Source: Syntrophales bacterium (GTDB taxonomy: Bacteria; Desulfobacterota; Syntrophia; Syntrophales; UBA6807). Taken from it: 64,000 nt of DNA. The translations under genes were made by a program, and so were the position numbers. The notes beneath the pieces are model-generated. The model ran no database searches. It worked only from the letters and a program-made list of their open reading frames with translations, and had not been told where the DNA came from. Location of the stretch: positions 64,001 to 128,000 of the forward strand of contig JAXGPA010000003.1 in assembly GCA_040767195.1 (NCBI GenBank), given 5' to 3'. How positions within the stretch are numbered: position 1 is the first letter of the stretch; each line of letters begins with the position of its first letter. This document shows positions 1 to 64,000 of this stretch, one piece after another.

Positions 1-60
1 TGATAGTTCCCTTTGGCTTTATAGAACGGCAAGGCGCCGGATTTTTAAAGTTTTCGTAAA

Positions 61-135
61 ACCGCACATTCCCGGATTGCCGCGGTGTTGCCTCCCCTGA
101 GGGGGGTCCGGGGCAAGAGGATGGGAATGGAGGAA
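61..135 (+). ncRNA. rpsB 5' leader RNA (t44/S2-leader-like)
   Basis: Structured 5'UTR with a closing stem CATTCCC...GGGAATG followed by GAGG, directly upstream of rpsB, where S2 autoregulatory leaders are found. Confidence 0.5.
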
Positions 136-155
136 ATAAACAAAAGGAGTGCTGT

Positions 156-992
156 ATGCCCCAGGTTACCATGAAGTCCCTCCTGGAAGCGGGCGTCCAT
201 TTCGGTCACCAGACGAACAAATGGAACCCGAAAATGAAGCCCTACATCTTTGGAGCCCGGAACGGCATCTACATCGTCGACCTCCAGCAGACCGTGGAGA
301 TGTTCGAGACGGCCTACCGGTTCGTTTCGGATCTCGTCGCCTCCGGCGAGTCGGTTCTTTTCGTGGGAACGAAAAAACAGGCCCAGGAAGGCATTCGAGC
401 CGAGGCGGAACGGGCCGAGATGCCCTACGTGAACCAGCGCTGGCTCGGTGGAATGCTCACCAATTTCGCAACCATCAAGAGAAGCATCGACAAGCTGAAC
501 CAGATCGAGCGGACCCTTGAGGACGACAACATCCATGCCTTTCCGAAGAAGGAAATCCTTCGATTCCAGAGGGAGCAGGAAAAACTCGTAAAAGTTCTCG
601 GCGGTATCCGGGCCATGAACCGGCTCCCAGGGGCCCTTTTTGTCATCGACCCGAAGAAAGAGACCATCGCCGTGAAAGAGGCGAGAAAACTTCAGATCCC
701 CATCGTCGCCGTGGTCGACACGAACTGCGATCCCGATGACATCGATTACATCATTCCGGGAAACGATGACGCCATCCGGGCGATCAAGCTTTTTTCGTCG
801 AAGATCGCCGATGCCGTCCTGGACGGCAAGAGGAAATTCGAGGAAGCCATCCAGGCGGAAAGCGACAAAATGACCGTCGTCGAAATCGCCGAGGCCGGGG
901 AAGAGGACGTGCCGGTCAGCGTGGAAACCAACCCCCCCCTTTCCGGGGATGAAACCGGGAAAACGAAAGCGGAACAGGAGGAAGGAAATTGA
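156..992 (+). CDS. rpsB: 30S ribosomal protein S2
   Basis: [45 protein letters not shown]. Confidence 0.99.
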
Positions 993-1591
993 GTATTCCA
1001 GCATCTTTGGTAAAAAAGCTCAGGGATAAGACGAACGCCGGAATGATGGACTGCAAGGAGGCCCTGGAGGCCTCCGGCGGTGATTTTGACAAGGCCGTCG
1101 AGTATCTTCGCAAGAAGGGACTCTCCGCGGCGACGAAACGCTCTTCCAAGGCGGCCAAGGACGGTGTCATCGCCTCTTACATCCACATGCAGGGACGGAT
1201 CGGTGTCCTCGTCGAGGTGAACTGCGAAACCGATTTCGTCGCCCGCACGGAGGCCTTCCAGACCATGGCCAAGGACATCGCCATGCACATCGCCGCCTCC
1301 AACCCCTCGTACCTGAACGCCGAGTCCGTTCCCCCGTCCGTCCTGGAGGGGGAAAAGGAGATATACCGCAGCCAAGCCAAGGCGGAAGGGAAGCCGGAGA
1401 AGATATACGACCGGATCATCGACGGAAAGCTGAAGAAGTTTTACGAGGAAGTGTGCCTCATGGACCAGAAGTTCATCAAGGACACGAACATCACCGTGAA
1501 CACCCTGGTCCAGAACATGATCGCCAATACCGGCGAGAACATCATGGTCCGCCGGTTTGCCCGTTTTCAGCTCGGAGAAGAACTGAAGTAA
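989..1591 (+). CDS. tsf: Elongation factor Ts (short, ~200 aa form)
   Basis: [32 protein letters not shown] start overlapping the rpsB stop. Confidence 0.98.
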
Positions 1592-1648
1592 ATTTTACGG
1601 AAGGGGAGAAGGGAGGACCGTCTTCCCTTTCCGCGGATTTCCAAGGCC

Positions 1649-2371
1649 ATGGATGAACCGGTCTACCGCAGAATACTCCTCAAGGTAAGCGGGGAAGCCC
1701 TCCTGGGAAAGGCTCCCTCGGGAATAGACGGGGACATGGCCCGGTCGATCGGCAGGGAGATCGGCGAAATCAGGGGGCTCGGTGTCCAGGTGGCCCTGGT
1801 GGTGGGCGGCGGGAATTTCCTCCGGGGCGAGGCTCTGAGTCACCGGGGGATCGGCCGCGTGACCGGGGACATGATGGGAATGCTGGCCACGGTCATGAAC
1901 GGTCTTGCCCTCCGGGATCTTTTTCGGGGAGAAGGTCTGTCCGTCCGGGTTCAGTCGGCTGTCGCCATGCCCCAGGTGGTCGAGGCCTTCAACAGTGAAG
2001 CGGCCCGAAGATACCTGGAAGACGGCGAGGTTGTCATTTTTGCCGGCGGAACGGGGAACCCTTTCTTCTCAACGGACACGGCGGCCGCTCTCCGGGCGCT
2101 CGAAACCCGGGCCGACGTTTTTCTCAAGGCCACCAAGGTGGACGGCGTTTTCGACAAGGATCCCGTTAAACATGCCGATGCCCGGCGGTTTGAGAGAATT
2201 TCCTACGACGAGGTGCTGGAAAAAAATCTTCGGGTTATGGACCAGACGGCCGTCGCCCTGTGCCGGGACAATGCCCTGCCCGTCGTCGTTTTCAACATGG
2301 AAAGGGCCGGGAACATCCGCCGGGTGGTCTGTGGTGAACCGACGGGAACGCTCATAGGAGGGAAACCATGA
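1649..2371 (+). CDS. pyrH: UMP kinase
   Basis: YRRILLKVSGEAL, GGGNFLRG, GTGNPFFSTDTAAALRA; rpsB-tsf-pyrH-frr synteny. Confidence 0.98.
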   Translation: MDEPVYRRILLKVSGEALLGKAPSGIDGDMARSIGREIGEIRGLGVQVALVVGGGNFLRGEALSHRGIGRVTGDMMGMLATVMNGLALRDLFRGEGLSVRVQSAVAMPQVVEAFNSEAARRYLEDGEVVIFAGGTGNPFFSTDTAAALRALETRADVFLKATKVDGVFDKDPVKHADARRFERISYDEVLEKNLRVMDQTAVALCRDNALPVVVFNMERAGNIRRVVCGEPTGTLIGGKP

Positions 2372-2925
2372 AGGATGAACTGATCGCCGAACTGAAAGAA
2401 ACGATGAAAAGACAGATCCAGGCCCTGGAAAAGTCCTTCAGCAAGGTGAGGACGGGCCGGGCTTCCCTTTCCCTTCTTGACGGGATCAAGGTCGAGTACT
2501 ACGGGACGCCCACCCCCCTGAACCAGGTCGCGTCTCTTTCCGTCCCCGAAAGCCAGCTTATCGTCATCGCCCCCTGGGACGTGACGGTCATCGGGGCCAT
2601 CGAGAAGGCCATTCAGAAGTCCGAGCTGGGCCTCACGCCCTCCAACGACGGGAAGGTCATCCGGATCACCATTCCGCCGCTCACCGGGGAAAGACGAAAG
2701 GAACTCGTCAAGGTGGTGAAGAAAATGGCCGAGGAATGCCGGGTCAAGGTCCGGAACGCCCGCCGGGACGTGAACAATGATCTGAAAGAACTGAAAAAGG
2801 AAGGCGATCTTTCGGAGGATGAACTTTTCCGCACCCAGGACGACGTCCAGAAAATCACCGACGAATTCATCAAGAAGACGGACCAGGTCCTGGCGGCCAA
2901 GGAAGAGGAGATCATGGAGATCTGA
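2368..2925 (+). CDS. frr: Ribosome recycling factor
   Basis: KVRTGRAS, VEYYGTPTPLNQVA, PPLTGERRKELVK. Confidence 0.98.
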   Translation: MKDELIAELKETMKRQIQALEKSFSKVRTGRASLSLLDGIKVEYYGTPTPLNQVASLSVPESQLIVIAPWDVTVIGAIEKAIQKSELGLTPSNDGKVIRITIPPLTGERRKELVKVVKKMAEECRVKVRNARRDVNNDLKELKKEGDLSEDELFRTQDDVQKITDEFIKKTDQVLAAKEEEIMEI

Positions 2926-2954
2926 AAGAAAAACAAGGATTGAGGAACGAACGG

Positions 2955-2982
2955 AAGGGGACGATCAGGTCCCCTTTTTTTT
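2955..2982 (+). terminator. Intrinsic terminator after frr
   Basis: AAGGGGAC-gatcag-GTCCCCTT stem followed by a T run. Confidence 0.9.
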
Positions 2983-3085
2983 GTGCGCTCAGCATGGGCG
3001 CACTCTTGCGGGTGGAAGTCCTTCCTTGACGTGATCACAGCGAACGAAGAGATGCACATCAGCATAAAATTGACCGAAAGATGCG
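2983..3085 (+). mobile_element. Truncated 5' remnant (domain I start) of a group IIC intron; no RT ORF or domain V/VI seen
   Basis: Begins GTGCG exactly after the terminator T-tract: GTGCGCTCAGCATGGGCGCACTCTTGCGGGTGGAAGTCC...TGATCACAGCGAACGAAG, resembling IIC intron 5' ends; IIC introns target terminators. Right boundary approximate. Confidence 0.75.
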
Positions 3086-3202
3086 CTGGCGAACCACGTC
3101 CATTCGTGATGTATCGGCCATAACGAGGTACCCATCCCGATCACAGCTTGATGACGGGAGAAGAGGATCGGTAATGACGTCTGAGGGTGTCCCGAAAAGC
3201 TC

Positions 3203-3236
3203 TTGACGGAATTCTGGATATGCTCTATTCAGCATA
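3203..3236 (+). promoter_or_regulatory. Sigma70-like promoter for the tup genes with an overlapping palindrome
   Basis: TTGACG-17 bp-TATTCA; TATGCT-N6-AGCATA inverted repeat (3219-3236) spans the -10. Confidence 0.45.
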
Positions 3237-3315
3237 GATAAAAGAAAATACCCCGTGCCGGGAGTTGTGCCGTCGAAAGCCGGTGATTTCCCGTATCCAT
3301 GGAAGGGAGGAATCT

Positions 3316-4179
3316 ATGCGTAAGAGTATATTATTTATAGGGATTCTCGTTTCTCTCCTGCTCCTGTTTGCTGTAGGCCAGGCCCTTGGAGAGGTCAGGT
3401 GCGCGGAGACGTACGGAAGCGGCTCTCACCATTTTTCCCTGGCCACGGGAAGTCCCGGCGAACTGGGCCTCCTCAAGGTCCTCGGCGAGACTTTCTGCGG
3501 TGAAAACGACGCCACCCTCTGCTGGGTGAAGGCCGGTTCCGGCGCTTCCCTGAATCTTTTGAAAGACAAAAACGTGGACATGATCATGGTTCACGCCCCG
3601 GCGGCGGAAAAGAAAGCCGTGGCGGAAGGGTGGGCAACGAAACGCCTTCTCATCGGCTCCAACGAGTTTTACATCGTGGGACCTTCAAGCGATCCCGCCG
3701 GCATCGCCTCGGCCACCTCCGCGGCGGACGCTTACCGCCGGATCGCCGGGAGCAAGGCGAAATTCTTTTCCCGGGGGGACAATTCGGGAACCCACAAGAA
3801 GGAAATGGCCGTGTGGAAGCAGGCCGGCGTGAATCCCTCCGGGGACTGGTACATCGTCACCAAGGATTTCATGACGGCCACCCTGAAGCGGGCTAACGAC
3901 GAAAAAGGCTATTTCATGACCGACAGCAGCACCTGGATCGCCGAAAAAAAGAATGTCCCCGACCTGAAAATCCTTTTCCGGGGGGACAAGTTCCTGGTCA
4001 ATACCTACCACACCCTCTGCCAGCCGGCGGGGGTCACGGCCGGTGCGGCCATGGCCTTGAAATTCATAGACTTCGTGTCCTCCGAAGAAGGCCAGAAAAT
4101 CATCGGGACCTACGGGATGGAAACATACGGCGAGGGTCTTTACAACGATGCGGCCTATGCGAAACAGTACGATGACTGA
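3316..4179 (+). CDS. TupA-like periplasmic oxyanion-binding protein, divergent paralogue
   Basis: Signal peptide; VHAP and FFSRGDNSGTH motifs; ATGSPGELGLL in place of TTTS; start at the ATG after GGGAGG. Confidence 0.85.
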   Translation: MRKSILFIGILVSLLLLFAVGQALGEVRCAETYGSGSHHFSLATGSPGELGLLKVLGETFCGENDATLCWVKAGSGASLNLLKDKNVDMIMVHAPAAEKKAVAEGWATKRLLIGSNEFYIVGPSSDPAGIASATSAADAYRRIAGSKAKFFSRGDNSGTHKKEMAVWKQAGVNPSGDWYIVTKDFMTATLKRANDEKGYFMTDSSTWIAEKKNVPDLKILFRGDKFLVNTYHTLCQPAGVTAGAAMALKFIDFVSSEEGQKIIGTYGMETYGEGLYNDAAYAKQYDD

Positions 4180-4272
4180 GTCATGGTAAAATTCCTGGTG
4201 TCACCGGCATTTTTCGTTTATATATCGGAACCCCTGGGGTTCCGGACTGAGTACTATGCTTGGAGGTGAACA

Positions 4273-5109
4273 ATGAAAAGAAAAACTGTTTTCACCCTGG
4301 GGCTGTCCCTGCTGTGTCTTCTTTTCCTGTTTTCCGGGGCGGTTACGGCGGCCGACCGGGTGCTGATGATGGCCACGACAACGAGCACGGACAACACGGG
4401 CCTCCTCAATGACCTGGGGCCCATGTTCAAGGCGGATACGGGGATCGAGCTCAAGTGGGTGGCCGTGGGAACGGGAAACGCCCTGGAACTCGGAAAGAAC
4501 TGTGACGTCGACGTCCTTCTCGTTCATGCCCCGGCGACGGAAATGAAGTACGTCGCCGACGGCTACGGTGTGGACCGACGGGAAATCATGTTCAACGATT
4601 TCATCTTTGTCGGTCCCAAGGGGGACCCGGCGGGCGTCAAGGGTAAATCGGTGAAGGAGGCCCTCACGATTTTCGCCTCGAAGAAAATTCCCTTTGCCAG
4701 CCGCGGGGATAACTCGGGAACCCACAAAATGGAGCTTTCCCTCTGGAAGAACGCCGGGATTCCTTTGCCCGACAAGGAAACCTGGTACATCCAGACGGGC
4801 CAGGGGATGATCAACACGATCAACATCGCCGCCGAGAGGGACGCCTACACCCTGACGGACCGGGGAACTTTCATCAAGTACGAGGCCAACTGGAAGGGAA
4901 ATCCCCCCCTTGAGATTCTTGTGGAAGGGGATGCCGCCCTGAAGAACCAGTACAGCGTTATCGCCGTCAACCCGAAGCGGTGCGAAAAGGCGAAATACGA
5001 CCTGGCGACGAAATTTTCCCAGTGGATGGCCTCGCCGAAAATCCAGAAGGCCATCGCCGACTTCAAACTCATGGGAAAACAGCTGTTCTTCCCGAACGCC
5101 GCCAAATAG
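4273..5109 (+). CDS. tupA: Tungstate ABC transporter substrate-binding protein
   Basis: ATTTSTDNTGLL, VGTGNAL, VHAP, SRGDNSGTH, YTLTDRGT signature. Confidence 0.95.
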   Translation: MKRKTVFTLGLSLLCLLFLFSGAVTAADRVLMMATTTSTDNTGLLNDLGPMFKADTGIELKWVAVGTGNALELGKNCDVDVLLVHAPATEMKYVADGYGVDRREIMFNDFIFVGPKGDPAGVKGKSVKEALTIFASKKIPFASRGDNSGTHKMELSLWKNAGIPLPDKETWYIQTGQGMINTINIAAERDAYTLTDRGTFIKYEANWKGNPPLEILVEGDAALKNQYSVIAVNPKRCEKAKYDLATKFSQWMASPKIQKAIADFKLMGKQLFFPNAAK

Positions 5110-5118
5110 AAGGAATCG

Positions 5119-5808
5119 ATGGATTATCTGGGAAGCGGATTTCTCCGGGCCCTCGTCCTCCTTTTCAGCGGGGACCCGGAGACTTATTCCGCCATCATCA
5201 CCACCCTTGAAATTTCCACTCTTTCCATTGTGGCAAGTCTCGTCATCGGTATCCCCGGCGGTTTTGTCCTGGGATACTTCGAATTCCCCGGGAAGAGGCA
5301 GATCCGCACCATCTCGGACACCCTCCTCGCCCTGCCCACGGTGGTGGTGGGGCTTTTCGTTTACGCCTTCATTTCCCGGCGGGGCCCCCTGGGCGATTTC
5401 GGCCTTCTGTTCACCGTTCCCGGCGTCGCCCTGGCCCAGACACTCCTCGTTCTTCCCATCGTCGTCTCTCTCACGGCGACGGCCGTGGAAAGCCTCGACC
5501 GGAGGCTCCGGCTCACCCTCATCACCCTCGGGGCCAACGCCCGGCAGATCGCCCTGCAGACGATCCTGGAGGCCCGCTTCGCCGTTCTCACGGCAGCCGT
5601 CACCGCTTACGGGCGGGCCATTTCCGAGGTGGGGATCTCCATGATGATCGGCGGCAATATCAAGTGGCACACCCGGACCATCACCACGGCCGTCGCCCTG
5701 GAAACAGGGAAGGGGGAATTCGCCATGGGAATAGCCCTGGGAATTGTCCTGCTCAGCCTGGCCCTGGTGGTGAACGCCATCCTCGTGACTTTGCGGAGGA
5801 AACGGTGA
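5119..5808 (+). CDS. tupB: Tungstate ABC transporter permease
   Basis: LPTVVVGL, RRGPLG, GRAISEVGISMMIGGNIKWHTRTITTA. Confidence 0.95.
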   Translation: MDYLGSGFLRALVLLFSGDPETYSAIITTLEISTLSIVASLVIGIPGGFVLGYFEFPGKRQIRTISDTLLALPTVVVGLFVYAFISRRGPLGDFGLLFTVPGVALAQTLLVLPIVVSLTATAVESLDRRLRLTLITLGANARQIALQTILEARFAVLTAAVTAYGRAISEVGISMMIGGNIKWHTRTITTAVALETGKGEFAMGIALGIVLLSLALVVNAILVTLRRKR

Positions 5809-6839
5809 TGACGCCGGCGCCTCTCTACCGTCTTTCGAACCTGACGTTCCGGTACGGGACCGACGGCTTCGCCCTTTCTATCCCCGAGATGGACATCGAG
5901 GCGGGCGCTTCCATCGGCCTCGTGGGACCCAACGGGGGCGGGAAAAGCACCCTCCTGAAACTCCTGGCGTTCCTGGAAACGCCCCAGGAGGGGGCGATTT
6001 TCTTTCAGGGGAAAAAGGTGTCCGGCGCCGGGGATCCGTCGGTCATGCGAAGCGTGACCATACTCCTTCAGGAGCCCTATCTCCTCCAGGCGACCGTTTT
6101 TGAAAACGTGGCCTACGGACTTCGTATCCGCGGCGAAAGGGAAGGGGTCCGTGAAAAGGTGGCGGACGTTCTTGAACGGGTGGGTCTTCCCTACGGGGAA
6201 TTCGGCCACCGGAAATGGCATCAGCTGTCGGGGGGCGAGGCCCAGCGGGTCGCCCTGGCTTCGAGGCTTATCCTCAAGCCCCTGGCCCTTCTTCTCGACG
6301 AGCCCACGGCCAGCGTCGATCCTTACAGCGCCTACCGGATCCGCGAGGCCATCGTCGATGTCCGGAAGACATTCAAGACGACGCTGCTCGTGGCCAGTCA
6401 CGACCAGGAATGGCTGAACGGCTCGGTGGACCGGATCTACAAGGTCCACGACGGGAAGATCATCGGCTCCGGTGACGAGAATCTTCTCCCGGGACCGTGG
6501 GAACCGGGCCCTGATTCCCTCTGGAAAAAAGTTCTGGAAGGGGAAAGGACCATCGTGGCGCCACCGCCGCCGCACCGGGAATCGACGGCCCTTCTCCGGG
6601 GAACGGATGTGGACCTTTACGTGTCGGAATGGCAGGAAAAGAAAATCGAAAACATAATACCCGGAGTCATTACGGGAATGTACATGGAATCATTTAAGGG
6701 ACACTTGAACATATACGTGGATATCGGCGGCATCACGATCCTGTCCGTCATGGCACCGGAACGGGCGGATCATCTCCGGGTCCTTCCAGGCAAGAAGATC
6801 TGGGTCGCTTTTACCGCCTCCGCCTTGCGGTGGCTTTAA
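5808..6839 (+). CDS. tupC: Tungstate ABC transporter ATP-binding protein with C-terminal TOBE-like extension
   Basis: GPNGGGKST, LSGGEAQR, LLDEPT; ATG overlaps the tupB TGA. Confidence 0.9.
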   Translation: MTPAPLYRLSNLTFRYGTDGFALSIPEMDIEAGASIGLVGPNGGGKSTLLKLLAFLETPQEGAIFFQGKKVSGAGDPSVMRSVTILLQEPYLLQATVFENVAYGLRIRGEREGVREKVADVLERVGLPYGEFGHRKWHQLSGGEAQRVALASRLILKPLALLLDEPTASVDPYSAYRIREAIVDVRKTFKTTLLVASHDQEWLNGSVDRIYKVHDGKIIGSGDENLLPGPWEPGPDSLWKKVLEGERTIVAPPPPHRESTALLRGTDVDLYVSEWQEKKIENIIPGVITGMYMESFKGHLNIYVDIGGITILSVMAPERADHLRVLPGKKIWVAFTASALRWL

Positions 6840-6872
6840 TATCGCAAAAAGTTTATCGATCGGGACAATGTC

Positions 6873-7601
6873 ATGAGACTGTATATCGGAGTGGACGACA
6901 CGGATCACATTGAATCGGACCGGGGAACGGGAAAGCTGGCCCGGTGGTTCGAGAAGGAGGTGCCCTCCGGCGGCAGGGTCTGGGGGGTGGTCCGGCAGCA
7001 GCTCCTCGTTCATCCCGACGTCCCCTACACGTCTCACAACAGCGCGGCCTGCATCGTCGTCGATCTGCCCAACGGGGCAATGGTGAGGGAAATTTCGCGG
7101 CGGATCGTCGCCCACGTGGAACGGCATGCCGACGAGGGAAGCGACCCCGGCGTCGCCGTGGTGCCGGAAGATGACCCCGGACTCCAGGAGATGATCGCCT
7201 TCGGTCTGGATTGCACCCGCAGGGTGGTCACCCGGAAGGATGCCCAGGAGACGGCGGGAAGAGCCTTTCTCCGGGGACTCGGCGGCACGAACGACGGAAT
7301 CATCGGAGCCCTGGCGGCGGTCGGCCTCACGGCCTCGGGCTGGTCGGGACGGTTCATCGAATTCGGCCGTCTTCGTGACTTTCCCGATTCCGTCTCCGTC
7401 GAAGACCTGGCCAGGGCCCATATTCACGTCGTTTCCATGGATCGGGACGCCCGGGTTCCGGGAGAGACCGAGTGGATCCGGACCAACGGGTGGCTGCGGC
7501 CCCGTCTTTTCGGCAGCCGGGCCGTTCTTCCCGTTTCTCCCGGGGAGGACGGTGTGTGGATCGCCTCGGGCGGAAAAAGAAGCCGGCCCCATTCCCCATA
7601 G
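6873..7601 (+). CDS. Conserved protein with a TiaS-N-like IGxDDTD motif, function unknown
   Basis: MRLYIGVDDTD..GTG, RQQLLVHPDVPYTSHNSAAC, SDPG, GGTNDGIIGALAAVGL. Confidence 0.75.
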   Translation: MRLYIGVDDTDHIESDRGTGKLARWFEKEVPSGGRVWGVVRQQLLVHPDVPYTSHNSAACIVVDLPNGAMVREISRRIVAHVERHADEGSDPGVAVVPEDDPGLQEMIAFGLDCTRRVVTRKDAQETAGRAFLRGLGGTNDGIIGALAAVGLTASGWSGRFIEFGRLRDFPDSVSVEDLARAHIHVVSMDRDARVPGETEWIRTNGWLRPRLFGSRAVLPVSPGEDGVWIASGGKRSRPHSP

Positions 7602-7609
7602 GGCCCCGC

Positions 7610-7987
7610 TCAGTCCTTTTTTTCTTTTTCTCGCTCCATCCGCTCGTAACTTTTTACGAATCCCTGGAGCGCCCGGGCTTTCCGGCCCAGGTAATCCATC
7701 CACAGGGAAAGCATCTCCTCGCCCTCGGGATTGATGGCGTAAACCCGCCGGGCGGGACCCTGTCCCGCCGTCTCCCATTCCGACCGGACGAGCCCCTCCT
7801 CCTCCATTTGGCGCAGGTGGCGGTAGATCATGCCCGGGGGGGCGCTCCCCTCGACGAAACCGAAGCCCTGAATGTTCCGGATGATCTCGTACCCGTAGGA
7901 CGGTCCGGAAAGAAGACTGAGGAGAATGGACGGCTGGATATAGCGATCCTGTCTTCCGCCTTCGAATGAGCTTTTTTTTCGGGCCAT
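7610..7987 (-). CDS. PadR-family transcriptional regulator
   Basis: PSYGYEII, PGMIYRHLRQMEEEGLVRSEW, GPARRVYAI. Confidence 0.93.
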   Translation of the reverse strand: MARKKSSFEGGRQDRYIQPSILLSLLSGPSYGYEIIRNIQGFGFVEGSAPPGMIYRHLRQMEEEGLVRSEWETAGQGPARRVYAINPEGEEMLSLWMDYLGRKARALQGFVKSYERMEREKEKKD

Positions 7988-7996
7988 AAGACCTCC

Positions 7997-8025
7997 TTGA
8001 CATATATCCTTAAAGAATCTATATT
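7997..8025 (+). promoter_or_regulatory. Sigma70-like promoter in the padR / 68-aa gene divergent region
   Basis: TTGACA-17 bp-TATATT. Confidence 0.55.
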
Positions 8026-8055
8026 CATAAAAAAGACATTCGGGAGGATTGTGTC

Positions 8056-8262
8056 ATGGAACCCATGATTTTTGTCCGTGAAAGACGAAAGGTGGAAAAA
8101 GGGGAGAAGAAGCCCCGGTTTCGGATCTGCGGCGTCAGCGGCGTGAATCTCAAGGTGTACGCAAGCCACATGCGGAAGATGGAACTGGACGAGATGGCCG
8201 GACATTTAGGCGCCAGGGTCATCGTTCTCCATTCCGGAAAGGAAGACAAAAAAGAAAAGTGA
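8056..8262 (+). CDS. Small basic hypothetical protein (68 aa)
   Basis: Strong SD GGGAGG, own promoter, typical codon usage. Confidence 0.7.
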   Translation: MEPMIFVRERRKVEKGEKKPRFRICGVSGVNLKVYASHMRKMELDEMAGHLGARVIVLHSGKEDKKEK

Positions 8263-8284
8263 TCCGTCCCGGGCGGGGATTTTC

Positions 8285-9142
8285 TCACTCCCGGTATATG
8301 ATGGTGCCCACGTGCTTTCCCTCGAGGGCGTCCAGGATGTGGCCGGGGTGACGGAGGGCGTCGATGATCTGAAGTTCCCGGATGATCTTCGCCCGCTGCA
8401 GGAGGATGAGGACCTCCCGTTCGATGATGAGATCGTCCAGGTCCATCCGGAGCAGGTCGTTCACCGAGACCCGGTCCCAGTATTTGAGCCCGCTTCGATC
8501 CCTGGACGGGACCTTCTTCGGATCCTTCTCATAAAGGCCCCGCTCGTCCTTCAGATAGATGAGGGAACGGGCGCCGATGTTCTCCGCCAGGAGAAAGGCC
8601 CCGCAGTCCGTCCGGTGGGGCGGGATGGACCCGTGGAGGGGCGGGTGCTCGAAGTAACCGTAGGGTGGCACACCGTAGGTGATGGGCAGAAAACCGAGCC
8701 GGCAGAACATGGTGAGCTGTTCCAGGTTGTCGCCGTGACCGATTTTCACCCCGCCGTGCTTGGCGAGAAGGACGGAAATCATTTCCGCGTTCTGCCAGGA
8801 AACCTTGTCGGCCAGTTTTGAAAGAACGCCCGAGGGCATTCCCAGTTCCACCCCGATGTTCATAACGTGACGGCTTCTCGTCCCGCCTCCCGTCATGAGA
8901 ATCATCTTATGTTTTTCCTTCGCTTGGACGAGGATGTCGAGAATAGGGAAGATGGCTTCCCCGCCCCGGTCGATGATGCTCTGACCCCCTATCTTCAGGA
9001 CGTTGATGTCGGGGTGCATCCGGAAGTACTCCCGGACCTCCGTTTTTTTCAGAAAATCCTTGCTTACGAGGGACTCCCCCATGAAGGGCGAGTCGATGTG
9101 AAGACGGCCCTTCCGGCCTCTTTCCTTTTTCAGCTTCGACAT
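8285..9142 (-). CDS. Molybdenum storage protein (MosA/MosB)-like, amino-acid-kinase fold
   Basis: HIDSPFMGESL, PDINVLKIGGQSIIDRG, GGGTRSRH, IPPHRTDCGAFLLAENIGA, KDERGLY, GTII. Confidence 0.85.
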   Translation of the reverse strand: MSKLKKERGRKGRLHIDSPFMGESLVSKDFLKKTEVREYFRMHPDINVLKIGGQSIIDRGGEAIFPILDILVQAKEKHKMILMTGGGTRSRHVMNIGVELGMPSGVLSKLADKVSWQNAEMISVLLAKHGGVKIGHGDNLEQLTMFCRLGFLPITYGVPPYGYFEHPPLHGSIPPHRTDCGAFLLAENIGARSLIYLKDERGLYEKDPKKVPSRDRSGLKYWDRVSVNDLLRMDLDDLIIEREVLILLQRAKIIRELQIIDALRHPGHILDALEGKHVGTIIYRE

Positions 9143-9300
9143 GCCAGGGTCCTTTCCGAGAGCGTTTCAGGCATGATCATAGAAACCGGCGGGGTCCCTG
9201 TCAAGGTCTTTCCCCATCGGCGACGGGAAAAGAATTTACAGGAAATAAACGGGGTGGTATGTAGGGCCGTGAAATTTCCGTTTACACAGGGAGGATTGCC

Positions 9301-9402
9301 TTGCTGAGTCACCAAGTGGACTATGAGATCCTGGGTCACGACATGCAGATCGTGGAAGTCGAACGCGATCCCGGCGATCGGAAAATAGAATCCCATGCCT
9401 GA
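9301..9402 (+). pseudogene. 33-codon N-terminal remnant of an AIM24/TIGR00266-like gene
   Basis: GGAGG SD then TTG; translates MLSHQVDYEILGHDMQIVEVERDPGDRKIESHA*, resembling the AIM24 N-terminus (HEVDYxIxGxDMQxVEVELDPG). Confidence 0.6.
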
Positions 9403-10708
9403 AAGCATCGCCGCCCTTCCGGCCATCGTCCGGGTTCTTCTCGTCTTCATCGTCGTTCTTTACGCCATGAGAAAGAAGCTTTCCCTGGGGAGCGCCTTTC
9501 TTCTCGGGTCCCTCCTTCTCGGCCTCCTTTTCGGACTGGGTCTGGCGCCCATGGCCCGGTCGATGGTCTATTCCATATTGTATCCGAAAACCCTTTCCCT
9601 CGCCGTCATCGTTTCCCTCATCCTGGTTCTCAGCAGCAGCATGGAACGGATGGGGGCCATGAAGCGCCTTCTTGACCGGTTCCAGGGACTTTCCTCGAAC
9701 CCGAGACTCAATCTCGTTGTTTTTCCGGCTCTCATCGGGCTCCTGCCCATGCCCGGCGGGGCCGTTTTCTCCGCTCCCATGGTGAAACAGCTCGGGGAAA
9801 AAAGCGGCCTGGCGGCGGATCAGCTGAGCTACGTCAACTACTGGTTTCGCCACATCTGGGAATACTGGTGGCCCCTCTATCCGGGGATCCTTCTCGCCAC
9901 AACCCTGGCGGATCTGAACATCTGGGCCTTCGTCGGCCTCATGGGGCCGCTGACCCTGGTGGCCGTCGGCGTCGGCTATCTCCCCGTCAGGAACCTGGCG
10001 ACTTCCGATGGAAACGAAAGAGGACGGGTATTCTCCCGCCTGTTTCTTTTCCTGAGTGAGCTCGTTCCCATCGGAATCGTCATTTTCCTGGGACTCGGAA
10101 CGGGCCTGGTTCTCGCTCATTTTTTCCCCCGGTGGACCGTGGCCCGGGAGGCGGGACTGATCCTGGCTCTTCTTCTGGCCATCGGCCAGGTCTGGTTAAC
10201 CTCCGGAGCGGGTCGCAGGGACATTCTCGAGGTGCTCCTGGACCGCCACATTCTCAGCATGATCTACATGGTCTTCGCCATCCTCGTTTTCAAGGGCATG
10301 ATGGAAGATGCCGACGCCGTTTCGGCCATCACGGGCGAGTTGATTTCCTTTAATATCCCGCTCATCTTCATCACCGTCCTGCTGCCCTTTCTCGTGGGGG
10401 GCGTCGTGGGTATTACCATCGCCTTCGTGGGAAGCACCTTTCCCATTCTCATCCCCCTTGTCCAGTCCTACGGGGAGGGCCCCTGGCTCATGACCTACCT
10501 CATGCTGGCCCTGACGAGCGGCTTCATCGGCGTCCTCCTGTCGCCCCTCCACCTGTGCCTTCTCCTCTCCAACCGATATTTCGGGGCCGCCATGGGCGCG
10601 GTCTACCGGCACCTGGCCCTTCCGACCCTTCTCCTGGCCATGGCTGTGGGAGGGTATTTCATCCTCATCCGGTGGGGCGGGCTGGGGCAGATTCTCCATC
10701 AGGGTTGA
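9395..10708 (+). CDS. DUF401-like polytopic membrane protein (putative transporter)
   Basis: PALIGLLPMPGGAVFSAPMV, NYWFRHIWEYWWPLYPG, SPLHLCL; many TM segments. Confidence 0.85.
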   Translation: MPESIAALPAIVRVLLVFIVVLYAMRKKLSLGSAFLLGSLLLGLLFGLGLAPMARSMVYSILYPKTLSLAVIVSLILVLSSSMERMGAMKRLLDRFQGLSSNPRLNLVVFPALIGLLPMPGGAVFSAPMVKQLGEKSGLAADQLSYVNYWFRHIWEYWWPLYPGILLATTLADLNIWAFVGLMGPLTLVAVGVGYLPVRNLATSDGNERGRVFSRLFLFLSELVPIGIVIFLGLGTGLVLAHFFPRWTVAREAGLILALLLAIGQVWLTSGAGRRDILEVLLDRHILSMIYMVFAILVFKGMMEDADAVSAITGELISFNIPLIFITVLLPFLVGGVVGITIAFVGSTFPILIPLVQSYGEGPWLMTYLMLALTSGFIGVLLSPLHLCLLLSNRYFGAAMGAVYRHLALPTLLLAMAVGGYFILIRWGGLGQILHQG

Positions 10709-10757
10709 CGGTTTTTAAAAATCATCCTTCAGCCTGTTTTCTTCATACCCGAAGATT

Positions 10758-11651
10758 CTATTTTTGAATGGATCCTTTTTGGGCGAGAAACACTGCTGGA
10801 GGGCTCCGGAAAGCCGTCCCCGTCACATATTCCGTTCGGAGCGTCTTCGCCACCGTCCGCCCTGACCGGGGAAGCCGGGTGTAGTCGAAGTCGAAGACCC
10901 TTTCCAGGAAAGACATAATCACAAAAAAGGTGGCCCCCCAGAGAATTTCCTCCTCCCCGTCCCCGTCCCGGTGGATGAGACAGGGAAATTCCCAGGTGGT
11001 CCGTTCCGGCTGGGCAGGGACGGGCATATCCGACGCCACCCGGCAGGTGCCGTAACTGTCCGGCGAGAAGAAATTCTTCAGGGGAAGGGAAACGACCTTG
11101 TCCACCTCCCAGTTTGTCCGGAAGCGGGGGGTTCCCCGGACGAACCCCACCAGGGGAAACATGGTCCGGGCGAACATGATGAGGGAATAGCAGGGGAGCG
11201 TTCCCAGGAGCGACACCCGGAAAGGGTTGAGTCCCACTTCCTCCCGGGCCTCCCTGAGGGCGTTGGCGAGAAGAAAGGTGACGTTCCGGAAAAATGTTTT
11301 TCCTCTCCGGCGAAGGAGAGAGGCCGCCCGGGGATGGAAGAAAAGAGGAAAAAACCAGGAGAGAAGCCTTCCCGTCATCCGATCGGTGAGGGGATCCACG
11401 ATCCCGCCGGGACAGCTCAAATCCCCGCCCTGGGGTACGGAAGCGGACCGCCGGATGAGGGCGAGGGAGAACCCTTCCCGATCCGACGGAAAGGTGAGGG
11501 GGAGAAGAATGGCGGCGGCGGAAGCCCGGCCGGTTTTTTCCTTCCAGTTGATTCGTCGGAGGCGTTCGTCAAAGTCCGAGGGGACCGCTCCCAGCCGGGA
11601 AACGATTCTTTCGATGACGGCATTGCGGTCTGACAGGTCGGGGGACTTCAT
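10758..11651 (-). CDS. NUDIX hydrolase, CoA pyrophosphatase-like
   Basis: GDLSCPGG...ANALREAREEVGL, ILWGAT. Confidence 0.85.
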   Translation of the reverse strand: MKSPDLSDRNAVIERIVSRLGAVPSDFDERLRRINWKEKTGRASAAAILLPLTFPSDREGFSLALIRRSASVPQGGDLSCPGGIVDPLTDRMTGRLLSWFFPLFFHPRAASLLRRRGKTFFRNVTFLLANALREAREEVGLNPFRVSLLGTLPCYSLIMFARTMFPLVGFVRGTPRFRTNWEVDKVVSLPLKNFFSPDSYGTCRVASDMPVPAQPERTTWEFPCLIHRDGDGEEEILWGATFFVIMSFLERVFDFDYTRLPRSGRTVAKTLRTEYVTGTAFRSPPAVFLAQKGSIQK

Positions 11652-12677
11652 TCACGGGGTCCTTTCGCCAATGATCCGGAGGGCCTTGCGGGCCACCCAG
11701 GGTTCGTACCAGCATCCGAAGGGAAAGGGGTCGATGAAGCCGCAGTGTCCCCCGAAATCCTGGATGGACAGGATCAGGTTTCCGTCCCCGTTGCGAAGGC
11801 CGAGAAAATCACTGACGGGGATGATGGGGTCGTCCTTCGACGTGAGGATGACCGCCGGAAAGGAAAGCCGTTCCAGGGCGCCGCCAAGAAGGGTGTACCG
11901 GGAAAAATAGTCCCGGTGGTCCCGGAAGGGCGAATACCGGGCGACGAAGAAGTCGGTCATCTCCATGAGGGTCTTCATGGAAAAGACCCCGTCGAAGCTG
12001 TACAGGTCCGGGTACAGATGCTGCTTGGTTTTCAGGGAGTGCTTCCACTTCCCCATGAAGTACTTTCGATAGAAGGGGAACCCCACGTCGATGGCCACGG
12101 TCGTCTTCAGGGGGTCGAGAACGGGGCTCACGGCGAAGATCTTTTTCAGGGTGGGGAAGGCTTTCTCTTCGCCGTCCCGGGCAATTCGAAGGGCGAAGTT
12201 TCCACCCAGGGAAAACCCCATGACGAAGAAGGGCTTCCCTTCGGCGAGGGCGTTGACCCGGGACGCCGCGGCGACGACTTCCGCCGTCCGGGCGCCGTGA
12301 AAGAGCCCCCGGTTCAGGTGATGGCTGGGGCCGTGATCCCGCAGGTTGAGACGGAACACGTCGAACCCCTGCCGGTAGAGGTAGCCGCCGGTGTGCCGGA
12401 TATAGGCTGACGCGGTGCTTCCCTCCCAGCCGTGGATGAGCAGAAAGAGTCCCCGGCTTTTAGACTCTCTGTGCCGGGTCCAGTAACCGAGAAGGCGGAC
12501 ATCGTCGCCGCAATCGACAACGTGTTCGGCGCTTTCTGAAAGGGTCCGGCGATAGGGAAGGACGCGGAACCGGAGGCTCGTCATGATGCTCTGAAGATGG
12601 GCGTTCCGGGTGAGGGGGGACGGGCGGAACGGCAATTCCGCCGTGTCGGGGACGGAGGGCTTTCCCGATGCTCTCAT
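11652..12677 (-). CDS. YheT-like alpha/beta hydrolase
   Basis: NAHLQS, HGWEGS, LNLRDHG, GFSLGGN, DDPII, GGHCGF. Confidence 0.9.
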   Translation of the reverse strand: MRASGKPSVPDTAELPFRPSPLTRNAHLQSIMTSLRFRVLPYRRTLSESAEHVVDCGDDVRLLGYWTRHRESKSRGLFLLIHGWEGSTASAYIRHTGGYLYRQGFDVFRLNLRDHGPSHHLNRGLFHGARTAEVVAAASRVNALAEGKPFFVMGFSLGGNFALRIARDGEEKAFPTLKKIFAVSPVLDPLKTTVAIDVGFPFYRKYFMGKWKHSLKTKQHLYPDLYSFDGVFSMKTLMEMTDFFVARYSPFRDHRDYFSRYTLLGGALERLSFPAVILTSKDDPIIPVSDFLGLRNGDGNLILSIQDFGGHCGFIDPFPFGCWYEPWVARKALRIIGERTP

Positions 12678-12755
12678 GGCTTACCTTTTTCGTGATCCTG
12701 TGATAATCTAACAGGAAATAGACCAGAAATCCCTTCCTGTCAACGAGGCATTCCC

Positions 12756-13493
12756 ATGAGGCAAGGAAAAAAAGCCCACGAAGGCCCCCGGGCGCTTCTT
12801 TCCGGGGTGCCGGGCCTCTCCGGCGCCGTGGTCCTTTTTCTTCTCCTGTTTCTGTCACCGCCCATGGAGCCATCCTTCGGGGTTGAAAATGCCGGAAAAG
12901 GAGACGCTCGTACCATGATTTCCCTGCCGAAACCACCTTTTTCCAAAACCCTTTCCATCGAGGAGGTCCTGGAAAAACGACGATCCGTCCGGAGATTCGC
13001 CCGGCGTCCCCTGACGGAAATGGAGATTTCCCGCCTCCTCTGGGCGGCCCAGGGAGTCACCGGCGGCGGCAGGGGCCGGACCGCGCCGTCCGCGGGGGCC
13101 CTCTACCCTCTCGAGGTTTATCTCGTCATCCCCGAAGGGGTGTACCGGTATCATCCCCAAAATCACGAACTCGGGATTCACCGGAAAGGGAATTTTCTCG
13201 GACAGCTTTCCGAAGCCGCCCTGGGCCAGGCCTCCGTCCGGGAGGCGCCGGCGGTGATCATTCTCGCGGCCGTGTACGAACGGGTCACCGGAAAGTACGG
13301 AAAACGGGGGGAACGGTACGTCATCCTGGAAGCGGGTCATGCCGCCCAGAACATCCACCTGGAGGCGGTGGCCCTCGGCCTGGGATCGGTTCCCGTCGGG
13401 GCTTTTCAGGACAGGTCCGTTCAGTCCGTCCTGGAACTTTCTCCGAACGAGGAACCCCTTTACCTCATTCCTGTAGGAGAGCCCCGGCCGTGA
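12756..13493 (+). CDS. SagB/ThcOx-family nitroreductase (FMN); start uncertain
   Basis: RRSVRRF, LLWAAQG, RTAPSAGALYPLE, EAGHAAQN. Confidence 0.9.
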   Translation: MRQGKKAHEGPRALLSGVPGLSGAVVLFLLLFLSPPMEPSFGVENAGKGDARTMISLPKPPFSKTLSIEEVLEKRRSVRRFARRPLTEMEISRLLWAAQGVTGGGRGRTAPSAGALYPLEVYLVIPEGVYRYHPQNHELGIHRKGNFLGQLSEAALGQASVREAPAVIILAAVYERVTGKYGKRGERYVILEAGHAAQNIHLEAVALGLGSVPVGAFQDRSVQSVLELSPNEEPLYLIPVGEPRP

Positions 13494-13755
13494 CGGTCGG
13501 GGTCATAATATAACATATAGAATTTATTTCATTTATAACAGAAAAGGAGATTGTCCGGGAATAAAAATCTTGTAAAAACATCATTTTCGTAATACATTAC
13601 CCAGGCCGGAAGTTGTGTTCGATGGAATGCAAAATATAGATACGGATGGAGACATTCATTCCGGGGAGGAGGTGGTCGATCGGAGACATAGACAGGAATT
13701 AACGGTTTGTAAAAAGGGTTATCCATTAATGGAGTCATCAGGAAGGAGATAAACC

Positions 13756-14460
13756 ATGGAAAGAGACGGAAACAAATTCCCTGATGTCCTGAAAAAGGAA
13801 ACGACCCGCCGGGGCTTTTTGAAAGGAGCCGCCACCGCAGCGGGCGGTGCGGTAGCCCTGGCCGCCATGGGCGGTGTCGCGGCGCCGAAAAAGGCGGCGG
13901 CGCAGGCGCCCAAAGATGTCATGCGCTACCTCTTCGCCGAGAGGCAGAACTGCACGGGCTGCCGGGCCTGTGAATATGCCTGTTCGGTTTATCACACCGG
14001 TGTTGTCAGGCCCTCCGTAGCGCGGGTTCATGTTCTCAAGTACCGGGGCGTGGTGGATGTGCCGGTCATCTGCTGGCACTGTGACGACGCGCCCTGTATC
14101 GAAGCCTGTCCCACAACCCCCAAGGCCATTCAGAAAGACAAGGTTTCCAACGGGATCATCCTGGACGAGAAAATCTGCCTGGGAGCCAAGTGCCTCAAGT
14201 GCGTCGATGCCTGCCCGGCGGAATTCCTCCGCGTGAACCCGGACATCGGGATGCCCCTCTTCTGCGACCTGTGCAAGGGCGACCCCGAGTGCGTCAAGGC
14301 CTGCGAGGCCCAGTCGGGAAACCCCCAGGGACCGTGCCTCATGGCGAACAAGCTGGGGTTCGGGGTGAACCAGGCCTACCGGAACGTGACGCCCGAGGAG
14401 GCGGGACAGGACCTCTTCGATCTCCTGTTCTATCCTGCTAAACCGGATGGAGGGAGGTGA
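13756..14460 (+). CDS. Tat-exported 4x[4Fe-4S] subunit (AorA/DmsB-type)
   Basis: TTRRGFLK twin-arginine motif, hydrophobic h-region, AQA cleavage site; four Cys cluster motifs. Confidence 0.92.
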   Translation: MERDGNKFPDVLKKETTRRGFLKGAATAAGGAVALAAMGGVAAPKKAAAQAPKDVMRYLFAERQNCTGCRACEYACSVYHTGVVRPSVARVHVLKYRGVVDVPVICWHCDDAPCIEACPTTPKAIQKDKVSNGIILDEKICLGAKCLKCVDACPAEFLRVNPDIGMPLFCDLCKGDPECVKACEAQSGNPQGPCLMANKLGFGVNQAYRNVTPEEAGQDLFDLLFYPAKPDGGR

Positions 14461-14465
14461 GAACC

Positions 14466-16280
14466 ATGGCAGCATCAAAAGGTGGGTATTTTGGAAGGAT
14501 CCTGGAGATCGACCTGTCGAAGCAGCAGTTCAAGGCCCGGCCGCTGTCCGATGAACTGGCGAGAACCTACATCGGCGGGGCGGGGCTCGGCGCCTATTAC
14601 CTGTTTACGGAAATGAAGGCGAAAGCCGATCCCCTGGGTGCAGACGCGCCCATTTTCATCGGCACGGGCCCCCTGAACGGGACCTACTGTGTCGCCACCC
14701 GGATGAGCATCGTCAACAAGAGCCCGTACACCGGTCTTTTGAGCCATGCCGAGGTGGGCGGCCACACGGGAAACGAAATCAAGTGGGCCGGCTGGGACGG
14801 GATCCTCATCAAGGGAAAATCGAAGAAACCGGTCTGGCTTTTCATCAAGGACGACACCGTCCAGTTCCGGGACGCCTCGAAGCTCTGGGGCAAGGACACG
14901 GACACGGCGTCGGAGATGATGCTCGCCGAAATCAAGGACCCCTATGCCCGGACGGCCGTCATCGGTCCGGCGGGCGAAAACGGGGTGCCCTATTCGTGCG
15001 TCGTCATCGAACGATTCCGGGCGGCCGCCCGGACGGCCACGGGGGCCGTCATGGGTGACAAGAAGCTGAAGGGTTTTGCCGTCAGGGGAACGAAGGCCGT
15101 TCCCGTGGCGGACAATAAAAAGTTTTACCTCGCCGCCTCCACGGCCAAGCAACTGGCCGTGGACAAGGAAGGCTGGCAGGGAATCAAGCGGTGGGGGACG
15201 GCGGGACTCCTGGAACTGAAGCACTGGGTTTCCGGTTCCCTCATCACGAAGAATTTCCAGACCACCTGGTACCCCGACATCGAGTACATCGGGGCGGAAG
15301 AGGCGAACCGCCGCTTCTGGAAGCGTCACGTGGCCTGCAACCACTGCCCCGTTCACTGCATGAAGCTCGGCGTTATCCGGGACGGGAAATACGCGGGTCT
15401 CATCGCCGAAGGCCCCGAATACGAGACGGGCGGGCTGCTGGGCAGCAACTGCGGCGTTTCCGACTTTGACGGCATGATGGCCGCCATCGAGGCCTGCGAT
15501 GCCCTGGGTCTCGATTCCATTTCGACAGGCGGTGTCCTGGGATTCACCATGGAGTGCGTTCAAAGGGAGATTCTCACCCCCAAGGACCTGGACGGTGTGA
15601 ACCTCGAGTGGGGCGACACCGACGCCATGGTGGAGATGATCCGGAAAATCGCCTACAAGGAAGGCAAAGCCGGGAAGCTTCTCAGCCAGGGCGTGGCGAA
15701 GATGGCGAAAGAAATCGGGAAAGGGTCCGAGGATTTCGCCGTCGTGTCTAAAGGTAAGGAAATCGCGGCCCACGACCCCCGGGGGGACAAGGGACGCGGT
15801 TACAGTTACGCCATGGGAACCTGCGGCGGGGACCATCACGAGGGAACCGACGCGGCCACCCTGGCCCGGTGGTGCATGATCAACTCGCTCGTCATGTGTT
15901 CGTTCGTCGGCGGCTATCCCTGGGGCAAGGAAACGCCCCCGGTGTTCACCAACATGCTGAACCCGCTGTGCGGCTGGAACATGACGGACGACGAGTTCTG
16001 GAAAACAGCCAGGAGAATCATGACCCTGGAACGGGCCTTCCAGGTCCGGGAAGGAGTCAGCCGGAAGGACGACGTCCTGCCGAAACGGTTCACCACGGAA
16101 ACACTGCCGGAGGGCCCGAAGAAAGGGGCCATCTACAGCGCCGAAGACACGAAGAAGATGCAGGACAGCGTCTACGGATACTTCGGCTGGGACGACAACG
16201 GGATCCCCACGGAAAAGACCCTGAGCGATCTCGGTCTCGGGTTCGCCGTGGCGGATGTAAAGAAAGCGGTTAAAGGTTAA
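14466..16280 (+). CDS. aor: Aldehyde:ferredoxin oxidoreductase family tungstoenzyme, catalytic subunit
   Basis: GYFGRILEIDL, KSPYTG, IGPAGEN, CNHCPVHC, GPEYET, DALGLDSIS, HDPRG, VMCSF; no signal peptide. Confidence 0.95.
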   Translation: MAASKGGYFGRILEIDLSKQQFKARPLSDELARTYIGGAGLGAYYLFTEMKAKADPLGADAPIFIGTGPLNGTYCVATRMSIVNKSPYTGLLSHAEVGGHTGNEIKWAGWDGILIKGKSKKPVWLFIKDDTVQFRDASKLWGKDTDTASEMMLAEIKDPYARTAVIGPAGENGVPYSCVVIERFRAAARTATGAVMGDKKLKGFAVRGTKAVPVADNKKFYLAASTAKQLAVDKEGWQGIKRWGTAGLLELKHWVSGSLITKNFQTTWYPDIEYIGAEEANRRFWKRHVACNHCPVHCMKLGVIRDGKYAGLIAEGPEYETGGLLGSNCGVSDFDGMMAAIEACDALGLDSISTGGVLGFTMECVQREILTPKDLDGVNLEWGDTDAMVEMIRKIAYKEGKAGKLLSQGVAKMAKEIGKGSEDFAVVSKGKEIAAHDPRGDKGRGYSYAMGTCGGDHHEGTDAATLARWCMINSLVMCSFVGGYPWGKETPPVFTNMLNPLCGWNMTDDEFWKTARRIMTLERAFQVREGVSRKDDVLPKRFTTETLPEGPKKGAIYSAEDTKKMQDSVYGYFGWDDNGIPTEKTLSDLGLGFAVADVKKAVKG

Positions 16281-16295
16281 AGAAATTTCAACGAC

Positions 16296-16323
16296 GGGCC
16301 GGTGCGGAAACCCGCATCGGCCC
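16296..16323 (+). promoter_or_regulatory. Strong intercistronic hairpin without U-tract (possible mRNA stabiliser)
   Basis: GGGCCGGTGCGG-aaac-CCGCATCGGCCC. Confidence 0.55.
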
Positions 16324-16414
16324 CCATGACCGATGTCAGCAACAGACGCTTCCGGTGAAAAGGGAAGATCCAGCCGGTGAGGTAACCTATCTGCAGGCTG
16401 GAGGGATGTGAACC

Positions 16415-17101
16415 ATGGGCTTTACAAGACGGGATGCCCTCCGGGTCCTCACGGGCGCCGCCGTTTCCGGCCTTTTCTTCGCTTTTCTCAAGATCCCCGG
16501 GGCGAAGGCCCTGCCGAGGCCTCCGGGCTCTCTCACGGAAAAGGCGTTTCTTCAGTACTGCACGCGGTGTTACCGGTGCATCGACGTCTGTCCCGCCGAC
16601 GCTCTCCGCCCGGCGGGCCTTTTCGATGGCATCCCCAACCTGGGGACCCCCGTTCTGGACTGGAAGAAGTGCATCTTCTGCCAGGAGTGCATTCGCGTTT
16701 GCCCCACCGGGGCCATCGTCAAGATACCCGAGGACGAGATCGACATCGGGAACGCCGTCATCGACCGGGACACCTGCCTGGACTGGACCCGTAAAAGGCG
16801 CTGCGGCATCTGCTACAAGGCCTGTCCCTACGATGCCATACGCCTTGAAGGGAGACGCAATCCCGTCGTTATCGAAGAGAAGTGCACGGGATGCGGTCTC
16901 TGCGAGCAGCGATGTCCCACGGACCCCAAGTCCATCGTCGTTTTTTACGACAAGTACCGGCGTTTCGACCCGCCGGAAGGGACCTTCATGGTCCGCCTGG
17001 AGGACCGGGTGGAGCCTTACGAATATCCGCCACCCGATTTCAGAACCTGGTTCATGAGAAGATTGGAAAAACTGGCAAGACAGCATGGCCTTATCGATTG
17101 A
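16415..17101 (+). CDS. NapG/MauM-type Tat-exported polyferredoxin
   Basis: FTRRDALR signal; RPPGS..E..F...CTRCYRCIDVCP; four cluster motifs. Confidence 0.88.
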   Translation: MGFTRRDALRVLTGAAVSGLFFAFLKIPGAKALPRPPGSLTEKAFLQYCTRCYRCIDVCPADALRPAGLFDGIPNLGTPVLDWKKCIFCQECIRVCPTGAIVKIPEDEIDIGNAVIDRDTCLDWTRKRRCGICYKACPYDAIRLEGRRNPVVIEEKCTGCGLCEQRCPTDPKSIVVFYDKYRRFDPPEGTFMVRLEDRVEPYEYPPPDFRTWFMRRLEKLARQHGLID

Positions 17102-17126
17102 TCCGGGCATTCCGGGAGACCCTTCC

Positions 17127-18314
17127 ATGGCCGTCCTCGTCGTCGGCGGCGGCGTGGCGGGGATTCTCGCCGCCCTCGATCTTGCCCGGGCAGGGCGACC
17201 GGTCACCCTGGTGGAACGGTCCCAACGCCTGGGAGGCCAGGTGGCCCGCCTGGACAAGATCTATCCCACCGACCACTGTGCCTTCTGCCCCCTCTGGACG
17301 GACATTCGAAACTGCCTCGAACATCCCGGAATCACCGTTCTGTCCTCGGCGACGGTCCGTAAACTGGAAAGAACGGGGGATCGATGGGCTGTCCGGATCC
17401 TTCGGGAACCCCCGGTTATCGAGGAACGCCTCTGCATTTTCTGCGGTCGCTGCGAATCCGCCTGCCCGGAAAGGGCCGTCCGGCCCCTCCTGGACCAGGC
17501 TTATCCCCCGGTGTACCGCATCGACGGGGACAGGTGCACCCATTGCGGGCAGTGTGAACCCGTATGCCCCACGAAAGCCATCGATTTCAATCGGAGGTCC
17601 GTGGAAGAACGGATCGTCGTCCAGGAGGTCCTCTGGGCCGCCGGCTTTCAGGACGGCGACTACAAGCCCCTTCCGGAATACGGTTACGGAACCCACCGGG
17701 ATATCATGACCGCCCTCGAGTTCGAGGAATGGACGGCCGAATCGGGGCCCAACGGCGGGCGGATCCTCCGGAAATCGGATCTCCGGGAGCCGTCCCGGGT
17801 GGCCTTCATCCAGTGCGCCGGTGCCCGGGACCTGAGAAACCTTTCCTACTGTTCCGCCGTCTGCTGCATGCACGCCCTGAAACAGGCTGCGTGGGTCAAG
17901 AAACGGAAACAAGACATTAATTGCACAATATTTTATACGGATTTACGGGCAGTTGGAAGAGATTACTTCAAGTATTCCATTAATAATGTTCCCGGGGAGC
18001 CTCTTCGTCTCATCAGGGGTCGCCCGGGCCTCGTTGTCGCCCTGCCCGGCGGCGGCATCGCCGTCACATACGAAGACACCCTGAAACAGGAACGAAGGAT
18101 CGAGCGCTTCGATCTTGTCATATTGAACGGAAACCTGAAGCCTTCCCTCAAGCCGGAAGGGGAACCGGGAACGCTTTCCCTGGACGGGGAGGGTTTCGTC
18201 GACATCGCCGTCGGTTTCGGCTGCGGATTTGCCGTCGAACCGGCCGATATCATGGATTCGGCCATTCAGGCGGCATCGGTTTCCATGCGCATTCTCGGAC
18301 GAGAAAACACTTGA
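17127..18314 (+). CDS. HdrA/QmoA-like FAD/FeS protein
   Basis: VLVVGGGVAG, LDKIYPTDHCAFC, ferredoxin insert, FIQCAGAR..YCSAVCC; start at the ATG after GGGAGA. Confidence 0.88.
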   Translation: MAVLVVGGGVAGILAALDLARAGRPVTLVERSQRLGGQVARLDKIYPTDHCAFCPLWTDIRNCLEHPGITVLSSATVRKLERTGDRWAVRILREPPVIEERLCIFCGRCESACPERAVRPLLDQAYPPVYRIDGDRCTHCGQCEPVCPTKAIDFNRRSVEERIVVQEVLWAAGFQDGDYKPLPEYGYGTHRDIMTALEFEEWTAESGPNGGRILRKSDLREPSRVAFIQCAGARDLRNLSYCSAVCCMHALKQAAWVKKRKQDINCTIFYTDLRAVGRDYFKYSINNVPGEPLRLIRGRPGLVVALPGGGIAVTYEDTLKQERRIERFDLVILNGNLKPSLKPEGEPGTLSLDGEGFVDIAVGFGCGFAVEPADIMDSAIQAASVSMRILGRENT

Positions 18315-18323
18315 GGAAAAATC

Positions 18324-20027
18324 ATGGCTGAAACGGTCGTCCTTCTTTGCCGGTGTTTCGGTGAAATCGACGGCGTCGTCGACCTCGACGGGATTGCCGG
18401 GCGCTTGAGAGAGGAAAACCAGGACACGTCCGTGTACCTGCTCGATTCCCTTTGCCAGGAAGACGACGGGCCCAAGATCGAAACGCTCTTCAGGGAGGAA
18501 AAAGCCCGGAAGGTCATCACCGCCCTTTGCGCCGGCGACCGGGGACACCATTCCCGCCGGAACGCCCTGCGAAATGCCGGTGTCGGGCCATCGGGGCATG
18601 CGACGGTGGACCTCCGGGAAGGGTGCGCCTGGATTCACCGAAGCGACCCCGCCGGTGCGACGGAAAAGGCCCTGGATCTTGTTTCCATGGCCCTGGCCGC
18701 CCTGGCGGAGAAAGAAACCTCCCGGGATGTCACCACGGCCGTTCATCCCCGCTGCGCCATTCTCGGCGCCGGCCCGGCGGGGCTGGCGGCGGCGGCGGCC
18801 CTGGCCGGTCAGGGCATTCCCGTTCATCTCATCGACCGGGCCGACCGGCCCGGCGGAATGCTGAACCTGATTTCCAAAATATACCCGGAAGACGACGATG
18901 CAAAAAGCCGGATCGACCCCTTTGTCCGGGAAATGGAAGTGAACGAACGCATCACCTTTCATCCCCGTTCCCGGGTGACCGCGGTGACGGGATTCGCCGG
19001 AAATTTCAAGATCACCGCGGAGGGACCGGACGGGCCTTTCCGTTTTCGGGCCGGCGCCGTCATCATCGCCACCGGCGCCGGTGTTTTCCTGCCCCGGGGC
19101 CTTTACCGGTACGGGGAACTCAAAGAGGTGATCACGCAGATCGAACTGGAACGGCAGTGGATCAAGGGGACGCCGGAAAAGAAACGGTTTGCCTTTATCC
19201 AGTGCGTCGGGGCCCGCTCTCCTGAAAGGCCTTACTGTTCCACGATCTGCTGCCCCTCAAGTCTGAAAAACGCCGTGCGGGTCGTGGCGGAAATTCCAGG
19301 CGGCGAGGCGACGGTCTTCCACCGGGACATCATGACACCGGGAAGCGTCCTGGAGGAATATTACCGCCGGTCCATGGAAAAAGGAGTCCGTTACGTCCGG
19401 TTCCAGGAAGACGGCCCCCCGGAAATCCTCGGGGAAAAGGGTGTCGAGGCGGTCCGGGTCCGGGATGCCGGAAGCGGAAAAGAGCAGGTCCTTCCGGTGG
19501 AGACGGTCGTTCTGAGCACGCCCCTCGTCCCGAACAGGGACAATGGCGCCCTGTCCGCCCTTTTCCAGGTAGGGCTGGACAGCCATGGTTTCTTTTCCGA
19601 GACGTATCCCCTCCATCCCCTGGAAACCCGCCTGGATGGTATCTTCATTGCTGGTTCCGCCCGCTGGCCCGTGTCGTCGGAGAAGGCCGTGGAGCAGGGG
19701 CAGGGGGCCGCCATGAAAGCCCTGGCCCTCCTGAGACGGGACCGCATTTCCGCCCTGTCTCTCAGCCGTACGCCGGAAGAAAAGCCGGGCCACGGAACCG
19801 TGGCGGAATACGCCTGCACGGGCTGCGGCAACTGCGTGGCCGTGTGCCCCTTCGAAGCCTGTGCTCTCCAGGAAAGGGACGGCGGCCGATTCGTGAGCCG
19901 GGTGAACAAGATGCGCTGCAAGGCCTGCGGAAGCTGCGTGTCCGTGTGCCCCAACGGGACCATGCAGATACCGGAGCACAATTACCGCGTGACGGCCGCC
20001 ATGATCCGCCGGTCTTTTTCGTCGTGA
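18324..20027 (+). CDS. HdrA/QmoB-like FAD/FeS protein
   Basis: LCRCFGEI...LC...LREGCAWIH N-domain, GAGPAG, FIQCVGAR..YCSTICC, C-terminal 2x[4Fe-4S]. Confidence 0.9.
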   Translation: MAETVVLLCRCFGEIDGVVDLDGIAGRLREENQDTSVYLLDSLCQEDDGPKIETLFREEKARKVITALCAGDRGHHSRRNALRNAGVGPSGHATVDLREGCAWIHRSDPAGATEKALDLVSMALAALAEKETSRDVTTAVHPRCAILGAGPAGLAAAAALAGQGIPVHLIDRADRPGGMLNLISKIYPEDDDAKSRIDPFVREMEVNERITFHPRSRVTAVTGFAGNFKITAEGPDGPFRFRAGAVIIATGAGVFLPRGLYRYGELKEVITQIELERQWIKGTPEKKRFAFIQCVGARSPERPYCSTICCPSSLKNAVRVVAEIPGGEATVFHRDIMTPGSVLEEYYRRSMEKGVRYVRFQEDGPPEILGEKGVEAVRVRDAGSGKEQVLPVETVVLSTPLVPNRDNGALSALFQVGLDSHGFFSETYPLHPLETRLDGIFIAGSARWPVSSEKAVEQGQGAAMKALALLRRDRISALSLSRTPEEKPGHGTVAEYACTGCGNCVAVCPFEACALQERDGGRFVSRVNKMRCKACGSCVSVCPNGTMQIPEHNYRVTAAMIRRSFSS

Positions 20028-20052
20028 AAGGCCGGGGCGGCGAGGAAAAGCC

Positions 20053-20553
20053 ATGGACGCCGAAAAGAATAAACAGGGATTGAAAGGGGGGGAGGAAAGA
20101 GGGAAGGCGGGAGCGCCATCCCCGAAGATCCTCGTTTTCGCCTGCCGCTGGTGCGGCGGGATCGGCGCCGGCCGGGCGGGCTGGAAACGCCTGGACCTTC
20201 CCATCTCCTTTCGGGTCATCCCGGTGGAGTGCGCCGCCCTGGTGGAACCGGACGCCATTTTCAGGGCCCTGGCGTCAGGCATCGACGGGGTGGCCGTCCT
20301 GGGCTGTCACATCGGGGGGTGCCGCTACAACGAGGCCAATCATGCCGCCCTGAAGCGGCTGGAACTGGTCAAGGTCCTTCTCGACACGGTGGGAATCGGG
20401 GGGCGGCGGCTTCTCCTCGCTTTCGGGACCGCCCACGAGGATCACCAGTTCGCCGAGGTGATCCGGAATTTTCATGAATCCATCGGTAAGGAGCCCTCTC
20501 TGGGACCCTGGCTCGGGGCAGGTGAAGATGTTTTCCTGCGGCGGGAGGAATGA
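20053..20553 (+). CDS. mvhD: MvhD/FlpD-like [2Fe-2S] subunit
   Basis: ILVFACRWC, IPVECAALV, GIDGVAVLGCHIGGCRY. Confidence 0.88.
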   Translation: MDAEKNKQGLKGGEERGKAGAPSPKILVFACRWCGGIGAGRAGWKRLDLPISFRVIPVECAALVEPDAIFRALASGIDGVAVLGCHIGGCRYNEANHAALKRLELVKVLLDTVGIGGRRLLLAFGTAHEDHQFAEVIRNFHESIGKEPSLGPWLGAGEDVFLRREE

Positions 20554-21398
20554 TGGAAGAAATCCGGAAAAAGGCCCGGGAACTTCTCGAAAAAAATGAC
20601 GCCGACGGTGTTCTCGCCCTGCGGCAGGGGGAAGAGGCCGCCGTGAAGCCCTATCTCTTCCGGGAACTCGGCGAAATCGACCATCTCGTCACCGAGCCCA
20701 AGTGGCCCCTGGCCAAGACGGCCATGAGGATCCTCCAGTCCTCTCCCCGGGATTTCCGTCTTGCCGTGGTCGTCCGGGGCTGTGACGACAGGGCCCTGGT
20801 GGAACTGGCCAAGAGAAACCAGGTCATGGAAGAGAACATCCGGTTCATCGGCCTGGCCTGCACGGAAGAACAGGCGGGAAGATGCTTGTGTGAAAGACCC
20901 TACCCCCGGACGATTCACGGGGGAAAGCCCCAGCCGGGCGTTCACTTCCTCCAGGACGAGCGGGTTTTCAGCCTCCTCGAGGGCGACCCCGCGGAAAGAA
21001 TGGAACGGTGGGCGGCCATTCTCAGGCGCTGCATCAAGTGCTACGGGTGCCGGAACGCTTGCCCGATCTGCGTGTGCGTCCCCTGCAAACTCGAGGACGA
21101 CGTGTGGGTGGAGAAAGGTTCCATCCCCGCGGAGATGCTCGTTTTTCACCTCATCCGGGCTTTCCACCTGTCCGACGCCTGTGTTGCCTGCGGGGCCTGC
21201 CAGGAGGCCTGTCCCGTTTCCATCCCCGTCATGGCCCTCCAGTTCGCCATGCGCCAGGCCCTGAAGGACCGCTTTGGGTACGAGCCGGGGCTCGACGGTG
21301 CCCGAAAGTCGCCCGTCCTGAAAAACTTCCTGGAGGAACCGGAGGCGGGGCAGGACTATCCCGCCTGGATCACCCACGGGGGCACGGGACATGAGTGA
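20550..21398 (+). CDS. FdhB/FrhB-like iron-sulfur subunit
   Basis: VVRGCDDRALVELAKRNQ, RCIKCYGCRNACPICVC..C, CVACGACQEACP. Confidence 0.85.
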   Translation: MMEEIRKKARELLEKNDADGVLALRQGEEAAVKPYLFRELGEIDHLVTEPKWPLAKTAMRILQSSPRDFRLAVVVRGCDDRALVELAKRNQVMEENIRFIGLACTEEQAGRCLCERPYPRTIHGGKPQPGVHFLQDERVFSLLEGDPAERMERWAAILRRCIKCYGCRNACPICVCVPCKLEDDVWVEKGSIPAEMLVFHLIRAFHLSDACVACGACQEACPVSIPVMALQFAMRQALKDRFGYEPGLDGARKSPVLKNFLEEPEAGQDYPAWITHGGTGHE

Positions 21399-23427
21399 TT
21401 CCTTCGTCAGGACCATCTGTCCCTACTGTGGAACGGGGTGCGGCCTGATCCTCAGGGTCCTCGACGGGGCGGTCGTCGAGTGCCTTCCCGACCGGGATCA
21501 CCCCGTGAGCCGGGGGCATCTCTGTGTCAAGGGGTGGTACGCCCACGAGTTCATTCATCACCCCGAGAGGCTGACGACGCCCCTCGTCCGGGAAGGTGAC
21601 CGGTTCCGGCCCGTCTCCTGGAAAGAGGCCGTCTCCCTGGCGGCGGAGAGGTTCAGGGCAACGGCGGAGAAATACGGGGGAAATGCTATCGGGGGGCTGT
21701 CCTCGGCGAAGTGCACGAACGAGGAGAACTACCTCTTTCAGAAGCTGATCCGTGCCGCCTTCGGGACAAACAACGTGGACCACTGCGCCCGGCTCTGCCA
21801 CGCCCCCACGACGGTGGCCATGGCCCGGTCCCTCGGGAGCGGGGCCATGACCAATTCCATCGCGCACCTTTCCCGCGCCGGGTGCATCCTGATGATCGGA
21901 TCCAACGCCGCGGAAAGCCACCCCATCATCATGGGGGAAATCTACCGGGCCGTCGATGGCGGGGCCACCCTCATCGTCGTCGATCCCCGGAAAACGGCGG
22001 CGGCGGAAAACGCCCATATCCACCTGGCCATCCGGCCGGGCACGGACATTCCTCTCGTCTGCGGCATGATGAGGCACATCATCGATTCAGGACTTCACAA
22101 CGGGTCCTTCATTGGCGAGAGAATGGAGGGGTTCGAGGAACTCAGGGCCTTTCTTTCCGACTGGACGGTGGAACGGGCGGCCCGGGAATCGGGTATACCC
22201 GAGGCGGACCTGCGCGAGGCCGCCGAGCTTTTTGCCCGGGCGCGGGAAGGGGCGGTGGTCTACTGCATGGGCATCACCCAGCACGCCTGCGGCACCGCCA
22301 ACGTCTTCGCCCTTTGCGATCTCGCCATGCTGTGCGGCCACGTGGGCCGGGAAGGTTCGGGCATCTATCCTCTCCGGGGACAGAACAACGTTCAGGGGGC
22401 CTGCGACATGGGGGCGCTGCCCAACGTCTACCCGGGATACCAGGCGGTCAGTGATCCCGCCGTCCGGGACACGTTCCGGAAGGCCTGGGGAAGGGATCTG
22501 TCCGACCGGCCGGGGCTCACGGTCACGGAAATGATCGGTGCCGCAGGAGAGGACATCCGGGCCCTCTTCATCATGGCGGAGAACCCCGCTCTCAGCGACC
22601 CCGACGTGAATCACGTGCTGGAGTGCCTCCCGGCCCTGGATTTTCTCGTCGTCCAGGACATCTTCCTCACCGAGACCGCCCGGCTCGCCCACCTCGTCCT
22701 GCCCGGGGCCTGTTATGCCGAAAAAACGGGAACTTTCACGAATACGGAGCGGCGCTTTCAGCTGCTTCGAAAAGCCGTGGAGCCGCCCGGGGACGCCGAG
22801 GACGATTTTTCCATTCTCTGCCGTCTCGGCCGGGCCCTGGGGCTCGATTTTCCCTATCGAAACCCTGGTGAGGTCATGGAGGAAATCGCCGCCATGGCGC
22901 CGGCTTACGGGGGGATCCGCTACGGCCGTCTCGAAAAGGAGGGGATTCAGTGGCCCTGCCCGAACATCGAGCACCCGGGAACGGCCTTCCTGCACAAGGA
23001 CCGATTCACCCGGGGAAAAGGCCTTTTCGTGGTACCGGACCACGTACCGCCCCGGGAATCCCCCGACGGAGACTATCCCTTCTGGCTCAGCACGGGCAGG
23101 ATGTTTGCCCACTACCACACGGGAACCATGACCCGCCGGTCAGCATTTCTGAACCGCGAACAGGAAGAGCCTTACGTGGAAATTCACCCGGAAGACGCCC
23201 GAGAGCTTGCTCTCGAAGATGGAGACCCCGTTCGGATCACCTCCCGCCGGGGCAGCATCGTCACGACGGCGCGGGTGACCAGGCGTGTCGCCCGGGGGGC
23301 CCTCTTTGCCCCGTTTCATTTCACGGAGGCCCGGGCCAACCGGCTGACCAACCCTGTCCTGGACCCGCTGTCGAAAATTCCCGAATTCAAGGCCTGCGCC
23401 GCCAGGGTGGAGAAGATCAAGGCATGA
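21391..23427 (+). CDS. fdhA: Cytoplasmic formate dehydrogenase alpha subunit (FdhF-type, Cys ligand)
   Basis: CPYCGTGC...LCVKG, NNVDHCARLCHAP, LRGQNNVQGACDMG, HYHTGTMTRR; no Tat signal. Confidence 0.95.
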   Translation: MSDSFVRTICPYCGTGCGLILRVLDGAVVECLPDRDHPVSRGHLCVKGWYAHEFIHHPERLTTPLVREGDRFRPVSWKEAVSLAAERFRATAEKYGGNAIGGLSSAKCTNEENYLFQKLIRAAFGTNNVDHCARLCHAPTTVAMARSLGSGAMTNSIAHLSRAGCILMIGSNAAESHPIIMGEIYRAVDGGATLIVVDPRKTAAAENAHIHLAIRPGTDIPLVCGMMRHIIDSGLHNGSFIGERMEGFEELRAFLSDWTVERAARESGIPEADLREAAELFARAREGAVVYCMGITQHACGTANVFALCDLAMLCGHVGREGSGIYPLRGQNNVQGACDMGALPNVYPGYQAVSDPAVRDTFRKAWGRDLSDRPGLTVTEMIGAAGEDIRALFIMAENPALSDPDVNHVLECLPALDFLVVQDIFLTETARLAHLVLPGACYAEKTGTFTNTERRFQLLRKAVEPPGDAEDDFSILCRLGRALGLDFPYRNPGEVMEEIAAMAPAYGGIRYGRLEKEGIQWPCPNIEHPGTAFLHKDRFTRGKGLFVVPDHVPPRESPDGDYPFWLSTGRMFAHYHTGTMTRRSAFLNREQEEPYVEIHPEDARELALEDGDPVRITSRRGSIVTTARVTRRVARGALFAPFHFTEARANRLTNPVLDPLSKIPEFKACAARVEKIKA

Positions 23428-23888
23428 AGAGAGAGGACGACAGGCTCGCCCGGGTCAGGAAATATTCCAAGGCATACGCCTGTGTCGAGTGCGGGCGGTG
23501 CGTCGCCGTGTGCCCCATGGCGGAGATGTACGCCGACTTTTCCATCGAAATGTCCCCCCGGGGCATCATTCGGAAGGCCCTTCGAGACGGCGGGGGTGTC
23601 CTTACCGACGAAAACATCTGGTACTGCACGGAGTGCAATGCCGGAACGGACGTCTGTCCCCAGGGCGTGAGCTGCCGGGACCTCATCCGGGGACTCCGGG
23701 AACTCGTCCTGGAGAGGCATCCCGCGGAAAAGGTGTCTTATTGCCGGGATTGTGGAAACCCCTTTCTCGCCCTACCGGTGGAACGCTTCGTCATGGGGAG
23801 ACTGGAACAGGAACCGCCCAATGTCCGGGCCCTTCTGGAAAGGTGTCCCGCCTGCAGGCGGCTCACCTATGCCCGGCGAAACGCCTGA
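23424..23888 (+). CDS. HdrC-like 4Fe-4S protein
   Basis: CVECGRCVAVCP, SPRGII, IWYCTECNAGTDVCPQGV, C-terminal CRDC/CPAC; ATG overlaps the fdhA TGA. Confidence 0.82.
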   Translation: MKREDDRLARVRKYSKAYACVECGRCVAVCPMAEMYADFSIEMSPRGIIRKALRDGGGVLTDENIWYCTECNAGTDVCPQGVSCRDLIRGLRELVLERHPAEKVSYCRDCGNPFLALPVERFVMGRLEQEPPNVRALLERCPACRRLTYARRNA

Positions 23889-23919
23889 CCCCCGCCCGGC
23901 GGGGCTGAAACGACGGAAC

Positions 23920-25239
23920 ATGGAAACCAAAAAGGCAAAAACGGACCACGATTCCCCATCCCCTTTTCTGAACCTGGAGGATCTCCGTCCCAGGCTGGTG
24001 CCCCGGGAAAGATTCACCGACCGGTTCATGCCCCGGCGCAGCGGGCAGCTTCTTTTCGACCCGTCCCGGTGCACCGGGTGCGGTACCTGCGAGATGGTCT
24101 GCGGAAGCCGGAACGTGTCCCTCGTGGCCCCGGCCTCGGCCAGCGTGAGGGTTTTCAGGGATGAGGGGCGGGGGAAGAATTTCGCCCTCTATTGCCAGCA
24201 CTGCCGCCGGCCCCTTTGCCTGGAGGCGTGCCCGACACGGGCCATCACCAGGGGGGAGGACGGTATCGTTCGTATCGACAGGGTTTTCTGCGTCGCCTGC
24301 GGCCTGTGCACCATGGCCTGTCCCGAGGCGGCGCCGCTGCGGGACCATCGGACGAAAGAGATCCACAAGTGCGATCTCTGTGAAGGGGACCCCCTGTGCG
24401 CCCGTCACTGCCCCGAGGGGGCCCTTTCCTTTACCCGGGGCAAGGCTTTCCGCTGGATCAAGGGACTCCGGTGGACCGTCCAGGCTCTTTTTTTCCTGCT
24501 CCTCGTTTTCATCCTCATCGGCACGTTCTGTTCCTTCCAGGCGGGGGTCGTGAGCCTTTCCTGTCCCACCGGGATTCTTCAGAACATCGCCTCCACGAAA
24601 ACCATCGTCCTCACCGGAATCGCCACCGCCCTGGCTCTGCTCCTCCTGACGGTTATCGCCGGCAGGCTTTTCTGCGGCTGGATCTGCCCCTTCGGGTTCG
24701 TTCTCGACCTGGTCGGCAAAGTTGTTCCAAAGAAAATCAGCCCGCCCCGCTGGCTGGCCAACAGGCTGAACAAGTACGGTCTTCTCGCCGGCGCCGTGGG
24801 TGGAAGTTTCGCCCTCGGTTACCAGGCCTTCTGCACCGTCTGTCCTATCGGGACGCTGTGCCGCTCTTACGGCGTTCAGGGGTTTTTCCGGGGGGCTGAA
24901 CTGGCCATCGTTCCCGCCCTGGCGGCCCTGGAGGTCACGGAAAGGCGCTCCTGGTGCCGCTATTTCTGCCCCGTGGGGGCCCTTCTCGCCCTGGTGGCAT
25001 CGCTCGGGCTCATCAAGATCGTCATCGGCGCAAAAAAATGCAAGAAATTTTCCTGCGTCCAGTGCGCCGAAGTCTGCCCAGTCGGGATTATCGACGGAAA
25101 CCTGCTCCGGGAAGGGGTCTCCCCGAAGATTCCCATGACCGAGTGCATCTCCTGCTTCCGGTGCATCGACCGCTGTCCTTACGGGGCGGCGAAAATCCGG
25201 TTCCGCTGGCAGAAGGGCGTTCCCGGCGAGGAGGCGTGA
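23920..25239 (+). CDS. Fusion of an AorA/DmsB-type 4x[4Fe-4S] domain and a NapH/MauN-type membrane polyferredoxin
   Basis: Four N-terminal cluster motifs, then TM helices with CPTG, FCGWICPFG, FCTVCPIG, WCRYFCPVG and two C-terminal clusters. Confidence 0.85.
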   Translation: METKKAKTDHDSPSPFLNLEDLRPRLVPRERFTDRFMPRRSGQLLFDPSRCTGCGTCEMVCGSRNVSLVAPASASVRVFRDEGRGKNFALYCQHCRRPLCLEACPTRAITRGEDGIVRIDRVFCVACGLCTMACPEAAPLRDHRTKEIHKCDLCEGDPLCARHCPEGALSFTRGKAFRWIKGLRWTVQALFFLLLVFILIGTFCSFQAGVVSLSCPTGILQNIASTKTIVLTGIATALALLLLTVIAGRLFCGWICPFGFVLDLVGKVVPKKISPPRWLANRLNKYGLLAGAVGGSFALGYQAFCTVCPIGTLCRSYGVQGFFRGAELAIVPALAALEVTERRSWCRYFCPVGALLALVASLGLIKIVIGAKKCKKFSCVQCAEVCPVGIIDGNLLREGVSPKIPMTECISCFRCIDRCPYGAAKIRFRWQKGVPGEEA

Positions 25240-26561
25240 TGAGCCCCTACAAATGCTATTACAACCACAACGTCGGTCTGGTTGACCTCACGGAAAAGAC
25301 CTTCCGCGTCCTCCCCCTGCCGCCGGAGGGCGTCCGGGAGCACCTGGGCGGGGCTCCCCTGAACGCCTATCTTCTTGGCCTGTATGAAGGGAAGGACCCT
25401 CTCGTCCTGGGGACGGGACCGCTCACGGGCAGTTTCGCTCCCGCGTCGTGCCTTCTCGTGGCGACTTTCCGGCCCCCGGGGTCCTCGAGGCCGGCCCACG
25501 TTCCCCTGACCCTTCGAACGGGTCCGGAAATGAAGTTCAGCGGACTCGACTTTCTCGTCATTCACGGCCGTTCTTCCTCGCCGGTTGTACTGAAAATCAA
25601 GAACGGGGAAGGAACCTTCGCCGGCGGGGAGGGGATTCACGGTAAAAATCTCACCGAAGCCCAGGCGTCGCTTCATCGGTTCGGGGAGTTTCGCGCCGTT
25701 CTTCTGGCAGGCCGGGCGGGGGCGCTCCAGGTACCCCGGGCCACTGCCCAGGTCGGACAGGCCGGCAGTTTCGACAAGGCGGGGCTGGCCCTCTGGATGG
25801 GCCGAAAAAACCTGGAGGGGATCCTTTTTCAGGGAGCCGGGGGGCTTTTCTTTGCCGGTGACCACGCCGGCCTTTCCCTGGAACTGGGAAAAAGAATCCG
25901 GTTGAAGGAAGGAAAGCCGGAAGGCTTCCGAAGCCTTCTCAAAAAAACAGGTGGAAATATCCTGGCGGGTGACCTTTTCCGAGGGACGGACGAAAAGATC
26001 ATGGCGTGCTACCACTGCCTGTATCCCTGCATGACCCGGCTGTCCTTTTCCAACAGGCGTTTCGTTTCGGGCCGGGATAAAGTGCGGCGGGAATCGGTGT
26101 GGCTGGCCGACTCCGTGGGCTTTACATCGCTGGTCGAAAAAAGACCGGCCGACGTCCTGCCCCTTTTAAAAGCCTGCCGGGAATTCGGTCTCGATCCACA
26201 GGCCGTGGTTCCCGTCCTCAACAGAGAAGACCCTTACAGCGACACCCTGGTCCGCCTGGAGTCCCTCCTTCTCGAGAATAACGGGAAAGAGCCGCCGGTG
26301 CAGGGGGAGGTGGCTTCTTTCGCGAGCGGGATGCCGTCCCCGGACGTCCCCGGCGGGGAGGAGGAAACCGCCTCGACGAAAAAGAAGATGGCCATGGCCA
26401 TGATCCTGGGCATCTGCCCCCTTTTCCTCTTCCTCGTACCCTGCCTGGACGTGCCTGATTACCTGAATTTTCTCCCGAGAGAAAAGGGAGCCTCGGCCTT
26501 CTACAGGGAAAAAGTCGAAGAACTCTCGGAGAGGCTCATCGGGGAATATCCCGTCCCCTGA
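25239..26561 (+). CDS. Degenerate AOR-family paralogue (~440 aa)
   Basis: VDLTEK, HLGG, LGTGPLTG, GPEMKFSGLD, MGRKNL, CYHCLYPC, FGLD, GICP; no EYET or DPRG. Confidence 0.8.
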   Translation: MSPYKCYYNHNVGLVDLTEKTFRVLPLPPEGVREHLGGAPLNAYLLGLYEGKDPLVLGTGPLTGSFAPASCLLVATFRPPGSSRPAHVPLTLRTGPEMKFSGLDFLVIHGRSSSPVVLKIKNGEGTFAGGEGIHGKNLTEAQASLHRFGEFRAVLLAGRAGALQVPRATAQVGQAGSFDKAGLALWMGRKNLEGILFQGAGGLFFAGDHAGLSLELGKRIRLKEGKPEGFRSLLKKTGGNILAGDLFRGTDEKIMACYHCLYPCMTRLSFSNRRFVSGRDKVRRESVWLADSVGFTSLVEKRPADVLPLLKACREFGLDPQAVVPVLNREDPYSDTLVRLESLLLENNGKEPPVQGEVASFASGMPSPDVPGGEEETASTKKKMAMAMILGICPLFLFLVPCLDVPDYLNFLPREKGASAFYREKVEELSERLIGEYPVP

Positions 26562-27099
26562 TCAATATCCGTATGTGTTTTTTCAATTCCTCCCCCGTGA
26601 CGATGCCCGTGATTTTTTCCTCCAGGCGGCCGTTTTTGAAAAATAGAAAGGCTGGTGTCTTTTCGACACCGTAACGCTTCGCCACAGCGGGATTTTTTTC
26701 CAATTCCATCTTCACCATTTTAACCCCTCCGGCGTAGGCCGGCGCGATCCTGTCGAAGATGGGGACGAGGACCCGGCAGGTGACGCACCAGGGCGCCCAG
26801 AGGCACACCAGGGCGGGGCCGGGAAAATCGAGGATCTCGTTCTGAAAGGAAGCCTCCGCCAGTTCCGTGCTCGTTCCCTGGCAAAGAGGCGTGCCGCAGC
26901 GCCCGCATTTCGGCCGGTCCTCGAGGCGGTCTTCCGAAACGAGATTGCGGGTTCCGCAGTTGAGGCACCGGATGATGAGTTCGTCCAGGGAGGCCCCGCA
27001 TTTTCCGCAAAGGGGCCTGAACCCCACGGCCGAACCGGGAATCCGGTTTTTCTGTCCGCATCGGAGACACCGTATGACAAGATCGTCGGAAACGTTCAT
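26536..27099 (-). CDS. Thioredoxin with tandem N-terminal zinc-finger domains (TrxC-like)
   Basis: Two IRCxxCGxxN...CGxCG repeats, then WAPWCVTC. Confidence 0.88.
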   Translation of the reverse strand: MNVSDDLVIRCLRCGQKNRIPGSAVGFRPLCGKCGASLDELIIRCLNCGTRNLVSEDRLEDRPKCGRCGTPLCQGTSTELAEASFQNEILDFPGPALVCLWAPWCVTCRVLVPIFDRIAPAYAGGVKMVKMELEKNPAVAKRYGVEKTPAFLFFKNGRLEEKITGIVTGEELKKHIRILIRGRDIPR

Positions 27100-27119
27100 G
27101 ATATCGGGGTGACGAAACG

Positions 27120-27932
27120 TTAAAACATGTACGAGGTGAATCGGCAATACTCCTGGAACCCCAGGGTGCGATACAGGCTGTCGGACCCTTCCAGGGCGTG
27201 AAGGACCCCGAGTCCGTAGCCCAGGGTTTTCGCGTCCTGAAGCGTCTTCGACACCATGGCTTTCCCGATCCCCCTGCCGCGGTATTCGGGCAGGACCGCC
27301 AGGTTGTAGACCCCCGCGGCCCCGGCTTCCATGAAAAGAGAGGCCGCCGCCACGGGCCGCCCTTCATGAAGGGCCACGTAATTCCGCAGGGGCGTGTCCC
27401 CCTCGAAGCCGAGGCCTTCATAGGCTTCCCTGAAAAAATCGGCCGCCCGGGGCGGGAGGGAGAAGACGGTGGAAAACGGTTGAAAGAATTGCCTCAAAAG
27501 GCCAGCGTCGGTGGCGTCTTCCACGGACACCCCCTCGGGAAAGGATGATAAACCTTCAAACAGGCTCAAGTCAACCGCCATGCCCACGGCGTCCGCGGCG
27601 ACTGTCAACCCGTGCCCTTGAAGATGACTTCCAATATCCTCGGGAGCCGATGAAGGGCCGACCCACCAGAGACCGGGAAGGCCCCTTTCCCGGAAAATCC
27701 GCAAGGCGTCTTCGATGGCCTCGTCGATTTCCCCGGGTGCCAGGCGGGCACTGAATATCCCGTTGCACAGGGGAAAAGGCACACCGCCCACGAACTGGAT
27801 CAGGTCTTTTCCCACGTAAATTTCCGCCTGGGGATGGGCTTCCAGGGCCATCCACGCTTCAACGAGGTTGTCTTCTATGATTTTAATGACTTGTAAGATT
27901 ACCTGGCCGACATAGGGATCCTGCTGTTCCAT
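27120..27932 (-). CDS. GNAT-family acetyltransferase
   Basis: GVYNLAVLPEYRGRGIG, LYRTLGF. Confidence 0.9.
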   Translation of the reverse strand: MEQQDPYVGQVILQVIKIIEDNLVEAWMALEAHPQAEIYVGKDLIQFVGGVPFPLCNGIFSARLAPGEIDEAIEDALRIFRERGLPGLWWVGPSSAPEDIGSHLQGHGLTVAADAVGMAVDLSLFEGLSSFPEGVSVEDATDAGLLRQFFQPFSTVFSLPPRAADFFREAYEGLGFEGDTPLRNYVALHEGRPVAAASLFMEAGAAGVYNLAVLPEYRGRGIGKAMVSKTLQDAKTLGYGLGVLHALEGSDSLYRTLGFQEYCRFTSYMF

Positions 27933-27953
27933 TTTGCTCCTTTCGAAACCCCT

Positions 27954-28685
27954 TCAGGTGTTTTCCGGGACCCTCTCATCCTGTTCCTTTGCGCCGGGAT
28001 TCCGTTCCGGCCTTTTTGTTTCAAGCCGTTGAACCCACAGGGGGTGTCTCTTCCGGGCATAATCCAACCGGACGGAACCGGTGAAGATACTTCGAACGAG
28101 GGGGCGGTTGGGTTTGAGGATCAGGGCCCCCAGGTGGGCCACAAAAGCCAGGATGAAGAGAATGAAAGCGGTGTTGTGAACCCAGGTGGCAATCATGACG
28201 AGAGGGGGTGACAACTGGGGATCGAACAGGTTCTTCCAGGTTTTCACGAGACCGGAAAGAATGAGCAGTCCGATAATGAAAGCCATTCCGGCGTAGGCGA
28301 GCCTCTGTTCGGGGAGGTACTTGTCGAAAGGCGGTTCCTCCCCCTTCCCGAAAAAGGAACGGATCACCTCCACGGAAGCCCGGAGGTCGCCCTTCCGGGG
28401 CATCATGCCGTCATGGCGGAGAAGTCCGTGATAAACGAGGTGAAACGCGCCCGCGGCGATGAAGACAATGGAGGCGGCGTAGTGAATCTTGAGGGACGTG
28501 ATGTAGTCTCCCGACCAGCCGAGGCCGGGAAGTTCTGTGATGAAATACCGCCTGGCGATGGGCAGTTCGAAAAGGCCCGTCAGAAGCAGGACGAGGCCCG
28601 AGAGAGCGATGGTCCAGTGCTCGACCCGTTCGAGGAGGCTGTGCCGGACGACGACGCCTTTTTTTTCCAGTATCCGATCCGTCAT
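27954..28685 (-). CDS. Cytochrome b subunit (FdnI/FdhC-like)
   Basis: RHSLLERVEHW, IHY, FHLVYH, KYLPEQR, WVHN, AHL, SIFTG...HPLW. Confidence 0.88.
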   Translation of the reverse strand: MTDRILEKKGVVVRHSLLERVEHWTIALSGLVLLLTGLFELPIARRYFITELPGLGWSGDYITSLKIHYAASIVFIAAGAFHLVYHGLLRHDGMMPRKGDLRASVEVIRSFFGKGEEPPFDKYLPEQRLAYAGMAFIIGLLILSGLVKTWKNLFDPQLSPPLVMIATWVHNTAFILFILAFVAHLGALILKPNRPLVRSIFTGSVRLDYARKRHPLWVQRLETKRPERNPGAKEQDERVPENT

Positions 28686-28688
28686 TTC

Positions 28689-29675
28689 TCAGTCCCCTCC
28701 CGATTTCCCGTCTTTTTCCAAGGCGGCGACGGCAACCCCCAGCCAGGCCGCGGCGGCGCCCGCCAGCGGCGACAGAAGAAGGGCTTTCCCGAGAGCTTCC
28801 GTTTCGGCCATCCGGGGCTTTACGGGACCGAGGTGAGGCTGGCCGGGTCCTTTTTGGATGGACTCGTTGAGACGGTCGAAGGGCACGGGGGAGAGGTAAA
28901 GGGTGCTTGTCCCGCCATTTTCCGTCTTTCCGTAAATGAAGGCGCCCGTTTCCGCGGCCCGTCTTTCGGCCTCCGTGAAAATGTCCTGCCGGGAACCGAA
29001 GGTCATGGCATCCCTGGGACAGGCGTCCACGCATCCCGGTCGCTCGTTTTTCGTGATCCGCTCGTAACAGAGGTCGCACTTGAAGAGGACACCGTTCCCC
29101 GCCAGGGTCGGGAGGATGTGCAGATAAATGCCGATCCCGGACTGACGCTGGGGGATGGCCCAGGGACAGAGATCCCGGCACTTGGCCCCGCCGAAACACA
29201 GATCGGGGTCGATGACCACGGCCCCGTTCCCGTATTTCTGGTTGGCCGAGAAAGGGCACAGGGTGGCGCAGGCGGGGTGATCGCAGTGCATGCACCTCCG
29301 GGGAATAAAAAGTTCCCGGGTTTCACCGTTTTCCGAAACCGACGCCTTCTGGACGTAAATCCGGTTGTAGGGCGTCAGGCGGTCGGAGACGTGTTTCCGC
29401 CCCGACCAGTCCTCGATCTTTCCGCGGGGAAAAAGCTTGGGAATGGGCTGCACCGGCTCGGGAACCCGGGACAGGTAGAGATCCCGGCAGGCGGAAACGC
29501 AAAGGGGCCTTTCGTATCCCCGGCAGCCGTCGCACCGGCTGATGTCGATGAGGGTGGCAAACCCACGGGGTTCCCCCGCTTCCGCGATTCGGGGAAGGCC
29601 CGCACCGGCCGCGAAGGCCACCCCTCCGGCCATTTTCAGGAACCCTCTTCGGCTTATTTTCGGGGATTCGGACAT
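28689..29675 (-). CDS. Tat-exported FdnH/HybA-type iron-sulfur subunit with C-terminal TM anchor
   Basis: ISRRGFLK; LIDISRCDGC, CMHCDHPACATLC, CFGGAKCRDLC, KCDLC..PGCVDAC, YGKTENGGT; SD GGAGG. Confidence 0.9.
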   Translation of the reverse strand: MSESPKISRRGFLKMAGGVAFAAGAGLPRIAEAGEPRGFATLIDISRCDGCRGYERPLCVSACRDLYLSRVPEPVQPIPKLFPRGKIEDWSGRKHVSDRLTPYNRIYVQKASVSENGETRELFIPRRCMHCDHPACATLCPFSANQKYGNGAVVIDPDLCFGGAKCRDLCPWAIPQRQSGIGIYLHILPTLAGNGVLFKCDLCYERITKNERPGCVDACPRDAMTFGSRQDIFTEAERRAAETGAFIYGKTENGGTSTLYLSPVPFDRLNESIQKGPGQPHLGPVKPRMAETEALGKALLLSPLAGAAAAWLGVAVAALEKDGKSGGD

Positions 29676-29701
29676 GAAGCCTCCTGAAAACGCGATGCGA
29701 T

Positions 29702-29878
29702 TCAATCTTCCCAGTCCCGGTTCTTCCGGGCCCGTTTTTCCATTTCCATCTCCTCGGCCAGCCGCTCTTTCTCTTTCATGCAGGCGCTGCAGCAGGGAAG
29801 GGTTCCACACTGCCCCTTGCAATCGGAGAAATCGATGCCTTCGAAAGGGACGGGTTTTCCGTTCTTTTTGTCACCCAT
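29702..29878 (-). CDS. Small Cys-rich protein (58 aa), below the ORF-track cutoff
   Basis: MGDKKNGKPVPFEGIDFSDCKGQCGTLPCCSACMKEKERLAEEMEMEKRARKNRDWED*; GAGG SD 7 nt upstream; co-oriented with the FeS/cyt b pair. Confidence 0.65.
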   Translation of the reverse strand: MGDKKNGKPVPFEGIDFSDCKGQCGTLPCCSACMKEKERLAEEMEMEKRARKNRDWED

Positions 29879-30088
29879 GGACCAGCCTCAAAAAATCAAC
29901 CCTCGATGTCTTTCTAATATATTTCTTATTTCCCGTCTGTCCAGTGCTTTTGACGGAAACTTCCTCAATGAAGGCGAAAACGGAAAAACTTTCCCGTCAG
30001 TCTTGTTTTCGTCTTGACATTCGTTGCTCATCTGGCCTTTGATGAGAGGAAAACGGGCAAAAAGGATTTCACCGGGAGAAGGAAGACC

Positions 30089-31639
30089 ATGGCATGGGAT
30101 GATTTGATAAAGAATCTTCAAAATAAGAGACAAAAAGCCCTGGGGCAGGGCGGACCGGAAAAAACAGCGATACAGAAAGGGAAGGGGAGGCTGACCGCCC
30201 GGGAGAGGATCGATCACCTGCTGGACCGGGATTCTTTTTTCGAATTCGGCCTCCTCGCCTGTTCCGACATGCCCGGGATGAAAGACAAAACCGCCGCCGA
30301 CGGCCTCATCACCGGTTACGGGATGATCGATGGCCGCCAGGTCGGCGTCGTCGCCAGCGACTTTACCGTTCTCGCCTCGACGAACGCTCGGGTCTACTCG
30401 AAAAAGGCGAAACACGCGAGGGAGCAATCCCGGGAGCTGGGCTTTCCCCTGGTCTGGCTGGCCGAGTCCGGCGGCGGCCGGCTTCCCGACATCCAGGGAA
30501 GCCTCGGCATGGCCTCTCTCAGCGGAGAGGGCGGGAACAGGACGTCCATCTATCCCCAGTACAGCAACGCCAGGACCAGCCCCTGGATTACGGCGGTCAT
30601 GGGACAGAGCAACGGCGTTCCCATGTGGCAGGCGTGCCTCTCCGATTTCGTCGTCCAGGTGAAAGGATCCACCCTGTCCGTTTCCGGTGTCCGGGCCCTG
30701 AAAAAGGCGATCGCCGCGACATACACCGATGAGGACATGGGCGGATGGCAGGTGCACGCTGAAATAACCGGCATGGCCGATCGGGTTGCCGAAGACGAGG
30801 AAGAGTGCTTCGGGCTGATACGGGAGTTTCTCGATTACATGCCGTCATCGAGCGGGGACCCTCCACCGGATCGTCCCGGTCCCGCAAAATCGGCGAAAGA
30901 AACGAAAGGCATCATGGACATTCTTCCGCAAAAGCGAACACGGTCCTATGACATGTACCGGGTTATCGAGGCGATTGTTGACGGCGGCACGTTTTTCGAC
31001 CTGAAGCCGCTCTTTGGAAGGGCGGTTATCACGGGCCTCGCCCGAATCGGCGGGCGGGTCGCCGGCATCGTGGCCAATCAGCCCCTCGTCAACGGGGGCG
31101 CCATGGGCATAGAAGCCCTGGAAAAGATGACCGCCTTTTTCTGCCTCTGTGACACGTTCAACATCCCCTTGATTTTCTTCCATGACACGCCGGGCTTTAT
31201 CACGGGAAAGGACGCGGAACACCGGAAAGTGGGGCTGAAGGTCACCGTGGCGCTGGAAGCCCTCGCCCAGGTCACGGTCCCCAAGATATCCGTCATCGTT
31301 CGAAAGTCCTACGGGCAGGCCATGTTAAACATGTGCGGGCCGACGGCCGGGCCGGATTTTATCGTGGCGTGGCCGACGGCGGAGGTCGGTTTCCTGGAAC
31401 CGGAGATCGCTGTCGACGTCGTTTACGGATCGACGGCCGAGTCGGAAAAGGCAGCCCTGGTGGAAAGGATGGTCGCTGAAGGGAACCCCTGGCCGCTGGC
31501 GGAGCAGTTTTACATCCAAGATGTCATCGATCCCCGGGACACCCGAAATTACTTGATATCCGTTCTTTCTTTGATAAAAAAATCAAAAACAGGGGGCAAG
31601 GGCAAGCACCTTCTGGCCAACTGGCCATCGCGATTTTAA
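30089..31639 (+). CDS. Acyl-CoA carboxylase/decarboxylase carboxyltransferase subunit
   Basis: GRLTARERIDHLLD, ADGLITGYG, ESGGGRL, CDTFNIPL..DTPGF, RKSYG. Confidence 0.93.
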   Translation: MAWDDLIKNLQNKRQKALGQGGPEKTAIQKGKGRLTARERIDHLLDRDSFFEFGLLACSDMPGMKDKTAADGLITGYGMIDGRQVGVVASDFTVLASTNARVYSKKAKHAREQSRELGFPLVWLAESGGGRLPDIQGSLGMASLSGEGGNRTSIYPQYSNARTSPWITAVMGQSNGVPMWQACLSDFVVQVKGSTLSVSGVRALKKAIAATYTDEDMGGWQVHAEITGMADRVAEDEEECFGLIREFLDYMPSSSGDPPPDRPGPAKSAKETKGIMDILPQKRTRSYDMYRVIEAIVDGGTFFDLKPLFGRAVITGLARIGGRVAGIVANQPLVNGGAMGIEALEKMTAFFCLCDTFNIPLIFFHDTPGFITGKDAEHRKVGLKVTVALEALAQVTVPKISVIVRKSYGQAMLNMCGPTAGPDFIVAWPTAEVGFLEPEIAVDVVYGSTAESEKAALVERMVAEGNPWPLAEQFYIQDVIDPRDTRNYLISVLSLIKKSKTGGKGKHLLANWPSRF

Positions 31640-31725
31640 AAAAGGGGAATCGGCGCCCGTTTACAGAAGACTGTAAAAGGAGGCGGATTGAGGGTTTAAG
31701 GCTTCACGGGTCAGCTCTTGAGGAT

Positions 31726-33462
31726 TCAAGTGGAGTACCCCGCCCTTTTTATGGAAACGTGTCCTTTAGCCGCGACCACCCGGGTCGAAGCCGCGGCCTC
31801 GAGGGCGACGGCCGCTTCATTTTTTTCACACACCGATTCGGGTTCCCAGGTCCATCCCCGGGCAAGCCGCTTTTCCTCGCTCTTCAGGGTCCGGTAAAGA
31901 TACCGCCCCGTAACGGGAGCGGCGATACGGGTCAAAAAACCGAAAGCATGGTAAAGATCCCGAAGGAGGACGTCCATCTTTTCCCGCATCCGGCGATCTT
32001 CGGCATACCATTTCCTCATGGCCCAGACCGCCCCGGCGTAAACGGTGCGAAGGGGCCGCACTTCCCAGGCGAAACGCTCCCGGATACGGCGGTTCGGGTG
32101 GTCCTTGTAGCGCTGCCATCCCTTGAGAAACGTCCGGATCAACCGGGCCAGGCTCGGGCCATTGACCACGAAATCCCGCCGAAAGGCATCGAGAAGGTAC
32201 TGTTCTTCCCGGCCGCCGTCGATGTGACGGTGACGATAATTGAAACGATACTGGCCATGCGTGTCCGCCGGAGGAAAAACATCTTCCGAATAGAGGGTGC
32301 CGGCTTTTCGATGTTCCTCGTAGAGAGGGGTTCCCGGAATGGGCGTGTAAAGCATGAACTGGTGAAAATCGGTGTCGTGACTGACGGCATAGTCGATGAC
32401 CCGGTCCATGTTTTCGGGCGTGTGGTTTTCGAGACCGATGATGGAAGAGCCGAGGACGCGGATTCCGTGAGATTGGAGCGTTCTCACCAGATCCACCGTG
32501 TCCACGTTTTTGAGTTTTTCGTAAGCGTTGTTCTCTCCTTCCAGGCCCATCCATACCCAGGAAATCCCGAGCCCTGCCAGTTCCTCCAGGGTGTATGAAC
32601 GGAGGACCCGGGCGGAGCTGAAGACGAAAAGGGCCCAGCTCTTGCCGTTTTCTTCCATGAGCTCGAGAAGCCGGAGGGCCCGCTTCCGGTGAAGGAGAAA
32701 ATTTTCATCCATGACGAAGAAGGATTTCACTTGCAGTTTTTTTTCCATGTTTTCCATGACTTCGAAGAGTTCATCGCCCGTTTCGTAAAAGTGAACGGCT
32801 TTTCCCTTCCCGCCGAAGAGGGCTGAAGTCGAACAGAAATTACACCCCACGGGACAGCCAACGGAAGGAATGAGCATGGCCGCCGTGTTTCCCGGCCTGA
32901 GGGGTAGGGTGACGCCAAAAACACGGGCGCCGAAGCCCGAATGAACCAGGGGGTGACGGATCGGGTCTTTTTCCTGCTGTCCGAGAAAGCGCCGAAACCA
33001 GCGGACGCCTTCGCCCCGGCAGATGTAGTCGACGTCAATCAGGTTTGAGAGGTCTTCCTTCCCCGCAATGTGACCGCCGACGACAATGGTTGCCCCGGGC
33101 TGATGTTTCCGGACAAGCCGGCACATTTCCCGGACCTTGCCGATGTTGGGGAGGATGGAACTGATGCCGACGATGTCGTAGGTGTTGTTCCGGATCTCCG
33201 ACGTGAAGCGGTCGAGGGAGGGAAAATCGAGAAGGGTGCACGGTGCGTCGATATTGGACTGGATCATCATGAGACCGAAGGAGCGATGGAACATGCGCAG
33301 CGAGAACCCGCCCTGAACCCGGGTGACCTGGTTGTGATAAAGTTCCATGGGATTGATGGTCCGGCTTCCGTATTCGTCGTCTCGGGCGTAAGGTCCGAAG
33401 ACACCGGACAGAAGCACCCGGGCCCGAAGGCCCCGGGGATGTACGGGAGGAAGAGAGGTCAT
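31726..33462 (-). CDS. B12-binding-domain radical SAM protein
   Basis: VVGGH, GEG, GCPVGCNFC, MDENF, GLE, TPIPGTPLY. Confidence 0.93.
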   Translation of the reverse strand: MTSLPPVHPRGLRARVLLSGVFGPYARDDEYGSRTINPMELYHNQVTRVQGGFSLRMFHRSFGLMMIQSNIDAPCTLLDFPSLDRFTSEIRNNTYDIVGISSILPNIGKVREMCRLVRKHQPGATIVVGGHIAGKEDLSNLIDVDYICRGEGVRWFRRFLGQQEKDPIRHPLVHSGFGARVFGVTLPLRPGNTAAMLIPSVGCPVGCNFCSTSALFGGKGKAVHFYETGDELFEVMENMEKKLQVKSFFVMDENFLLHRKRALRLLELMEENGKSWALFVFSSARVLRSYTLEELAGLGISWVWMGLEGENNAYEKLKNVDTVDLVRTLQSHGIRVLGSSIIGLENHTPENMDRVIDYAVSHDTDFHQFMLYTPIPGTPLYEEHRKAGTLYSEDVFPPADTHGQYRFNYRHRHIDGGREEQYLLDAFRRDFVVNGPSLARLIRTFLKGWQRYKDHPNRRIRERFAWEVRPLRTVYAGAVWAMRKWYAEDRRMREKMDVLLRDLYHAFGFLTRIAAPVTGRYLYRTLKSEEKRLARGWTWEPESVCEKNEAAVALEAAASTRVVAAKGHVSIKRAGYST

Positions 33463-33544
33463 GGGTTCTCCTTTTGGGACAGATTTTTTTGCGCGTGTTG
33501 CTTATAACCCCGGGAAGAAAGGAAAGACAGGCCCCTGGGAGGGG

Positions 33545-33562
33545 TTTTACATTTGTTTTACA
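33545..33562. promoter_or_regulatory. Tandem direct repeat, candidate OmpR/PhoB-type binding site
   Basis: TTTTACA at 33545 and 33556 (11-bp period), between the radical SAM gene and the HK-RR pair. Confidence 0.45.
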
Positions 33563-33632
33563 ATCAGGCCGGGGAAACGCGTCCCTTTACCCTTCCTGTT
33601 GACAGAAAACAGGCCCTGTTATAGGGACAGAT

Positions 33633-34595
33633 ATGATCGATCGAACGAAGTGGTTTTTTCACCCTGTCTTAATCTTCGTTTTTTCCGTCACCGCCCTGGC
33701 GGCATCCCTTTTTCTTTATATTTACTGGTACGTGGAAGCGAGTGCCGGTATCGCGGACATCGTCCGGCGATTCAATCTCGACAGGTCACAGATCATCACC
33801 GCCCAGACATGGCTGGTCATCCTGACCCTCTCCCTTCTCGTGGGCGTTATCCTGGCGGGCATCTTCATCATTTTCGTTTACAACCGAAAGCTGATACAGC
33901 TTTACCGAATGCAGTACAATTTCATAAACAATTTCACCCATGAGCTGAAAACACCCCTGACATCGATGAACCTTTATATCGAAACCTTTTTGCGTCACGA
34001 TCTCTCCAGAGAGGATCAGGTCCGCTATCTTCATTTCATGCTCCGGGACGTCAGGCGCCTCGAGGACGACGTCAGCCGCATACTGAACCTGGCCCGGATC
34101 GAAAGCGGCAGTTATGAAGACACCCTCGTCACCGCCGATCTCGTCGAAACGGTGAAGCATTTCTATGAACAGAACGGGCATCTCTTCCGGAACGGTGAAA
34201 TACGGATCAGCAACCCGTCGGGAAGATCCTTTCCCTTTCCCATAAGACCCTCCCTGTTTGACATGCTCCTGATGAACGTGACGACGAACGCCCTGAAATA
34301 CAACGACGGGGATGTTCCAAAACTGGACATTACGTTCGTCCCCGAAAACAAAAGGCTTCGTATCCGGTTCGAGGACAACGGCATCGGGCTGGAAAGAAAG
34401 CAGCTGAAAAAGATTTTCCGGAAATTTTATCAGGCCGGAAGCCCGGACAACATGACGGCCAGGGGAAGCGGGATCGGGCTGTATCTCGTCCGGCATATCG
34501 CCCGGATACACAGGGGGCGGATTGTCGCGGAAAGCGAGGGGCCGGGGAAGGGCTCCGTCTTCACCCTGACGCTGCCCTTGAAATCAACAGAATGA
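33633..34595 (+). CDS. Sensor histidine kinase
   Basis: Two TM helices, THELKTPL, NALKY, DNGIG, GSGIGL. Confidence 0.95.
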   Translation: MIDRTKWFFHPVLIFVFSVTALAASLFLYIYWYVEASAGIADIVRRFNLDRSQIITAQTWLVILTLSLLVGVILAGIFIIFVYNRKLIQLYRMQYNFINNFTHELKTPLTSMNLYIETFLRHDLSREDQVRYLHFMLRDVRRLEDDVSRILNLARIESGSYEDTLVTADLVETVKHFYEQNGHLFRNGEIRISNPSGRSFPFPIRPSLFDMLLMNVTTNALKYNDGDVPKLDITFVPENKRLRIRFEDNGIGLERKQLKKIFRKFYQAGSPDNMTARGSGIGLYLVRHIARIHRGRIVAESEGPGKGSVFTLTLPLKSTE

Positions 34596-34602
34596 GCGGG
34601 TT

Positions 34603-35334
34603 GTGAAGCAGACCGGGAAAAAAAGGATCCTCATCATCGAGGATGACCGGCACATCGCCGAAGGGATGAGGCTCAACCTGAACCTCCAGGGGTACGATGT
34701 GGATATAGCCCCAGACGGCCTTTCCGGGCTTGCCGGCTGGAAAGAGAAGAGGCCGGACCTGATCGTGCTGGACATCATGCTTCCCAAAATGGACGGGCTC
34801 ACGGTCCTCCAGAACATCCGCCTGGAAGACGAAAGGATTCCCGTCCTCATCGTTTCCGTCAAGGGCGCTCCAGGAGACAGGGTGAAAGGCCTGTCCTTCG
34901 GTGTGGACGATTACCTGACCAAACCTTTTCATCTCGATGAGTTCCTTCTCAGGGTCGAGCGGTTGCTGACCCGCGTGTCCTGGTACCGCCGGGAAGGAGA
35001 TCCCGGTGAGGGAACGGACAGGGAATTTCCCATGATCTACGCCTTCGGGGCGAATCGAATCGATTTCGGAAAAGGCAGGGCGCAAAGCCCGAGAGGGGAT
35101 ATCGCCCTGACGGAACAGGAGTTGAAACTTCTGAAGCTCTTCATCACCCACCGGGGGAAACCCCTTTCGAGGAAGAAACTTCTCGAGGTCGGCTGGGGAT
35201 ACTCGAAGGGCACGACAACGAGGACGGTGGATAATTTTCTGGTCCGATTCAGGAAATATTTCGAGGACAACCCTCATGAGCCGGTTTATTTCATAAGTAT
35301 CCGGTCGGTGGGGTATCTCTTCGACCACGATTGA
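34603..35334 (+). CDS. OmpR-family response regulator
   Basis: IIEDD, LDIMLP, DDYLTKPF, winged-helix RTVDNF, SIRSVGY. Confidence 0.95.
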   Translation: MKQTGKKRILIIEDDRHIAEGMRLNLNLQGYDVDIAPDGLSGLAGWKEKRPDLIVLDIMLPKMDGLTVLQNIRLEDERIPVLIVSVKGAPGDRVKGLSFGVDDYLTKPFHLDEFLLRVERLLTRVSWYRREGDPGEGTDREFPMIYAFGANRIDFGKGRAQSPRGDIALTEQELKLLKLFITHRGKPLSRKKLLEVGWGYSKGTTTRTVDNFLVRFRKYFEDNPHEPVYFISIRSVGYLFDHD

Positions 35335-35344
35335 ACAGGCAGGC

Positions 35345-35722
35345 GTGGAAAAATCCGTGACGGAGGCGAAGCGTCCCATGAAGGAACGTTTGAGGCAGAT
35401 TGCACGGCAGCGTAAAAAGGCCCACGGAAGGCTTCTGGATCTGGATTCCAAAGCGTACAAGGCCTTTCTGATCCTGGAAGAAAAGACCTTTTCCGACGGC
35501 CGTCTTCCCAAAAAGACGAAAGAGCTGATCGCCCTGGGCATATCCGTGGTCATCAACTGCGAGTCCTGCATGCAGTGGCACATCGAGCAGGCGGTCGCCG
35601 CGGGGGCGTCCGAGGGCGAAGTGCTCGAAGCCGTGGAAGTCGGCATCGAGATGGGGGGCGGTCCCGCCACCGTGTCGGCCCGGTTCGCCCTGGAAGTCAT
35701 GGAATCGGTGTTTTCAGGCTGA
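35345..35722 (+). CDS. Carboxymuconolactone decarboxylase/AhpD-like protein (alternative start 35378)
   Basis: KTKELIALGISVVINCESCMQWH, MGGGP. Confidence 0.9.
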   Translation: MEKSVTEAKRPMKERLRQIARQRKKAHGRLLDLDSKAYKAFLILEEKTFSDGRLPKKTKELIALGISVVINCESCMQWHIEQAVAAGASEGEVLEAVEVGIEMGGGPATVSARFALEVMESVFSG

Positions 35723-35961
35723 CTGGCGGGGCACCCTTCCGCATGTTATCGGGAACGGCCTTGCGATCTCATGAAGTTTCACCGGCCGAGGATATCCCCG
35801 ATTGCGGTTCGATTGTTCTTTGAAAAAAAAGATCGGAACGTTTAAAATACAAAAAGACGTCGTGCCGACGGTGTTGAAAGAAGTGGAGAAACGGTGATTT
35901 CGACAAGAATTTCAGGGGGCTTTCGGGTTCCTCTGACGAATCGATGAGGGAGGGCTTGTTC

Positions 35962-36528
35962 ATGAAACCCATAGGACCCTTGATGTGGGAACACAGGCTT
36001 ATCGAGCAGATGGTTCCCCTCATGAAAAAAGAAATAGAACAAATCGGAAAGAATCACATCGCTAACGTCTATTTCATCAGCATTGCCGTTGATTTTTTCA
36101 GGACCTACGCCGACCGGACCCACCACGGAAAGGAGGAGGACATCCTCTTTAGCGAACTGTCAAAGAAAAAGCTGGCGAAAGAGCACAAGAGGATCATGGA
36201 TGAACTCGTCGAGGAGCATCGCCTGGCGCGAGAGACGGTGAAGCGTCTTGTGGACGCCCGGGACCATTACCTGAAAGGGCAGGGATTCAATCTCGAGATC
36301 ATTAAAAAGACCATGACCGAGCTTGTCAATCTCTATCCGGAGCACATCCGGAAAGAGGACAAGGAATTCTTTTTTCCCGTCATGGAATATTTCACAGAAT
36401 CTGAACAGGAGGACATTCTTCGGAGATTCAGGGACTTCGACAGGCAGATGATCCACGAGAAATACGAGGGCATCATTTCCGATCTTGGCGGGAAGGTTTT
36501 AAAGAGGCCCCCGCTGAAAGGAGAGTGA
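35962..36528 (+). CDS. Hemerythrin HHE-domain protein
   Basis: LMWEHRLI, DRTHHGKEEDILF, EEH, HIRKED. Confidence 0.9.
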   Translation: MKPIGPLMWEHRLIEQMVPLMKKEIEQIGKNHIANVYFISIAVDFFRTYADRTHHGKEEDILFSELSKKKLAKEHKRIMDELVEEHRLARETVKRLVDARDHYLKGQGFNLEIIKKTMTELVNLYPEHIRKEDKEFFFPVMEYFTESEQEDILRRFRDFDRQMIHEKYEGIISDLGGKVLKRPPLKGE

Positions 36529-36557
36529 GGAGGAAACGCTCCCTTTCGGAGGCATCC

Positions 36558-38120
36558 ATGCGTGTATTTCAGAACGCCCGCTTCATTTCCTGCGAGGAAA
36601 AAAACCGCGTTTTTTCCCTCATGGCCGTCGATGGGGGAAAGATCGTCCACACCGGTGACACCCTGCCGGAGAAATTCAGGGGGGCGGGACGGACCGATCT
36701 CGAAGGGGCGTCCGTCGTCCCCGCGTTCGCCGACACCCATATCCATTTCTCCTCTTTCAGCCTCTTTCACGCCGGCCTGGACTGCCGGGATGCCTCCGAT
36801 TTTTCCGACCTGAGACGTCTCGTTCTGGAATACGCAAAAGCGAACCCCCGCCGTAAAATGATCCTCGGCTTCGGGTGTTCCGCCCATTCGGTAAGGGAAA
36901 AGAGGCTGCCCGACCGGGAGGTCCTTGACGGCGTCACCTCCCGGCCCCTTCTCATCGTCAAGTACGACGGTCACGGGGCGGTGGCCAACAGCGCCCTCAT
37001 CGCGTCTCTTCCCCGGGACGTGACGGCCGCCCGGGGCTGCCAGGAAAGCGCGGGCTGGTTTTACCAGGAAGCGTTTTTCCGTCTTGTCGATGGGATCACC
37101 CGCTCGATAAACCTCGGCGATGTTTTCAAAAACCTCATCCAGGGGAGTCATTTCATGGCCTTGAGGGGCATCGGCCTGATCCACACGGTGGAGGGGGTCG
37201 GGTTTCCCCGGGACCTCGATGTGGACATGATGCGTTTCGCCGCCCGGGGGCTCCCCCAGGAATTCCGTATTTATTTTCAGACCCTGGATTCTGGAAAAGT
37301 CCTCCGCAGAAAAATGCCCCGCATCGGCGGCTGCTTCGCCACGGCCCTGGATGGGTGTTTCGGTTCCGAAGACGCCGCATTGAGGGAACCCTACCAGAAT
37401 GATCGGGCGAACAGGGGCGTCTTGTTCTACACCGGTGAACAGGTCGACGCCTTCGTCAGACAAGCAAACCGGGCCGGGCTCCAGGTGGCGGTTCACGCCA
37501 TAGGGGACGCCGCCGTCGATCAGGCCCTGGCGGCATTCGACGGGGCCTTGAAGGTCCACCCCCGGGAAGATCACCGTCACACCATCATACACGGCTGTCT
37601 CATGGATCCGGGACAGATCGAACGGGCGGCCCGTCTTGGGGTTCACCTGGCCGTTCAGACCCCGTTTCTCCACTGGAACCTGGAACCCCTGTCCTACCTT
37701 GAAAGCCTGCTGGGGGCGAGAACCGTAAACCTCTCGCCCCTCAAATCCATGGTCGACGCCGGGCTGCGGCCCGGAAACGGGTCCGACGCTCCCTGTACCG
37801 TGCCCGACCCCGTCCGCGGCATCTGGGCGGCCTGCAACCACCCCAACCCATCTGAAAGCCTGACCGTCCTCGACTCTCTGCGGATGCACACCCTGTGGGC
37901 CGCCCGGCTCTCCTTCGACGAAAAGGAAAGAGGGAGCCTGACGGAGGGGAAGCGGGCCGATTTCACCGTCCTCGACAGAAACCCCCTGGAAATCCCCGTC
38001 GCCGATCTCGATCAAATCCGGGTTCAGGACCTGTATCTCGAGGGAGAGCGCTATGTCACCCCGCCTGCAGGCCCTCTCGATCTCGCCGTGGCCTGCCTCC
38101 GGGGTCGGAAACAGCCTTAA
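36558..38120 (+). CDS. Amidohydrolase 3 (YtcJ-like)
   Basis: PAFADTHIH, GHGAVANS, DGCFGS, HAIGD, GSDAP, GKRADF. Confidence 0.92.
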   Translation: MRVFQNARFISCEEKNRVFSLMAVDGGKIVHTGDTLPEKFRGAGRTDLEGASVVPAFADTHIHFSSFSLFHAGLDCRDASDFSDLRRLVLEYAKANPRRKMILGFGCSAHSVREKRLPDREVLDGVTSRPLLIVKYDGHGAVANSALIASLPRDVTAARGCQESAGWFYQEAFFRLVDGITRSINLGDVFKNLIQGSHFMALRGIGLIHTVEGVGFPRDLDVDMMRFAARGLPQEFRIYFQTLDSGKVLRRKMPRIGGCFATALDGCFGSEDAALREPYQNDRANRGVLFYTGEQVDAFVRQANRAGLQVAVHAIGDAAVDQALAAFDGALKVHPREDHRHTIIHGCLMDPGQIERAARLGVHLAVQTPFLHWNLEPLSYLESLLGARTVNLSPLKSMVDAGLRPGNGSDAPCTVPDPVRGIWAACNHPNPSESLTVLDSLRMHTLWAARLSFDEKERGSLTEGKRADFTVLDRNPLEIPVADLDQIRVQDLYLEGERYVTPPAGPLDLAVACLRGRKQP

Positions 38121-38272
38121 AAAGCTTTATCTCCCAAGGATTTTCTAAAAAACATACGGGAAACCTGTCTGATAAAAGAAAGAGAGGAATCTAACATTTC
38201 ATAGAGGCTTTTTTATAACGCTTCAATCCATATGGTCTTTTATGCTCTCACATTCCGTCATTACTTCTTTTC

Positions 38273-38309
38273 TTGACAGAAAAAGAAAGTCGTCATACAA
38301 ATTGACGAC
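38273..38309 (+). promoter_or_regulatory. Sigma70 promoter with an operator palindrome around the -10
   Basis: TTGACA-17 bp-TACAAA; GTCGTCA-N7-TGACGAC (38289-38309). Confidence 0.55.
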
Positions 38310-38344
38310 AGAAGATTATCTTTTCCGTAAAGAGGGAGGGGAAT

Positions 38345-38545
38345 ATGAGCGTTGACGACAAAGGGGCGGGTCTTGCAGAAATGATCAAGAAGGCCATCGA
38401 GGACGGGGAACTGACGACGAGCGAATACGACCGGATCCTGGCTCTGGCGGACGCCGATAAAATCATCGATTCCTATGAAAGGAACCTCCTCACCCAGCTT
38501 CAGGAGCTTCTGGCGAACAAGACCGTAAAGAAGGTGTCAGGCTGA
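38345..38545 (+). CDS. Small hypothetical protein (66 aa)
   Basis: SD GGGAGG, own promoter and terminator; acidic helical sequence. Confidence 0.8.
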   Translation: MSVDDKGAGLAEMIKKAIEDGELTTSEYDRILALADADKIIDSYERNLLTQLQELLANKTVKKVSG

Positions 38546-38561
38546 AATCCCGATGGACTGC

Positions 38562-38591
38562 AAAAAAACCCGACTTCGTCGGGTTTTTTTT
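38562..38591. terminator. Bidirectional intrinsic terminator
   Basis: A7-CCCGAC-ttc-GTCGGG-T8 between convergent genes. Confidence 0.9.
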
Positions 38592-38724
38592 CGAGAGCGG
38601 GGATCAACAGCCACGTCCATCGGGCCATCCTTTCTTTGTATTTTTTCATACGGGGAAAATCGACCATATCCTTAAGATCCCGTGAAAAGCAAGATTCCGC
38701 AGAATCCTGGATACGATGAAGCGA

Positions 38725-39318
38725 TCAGGCGGGAGAAACACCGCCGTTCATCAGGGCCGTCAGCTCGTCGGGAGAGTAGGGCAGGTATCTGAAAAGACAC
38801 GCTTCCAGGATTTTTGTCCTCTCCCAGGTGTCGATAATCCGTTGAATGTCGCCGGGACTTCTTCCGTATCGTTCCAGGATATAGGTCATCCTTTCCTCGA
38901 GGGACGTGATTCTCTCGTGGAGAACTCTCTTGTCGGCATAGTTGACGATCTCCGCTTCACCGGGGACCCGCAGATCTTCATAGGAGGAAAGCCTGACGTG
39001 CTCACCGATGATTTTCCCGACCTCGGGATACCCCCGGCCTGCCAGAAGCTCCGCTCCGGTCCGGGCATGATCCTCCCCCGTCCGGAGACTTCTCGTCTTA
39101 GTGATGTCGTGAAGGAGAGAGGACGTCCGGACAAGATCCGTGTCCAGTAAAAGACCCTGCTCTTGAAGGGAAGCCGTCATAAAGAGGGCGACCCGGCAGA
39201 CCTGCCGGGAGTGTGCGACGATGTGTTTTATCATGCCCGTTTCCCTGATGAGGGCGAAACACGCCTCCTCCGTGAGAACGGGAATCTTCCTCTCCGCCCG
39301 GGGCATCAGGGATTCCAC
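38725..39318 (-). CDS. HD-domain phosphohydrolase
   Basis: AHS, LLHDITK, HA..G, HV, YADKR. Confidence 0.9.
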   Translation of the reverse strand: MESLMPRAERKIPVLTEEACFALIRETGMIKHIVAHSRQVCRVALFMTASLQEQGLLLDTDLVRTSSLLHDITKTRSLRTGEDHARTGAELLAGRGYPEVGKIIGEHVRLSSYEDLRVPGEAEIVNYADKRVLHERITSLEERMTYILERYGRSPGDIQRIIDTWERTKILEACLFRYLPYSPDELTALMNGGVSPA

Positions 39319-39321
39319 CGG

Positions 39322-40038
39322 TTAAGTCATCTCCGCCGAATCCGCCTTTTCGATGAGCAAGGTCGACGGGTCAAGAAAAAGCCGGACTGGGGGCATCTTC
39401 CCGGCAGGACCCTTGACCATTCTCACGGGAATCCGCTCACCGTCCGGCTGGAGAAGGATGAGGGTGTCGAAAAGGTCGGACACGGGATCCAGTGAAGCGG
39501 GGAGACCGCCTCCGGTCACACCGTCGTGCCGGTGGATGTGGGCGGTAAACCACAGGGCTACGGAAAACCGCGCCGCCAGGCCCTTGAGTGCCTCGAGCTT
39601 TTCCCGGACGGACGTGTCGAAGTGGAGACCGTCCATGATGATCATTTTCGGGTGAAAGATATCCTGGACGGTCAGATCGGTCAGTCTCTCCTCCAGCTTC
39701 GGGACGGTGAAACTGTCGATTTTGAACGTCATGATGAACCGGTGAGGCATGATTTCCTGCCACATGTCGTCGACCCGGGACATTTTGCTTTGGCGGGCCA
39801 TATTGACGAAGAGTTCCCGGTACCAGAGGTCGATCTTGTTCACGGGATCATGGAGGCTCACGTGGAGGACGTCAAAATCGTTGAGCATGGCGTGAAGGGC
39901 CACCTGGACGAGGAATGCCGTTTTCCCGACACCGGCCCTGGCGAGAACGGCCCCGAACCCCGGGGGCGGGAGCAGGTCTTCCGACGTGAAGCCGGCGTCC
40001 TGTATGGGGTGATGGGTGAGAAACTCTTTTTTCAGCAT
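39322..40038 (-). CDS. KaiC/RecA-like P-loop protein
   Basis: ARAGVGKT, VLHVSL, IIMDG. Confidence 0.8.
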   Translation of the reverse strand: MLKKEFLTHHPIQDAGFTSEDLLPPPGFGAVLARAGVGKTAFLVQVALHAMLNDFDVLHVSLHDPVNKIDLWYRELFVNMARQSKMSRVDDMWQEIMPHRFIMTFKIDSFTVPKLEERLTDLTVQDIFHPKMIIMDGLHFDTSVREKLEALKGLAARFSVALWFTAHIHRHDGVTGGGLPASLDPVSDLFDTLILLQPDGERIPVRMVKGPAGKMPPVRLFLDPSTLLIEKADSAEMT

Positions 40039-40128
40039 GTGCCTGCACCTGTCTTTTAAAAAAAGGATTTTACCGGGTCTGGCGGGGGAAACCAACAGGG
40101 TCATGGACGATACGGTTTTCCTTCCCTG

Positions 40129-42216
<2,088 letters not shown>

Positions 42217-42235
42217 GTCCTTCTTTTTTTCCTTT

Positions 42236-42269
42236 AAAAAATAAAAACCCCCCGGAAGACGGAGAGTTT
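42236..42269 (-). terminator. Terminator-like hairpin inside the fusA leader
   Basis: Minus strand AAACTCTCCG-tcttc-CGGGGGGTTT followed by TTATTTTT. Confidence 0.5.
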
Positions 42270-42292
42270 CGACCGAAGCACGAATTTTGTGG

Positions 42293-42321
42293 CTTATAGC
42301 CTCACAGTCGCCATTTGTCAA
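42293..42321 (-). promoter_or_regulatory. fusA sigma70 promoter
   Basis: Minus strand TTGACA-17 bp-TATAAG. Confidence 0.6.
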
Positions 42322-42433
42322 GGGGTTTTTTTACGGAGAAAACCATTGCGGTGGAGAGCGGAAAAAAGATACAGTTGCCCTGCCTCACCCATGGAACCGA
42401 AGTATTTCGAAAAGGGGTCTTGCCGTGATAAGA

Positions 42434-43012
42434 ATGGAGCTTCGCGTTGCCGGAATCGGTCCCGTGACTTTCCAGAGAAGCCGCCGGGCCAGGAATCTGC
42501 GCATAACCGTGCAGCCCCTTCAGCCGGTTCGGGTGGTTCTCCCGCCGGGTGTTTCCCTTGAAAAGGGTAGAGACTTTCTACAATCCAAAAGGGCCTGGAT
42601 CGCCCGGCAGCTCAAAATACACGAGGAGGTCCTCAAACGGCATCAGTCGCTTTTGTCGTCCGTGAAGCCGGTGAATCCTGAAACGGCCCGGCGCCGGCTT
42701 GCCGACCGGCTGGAGGCGCTTGCCTCCCGGTTCGGTTTTTCCTACAAGAAGTGCCTGATCCGGCAACAAAAAACCTGCTGGGGCAGCTGCTCCGCGGAGA
42801 ACACCATCAGCCTGAACATCCATCTGGCGAAACTCCCGGCGAGTCTCGCCGATTATGTCATCCTTCACGAACTCATCCACACGCGCGTCAAGAGCCATGG
42901 ACCGGTCTTCTGGAAAGCCCTGGAGGACGTTCTTCCGGGCGCGAAAGAGCGAGCGGGGGAGTTGAAGAAATATTCCCCGGCATTGTTTTCCCTGAACGGG
43001 GACCCTGAGTAG
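42434..43012 (+). CDS. YgjP/DUF45 (M48-like) metal-dependent hydrolase
   Basis: QKTCWGSCS, DYVILHELIH, HGPVFW. Confidence 0.9.
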   Translation: MELRVAGIGPVTFQRSRRARNLRITVQPLQPVRVVLPPGVSLEKGRDFLQSKRAWIARQLKIHEEVLKRHQSLLSSVKPVNPETARRRLADRLEALASRFGFSYKKCLIRQQKTCWGSCSAENTISLNIHLAKLPASLADYVILHELIHTRVKSHGPVFWKALEDVLPGAKERAGELKKYSPALFSLNGDPE

Positions 43013-43021
43013 GTACCGGTC

Positions 43022-43903
43022 ATGACACCCCCTTGTGCCGTCCTGTGGGTTTTTGTGAGAGCCGCTTTATGGGTCTTTGTTCCCCTCGTGTTTTTTTTCT
43101 TCATCCTCTATCTGTTCCAGGGACGGTTTGTCTTTTTTCCCACGGCAGTCCTGGAGGGGACCCCGGCGGACAGGGGCCTTTCTTTCGAGGACATCCATTT
43201 CACCGCCGCCGATGGAACCCCTCTCTCGGGATGGTTCGTCCCCGGCGGCCGGGAGGGCCCGCCGCAAGGCACGGTTCTCTTCTGCCACGGCAATGCCGGC
43301 AACATATCCCACCGTGTGGAGTCCATCCTTCTTTTCCATGAAATGGACCTTGACGTGTTCATCTTCGATTACCGGGGATACGGCGGAAGCGCCGGGAAAC
43401 CCTCGGAAGAGGGCACCACGAGGGATGCCGAGGGAGCATGGCGCTACCTCACGGAGAGACGATCGATTCCCCCGGAGCGCATCGTTCTTTTCGGCCGATC
43501 CCTGGGCGGGTCCGTGGCGGCCTGCCTGGCCGCCAAAACAGCCCCGGCGGGCCTTATCGTCGAATCCGCCTTCACGTCAATTCCCGACCTGGCGGCCCAT
43601 CTCTATCCTTACCTGCCCATGCGCCCGATCCTGAAACTGCGCTTTCCCACCCGAAACTGCCTGCAGCGGGTCAGTTGCCCCGTTCTGGTTATCCACAGCC
43701 GGGATGATGAAATCATCCCGTTTCGCCATGGAAAGGCCCTTTATGAGGCCGCCGCCGGGCCTAAACGTTTTCTTGAAATCGGGGGCGGGCACAATGACGG
43801 GTTTTTCCTTTCCGAAAACGTTTACCGGGAGGGGTTGAAAGAATTTTTTCTTTTCCTGAGGGAGAAAGGGAGTTTCGGGACGAAAACCGGCACGGAACCG
43901 TGA
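43022..43903 (+). CDS. Membrane-anchored alpha/beta hydrolase
   Basis: HGNAGN, DYRGYG, GRSLGG, GGHND. Confidence 0.92.
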   Translation: MTPPCAVLWVFVRAALWVFVPLVFFFFILYLFQGRFVFFPTAVLEGTPADRGLSFEDIHFTAADGTPLSGWFVPGGREGPPQGTVLFCHGNAGNISHRVESILLFHEMDLDVFIFDYRGYGGSAGKPSEEGTTRDAEGAWRYLTERRSIPPERIVLFGRSLGGSVAACLAAKTAPAGLIVESAFTSIPDLAAHLYPYLPMRPILKLRFPTRNCLQRVSCPVLVIHSRDDEIIPFRHGKALYEAAAGPKRFLEIGGGHNDGFFLSENVYREGLKEFFLFLREKGSFGTKTGTEP

Positions 43904-43981
43904 AAAGCCATGACCGCCGCTTGACATTTTCATGGGCCGGGCATTACAAGAAAACGAAGCACGAAACCAAAGGAGAGGAAA

Positions 43982-44332
43982 ATGGAAAACTACAAGCTCG
44001 TTCAACCCGATGAAAGAAAGTGGGACCCCCATCCGCAACTGCCCGGCGTCGAGGTTTCCTACCTCTTGTCGAGACGGGAGGACAATGTCGATATGACAGG
44101 CGCCCTCGTTCACCTGCCCGTCGGGTCGGAACCGGCCAGGCACCTGCATGAAAACTCGGACGACATCCTTCTGGTTCTGAAGGGCAAGGCGAAGATGTGG
44201 GTTGATGGGGTCGGGGACGTGCCCCTGGTTCCGGGAACCTTTCTGAGAATCCCGAAAGGGACGCTTCACCAGCCCCATGACATCGAAGAAGATTTCATCG
44301 CCTATGACATCTGGTTTCCCGCGCTGGTCTGA
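43982..44332 (+). CDS. Cupin-domain protein
   Basis: HLHENSD...G...IPKGTLH. Confidence 0.88.
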   Translation: MENYKLVQPDERKWDPHPQLPGVEVSYLLSRREDNVDMTGALVHLPVGSEPARHLHENSDDILLVLKGKAKMWVDGVGDVPLVPGTFLRIPKGTLHQPHDIEEDFIAYDIWFPALV

Positions 44333-44374
44333 AAGGACAAAATCCAAGGACACAAACAAAAGGAGGCATACGTA

Positions 44375-45334
44375 GTGGAAGAAAAAATCAAGCTCCAACC
44401 CCTCGACAAAATAGAGATTCTCACGCTTCAGGACAATTATGTCGAGGTGACCGCCATGGACAACTCGGAGGTCGTCAAGCGGGCGACGGCCATCCAGGAC
44501 AATAAAATTCAAAGGTCCATCAGCGCCGAGCACGGGTTTAGCGCCGTCGTGAGGGCCCACGGAAGTTCCGGTGTGAGGACCCTCCTTTTCGATTTCGGTT
44601 TTTCCGAGAAAGGCGCCGCCGAAAACGCGAAACGTCTCGGTGTGGACATGACGGAAGTCGAAGCCATGGTCCTTTCCCACGGTCACAGCGACCACACGGG
44701 CGGCATCGAAACCCTGACGGGGATGATAGGGAAGAAGGGCATCGAACTGTTCCTTCATCCCGGCGCGTTCCGGTCGTCGAGACATCTCAAGTTCCCCGGG
44801 GGGCTTGAGTTTGCGTTTCCCGAATTTACCCGGGAACGGCTGGAGAAGGCGGGCGTCCGGATTGTCGCATCCGAACGGCCCCGCCTCCTGCTCGACGGGA
44901 CCGTTCTCTACCTGGGGGAGATCGAGAGGACGTCCGATTTCGAGCGCGGCATGCCCAACGCTTTCCGCCGGGAAGAGGGGGGTGAGACCTGGGACCCCAT
45001 CGAGGACGACACCGCCGTGGCTTTCCATCTTCGGGGGAAGGGGCTCGTGGTCCTGTCGGGATGCTCCCATTCGGGGATCGTGAACACCGTCACCTACGCG
45101 CGCAAGATTACGGGGATCGAAAAAGTTCACGCCGTCATGGGGGGGTTCCACCTTTCCGGTCCGGCCTTCGAATCCATCGTCCCCAGGACGACGGAAGAAC
45201 TGAAAAAGATGAACCCGGCCTACGTTATCCCCTGCCACTGCACGGGACGGAAACCCATCCATTACATGGAAAAGGAAATGCCCGAGGCTTTCATCATGAA
45301 CATGGCGGGAACGCGCCTCACCTTTCGAGCCTGA
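44375..45334 (+). CDS. MBL-fold metallo-hydrolase
   Basis: AEHGFS, LFDFG, SHGHSDHTGG, SGCSHSG, GGFHL, PCHCTG. Confidence 0.92.
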   Translation: MEEKIKLQPLDKIEILTLQDNYVEVTAMDNSEVVKRATAIQDNKIQRSISAEHGFSAVVRAHGSSGVRTLLFDFGFSEKGAAENAKRLGVDMTEVEAMVLSHGHSDHTGGIETLTGMIGKKGIELFLHPGAFRSSRHLKFPGGLEFAFPEFTRERLEKAGVRIVASERPRLLLDGTVLYLGEIERTSDFERGMPNAFRREEGGETWDPIEDDTAVAFHLRGKGLVVLSGCSHSGIVNTVTYARKITGIEKVHAVMGGFHLSGPAFESIVPRTTEELKKMNPAYVIPCHCTGRKPIHYMEKEMPEAFIMNMAGTRLTFRA

Positions 45335-45426
45335 GGAAAAGACGGCGGCATTCGGCTTAGCGACAGTCCCTTTCGTCGGCGGCTTGATACAAAGATTTCC
45401 AAGGCCTGTGGCGTCTCACGGGGATC

Positions 45427-46206
45427 TTACTTCTTTTTTCCAAGGAACCGGGCCAGGCTGTCGTACTGGGGCGGCATGGCCGGCTCGCACAAAATGTTGA
45501 GCGCCGGAGTGGGTACGCGGTTGGCCCCGGCCCTGTGGCTTTCCTCCAGGCCCCGGGCGAAGCTCCCGAAGAGGCTTTTCGGCACGGCAAAACTCATCTC
45601 GAAGTCCTGGGTTCCCGCGAAGGCCCTTTCCCCGCCCCCGGGGAGGATCACCTGGTACCGACCCGTCACGATGGGGAGAATAATCTCGTACCCGCAGTTG
45701 GCGCGGCCGGGGAAGGAAGAGGCGACGGGTTCCCCCGTCTGCCAGAGAGCGCCCTGAACGCAGCGGGCGATCTGTGACGGCATGCCGTAGATGACGGCGA
45801 CGTCAGGATCGAAATCGGCGCGCCCGCCCCCGGCGATGATGATCGTTTGGGCTTTCCCCTGGGGAAGCTGGGGCATGGCGTTTTGAAGGCTTATGCCTCC
45901 TTCCGGTGTTTCCGTGTAAAGGGGGCAGGCGATCTCGCCGTCCATTTCAGGAGGGCGTTTGCCGCCGAAGCCGAAAAAAGACATCCCCACGGCACACCCC
46001 CAATCCTCCTCGTGAAAGGCGATTTTCCAGCCGAACCGCCGGGCCAGGGCGATGCCCTGGCAGAGGGCCAGGGAATGGCCGAACGCCGAAAGGGGGGTTC
46101 GGGCCTTCGGGACCGCCTCCTTTCTGTCAAGGACGGCCACGGCCACCGGAAACGTGAGCGGTTTCACGTACCGGTCCACTGTTTCGCACAAATTCTTCCA
46201 TTCCAT
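45427..46206 (-). CDS. DUF169-family protein
   Basis: FPVAV, LCQGIALARR, WGCA, PDVAVIYG.PSQ, ANC, PGGGER. Confidence 0.8.
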   Translation of the reverse strand: MEWKNLCETVDRYVKPLTFPVAVAVLDRKEAVPKARTPLSAFGHSLALCQGIALARRFGWKIAFHEEDWGCAVGMSFFGFGGKRPPEMDGEIACPLYTETPEGGISLQNAMPQLPQGKAQTIIIAGGGRADFDPDVAVIYGMPSQIARCVQGALWQTGEPVASSFPGRANCGYEIILPIVTGRYQVILPGGGERAFAGTQDFEMSFAVPKSLFGSFARGLEESHRAGANRVPTPALNILCEPAMPPQYDSLARFLGKKK

Positions 46207-46348
46207 GGTCACCTCTCCTTTTGTTTTTTGCCGTTGACCATAACACGGAACGAAAAGGGAAGGAAAGCGCCGGCAGTGTGATTTTTTTCGTGAAACGGGA
46301 CGAATTTGAGGGTAATATGACGGCAGCTTAATGGAGGAGGTTTAAATA

Positions 46349-46852
46349 ATGAAGAAAACCGGAATGATCGCCATTGGGGTCCTCATCGTGGCGATTTTAA
46401 TGCCGTTTACGGTCGTTTCGGGAGGCGGCGGGATGGAGGATGAGGTGTTTTACAACGACAGGGGCCTCACCCACTACAACAGGGCCTATTATGATTTCCT
46501 GGCGTCGGGTAGGACGGCGCTGGCGGACGAGGCGTTCGAAAAGGCCGCCGCCGACTTCCGGGAAGCCATCAGGATCAACGGTGACTTCGTCGAGGCCTAT
46601 CGCAACCTGGGCCGGGTGTACACGGTCCAGAAGAAGGACGACCTGGCCGTTGAAGCTTACAGGAAGGTGGTAGCCCTGGATCCGGAAAACGTGGAAAACT
46701 ACCTCCCCCTGGCATCGTCCCTGCAAAGGGCCGGGCAATGCGGCGAGGCCCGGGACGTCCTGGCCCGGGCGAAATCCCTCACCGCGGACCCTGCGGTTCG
46801 AGACGCCCTGGACAAGATGATCGAAAAAATGAAGGATCTGGGGGAGCGTTGA
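46349..46852 (+). CDS. Secreted TPR protein
   Basis: N-terminal signal/TM; AYRNLGRVY...A...YRKVVALDP repeats. Confidence 0.85.
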   Translation: MKKTGMIAIGVLIVAILMPFTVVSGGGGMEDEVFYNDRGLTHYNRAYYDFLASGRTALADEAFEKAAADFREAIRINGDFVEAYRNLGRVYTVQKKDDLAVEAYRKVVALDPENVENYLPLASSLQRAGQCGEARDVLARAKSLTADPAVRDALDKMIEKMKDLGER

Positions 46853-48183
46853 TGAAGCGGTTATTGAAATTATTCCGGAGAGGCGTCACTATCATCGGCT
46901 GTTTTCTGATCCTTTCGTCGCTTTTTTTCACGTACGGGGGCGCGGCGGAGGCGGCGAATCCCGAAGGTGCCTATTACAGTGCCGTTAACAACCGGGTTTT
47001 CTGGTTCGTTGTCGCCGCCGACACCCATGTCGGCAAGAAAAACGGCCAGGGTGAGGCGAACCTCCAGTGGCTTCTGACAGAGGGCCGAACGGTCATCGAC
47101 CCTTCCTTCATCGTCCTGGCGGGGGACCTCACCGATTCCAGCAACGGAGGGCTTTACCCCAACGGACCGTGGCTCGAGGAGTGGATCCGCTACCGGAACA
47201 CCGTGGATGGGGCGGGGGCGACAGCGGACTATTTTTTCGACGTCCCGGGAAACCATGACGAATACAACGACGGCGGCCTGTCCTTTTACCGGAATCATTC
47301 CGTTCAGGGCCGGGCCACGGGACAGACCCAGGCCTCGTGGACCCGGACGTTTTCCTTCGGCACCTATCATTTCATAACCGCCTGCACGGCCGGTAACGAC
47401 GGGGCCCCTTTCAGCATTTTTCCCCCGACCTTCGGAGATCACGCAGGGCTTGACGACGGGGAGATCAATTTCATCGAAAACGCCCTGGAACTCAACAAGG
47501 ACGCCGAACTCAGTCTCATCTTCGGTCATCACCCCCTGGTGAAACCGGAACTGTCCCCGGAAAACTGGACGGACACGGCCCTGACCTACGGGCTTGAAGC
47601 GTTTACCGGGCTCATGGACCAGTACGGGGTGTCGCTCTACGGTTACGGTCACACCCACATCTACCAGGAGCAGTTTTTCGTGGAGGACATGACGGAAGGG
47701 GTCATTTACCTTAATACGACGGCCCTGGGGGAAGTGAAAGACAACGCCTACGCCCTCGTGGCCGTGGACTGCAATGGAATTTCCCTGCGCAGCCAGCCCG
47801 TCGGGAGCTGGCCCCTCGTCCTCATAACGGCCCCCCTGGACCCGAATCTCGGCATGGAAAAGGATCCTTACACATACGACATTCCCCGGGTCGGGCCGGG
47901 AAACCCCGTCCGGGCCCTGGTCTTCGACATCAATCCCGTCCTTTCCGTGGAATACCGAATCGGCGGGCAGGGGAGCTGGCTCCCCATGACACCCGTTCCC
48001 GGAAATTCCCGTCTGTGGGAAGCCGAGGCCTCGGTCGACCTGGCCGACCAGTCTCATATCGTCGAGGTTCGGGCGACAGGGTCGACCATCCAGTATGACC
48101 GGATTCCCACGGGAGACCCCCCGGAGCCGGTGGAGGAAGAAGGGGGGAAGGGCTGCTTTATCAGGACGATCGGGGGGCGATGA
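46852..48183 (+). CDS. Secreted calcineurin-like metallophosphoesterase with C-terminal GCFI motif
   Basis: ADTHVG, GDLTD, PGNHD, GHHP, GHTH; ends GGKGCFIRTIGGR. Confidence 0.88.
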   Translation: MKRLLKLFRRGVTIIGCFLILSSLFFTYGGAAEAANPEGAYYSAVNNRVFWFVVAADTHVGKKNGQGEANLQWLLTEGRTVIDPSFIVLAGDLTDSSNGGLYPNGPWLEEWIRYRNTVDGAGATADYFFDVPGNHDEYNDGGLSFYRNHSVQGRATGQTQASWTRTFSFGTYHFITACTAGNDGAPFSIFPPTFGDHAGLDDGEINFIENALELNKDAELSLIFGHHPLVKPELSPENWTDTALTYGLEAFTGLMDQYGVSLYGYGHTHIYQEQFFVEDMTEGVIYLNTTALGEVKDNAYALVAVDCNGISLRSQPVGSWPLVLITAPLDPNLGMEKDPYTYDIPRVGPGNPVRALVFDINPVLSVEYRIGGQGSWLPMTPVPGNSRLWEAEASVDLADQSHIVEVRATGSTIQYDRIPTGDPPEPVEEEGGKGCFIRTIGGR

Positions 48184-48970
48184 GGCGCCTCGTCAAACCG
48201 AACACGGCCTCCATGTAGGCCCTGAATCCACGAAGGAAAAGATCATTGTGGTTGGCCCCGGCGATCTTCAGAAAACGCTTTTCCTCTGAAGGGCAGGCGG
48301 CGAAGAGAGCTTCCCCGTCCGACAGGGGGATGATGTGATCGTGTTCCGCGTGGATGATGAGGACCGGCTTTTCGAAGGTGGAAATCCGGGAAAGATTGAA
48401 ACGGTCTTCTCTTTCCGTTATTTCAGGGGGGATGGGGGTTGCCCCGACAAGACGGAGAAGGGGGACGATCCGGGCGAACCCGCTTTCGATGATGAGCCCG
48501 TCGATCCGGTCCTGGAAAGCTGCGGCGATCTCCAGGGCCGAGGCGCTCCCGAGGGATCTTCCCATGACGACGAGAGGGCCGCTGAATGATTCACGGGCGA
48601 GAAGATCCAGGAAAAAAGTGAAGATTTCCCGTGCGTCGCCGAGCATGGCCGATACGGTGGGAGACCCCGTTGAACGGCCGTACCCCCGGTAGTCGGCGAC
48701 GATGAAATTGAGACCGAGGCCGGTGTAAACGGGGGCGAGATCATCGTAATCGGCTGCGATCTCACCATTTCCATGAAAGAAGAGAACATGGGGACCTTCC
48801 CGATTGTCCCCGTGAAACCGGGCCCCGACGACGTCGCCTCCGGTCACGGGAATGAGATAATCCCGGCTTCCCGGCCGCGCCCCCGGGCCGCTCACCTCGG
48901 GCCTGGGATGGAAGAGCCTCTCGGAAACCAGGGGCGTGTCAAGAAAAGTGAGATTTGAACGATCGGTCAT
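48161..48970 (-). CDS. Alpha/beta hydrolase
   Basis: FHGNGE, DYRGYG, GRSLGS, ANHND. Confidence 0.9.
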   Translation of the reverse strand: MTDRSNLTFLDTPLVSERLFHPRPEVSGPGARPGSRDYLIPVTGGDVVGARFHGDNREGPHVLFFHGNGEIAADYDDLAPVYTGLGLNFIVADYRGYGRSTGSPTVSAMLGDAREIFTFFLDLLARESFSGPLVVMGRSLGSASALEIAAAFQDRIDGLIIESGFARIVPLLRLVGATPIPPEITEREDRFNLSRISTFEKPVLIIHAEHDHIIPLSDGEALFAACPSEEKRFLKIAGANHNDLFLRGFRAYMEAVFGLTRRLIAPRSS

Positions 48971-49013
48971 GATCACACTCCTTCCTCCTTCCTCCGTCCA
49001 CCCGTCCCGCCCG

Positions 49014-50744
49014 TCAGCTCGAAACGGCCGCGTCCCGCAGCTTTAATTGAATGGTGGATACGCCGTTCCAGCGGTTCGTCTGGGGCGTGAAGGCGATGTC
49101 CATCCTGTCGCCGCAGGACATCTGCCGGAAAAGGTGGGCTTTTTTGAACCAGATGGACCCGTGGGAGGTCTCCCGGTCCTGGACCTGCATCTTCAGGTGG
49201 TTGTTTTTCAAAACCACCGGGGATGTGACCCGGATGTCCCGGGCACAGAGAACAGGCTCCGGGTTGGCGTTTCCGAAAGGGGCGAGCTTAGCGAAATCCT
49301 CCATGAGCTTCCATCCGATCTCTTCGAGGCCGCACTCGGCGTCGATGGACGTCCGCGGAATGAGTTCGGAAAGATGGATGCTTTCAAGGATGGCCTTGTT
49401 CAGGGTCGAAGACAGTTCGTCGATGTCTTCCTCCCGGATGGAAAGTCCCGCCGCGTAACGGTGGCCGCCATAACCGAGAAGGAAAGGCTCGCAGGACTTT
49501 TTCAGCCACTCGTAGAGATTGAATTCGGCGATGCTTCTTCCCGAACCTTTTCCGATCCCCTCCCGAAGGCTGATGAGAATGGCGGGGCGGTAAAACCGGT
49601 CCACCAGCTTCGAGGCCACGATCCCGATGACGCCGGGATGCCAGCTTTCCGACGCGAAGACGAGAAAACCCCGTTTACGCAGGCTTTCGTCGGACCGCAT
49701 GCGAAGGAGGATGTCCTCGAAGATGTTCCGCTCGATTTCCTGGCGCTCCCGGTTGAAACCGTCCAGGCGTTCCGCCAGTCTCGCCGCTTCCAGCGGGTCG
49801 TCAGTGAGAAGGAGGCGGACGGCATCTTCCGCGGACCCCAGCCGGCCGGCGGCGTTGATTCTCGGCACCAGGTAAAAAGACACGTCGACGGCGTCCAGGG
49901 GGCCCGACGGGGCATAGGTCGCCCTGTCCTTCAGGGCCCGGATTCCCGGACGTTTTCCCTCGTTGATGAGATCCATGCCGATCTTGACGAAGATCCGGTT
50001 CTCGTCGAGAAGGGGAGAGATGTCGCCCAGGGTGCCGATGGTCACGAGGTCGAGATACTCCCGGAGGTTGGGATAGGGTCTGCCGGTCCAGAAACCGGCC
50101 GTTCGAAGGGTTCCCCGCAGAGCGATGAGAAAATTGAACACAATGCCGACGGCGGCCATGTATTTGAAGGGGAAGGGGCAATCGGATCTCTGGGGGTTGA
50201 TGACGGCCGCCGCACGGGGAAGGCTGTCGGGCACCTTGTGGTGATCAAGAATGACCGTGTCCACACCGGTGGACCGGGCGTATTCTATGGCGTCGTGATC
50301 GGTGATGCCGCAGTCCACGGTGATGATCAGCCGGGCCCCCCGGCTCCGGATATCATCCACGGCTTCCCGGTTCAGGCCGTACCCCTCGGAAAGGCGATGG
50401 GGAATGTAGTAGGAAACCCGGGGGTGAATTTCCCTCAGAAATTTAACGAGACAGACCGTGGACGTGATGCCGTCGGCGTCGTAATCCCCATAGACCGCAA
50501 GGGGTTCCTTCCGGTAGAGGGCCTCCACGACCCGGTCCACGCCCCTTTTCATGTCAACCATGAGGAAGGGGTTGTGAAGATCCGCCAGGACGGGGTTGAA
50601 AAATTTTTTCGCCCGGTCTGTGTCGACAATGCCGCGGTTCACCAGGATACGGGAAGTGAGCGGCTCTACACTCAGTTCTTCCCGAAGCGCCCTTTCGGCG
50701 TCTCCATCGGGCCTGGGAAAGTTCCACCGGGTTGTGGGAATCAT
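49014..50744 (-). CDS. recJ: ssDNA exonuclease RecJ
   Basis: GDYDADG, TVDCG, DHH, PRINAAGR, GSGRS, GGH, PFGNANP. Confidence 0.97.
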   Translation of the reverse strand: MIPTTRWNFPRPDGDAERALREELSVEPLTSRILVNRGIVDTDRAKKFFNPVLADLHNPFLMVDMKRGVDRVVEALYRKEPLAVYGDYDADGITSTVCLVKFLREIHPRVSYYIPHRLSEGYGLNREAVDDIRSRGARLIITVDCGITDHDAIEYARSTGVDTVILDHHKVPDSLPRAAAVINPQRSDCPFPFKYMAAVGIVFNFLIALRGTLRTAGFWTGRPYPNLREYLDLVTIGTLGDISPLLDENRIFVKIGMDLINEGKRPGIRALKDRATYAPSGPLDAVDVSFYLVPRINAAGRLGSAEDAVRLLLTDDPLEAARLAERLDGFNRERQEIERNIFEDILLRMRSDESLRKRGFLVFASESWHPGVIGIVASKLVDRFYRPAILISLREGIGKGSGRSIAEFNLYEWLKKSCEPFLLGYGGHRYAAGLSIREEDIDELSSTLNKAILESIHLSELIPRTSIDAECGLEEIGWKLMEDFAKLAPFGNANPEPVLCARDIRVTSPVVLKNNHLKMQVQDRETSHGSIWFKKAHLFRQMSCGDRMDIAFTPQTNRWNGVSTIQLKLRDAAVSS

Positions 50745-50866
50745 GAACGGCCCCTTCCTGTTCTCAAAAATAACCAAGTTTGTTTCTCTGTGTATATGAA
50801 CGATGGACCCCGGCGTGTCAAGCGGGAAATCGGGCGGATTCACAAATTATCCCTTGATCTTTCGCA

Positions 50867-51130
50867 GTGCCGGTGTTACAAAAATCCCGTCCGGAGGAAC
50901 CGGTGGCCGCATCGTGGTGTCGAAAAATCGTCGAGGTCAAGCGCCGGGAGATCTCTTACCTGAAATTCATTCTCGAGGGTTATGACGGTCTCGTCACGGT
51001 GACGACGGTGGACGGGAACCGCGGGTGGGTGTCCTTGAGCTTCCCCCCTTCCGTATTACCCGACGTGGAGAGAGTTCTCGAGGCGCTGAAAGAGGAAATT
51101 GCCCTTGCCGAGATAAAGTTTCCCCCTTGA
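50867..51130 (+). CDS. DUF4911-like small protein; start uncertain
   Basis: RREISYLKFILEGYDGLVTVTTVD. Confidence 0.75.
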   Translation: MPVLQKSRPEEPVAASWCRKIVEVKRREISYLKFILEGYDGLVTVTTVDGNRGWVSLSFPPSVLPDVERVLEALKEEIALAEIKFPP

Positions 51131-51143
51131 GGAGAATGGGTCC

Positions 51144-51593
51144 ATGAAATCATCACCCCGTTTTTATCTCTTGATGATCCTGCTGCTCGTTCCGCTGGTC
51201 ACGGGCATGGGGTCCCTTTTCGGTGACGAGCCGGCGGGCAAAATCCCCGAGCCTGATGAAAAACAGGAAGCCCTCTTTGTGGATCAGATGGGGGTGGCCA
51301 CGGCCTGCCGGGACGTCAGCATCGACGGAAACACTTACATAGAGGGAAAGAGGGGTTCAGGAACCTACACGGTCCCCTTCGACAGGATACGGGAGATCGT
51401 CTTTTTCATGAAAGAGGGGGTCTTGAAAGGGGTGGTGAGCCTGAAAACGGGGGATTCGGTGGAACTCGTTTTGAAGAGTGACCGGAAGGCATACGGCAGA
51501 ACGGCCTATGGAACGTTCCGTATCCCCCTGGGGGAACTCCGAAAGATGTCCTTCTCCCCGTCGAACGGCGGGGAAAAGGAGAAGGAGAAATAA
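51144..51593 (+). CDS. Hypothetical exported protein
   Basis: Signal-like N-terminus followed by GMG; SD GAGGAG. Confidence 0.75.
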   Translation: MKSSPRFYLLMILLLVPLVTGMGSLFGDEPAGKIPEPDEKQEALFVDQMGVATACRDVSIDGNTYIEGKRGSGTYTVPFDRIREIVFFMKEGVLKGVVSLKTGDSVELVLKSDRKAYGRTAYGTFRIPLGELRKMSFSPSNGGEKEKEK

Positions 51594-51622
51594 AAAATCC
51601 CGGTCCCGCAGGGGAACCGGGA
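51592..51622 (-). terminator. Terminator after rpmB
   Basis: ATCCCGGT...ACCGGGAT stem with a T-tract on the minus strand. Confidence 0.65.
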
Positions 51623-51640
51623 TCGTCTCAACAGGGTTTT

Positions 51641-51838
51641 TCAGAGCGCCTTCTTGACGAATCCCGACTTGATGCACCGTGTGCAGACCTTCATCCGCTT
51701 CACGCCCCCCGTCTTGGGGTTGACGACACGAAGCCGCTGAAGGTTCGGGTACCATACCCGCTTCGTCTTGTTGTTCGCGTGGCTGACACTGTGCCCCACG
51801 GAGGGCTTTTTACCGCATACTTCACAGATTCGAGACAT
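51641..51838 (-). CDS. rpmB: 50S ribosomal protein L28 (zinc-ribbon, C+ form)
   Basis: [10 protein letters not shown]...[13 protein letters not shown]...VCTRC. Confidence 0.98.
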
Positions 51839-51908
51839 TTTGGGCTGCTCCTTCCGGAAATTGGAGAGACTTCATAAAACATATCGTCCAACAATTCAAG
51901 CTTTTTCT

Positions 51909-53210
51909 TCATTTCATCACCGGGGGCTGACCGGTGGCCTCCAGGACGCGCATCCATAAGACCCCCTGGGGATCCACTTTTTTCCGCTTTGTCACCGTCT
52001 TTATGGGCAGGTGAACGTACTCGCCGTTGTAAAGCCCGACCACCATCCCCGTTTTTCCCGCCATCCCCGCGTGGACGGCGTAATGACCGAGTAGCTCGCA
52101 GTACAGGCTGTCGATGGCCCCGGCGGGAACGCTGCGGATCGTGTAACTCGGGTCAAAATATTTCAGGTTGATTTCCCAGTTCCGTTTCTCGAAAAATCTT
52201 TCGATTTCCGTCTTCAGGTGAAGACCGATATCGAACAGCCTGAGGTTTCCCGACGCGTCCCGGCCCTGGAAACCGTCGCTGGAGAAGAAGTCCTGGCCGG
52301 CCCCTTCGGCGACGAGAATGACGGCATGCCCCCTTTTCCTCAACCGCTTCGCCAGCACGGAGAGAAACCCCTTTTCGCCGTTCAGGGCGAAGGGAACCTC
52401 GGGGATGAGGACATAATTGACGTCGTTCTGGGCCAGGGCGGCCGACACGGCGATGTGACCGGACTGCCGTCCCATGATTTTAACGAGACCGATCCCGAAG
52501 GGGGCCCCCTTGGCTTCCACGTGGGCGCATTGAATGACTTTTACGGTTTCTGAAATGGCCGTGTCGAAGCCGAAAGTCCTGTCAATGAGATTCAGGTCGT
52601 TGTCTATGGTCTTGGGTATTCCTATAACGCTTATGGTAAGGCCTCTGCCGGTGATTGTCTCGGTGATTTTCTCCGCCGCCTTCATCGTCCCGTCGCCGCC
52701 GATGCAGAAAAGGAGGTTGATGTCCCGGGCCGTCAGCGTATCCACGATGGCGTCGATGTCCTGCCCCCCCCGGGAAGAGGACAGGATGCTTCCTCCCAGT
52801 GTGTGAATATCCTTGACATAATCAGGAGTAAGCGGGACCACTTCATGACCGTAGCGGGGAATGAATCCCTGGAGCCCGTAGCGGATACCCTCGATACGGG
52901 TCACCCCGTATCGATAGGTGAGCTGCATGACCACGGAACGGATGACATCGTTGATTCCCGGGCAAAGGCCTCCGCAGGTGACGATGGCGGCCGTCACTTT
53001 CTGCGAGTCAAAAAATATTTTTTCCCGCGGTCCGGCCACTTCCAGAGAGGCGGGCGCGCCGCCCTGGTCCAGGACGAGATTGTAATCATCGGTGAAATGT
53101 CGGAAGAGAACCCGCCGCGTTTCAGGAACGAACGTGGTGGCGGAAAGAGGGCAGGCGATCCCCGGAACCCCCAGTTGGCGAATGCTGAAATCCGTATTTG
53201 TCTCATTCAT
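51909..53210 (-). CDS. pfkA: ATP-dependent 6-phosphofructokinase (group X-like)
   Basis: TCGGLCPG, GGDGT, IPKTIDND, MGR, DPSYTIRS. Confidence 0.93.
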   Translation of the reverse strand: MNETNTDFSIRQLGVPGIACPLSATTFVPETRRVLFRHFTDDYNLVLDQGGAPASLEVAGPREKIFFDSQKVTAAIVTCGGLCPGINDVIRSVVMQLTYRYGVTRIEGIRYGLQGFIPRYGHEVVPLTPDYVKDIHTLGGSILSSSRGGQDIDAIVDTLTARDINLLFCIGGDGTMKAAEKITETITGRGLTISVIGIPKTIDNDLNLIDRTFGFDTAISETVKVIQCAHVEAKGAPFGIGLVKIMGRQSGHIAVSAALAQNDVNYVLIPEVPFALNGEKGFLSVLAKRLRKRGHAVILVAEGAGQDFFSSDGFQGRDASGNLRLFDIGLHLKTEIERFFEKRNWEINLKYFDPSYTIRSVPAGAIDSLYCELLGHYAVHAGMAGKTGMVVGLYNGEYVHLPIKTVTKRKKVDPQGVLWMRVLEATGQPPVMK

Positions 53211-54666
53211 GACGCGTACCTCCAAGAATCGCATCGGCTGAAAAAATACCCGAAAGAATCTCCCCGTCGAAACCCAGCTCGGGAAACTGGAGGCCGCCGG
53301 TGAGAAAGACCTGTTCCAGAGGCGTTTTCGAGGGGAAACCGGACAGGGGGGAAACCCAGGAGAGAGGAGCGCCATACTTGTGGTTCAGCATTTCCTGGTA
53401 CTTCCGAGAAAAATCCATGGACCAGGACGGGTCCAGAAAGACCAGCCTGTCTCTGAGGAAGGGTAGAAAAACCAAAACATTCCGGAGCACGGTCTTGAAA
53501 ACATCCTCCAGTTCGGCGTCGCCGAGCCTCCACGGTGACTGGTGAAGGAAAACGGTTGCGGAAAGGGCCCGACCGTCGCCGCCGAAGGACGCTTCGTTCT
53601 CCCCGGGACCTGCGCTGAGATAGATGAGTTCATGGGCCATCAGGGGGTGTTTTTCGTTTTCCAGAAGAACAATGGACCGTCCCGCCTGCTCGGGAAGCGC
53701 TTCCTGCCGGATGCCCATGTGGAGCGTCAGGGGATACCCGGTATGGAAGACTCTTGACCACTTCTTTTCAAGGGCTAAGAAACGGGTTCCCCTCAAGAGG
53801 ATCGGGCGCAGTTTCTCCCACTTGGTGCTCAACACGGCCCTGTCCCCCTCTATGGTCCAACATTCTCCGTCCCGGGACAGGTCCACTTCAATGCGGCGCT
53901 TGACCCGGAACCTCATGACCGTGCACCCCGAAAGAGAGACACTCCCCCCGGAGGAACAGAAACCTTCGAGAACGCGATCAAGCTCACCTTTCTCCCCCCA
54001 GATTCGCCTTCCTCCCCCGAACGAGGCCATAAAGGCGTAAGGGGAAGAAAAAGGAGGCTTCTCCGCCAATGCGGCATTGGAGAACAGAAACCCGTTCGCA
54101 TGGAGAATTTTTCCGAGCCCGGGGTGGGACTCTTCCAGGCGCTTCCTTGTTCTGCGGAAGCCAAGCCCGTTCTGTTTCTGAAGGGCCAGGTTCTTCAGCG
54201 AAAAAGCCGGGGTTTCGGTCATCCGGCCTGGCGCTTCGAAGGATCGGGAAAAAACATCGTCGAGGCAGCGGATTATTTTTTCCCCCCTGGCGTATAGTTT
54301 CTGCCAGAGGTCGGGGGAAACGTCGAATTCCCGGACGAATTCGGTGACCGTTTGCGCAGGATCGTCGAAGAGGTTCAGGCGATGGTCCCTCAGGATGAAC
54401 TGTTGACCCGGACCAGCCGGATCCCCCGCCGTCGCGGAAAAGGGGATCCCCCTTCGACGGAGCCCCTCCACGGCCAGTCCGTTTGAAACCACGCCCGGTC
54501 GGGGCAGGGGATCGGCATCGAAGAGGAATCCCCCTTTTTCGACGCGGCCCGGCATAGAATTTTCACTGAGGCGCAGGGTTTTCACTCCCGCCCTGGAGAG
54601 AACGGCGGCCGCCGTGAGACTGCTCAAGTCGCTCCCGATGACGATGCAATCGTAACGCTGGTTCAT
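53203..54666 (-). CDS. Divergent phytoene-desaturase-like FAD-fold protein
   Basis: YDCIVIGSDLSSLTAAA (degenerate GxGxxG); C-terminal TPLEQVFLTG...PELG..G. Confidence 0.7.
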   Translation of the reverse strand: MNQRYDCIVIGSDLSSLTAAAVLSRAGVKTLRLSENSMPGRVEKGGFLFDADPLPRPGVVSNGLAVEGLRRRGIPFSATAGDPAGPGQQFILRDHRLNLFDDPAQTVTEFVREFDVSPDLWQKLYARGEKIIRCLDDVFSRSFEAPGRMTETPAFSLKNLALQKQNGLGFRRTRKRLEESHPGLGKILHANGFLFSNAALAEKPPFSSPYAFMASFGGGRRIWGEKGELDRVLEGFCSSGGSVSLSGCTVMRFRVKRRIEVDLSRDGECWTIEGDRAVLSTKWEKLRPILLRGTRFLALEKKWSRVFHTGYPLTLHMGIRQEALPEQAGRSIVLLENEKHPLMAHELIYLSAGPGENEASFGGDGRALSATVFLHQSPWRLGDAELEDVFKTVLRNVLVFLPFLRDRLVFLDPSWSMDFSRKYQEMLNHKYGAPLSWVSPLSGFPSKTPLEQVFLTGGLQFPELGFDGEILSGIFSADAILGGTRHE

Positions 54667-54744
54667 GATACGAGGTTCCAAGGAAGAAGCCCTTCCATCC
54701 CTGTAACCGGACGAAAAGGCAACGTTGAGGGGTTGACGGGAAAT

Positions 54745-55422
54745 TCAGAAACGGGTGAGGGGCGGGTTGTGGAGTGGCCGGTTCTCGGCTCTCCCCCCTC
54801 CGGTCAGGCGCACTTTACGCCCGACGATTTCCAGTTTTCCCTCGGCGTAATACTGGATGGCCTGAGGATAAATCCTGTGTTCTTCTTTCAGGATCCTTTC
54901 CGCCAGGACGTCCGCCGTGTCGTCGTCAAAGACGGGGACGACGGCCTGAATGATGACCGGCCCCGTGTCGACGCCCTCGTCGGCGAAGTGGACGGTGCAG
55001 CCGCTGAACTTGACCCCGTAGTCAAAGGCCCGTTCCTGACCGTGAAGCCCCTGAAAGGAGGGAACCAGGGCCGGGTGAATGTTCATGACACGCATGGGAA
55101 AGGCCTGAAGAAAAGCCGCCGTGAGCACCCGCATGAAGCCGGCCATGACAACGAGTTCGACATCGTGCTCTTTCAGAACGGCGATCATGGCTTCGTCAAA
55201 AGCCAGCCGGTCCGAATAGTCCCGGTGGTCCAGCACCACCGCCGGAATACCGTGTTTCCTGGCCCTTTCCAGCGCATAGGCCCCGGCATTGTTGCTCACG
55301 ACGACCCGGATGACGGCGTCCAGCTTCCCTTCTTCCGTCTTGTCGATGATGGACTGGAGGTTGGATCCGCTCCCCGAGACAAGAACGCCGATGCCGAGTT
55401 TCAATGTCCTGCTTTCAGGCAA
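54745..55422 (-). CDS. purN: Phosphoribosylglycinamide formyltransferase
   Basis: SGSGSNLQ, AGFMRVL, NIHPAL, GCTVHF, DTGP. Confidence 0.98.
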   Translation of the reverse strand: MPESRTLKLGIGVLVSGSGSNLQSIIDKTEEGKLDAVIRVVVSNNAGAYALERARKHGIPAVVLDHRDYSDRLAFDEAMIAVLKEHDVELVVMAGFMRVLTAAFLQAFPMRVMNIHPALVPSFQGLHGQERAFDYGVKFSGCTVHFADEGVDTGPVIIQAVVPVFDDDTADVLAERILKEEHRIYPQAIQYYAEGKLEIVGRKVRLTGGGRAENRPLHNPPLTRF

Positions 55423-56461
55423 TGATGACCCCCTTCCGGCTGTCGTCTTTTTTATCCACCGTGCCGATGACCCATGCCTTCTCCCCGAGGACGGAAAGGC
55501 GGTCCAGGATATCGCCGGACTCCTTCTCGGGAGCGACGAGTATCATCCCGATGCCCATGTTGAAGACACGGAACATCTCCGTTTCCTCGATGCGGCCCAT
55601 GTCCTGGAGGACAGGGAAGACGGGAGGCACATCCCAGGTTCCCCTGTGAACGAGGGCCCGGCAGGGATCGGGAAGAATCCTCGGGATGTTGTCGTAAAAA
55701 CCGCCGCCGGTGACATGAACGATTCCCTTGATGTTGAAATTCTTGATGAGATTCAGGACCGCCTTCACGTAGATCCGCGTCGGCCGGAGGAGTTCCTCTC
55801 CCACGGTTATCCCGAGTCCCGGCATCTCGTCGTGTACGGTGAGTTTTCCTTCTTCGAAAACGACCTTTCGAACCAGGGAATACCCGTTGCTGTGAATGCC
55901 GCTGGAGGCGATTCCAATGAGGACATCGCCCACCCGGACCGCCGAGCCGTCTATGATTTTCTCACGGTCCACGATTCCCACGGCAAATCCCGCCAGGTCG
56001 TACTCGTCTTCCCCGTAAAACCCCGGCATTTCGGCTGTTTCTCCCCCGATGAGGGCACAGCCCGCCTCGAGGCACCCCCTGGAAATCCCTTCGACGATGG
56101 CGATGTTCCGATCCACGTCCATCTTCCCGATGGCCATGTAGTCGAGGAAAAAAAGGGGTTCCGCCCCCTGGACCACGAGATCGTTCACGTTCATGGCCAC
56201 GAGATCGATGCCGATGGTGTCGTGCTTCCCCAGCCACTGGGCGATCCTGAGCTTGGTTCCCACGCCGTCGGTGCAGGAAACGAGGACGGGATATTTCAGG
56301 CGGCTCATGTCAAGGTGGAAGAGGGCCCCGAAGCCCCCGATATTTCCCAGGACCTCCTTGCGAAAGGTGGATTTGACAAGAGGTTTTATTCTTTCGACGA
56401 AAAGGTTGGCGCCGTCGATGTCGACGCCGGCATCCTTATAAGAAAGGGACCGGTCTTTCAT
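55415..56461 (-). CDS. purM: AIR synthetase
   Basis: YKDAGVDI, TDGVGTK, GGETAEMPG, SSGIHSNGYS, FNMGIG. Confidence 0.98.
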   Translation of the reverse strand: MKDRSLSYKDAGVDIDGANLFVERIKPLVKSTFRKEVLGNIGGFGALFHLDMSRLKYPVLVSCTDGVGTKLRIAQWLGKHDTIGIDLVAMNVNDLVVQGAEPLFFLDYMAIGKMDVDRNIAIVEGISRGCLEAGCALIGGETAEMPGFYGEDEYDLAGFAVGIVDREKIIDGSAVRVGDVLIGIASSGIHSNGYSLVRKVVFEEGKLTVHDEMPGLGITVGEELLRPTRIYVKAVLNLIKNFNIKGIVHVTGGGFYDNIPRILPDPCRALVHRGTWDVPPVFPVLQDMGRIEETEMFRVFNMGIGMILVAPEKESGDILDRLSVLGEKAWVIGTVDKKDDSRKGVIIA

Positions 56462-56606
56462 GAAATCCCCCCGGAAATGAAGTGAAAGTCAGCGGCAAGA
56501 ATATTTCAAATATGTGAAAAAGTCAAATCCAACTTGTAAATGTGTAAAAAATATGTTAGGAATTTTGAACATTTATACCGCTTCCACGGGGTTTGTCTCC
56601 AGGGAT

Positions 56607-59072
56607 ATGGAAAACCTTCGAGATCTTTTCGAAAAGATTGAAAAGCCTCTTCTTTTTTCATGCCGGGATCGTTTTCGACGCCTTTCGTCGATCCGGGACC
56701 TGGAGGGAACCCTTCGGCTTTACTTGCAAAAGGGACGGGATTTTCTTCCCCTCATGCCCCTTTCCCTGGAAGAGAAGCGGGCGCTGGAAGACCGTCTCGA
56801 AGACATGGAGCGCCTCTTCACCGGTTTTGACGCCCTTCCGGCAAGGGAGAAGGAAAAGAGGATTCTCCAGGCGCTGGACCGGCTTTCCGGTCTGAAGATG
56901 ACAGTGGCTGAAAAAAAGGAGGGCTCCCGTCCGGAAGAGCCTGAAGGGGCGGACCCCTTTCTCCCTGAAGAACGGGAAAGGGCGCTTGCCGCCCCCACCC
57001 GTTCCGTCCGCGGTGTCGGCCCCCGGACAGCGGTCCTTTTAGAACGGAAAGGGCTGAAGACCGTCGAGGACCTGCTCTATTTCCTGCCGAGACGCTACGA
57101 GGACCGCCGGCAGGTGGCGGCGATGGGACAGCTTGTCCCCGGAAGAAAAGAGACTGTCCTCGGGACGGTGACCCAGGTCCGGGAAACCCGGTACGGCCGT
57201 ACCCGGAACCTGGAGGTCTTACTCACCGACGGGACGGGCATCCTCAAGGCCCGTTGGCTCAAGGGAAATTTCGCCTATCTCCGGAACCTCATCCGGCCGG
57301 GGACCCGTCTCGTCATGACCGGCCAGGTCCGGGCCTGGTTTGCCGGCCGGGACATGGTCCACCCCGATTTTGAGGTCCTCGACGACGGGGAGGGCGAGAC
57401 CCTGCACTTCCGGCGGATCGTTCCCGTCTACTCGGAAACGGAGGGACTGCACCAGAAGATCCTGCGCCGGATTCTCGCGGAGACGCTGACCGGTTTCGGC
57501 AAATACCTGTGGAGCCCCATACCGGCCGGGTATTCCGGCGGCCGGGGTGTCCCGTCTTTCCGAAAAGCCCTGGAGAGCCTTCACTATCCCGACGGGTCCG
57601 AAAACATCGATTCCTACAATGCCTTTCAATCGGAGGCGCACCGCCGCGTCATTTACGACGAGCTGTTCTTCTTTCAACTGGCCATGGCGTTCCGAAACCG
57701 GGGAGCCCGCCGTGAAAGCGGCCTTCCCTTCGAGACAGGCGGTACCCTGGTGCGGCGTTTCGTCGCGGGACTTCCTTACGCCCTCACCGGGGATCAGAAA
57801 CGGGTGATCGCCGAAATCGATCGTGACCTGGCCCGATCCTGGCCCATGCACCGTCTTCTTCAGGGCGACGTGGGGTGCGGCAAGACGGTGGTTTCCATGA
57901 TCCCTATGATCACCGCCTGCGCTAACGGCTGCCAGGCGGCCCTCATGGCGCCCACGGAGATCCTGGCCGAGCAGCACCATGCCCGGATCGCTCCCTGGGC
58001 GTCACGGCTCGGACTCGAGGCGGGCCTGGTGACCGGAAGCCGCCGCGGGCGAATACGGGAAGAAGTTCTCGAAAAAATCGGCAGGGGAGACATCCATCTT
58101 GTGGTGGGGACCCATGCCCTGATCCAGGAAGGGGTGGCCTTCCGGAAACTCGGGCTTGTCGTCATCGACGAGCAGCACCGGTTCGGGGTTCTCCAGAGGG
58201 CGACTCTCCGGGAAAAGGGTTCTTCTCCCCATGTCCTCGTCATGACGGCCACCCCCATCCCCCGCACCCTGGCCCTGACGGTCCACGGGGACCTGGACCT
58301 TTCCACGATCCGGGAACTTCCCCCCGGGCGGGAAGCCATCCGGACCCAGATCCTCACGGAACGGAATCGTCCGATGCTTTATGAGAGAATCCGCCGCGCC
58401 GTGAAGACGGGAAACCAGGCTTTTATCGTGTATCCCCTGGTGGAGGGGTCGGAAGCCCTGGATCTCAAGGACGCCACAGGCATGGCCCGGGAACTTCAGG
58501 AACGGGTTTTTCCCGAATACCCGGTGGGGCTTCTCCACGGCCGGATGAAAGGGCGCGAGAAGGAAGAGATCATGGCGGCCTTCCAGAAAGGCGAGATTCC
58601 CATCCTCGTCTCGACCACGGTCATCGAAGTGGGCATCGACGTTCCCACGGCTTCCCTGATGGTGGTGGAGCATGCCGAGCGGTTCGGGCTTTCACAGCTT
58701 CACCAGCTCCGGGGACGGGTCGGTCGGGGCGGCGGTGCCGCGCAATGCCTGCTCATGGCGGGCGATCCCCTTTCCGCCGTTTCCCGGAAAAGGCTCAAGG
58801 TCATGGCGGAAACGAACGACGGATTCCGCATCGCCGAGGAAGATCTCGAAATCCGGGGACCGGGGGAATTCATGGGAACACGGCAGTCCGGTCTCCCCGA
58901 TTTCCGGGTGGCCGACATCCTGCGGGACCGGGCACTTCTCGATGAAGCCCGGGAAGCGGCCTTCCTTGCCGCTGACGAAATGGAGAAAGAGCCGGCGGGC
59001 CGTTACGTAATCCTGCGGAAGGAACTTTTCCGCCGGTGGCGGGAGCGGCTGGCGCTCGCGGAAACGGCATGA
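56607..59072 (+). CDS. recG: ATP-dependent DNA helicase RecG
   Basis: PRRYEDR, QGDVGCGKT, DEQHRFG, TATPIPRT, QLRGRVGR, RGPGE; start uncertain. Confidence 0.97.
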   Translation: MENLRDLFEKIEKPLLFSCRDRFRRLSSIRDLEGTLRLYLQKGRDFLPLMPLSLEEKRALEDRLEDMERLFTGFDALPAREKEKRILQALDRLSGLKMTVAEKKEGSRPEEPEGADPFLPEERERALAAPTRSVRGVGPRTAVLLERKGLKTVEDLLYFLPRRYEDRRQVAAMGQLVPGRKETVLGTVTQVRETRYGRTRNLEVLLTDGTGILKARWLKGNFAYLRNLIRPGTRLVMTGQVRAWFAGRDMVHPDFEVLDDGEGETLHFRRIVPVYSETEGLHQKILRRILAETLTGFGKYLWSPIPAGYSGGRGVPSFRKALESLHYPDGSENIDSYNAFQSEAHRRVIYDELFFFQLAMAFRNRGARRESGLPFETGGTLVRRFVAGLPYALTGDQKRVIAEIDRDLARSWPMHRLLQGDVGCGKTVVSMIPMITACANGCQAALMAPTEILAEQHHARIAPWASRLGLEAGLVTGSRRGRIREEVLEKIGRGDIHLVVGTHALIQEGVAFRKLGLVVIDEQHRFGVLQRATLREKGSSPHVLVMTATPIPRTLALTVHGDLDLSTIRELPPGREAIRTQILTERNRPMLYERIRRAVKTGNQAFIVYPLVEGSEALDLKDATGMARELQERVFPEYPVGLLHGRMKGREKEEIMAAFQKGEIPILVSTTVIEVGIDVPTASLMVVEHAERFGLSQLHQLRGRVGRGGGAAQCLLMAGDPLSAVSRKRLKVMAETNDGFRIAEEDLEIRGPGEFMGTRQSGLPDFRVADILRDRALLDEAREAAFLAADEMEKEPAGRYVILRKELFRRWRERLALAETA

Positions 59073-59080
59073 AATATGTT

Positions 59081-59108
59081 TTGACAAACGGCGGCAAACT
59101 GATATAGC
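59081..59108 (+). promoter_or_regulatory. Sigma70 promoter for the hom operon
   Basis: TTGACA-16 bp-TATAGC. Confidence 0.45.
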
Positions 59109-59144
59109 AAAACGGTTTGAATCATTTTCAAAGGAACGGCAGCC

Positions 59145-60464
59145 ATGACAGGAAAAAAGATCTGCGTGGGCCTTCTCGGGCTCGGTACGGTGGGGATGGG
59201 CGTCGTGAAGCTCCTGAGGGAAAACGGCGACCTCATCAAAAAACGTCTCGGGGCGGAACTGGTTATCAAGAGGATTGCCGACATCGAGCCGGACCGGCCC
59301 CGGCCTGTTACGGTGCCTCCCGGGATCATGACGACCGACGCCGGGGAGGTCATCGGGGACCCCGACATAGCCATCGTCCTGGAACTGATCGGGGGGTTCG
59401 AGCCGGCCCGGACCTTCATTCTCGAGGCCCTGGGAAAAAAGAAACACGTGATCACGGCCAACAAGGCCCTCCTTGCCACTTACGGCGATGAAATTTTCCG
59501 GGCCGCCGTGGAAAACGGCGTGGACATCGGGTTCGAGGCCAGCGTCGGCGGAACCATCCCCATCATCAAGACGCTCCGGGAAAGCCTTGTGGGGAACCGG
59601 ATCCGGTCCATTTTCGGGATCATGAACGGGACCTCCAATTATATCCTCACCAAGATGACCGATGAGGACCTTCCCTTTGAGGAAGCTCTCCGGACGGCCC
59701 AGGAACTCGGTTTCGCCGAGGCCGACCCGACGTACGACATCGAGGGGATAGACACGGCCCACAAGCTGGCCATATCCCTTTCCCTGGCTTATGGAAAAAG
59801 GGTCCGGCTCGAGGACATCTACCGGGAGGGGATTTCGGGGATCAGCGGCCGGGATGTGGAATTCGCCAGGGAACTGGGGTATAAAATCAAGCTTCTGGCC
59901 ATCGCCTTTGACCGGGGTGACTTTGTCGAGGCCCGGATCCACCCCACCATGATCCCCTTCGACCACCTCCTGGCCAACGTGAGCGGCAATTTCAACGCCT
60001 TTCACTTCATCGGGGACGCCTCCGGGTCGGTGTTCCTTTACGGACAGGGCGCCGGAATGGACCCCACGGCCAGTTCCGTGGTCTGCGATCTCGCCGACAT
60101 CGCCCGGGACATGCTCTGCGGCATTTCCGGCCGCGTGCCCCCCCGGTCTTACCCGGAGGCCCGGATCGACGACATCCGCATCCTGCCCATGGAAGAAATC
60201 GAGACGAATTATTTTTTCCGGTTCACCGCCGTCGACCGGCCCGGTGTTCTCTCGAAAATATCGGGAATCCTGGGCCGCCACAATATCAGCATCGCCGCGG
60301 TGATCCAGAAGGGACGGAAGATCGACGGCGTCGTCCCGGTGGTGATGACCACCCATGAAGCGAAGGAAAAGGCCGTCCGGGAAGCCCTCCGGGAAATCGA
60401 CCGGCTCGACATCGTGGGGGACAGGACGGTCCTGATCCGCATTGAAGACGAGAGGCTCCAATGA
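59145..60464 (+). CDS. hom: Homoserine dehydrogenase with ACT domain
   Basis: GLGTVG, TANKA, FEASVGG, NGTSN, AEADP, DRPGVL. Confidence 0.98.
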   Translation: MTGKKICVGLLGLGTVGMGVVKLLRENGDLIKKRLGAELVIKRIADIEPDRPRPVTVPPGIMTTDAGEVIGDPDIAIVLELIGGFEPARTFILEALGKKKHVITANKALLATYGDEIFRAAVENGVDIGFEASVGGTIPIIKTLRESLVGNRIRSIFGIMNGTSNYILTKMTDEDLPFEEALRTAQELGFAEADPTYDIEGIDTAHKLAISLSLAYGKRVRLEDIYREGISGISGRDVEFARELGYKIKLLAIAFDRGDFVEARIHPTMIPFDHLLANVSGNFNAFHFIGDASGSVFLYGQGAGMDPTASSVVCDLADIARDMLCGISGRVPPRSYPEARIDDIRILPMEEIETNYFFRFTAVDRPGVLSKISGILGRHNISIAAVIQKGRKIDGVVPVVMTTHEAKEKAVREALREIDRLDIVGDRTVLIRIEDERLQ

Positions 60465-61687
60465 AGTACGTCATTCTGCTAGGCGACGGCATGGCCGACG
60501 AACCCCTGGAGGAACTGGGAGGCAAAACCCCCCTGGAGCAGGCCCGAACCCCTCACATGGACGAGCTGGCGGGACAGGGAACCCTGGGGCTCATCGACAC
60601 CATACCGGAAGGATTCGCGCCGGGGAGCGATGTGGCGAACCTGTCCGTCCTGGGATACGACCCCCGGGCGTTCTTTACCGGCCGGGGGCCCCTCGAGGCG
60701 GCCAGCATGGGGGTTTCCCTTGGGCCGGAAGACATCGCCTTCCGGTGCAACCTGGTCACCCTCGACGGCGGTTTTGACGGGGTGATGGAAAATTTCAACG
60801 CCGGCCACATCTCCTCCAGCGAAGGCGCGGAGATCATGGAGAGCCTGAACGAAGCCCTGGGATCCCCGGAGGTCCGTTTTTTCCCGGGCGTCGGATACCG
60901 CCACCTTCTGGTCTTCCGCGGAAGCGATTTCGACCTTGAAACCACCCCGCCCCACGATATCGTGGGGCAAAAAGTCCGAACACATTTGCCCCGGGGAACG
61001 GGCTCGGAGAAGGTTCTTTCCCTCATGAAGGCCTCCCTGGATATTCTTAAAAATCAAGAGGTTAACCGTATACGGCGGGAACAGGGTAAGCTCACCGCCA
61101 ACGCCATCTGGCCCTGGGGGCAGGGGAAGGCCCCCCGGATGCGTCCCCTGACCGAACGGTTCGATCTTCGCGGCGGCGTGATCTCCGCCGTGGATCTTCT
61201 CCGGGGCATCGGCGTTTACGCGGGCCTGGAAAACATACCCGTTGAAGGCGCCACGGGATACACGGACACGAATTACCTGGGCAAGGCGGAAAAAGCACTG
61301 GCCTTCCTGAAAGACCACGACCTCGTCTTCGTTCACGTGGAGGCGCCCGACGAAAAGGGACACGAGGGGGACGTCTGGGGGAAGATCGCCGCCATCGAGG
61401 ACTTCGATGAAAAAATTGTGGGAACGGTGTTCCGGGGTCTCAAGTCCCTCGGGGCCTTCCGGATCCTCGTCCTCAGTGATCACCCCACGCCCATCCGGTT
61501 AAAGACCCACGTGGGAGACCCCTCGCCCTTTGCCCTGTACTCGTCGGAACGGGGGGAAAACCTGCCCAGGGGGGTCTCCTTTTCGGAGAAGAACGCCCGG
61601 GAAGGGGGGATCGTGGTGACCCCCGGCTGTCTCCTGATGGAGCATTTCATTGGCGATTGGAGACGATATATTGAGGGTTCGCGTTAA
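60461..61687 (+). CDS. apgM: ApgM-family cofactor-independent phosphoglycerate mutase / proposed homoserine-kinase-like protein
   Basis: GDGMAD, PGSDVAN, GRGPLEA, HVEAPDEKGH, DHPTP. Confidence 0.9.
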   Translation: MKYVILLGDGMADEPLEELGGKTPLEQARTPHMDELAGQGTLGLIDTIPEGFAPGSDVANLSVLGYDPRAFFTGRGPLEAASMGVSLGPEDIAFRCNLVTLDGGFDGVMENFNAGHISSSEGAEIMESLNEALGSPEVRFFPGVGYRHLLVFRGSDFDLETTPPHDIVGQKVRTHLPRGTGSEKVLSLMKASLDILKNQEVNRIRREQGKLTANAIWPWGQGKAPRMRPLTERFDLRGGVISAVDLLRGIGVYAGLENIPVEGATGYTDTNYLGKAEKALAFLKDHDLVFVHVEAPDEKGHEGDVWGKIAAIEDFDEKIVGTVFRGLKSLGAFRILVLSDHPTPIRLKTHVGDPSPFALYSSERGENLPRGVSFSEKNAREGGIVVTPGCLLMEHFIGDWRRYIEGSR

Positions 61688-62108
61688 CGTCCGTGTGATT
61701 TACGGCGACACCGACGCCATGGGGATCGTATACCACGGGAATTACCTCCGTTGGTTCGAGGTCGGCCGGACGGAGCTTTTCCGGACGCTGGGCATTGTTT
61801 ACCGGGACCTGGAAGCCCGGGGGTACTATCTTCCCCTGACCAAGGCCTATTGTCATTATCACGCCCCGGCCCGGTACGACGACATCCTCGTCATCGAGAC
61901 GTCCATCGCCGACTGGGGAAGGGCGAGCATCCGCTTCGATTATGTCGTCTGGGACGAGGGGGGGGCGAAGCGCCTTGTGGAAGGGTATACCCATCACGCA
62001 TTCACCAACGCCGGGGGCCGTGTGGTCAGGGCCCCCATGGAAATCATCGCCCTGATCCGGGACGCCTGCGAGCCGTCGAAAGATCGGGAAGAAGAAAAGG
62101 AAAGATGA
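61671..62108 (+). CDS. 4HBT/YbgC-like acyl-CoA thioesterase
   Basis: VIYGDTDAMGIVYHGNYLRWFEVGR; start uncertain. Confidence 0.92.
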   Translation: MRVRVNVRVIYGDTDAMGIVYHGNYLRWFEVGRTELFRTLGIVYRDLEARGYYLPLTKAYCHYHAPARYDDILVIETSIADWGRASIRFDYVVWDEGGAKRLVEGYTHHAFTNAGGRVVRAPMEIIALIRDACEPSKDREEEKER

Positions 62109-62109
62109 A

Positions 62110-62829
62110 ATGGCGAAGAAACTGACGAAAAAGGAGTTGAAAGAACCGGACGAGTTTCAGACCTTTTCCATGAAGGTGCTCCAGTACGTGACGGAGAACA
62201 GAAAACGGCTGTATCTCCTCGGCGCCGTCTTTCTCGCCGTGGTCCTGGCGGCGGGAGGCTATGCTTACTACCAGCAGAGCTATGAGGCCAAGGCCCTGGA
62301 GCTTTATACCGAAGCGGCGAATGCCGTTTCCTTTTCCCCCGGCCCTGTTCCGGAAGAGGCCCTGAAACCGTACGAGAGACTGTTGACGGCCTACCCCCGG
62401 AGCGCTGTGGCCCCCCTGGCCCATTATCACCTCGGAAATCTTCACTATGACAGGGATGAATACACCGAGGCTGTCGACGCTTATGAAAGATTCATCAGCA
62501 AAGCTTCGGGACGGGAAAAGGAACGGTTCCTCGTTTCCCTGGCCCATTACGGAGTGGCCTACAGTTACGAAAACCTGAAGGAATACTCGAAAGCCCTGGA
62601 AGCCTTTCAGCGGGCTGCGGAAACAACGGTCGACCCCGCTTTCCAGGCCATGATGGACCGGAACATGGGGCGGGTTTCGGAAGCCATGGGCAATGTTGAA
62701 AAAGCCCGGGAATATTACGAAAAGTCACTGGTCAATGTCAATGACCCGCTCATGGAGCAGGTCATCAGGGTTATTCTGGCGCGACTGGGAGAACAAGCCC
62801 CGGGAAGGAGCGTGGAGAAGCCATCATGA
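62110..62829 (+). CDS. YfgM-like membrane-anchored TPR protein
   Basis: KELKEPDEF N-terminus, single TM, TPR repeats. Confidence 0.85.
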   Translation: MAKKLTKKELKEPDEFQTFSMKVLQYVTENRKRLYLLGAVFLAVVLAAGGYAYYQQSYEAKALELYTEAANAVSFSPGPVPEEALKPYERLLTAYPRSAVAPLAHYHLGNLHYDRDEYTEAVDAYERFISKASGREKERFLVSLAHYGVAYSYENLKEYSKALEAFQRAAETTVDPAFQAMMDRNMGRVSEAMGNVEKAREYYEKSLVNVNDPLMEQVIRVILARLGEQAPGRSVEKPS

Positions 62830-64000
62830 AAGTTCTCATGTCGGGAAACGAAGCCATCGCCCGGGGCGCCTACGAATGCGGCGTCACCTTCGCCGCCGCC
62901 TATCCCGGGACGCCAAGCACGGAAATCACGGAGGAATTCTCGCGATACGAAGGGGTTTACGCCGAGTGGTCGCCCAACGAGAAAGTGGCCCTCGAGGTGG
63001 CCATCGGCGCGGCCCTGGCGGGCGCCAATGCCATGGCCGTCATGAAACATGTCGGTGTCAACGTGGCCGCCGACCCTCTTTTCACGGTGAGCTACACGGG
63101 AACGAACGGCGGGCTCGTCGTGATTTCCGCCGACGACCCCTCGCTCCACAGTTCCCAGAACGAGCAGGACAACCGCAATTACGCGCGCTTCGCCAAGATC
63201 CCCATGATCGAACCTTCCGACAGCGCCGAGGCGAAGGAATTCATCAAGCTGGCCTTCCGGATCAGCCGGGAATTCGACACCCCCGTGTTTCTCCGGTCCA
63301 CCACCCGGCTCTCCCACTCCAAATCGGTGGTGGATCTCGAGGAGGTGACCCGTCCTGAGGAAGTCCGGGAAATCAAGCATCAGCCTCAGAAGTACGTCAT
63401 GGTTCCCGCCAACGCGAGAGTCCGGCGGGTGGTCGTGGAAGAACGCATGAAAAAACTGGCCGCCTTCGCCGAGACCTTCCCGGAAAACCGGATCGAAATG
63501 GGCGACCCGTCCGTCGGCATCATCGCCGCCGGCATGGCCTACAGCTACGCCCGGGAGGCTTTTCCCGGCCATTCCTTCCTCAAGCTCGGCATGATCCACC
63601 CGCTCCCCGTGGGGATGATTCGGAAATTCGCGGAAAAGGTGGACAAGCTTTACGTGGTGGAAGAACTCGACCCCTTCATCGAGGACCAGATCCGGGCCCT
63701 TGGCATTCCCGTGACGGGAAAAGCGGTGTTCCCTTACACCCATGAATTCGACCCCGGGGTCGTTGAAGAGTCCATCACGGGAGAAAAACGGGAGCTGAAG
63801 CCGCTTCCCCCGGTGAAAATCCCCCCCCGGCCCCCGAACCTCTGCCCCGGGTGCCCCCACCGGGGCCTTTTCTACGCCCTGGGAAAAACGAAAACCTTTG
63901 TCGCCGGGGACATCGGGTGCTACACCCTGTCATTCATGAAGCCCCTCGAGGGTCTTCATTCGTGCATCTGCATGGGGGCCAGCATCGGCATGGCCCACGG
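62826..64000 (+). CDS. iorA: Indolepyruvate:ferredoxin oxidoreductase alpha subunit (runs off the window; absent from the ORF track)
   Basis: MKVLMSGNEAIARGAYE...YPGTPSTEI, NEKVA, MKHVGVNVAAD, HSSQNEQD, LCPGCPHR, GDIGCY. Confidence 0.96.
   Translation, partial: MKVLMSGNEAIARGAYECGVTFAAAYPGTPSTEITEEFSRYEGVYAEWSPNEKVALEVAIGAALAGANAMAVMKHVGVNVAADPLFTVSYTGTNGGLVVISADDPSLHSSQNEQDNRNYARFAKIPMIEPSDSAEAKEFIKLAFRISREFDTPVFLRSTTRLSHSKSVVDLEEVTRPEEVREIKHQPQKYVMVPANARVRRVVVEERMKKLAAFAETFPENRIEMGDPSVGIIAAGMAYSYAREAFPGHSFLKLGMIHPLPVGMIRKFAEKVDKLYVVEELDPFIEDQIRALGIPVTGKAVFPYTHEFDPGVVEESITGEKRELKPLPPVKIPPRPPNLCPGCPHRGLFYALGKTKTFVAGDIGCYTLSFMKPLEGLHSCICMGASIGMAH

Follow-up and report, generated by a model that had tools for sequence, protein, structure and literature searches.

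Eleven co-oriented genes fill positions 13,756 to 26,561 on the forward strand of a Syntrophales genome, numbered within the window, the whole 64,000-nucleotide stretch of DNA that was analysed. The reading that we favour, at a probability of about 0.47, is that they encode a membrane-spanning redox assembly in which aldehydes are oxidised in the periplasm and the electrons, after a confurcation step, yield formate inside the cell. That the genes build a single wired assembly is likely; the inward direction of flow and the confurcating coupling are put forward with less assurance and fall a little short of an even chance.

As proposed, WorS and WorL (g1 and g2) would leave the cytoplasm by Tat, and an aldehyde would be oxidised at the periplasmic tungsten centre. 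Electrons would pass from WorS to a NapG-like protein (g3), through the membrane domain of g10 to its cytoplasmic clusters, and by way of an HdrC-like protein (g9) to the FAD of HdrA' (g4), where they would be confurcated with lower-potential ferredoxin electrons entering through the inserted ferredoxin domain. The path would then lead via g5, MvhD (g6) and FdhB (g7) to FdhA (g8), at which CO2 would be reduced to formate, while g11 would cap the WorS-like domain of g10, either structurally or as a relay. This presumes contacts g1–g3–g10 and g10–g11; with protons set free on the outer side and taken up on the inner, the chain would work as a redox loop.

The first-pass annotation had counted ten genes while itself listing eleven. 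The count had to be raised; the co-orientation stood, the family labels were borne out by domain and profile matches, and the observation as a whole proved real. Its interpretation held in part: the unit, the exported tungsten oxidoreductase (WOR), the membrane link and the HdrB-less Hdr–Fdh module found support, and several background assumptions did not. Intergenic distances lie between −17 and +31 nt, save for the 134 nt between aor (g2) and napG (g3). The same order was found in all 20 Syntrophales loci fetched, up to where their contigs end, at protein identities of 34–77%, so the arrangement is not due to chance. Beyond Syntrophales, synteny was seen in three further lineages, and the cluster recurs in Desulfobacterales and Desulfovibrionaceae. 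Among 151 sampled genomes, g2 orthologues occurred in 26 and g10 in 28, all Syntrophales; the 26 are all among the 28, and a g2-type WorL without g10 was found in none of the other 123. The idea that the aor–napG and hdr–fdh parts might occur independently gave way to one conserved unit, with g10 in all 26 WorL genomes. The literature searched gave no match to such an arrangement, in keeping with the early claim that no complex of this composition had been described; sulfate-reducer genomics or HdrA reviews may mention the locus.

Several exceptions count against the favoured reading. The fdhA gene is absent from the cluster in three Desulfovibrionaceae loci (L065, L066 and L123), which also speaks against formate as the obligatory end point assumed at first; one genome (G153) has no molybdopterin-oxidoreductase match anywhere, these genomes being drafts; g11 is missing from two Desulfobacterales clusters (L121 and L130); and on one short contig (L125) WorSL is followed by thiF, with no napG. 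A ThiF pair was considered as an obligate partner and rejected, as nine of the 151 genomes have it and five of these are carriers.

The tungsten enzyme and its small subunit

The first gene, g1 (13,756–14,460; 234 aa), encodes WorS, a Tat-tagged (TRRGFLK) small subunit for four [4Fe-4S] clusters, with 16 invariant cysteines and with R18, R19 and F21 at least 90% conserved over 50 aligned rows. It is followed by g2 (14,466–16,280; 604 aa), the AOR-family enzyme WorL, in which no signal peptide was seen and which matches AFOR_N and AFOR_C with 230 and 350 bits. Within the WorL group of g2, 51 of 56 rows have a Tat motif on the WorS encoded upstream (Tat signals were judged by motif alone), the other five being cut by a sequence end and some rows repeating one gene. 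With this tagged subunit next to WorL, g1 would carry g2 to the periplasm, in line with the export claimed at first.

The cluster cysteines of g2 (C291, C294, C298 and C478) are invariant, and its second shell consists of T245, E320, H436 and H457. Compared with Thr243, Glu313, Tyr427 and His448 of P. furiosus AOR, whose roles have been described (PMC12096430), the aldehyde-type Thr, Glu and His are kept and the Tyr position is taken by His436, a change also described in an active AOR and in WOR5. Throughout the g2 group Tyr427 is replaced by His or Trp, and because this change is shared with the sulfonate-converting WOR5, the substrate may be something other than a simple aldehyde; this weighs against the favoured reading, as does the fact that no periplasmic source of aldehyde was identified. 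The enzyme is not of the BamB type, BamB (4z3w) being the weakest of nine PDB matches and the aldehyde residues being present. Genes for TupB, TupC and a TupA-like protein lie at 3,265–6,839 of the window, an indirect pointer to tungsten.

The first-pass statement that characterised AORs are cytoplasmic overlooked the class V WORs, whose small subunit is Tat-tagged and for which no activity is known (PMC13328260). This class (clade 41: E. coli YdhYVWXUT, Cetobacterium somerae WOR41 or CsWOR41; PMC13328260) likewise has a Tat-signal WorS followed by WorL, with membrane partners nearby, and g1 resembles it by the motif test and in its further subunits. In contrast to g2, YdhV lacks the EYE and His residues, and the Ydh partner is a cytochrome b where NapG/NapH and Hdr–Fdh are found here. 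WorL itself appears to fall outside clade 41: g2 is 28% identical to YdhV and reaches 222 bits against a YdhV model (cut-off 868) on which Desulfobacterota Ydh members score 739–1016 bits, and in a quick tree, a phylogeny having been suggested at first pass, it lay outside a six-member Ydh clade. When it was the sole Ydh member, YdhV was a long branch beside the g2 group, a placement given up once the addition of five others drew it into a clade apart. The g2 group and its sister group may or may not form one clade (support 42), and a shared origin of the exported WORs is possible. In the first 34 rows of the clade-41 list of 37 genera there is no Desulfobacterium, Desulfosarcina or member of the Negativicutes, and g2-type proteins are perhaps already classed in the 92-clade WOR scheme (Table_1.xlsx of PMC13328260).

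The cytoplasmic module and the direction of flow

Genes g4 to g9 correspond to one functional half of the methanogen Fdh–MvhD–Hdr complex with HdrB absent, and their content agrees with the HdrA–HdrA–MvhD–Fdh module proposed at the outset. As had been noted, no HdrB/CCG gene lies in the cluster, which sets it apart from the HdrABC heterodisulfide reductase; the CCG matches of this genome are on contigs C1 and C6. HdrA' (g4; 17,085–18,314; 409 aa) has a FAD domain, a C65–C68 motif, an inserted ferredoxin and K266, and HdrA (g5; 18,324–20,027; 567 aa) has an N-terminal domain, a FAD domain and a C-terminal ferredoxin. With g6 (20,053–20,553; 166 aa), a [2Fe-2S] adaptor of the FlpD/MvhD family with five invariant cysteines, they hold the TrxR-fold FAD, Fe-S motif, lysine, two ferredoxins and MvhD of an HdrA-type module. 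The PTxxCxxC motif occurs in 38 of 40 g4 rows and none of 38 g5 rows, an N-terminal CxC in all 38 g5 rows and none of the 40 g4 rows; g4 would be the bifurcating half and g5 the mobile-arm half. This split provides the one donor arm and one FAD'/inserted-ferredoxin acceptor that the methanogen and BamE wiring need. A lysine beside the FAD is kept in both halves, however, so that no single bifurcating flavin is pointed out, and this counts against the favoured reading.

The FdhB-like Fe-S protein g7 (20,550–21,398; 282 aa) finds its best PDB matches in methanogen FdhB (9t1s_M, 7bkb_E and 8rvu_E), with about 45 residues where the latter has about 150. The cytoplasmic formate dehydrogenase FdhA (g8; 21,391–23,427; 678 aa; Fdh-alpha 838, cut-off 666) carries CARLCH with C136, at which codon two relatives have an in-frame TGA read as selenocysteine. 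The HdrC-like two-cluster protein g9 (23,424–23,888; 154 aa), with a C-terminal CxxC...CxxC domain, matches HdrC best in the PDB.

The methanogen Fdh–MvhD–Hdr and Elp–Hdr complexes (7BKB, 8RVU, 9T1S; PMC12350162) are the best PDB matches of g5, g7 and g9 and share the domain set of arm and core, whereas here HdrA is two complementary genes, HdrB is absent, FdhB is short by about 100 central residues and the HdrC end is predicted to sit on a membrane protein. BamBCDEFGHI (bioRxiv 10.64898/2026.04.10.717634) likewise combines an AOR-family tungsten subunit, an asymmetric HdrA pair (fused in BamE) and an MvhD-like adaptor, and has, like the cluster, one TrxR half with CxxC near the bifurcating FAD. 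This class II benzoyl-CoA reductase is cytoplasmic and includes BamD (CCG) and BamGHI, for which the cluster has no genes. Its tungsten subunit has a Cys ligand and no aldehyde residues and stands on the low-potential branch, whereas here a Tat-linked enzyme would be wired to the HdrC end, an opposition that we count against our proposal. QmoABC and HdrABC–FlxABCD of sulfate reducers also have an HdrA-like pair, MvhD and an HdrC-like subunit, and Qmo is membrane-anchored. The cluster differs from them in having no haem-b QmoC domain, no HdrB and no FlxA; Flx is also treated in PMC6491731. A separate HdrL–MvhD–HdrC–HdrB–Flx-like cluster lies at 576–589 kb of C1.

Going by redox potentials and an assumed membrane potential of 150 mV, aldehyde electrons would stand at −430 to −250 mV on reaching the cytoplasm, a range appropriate to the HdrC branch. 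Five Negativicutes loci pair a sister WorSL and NapG with a NapH that has the same nine membrane cysteines and with an NAD(P)-type flavoprotein, a partner that makes inward flow the downhill direction; fusions of NapH-type domains with flavoproteins of this kind occur in P0183 and P0202, and tatA or tatC genes lie inside or beside sister-clade operons. Flow in the opposite direction is unlikely. Formate would then be oxidised, HdrA' would bifurcate to ferredoxin and HdrC, and electrons would travel outward via g10 and NapG to a WOR reducing a periplasmic carboxylic acid or sulfur compound. This would match methanogen Fdh–Hdr and canonical NapGH flow and would place the WOR where HdrB stands, at the acceptor end; sulfur-transport-family and cysteine-desulfurase genes within a Negativicutes operon and the Tyr-to-His change common to g2 and WOR5/ASOR point the same way. 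Acid reduction by a WOR needs about −500 mV or lower, however, and would draw on the membrane potential with no evident benefit, the NAD(P)-type flavoprotein of the Negativicutes would be a weak donor for it, and the present genome, in which no dsrA was found, suggests a fermenting or syntrophic organism with electrons to get rid of. In favour of our reading, the Syntrophales family UBA2192, whose name one carrier locus (L054) bears, expresses formate-forming genes in fatty-acid syntrophy (PMC7382037).

The membrane link and quinones

The NapG-like, Tat-tagged (TRRDALR) four-[4Fe-4S] protein g3 (16,415–17,101; 228 aa), NapG/MauM-like below cut-off and with R5 and R6 at least 90% conserved in 43 rows, would be a periplasmic relay. 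Its putative membrane partner g10 (23,920–25,239; 439 aa) is a fusion of a WorS-like four-cluster domain, closest to the WorS chains of class III/IV WORs, with a NapH/MauN-like membrane domain (below cut-off) and a C-terminal ferredoxin; it has the four membrane helices, two CxxxCP motifs and C-terminal 2x[4Fe-4S] of NapH/MauN, and five further invariant cysteines, absent from E. coli NapH, on what is inferred to be its outer face. NapGH, NosGH and PceMN likewise join a Tat-tagged four-cluster NapG to a four-helix NapH with two CxxxCP motifs and a C-terminal ferredoxin. They serve a nitrate, N2O or organohalide reductase, whereas g10, with its added WorS-like domain and five cysteines and a score of 113 against a TIGR02163 cut-off of 213, goes with a WOR and an Hdr module. 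The class III/IV WOR nanowires (Aromatoleum AorABC, 8C0Z; Acetomicrobium WorABCSL, 9MQX) are located in the cytoplasm and terminate in NAD or HydABC-type modules. The presence of g10 in every WorL-bearing Syntrophales genome sampled (26 of 26) favours the membrane link claimed at first pass.

A full-length AlphaFold model of g10 from 41 sequences (pLDDT 47) was set aside; a model of the membrane part (pLDDT 90) has four long helices and gave no Foldseek match in the PDB at E<=0.001, which does not make the fold a new one, and its sole PDB matches were ferredoxin domains (best Z 6.8, residues 193–257). Subunit-pair modelling, which the first-pass annotation had called for, covered g9–g10, and HdrC-like g9 is predicted to dock on the fusion: the score was 0.66 against 0.00 for the best of three controls, the runs share at least 92% of contacts, and the partner pLDDT is 79. 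Among solved complexes, 116 of 157 attain the score mark, against two of 215 mismatched pairs; with our own alignments these counts are rough.

The last gene, g11 (25,239–26,561; 440 aa), is a WorL-like pseudo-enzyme that matches AFOR_N only, retaining C257, C260, C264 and C393. The AFOR_C domain with its catalytic and pterin-binding residues is missing, and EYE aligns to unrelated residues, so that the "double AOR" of the first interpretation reduces to one enzyme and a protein with four [4Fe-4S] cysteines. A recent duplication of g2 was rejected as its origin, since the g11 profile scores other WorL groups equally or higher.

About as unlikely as outward flow is a Qmo-like arrangement of two quinone-linked halves, in which WorSL and NapG would reduce menaquinone at g10 and Hdr–Fdh would separately draw menaquinol, for example in reverse electron transport from beta-oxidation to formate. 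PMC5928378 describes NapGH as a menaquinol dehydrogenase; sulfate-reducing carriers have mqn genes, futalosine-pathway genes occur in G852 and G153, MenA-like prenyltransferases in this genome and two others (G007 and G045) would allow precursor scavenging, and g9 resembles QmoC weakly (31 bits against a cut-off of 300). Yet none of the 28 Syntrophales carriers passes the MenD or the MqnC cut-off (G080 is a near miss), which makes the quinone link first assumed for NapG/NapH doubtful in this order; the five outer-face cysteines also argue against it, and menaquinol plus ferredoxin would, going by their potentials, be borderline for CO2 reduction. A bolder form of our favoured reading, which we hold somewhat unlikely, would make g10 a quinone-free, all-iron-sulfur transmembrane wire with an extra metal cluster on those cysteines, part of a respiratory-type loop that feeds periplasmic aldehyde oxidation at tungsten into the high-potential branch of the HdrA flavin and, with ferredoxin, supports formate export in syntrophs seemingly devoid of Rnf and menaquinone synthesis; elsewhere the wire would be a portable module plugged into NAD(P)-linked flavoproteins.

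The spacer, neighbouring genes and significance

The aor–napG spacer holds a 12-bp hairpin (16,296–16,323), terminator-like or mRNA-stabilising, without a U tract in this copy. Hairpins of −20 kcal/mol or lower were found in 35 of 35 related spacers (median length after aor 148 nt), with a T-rich tail in 25, and worSL may therefore be its own transcript. A promoter and terminator scan gave no signal above shuffles. In metatranscriptomes, four runs (two studies) have coverage of the cluster and also of its flanks, and one contig (16,113–16,795) spans the hairpin, although contigs cannot show transcripts. The class III/IV nanowire idea of several WorSL units feeding one output module would suit both the tandem worSL copies and the hairpin.

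That a periplasmic, aldehyde-detoxifying WorSL and a separate NapG–Hdr–Fdh–NapH complex are mere co-regulated neighbours that both need tungsten is quite improbable: the conserved hairpin and long spacer, a ModE-like regulator upstream in eight loci, tup/moeA genes beside some clusters, a cytochrome P460-family gene upstream in 13 loci as a possible alternative acceptor, and ten Negativicutes and two Desulfobacterales loci whose fetched DNA shows a sister Tat-WorSL but matches neither napG nor napH (also counted against our reading) fit this, but WorL keeps to g10 throughout the sample, WorSL–NapG–NapH remain joined when the cytoplasmic module is swapped, and the cluster offers NapG no other partner in the periplasm.

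For the exported class V WORs, which have no known reaction, the g2 group offers a tractable test case with aldehyde-type residues and an obvious electron outlet. Desulfobacterota commonly have HdrB-less HdrA modules, for most of which no high-potential partner is known; here one is predicted. The transmembrane electron path of NapH-type domains is unsettled, and the one modelled here has no match among solved structures. Cultured organisms for testing are within reach: G852 has all eleven genes, one of its proteins being identical to the NCBI-named Aor4 of Desulforapulum autotrophicum HRM2, and a g2-group WorL is present in Desulfosarcina widdelii. If it exists, a formate-terminated redox loop would give Syntrophales, living near the thermodynamic limit, a new means of energy conservation.

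Layout and conservation of the cluster

Eleven genes in a single orientation fill positions 13756-26561, overlapping or spaced by at most 31 nt, with the exception of 134 nt past the AOR gene. Each gene label of the first-pass annotation was backed by Pfam and NCBIfam, and its remark that no HdrB/CCG subunit is present also held for the cluster. The HdrB-like gene of this genome sits in a second, HdrL-Flx-like cluster (contig C1:576588-588515), which comprises a 1464-aa HdrL-type gene, MvhD, FdhB-like, HdrC, HdrB, two Flx-like and two NfnAB-like genes, labelled partly by sequence inspection. Upstream of the eleven genes, at a distance of 7-10 kb (3265-6839, plus strand), are tupB, tupC and a pair of tupA-like genes, one of which carries a TTTS motif, the TupA signature. 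An amino-acid-kinase-family gene (8285-9142, minus strand) resembles a Mo/W storage protein, and tatA and tatC matches were found on contig C8. A SagB-type nitroreductase upstream of the cluster (12756-13493, plus strand) is near it in just one of 20 relatives, and a twin-arginine Fe-S protein with a cytochrome b561-type gene but no catalytic subunit, 1.4 kb beyond the cluster on the opposite strand (27954-29822, minus), does not recur as a neighbour in related loci.

The fusion gene g10 was surveyed in 151 genomes sampled evenly from the order of the window (Syntrophales, by the titles of the relatives' records) and occurs at 66% identity or more in 28; orthologues of the WorL gene g2 occur in 26, all within those 28. 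Conserved gene order had been put forward as a check, and among the 20 loci fetched, of 27 non-self Syntrophales loci, the order is identical in every one as far as contigs reach. The complete set is visible in 18; fdhA is frameshifted in one locus and hdrC in another. Six Desulfobacterales genomes share the order, two of them without g11; in Desulfovibrionaceae, fdhA is relocated behind g11 in three genomes and absent from three loci. Beyond Syntrophales, where only four to eight candidates were scored per genome, WorL is patchy, since it was found in 3/301 sampled genomes of the order of genome G151, 4/161 of its family and 6/301 of the family of genome G153. All eleven genes are present in genome G852, which encodes a protein 100% identical to P0126, named Aor4 by NCBI, of Desulforapulum autotrophicum HRM2. 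The Figure 4 legend of the 2009 genome paper lists hdrA-mvhD loci followed by fdhB-fdhA, with "Aor5" and a ferredoxin among the neighbours (PMC2702500). Going by this legend, the locus was probably already drawn there, under a different Aor numbering; the accessible part of that paper's text does not mention NapG (PMC2702500).

Several neighbours recur. At L021:3381-3878 and in 12 further loci, a secreted cytochrome P460-family gene with a CxxCH motif is the immediate 5' neighbour of worS or separates tandem worSL copies; it was looked for in the genome of the window and not found. A divergent ModE-like regulator (Pfam HTH_1) is upstream of the cluster at L021:2751-3134 and in seven further loci. 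Flanking the cluster in distant lineages are one or two ThiF-family genes beside a GNAT/FeeM-like or unknown gene (L060:3978-6553; L065:11741-12667); in the window's own genome they are unlinked to it (C6:283245-285799), and they are not obligate partners. Three Desulfobacterales genomes carry a second Tat-WorSL pair of another WorL clade (643 aa, 34% identity) directly upstream (L129:2314-4666, L134 and L135).

The tungsten enzyme and its partners

The g2 protein retains the four cluster cysteines together with T245, E320 and H457, and its His436 stands where P. furiosus AOR has Tyr427. According to the sections available of PMC12096430, these residues match the Thr, Glu, Tyr and His positions of the aldehyde second shell, the Tyr-to-His change is known from WOR5, which acts on sulfonates, and from one active AOR, and YdhV and BamB are without second-shell residues of this kind. 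In the WorS protein g1, the motif TRRGFLK is accompanied by an AxA site and a hydrophobic segment, and a Tat motif marks the upstream WorS in 51 of 56 rows of the WorL group of g2, a count that includes repeats of some genes; the remaining five are truncated by sequence ends. The earlier statement that characterised AORs are cytoplasmic has to give way, as exported WORs are already known as class V, defined by a Tat-tagged WorS, confined to clade 41 and with no activity reported in the parts available of PMC13328260. Judged by sequence, g2 is not a Ydh protein, because it has 28% identity to YdhV, reaches 222 bits with the YdhV model where eight Desulfobacterota members of the family score 739-1016, and falls in a separate clade of a 32-row quick tree.

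In 35/35 cases the aor-napG spacer folds into a hairpin at or below -20 kcal/mol, beating all six mononucleotide shuffles, with a T-rich tail in 25 of the 35; comparison spacers reached -20 in 5/14 (mvhD-fdhB) and 3/12 (hdrC-napH). Separation of the aor/napG and hdr/fdh parts had been named as counting against a single assembly. The median napG-hdrA' gap of 8 nt indicates tight coupling and, taken with the hairpin, places the break after worSL instead. Such a break fits either a surplus of WorSL, like that of WOR nanowires and of the tandem copies found in genomes G045, G104, G152 and G607, or separate transcription.

Whether WorSL and the remaining genes are independent neighbours can be weighed at loci with a sister WorL, found in 18 of 251 genomes of the class of genome G155. 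Among 16 loci examined (one broken), ten carry Tat-WorSL with neither napG nor napH matched in the fetched DNA, and tatA is directly upstream in the two of these that were listed in full; WorSL is therefore able to stand without the NapG-NapH set. In five others (L069, L147-L150) Tat-WorSL belongs to a Negativicutes operon, itself a candidate system, in which it is followed by two sulfur-transport-like genes, then NapG, a cysteine desulfurase, TatC, a flavoprotein of the NAD(P) type, NapH and a second TatC. Here the cytoplasmic terminus differs but WorSL-NapG-NapH is kept, a pattern that speaks for a wire and against neighbours brought together by chance. Fusions of NapH-type domains also occur, with extended C-terminal regions that lack annotation in P0177 and P0185 (870 and 786 aa) and with flavoprotein domains of the GltD type in P0183 and P0202 (749 and 708 aa).

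The membrane link and the cytoplasmic module

The N-domain of g10 is nearest to WorS chains 8c0z_C, 9mqx_E and 6x6u_B and, as it has no signal, should be cytoplasmic. The g11 protein and WorL can be aligned across 310 columns at a probability of 99.85; g11 retains the four invariant cysteines and has lost the EYE motif, and was rejected as a second catalytic AOR. The "double-AOR" of the first-pass annotation is thus, by sequence comparison, one enzyme and a pseudo-WorSL pair formed by the g10 N-domain and g11. The membrane part of g10 is modelled with four long helices (pLDDT 90); by analogy with NapH topology, C252/256 and C346/350 would face inward and C204, C215, C305, C308 and C314 outward. 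These nine cysteines are conserved without exception across 41/41 rows, Negativicutes included. The five outer ones are all lacking in E. coli NapH, and in a wider 152-row set all five occur in 21 rows and C215, C305 or C308 in 89 to 99.

Complex prediction for the HdrC-like g9 with g10 scored 0.66 against 0.00 for the best control, on a mark that 116/157 solved complexes and 2/215 mismatched pairs reach and that applies only roughly here; contact agreement was at least 92% and partner pLDDT 79. In the model g9 meets residues 77-147 of g10 through its C-terminal domain and a single cluster face, and some further contacts fall at 372-399, which supports binding of g9 to g10 as a predicted, not demonstrated, contact.

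Top PDB matches of g5, g7 and g9 are HdrA, FdhB and HdrC, all of methanogen Hdr complexes. The g4 protein has a PTxxCxxC motif (38/40 rows) and an inserted ferredoxin, and g5 an N-terminal CxC domain (38/38 rows) and a C-terminal ferredoxin. In the methanogen complex, as described in the available part of PMC12350162, FdhAB-MvhD together with the N- and C-domains of one HdrA forms an arm that serves the FAD of its partner HdrA; of the two electrons, the one at high potential is passed on towards the heterodisulfide, the one at low potential to the inserted ferredoxin. BamE, in what is accessible of bioRxiv 10.64898/2026.04.10.717634, is an asymmetric fused version with CxxC adjoining the bifurcating FAD. 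From these two precedents, g4-g9 are read as one functional half of the methanogen complex, minus HdrB. FdhA has CARLCH in 38/38 intact rows, and two relatives have TGA at that codon.

Electron flow and novelty

In the proposed mechanism, aldehyde would be oxidised in the periplasm and electrons would pass via NapG and g10 to HdrC; at the g4 flavin they would confurcate with ferredoxin, and CO2 would be reduced at FdhA. The potentials are -580 mV for aldehyde/acid and -410 mV for bicarbonate/formate. Calculated from these, with an assumed membrane potential of 150 mV, aldehyde electrons would come in between -430 and -250 mV when acid:aldehyde ratios run from 1 to 10^6, compared with about -300 mV for formate at 10 uM. 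These electrons would need a low-potential partner when aldehyde is scarce. Inward flow is favoured, with the reverse direction, a quinone-bridged version and independent neighbours as less likely alternatives.

A quinone-bridged version would draw on the two MenA-like genes of this genome (98.8% complete) and on MqnA/D in genomes G852 and G153. A search of the window's genome gave no dsrA and no MenC match, a profile search put none of RnfC, MqnA/D, MqnC and MenD over cut-off, and MenD and MqnC passed it in 0/28 Syntrophales carriers, with one near miss. The absences from this genome are soft evidence, because MoeA, required for the cofactor, is present in 4/4 relatives yet also has no match there, probably through an assembly gap. 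Five AOR-family genes, several formate dehydrogenases and four full-length iron alcohol dehydrogenases are encoded.

The claim that no complex of this composition has been described agrees with the full-text literature searched, subscription journals being largely outside it, and the combination does not appear in the parts available of PMC5109826, PMC6491731, PMC9012536, PMC5928378 and PMC7382037. Every module of the cluster has a known relative; what is new is the exported non-Ydh WOR, the predicted HdrC-NapH junction and a possible quinone-free wire.
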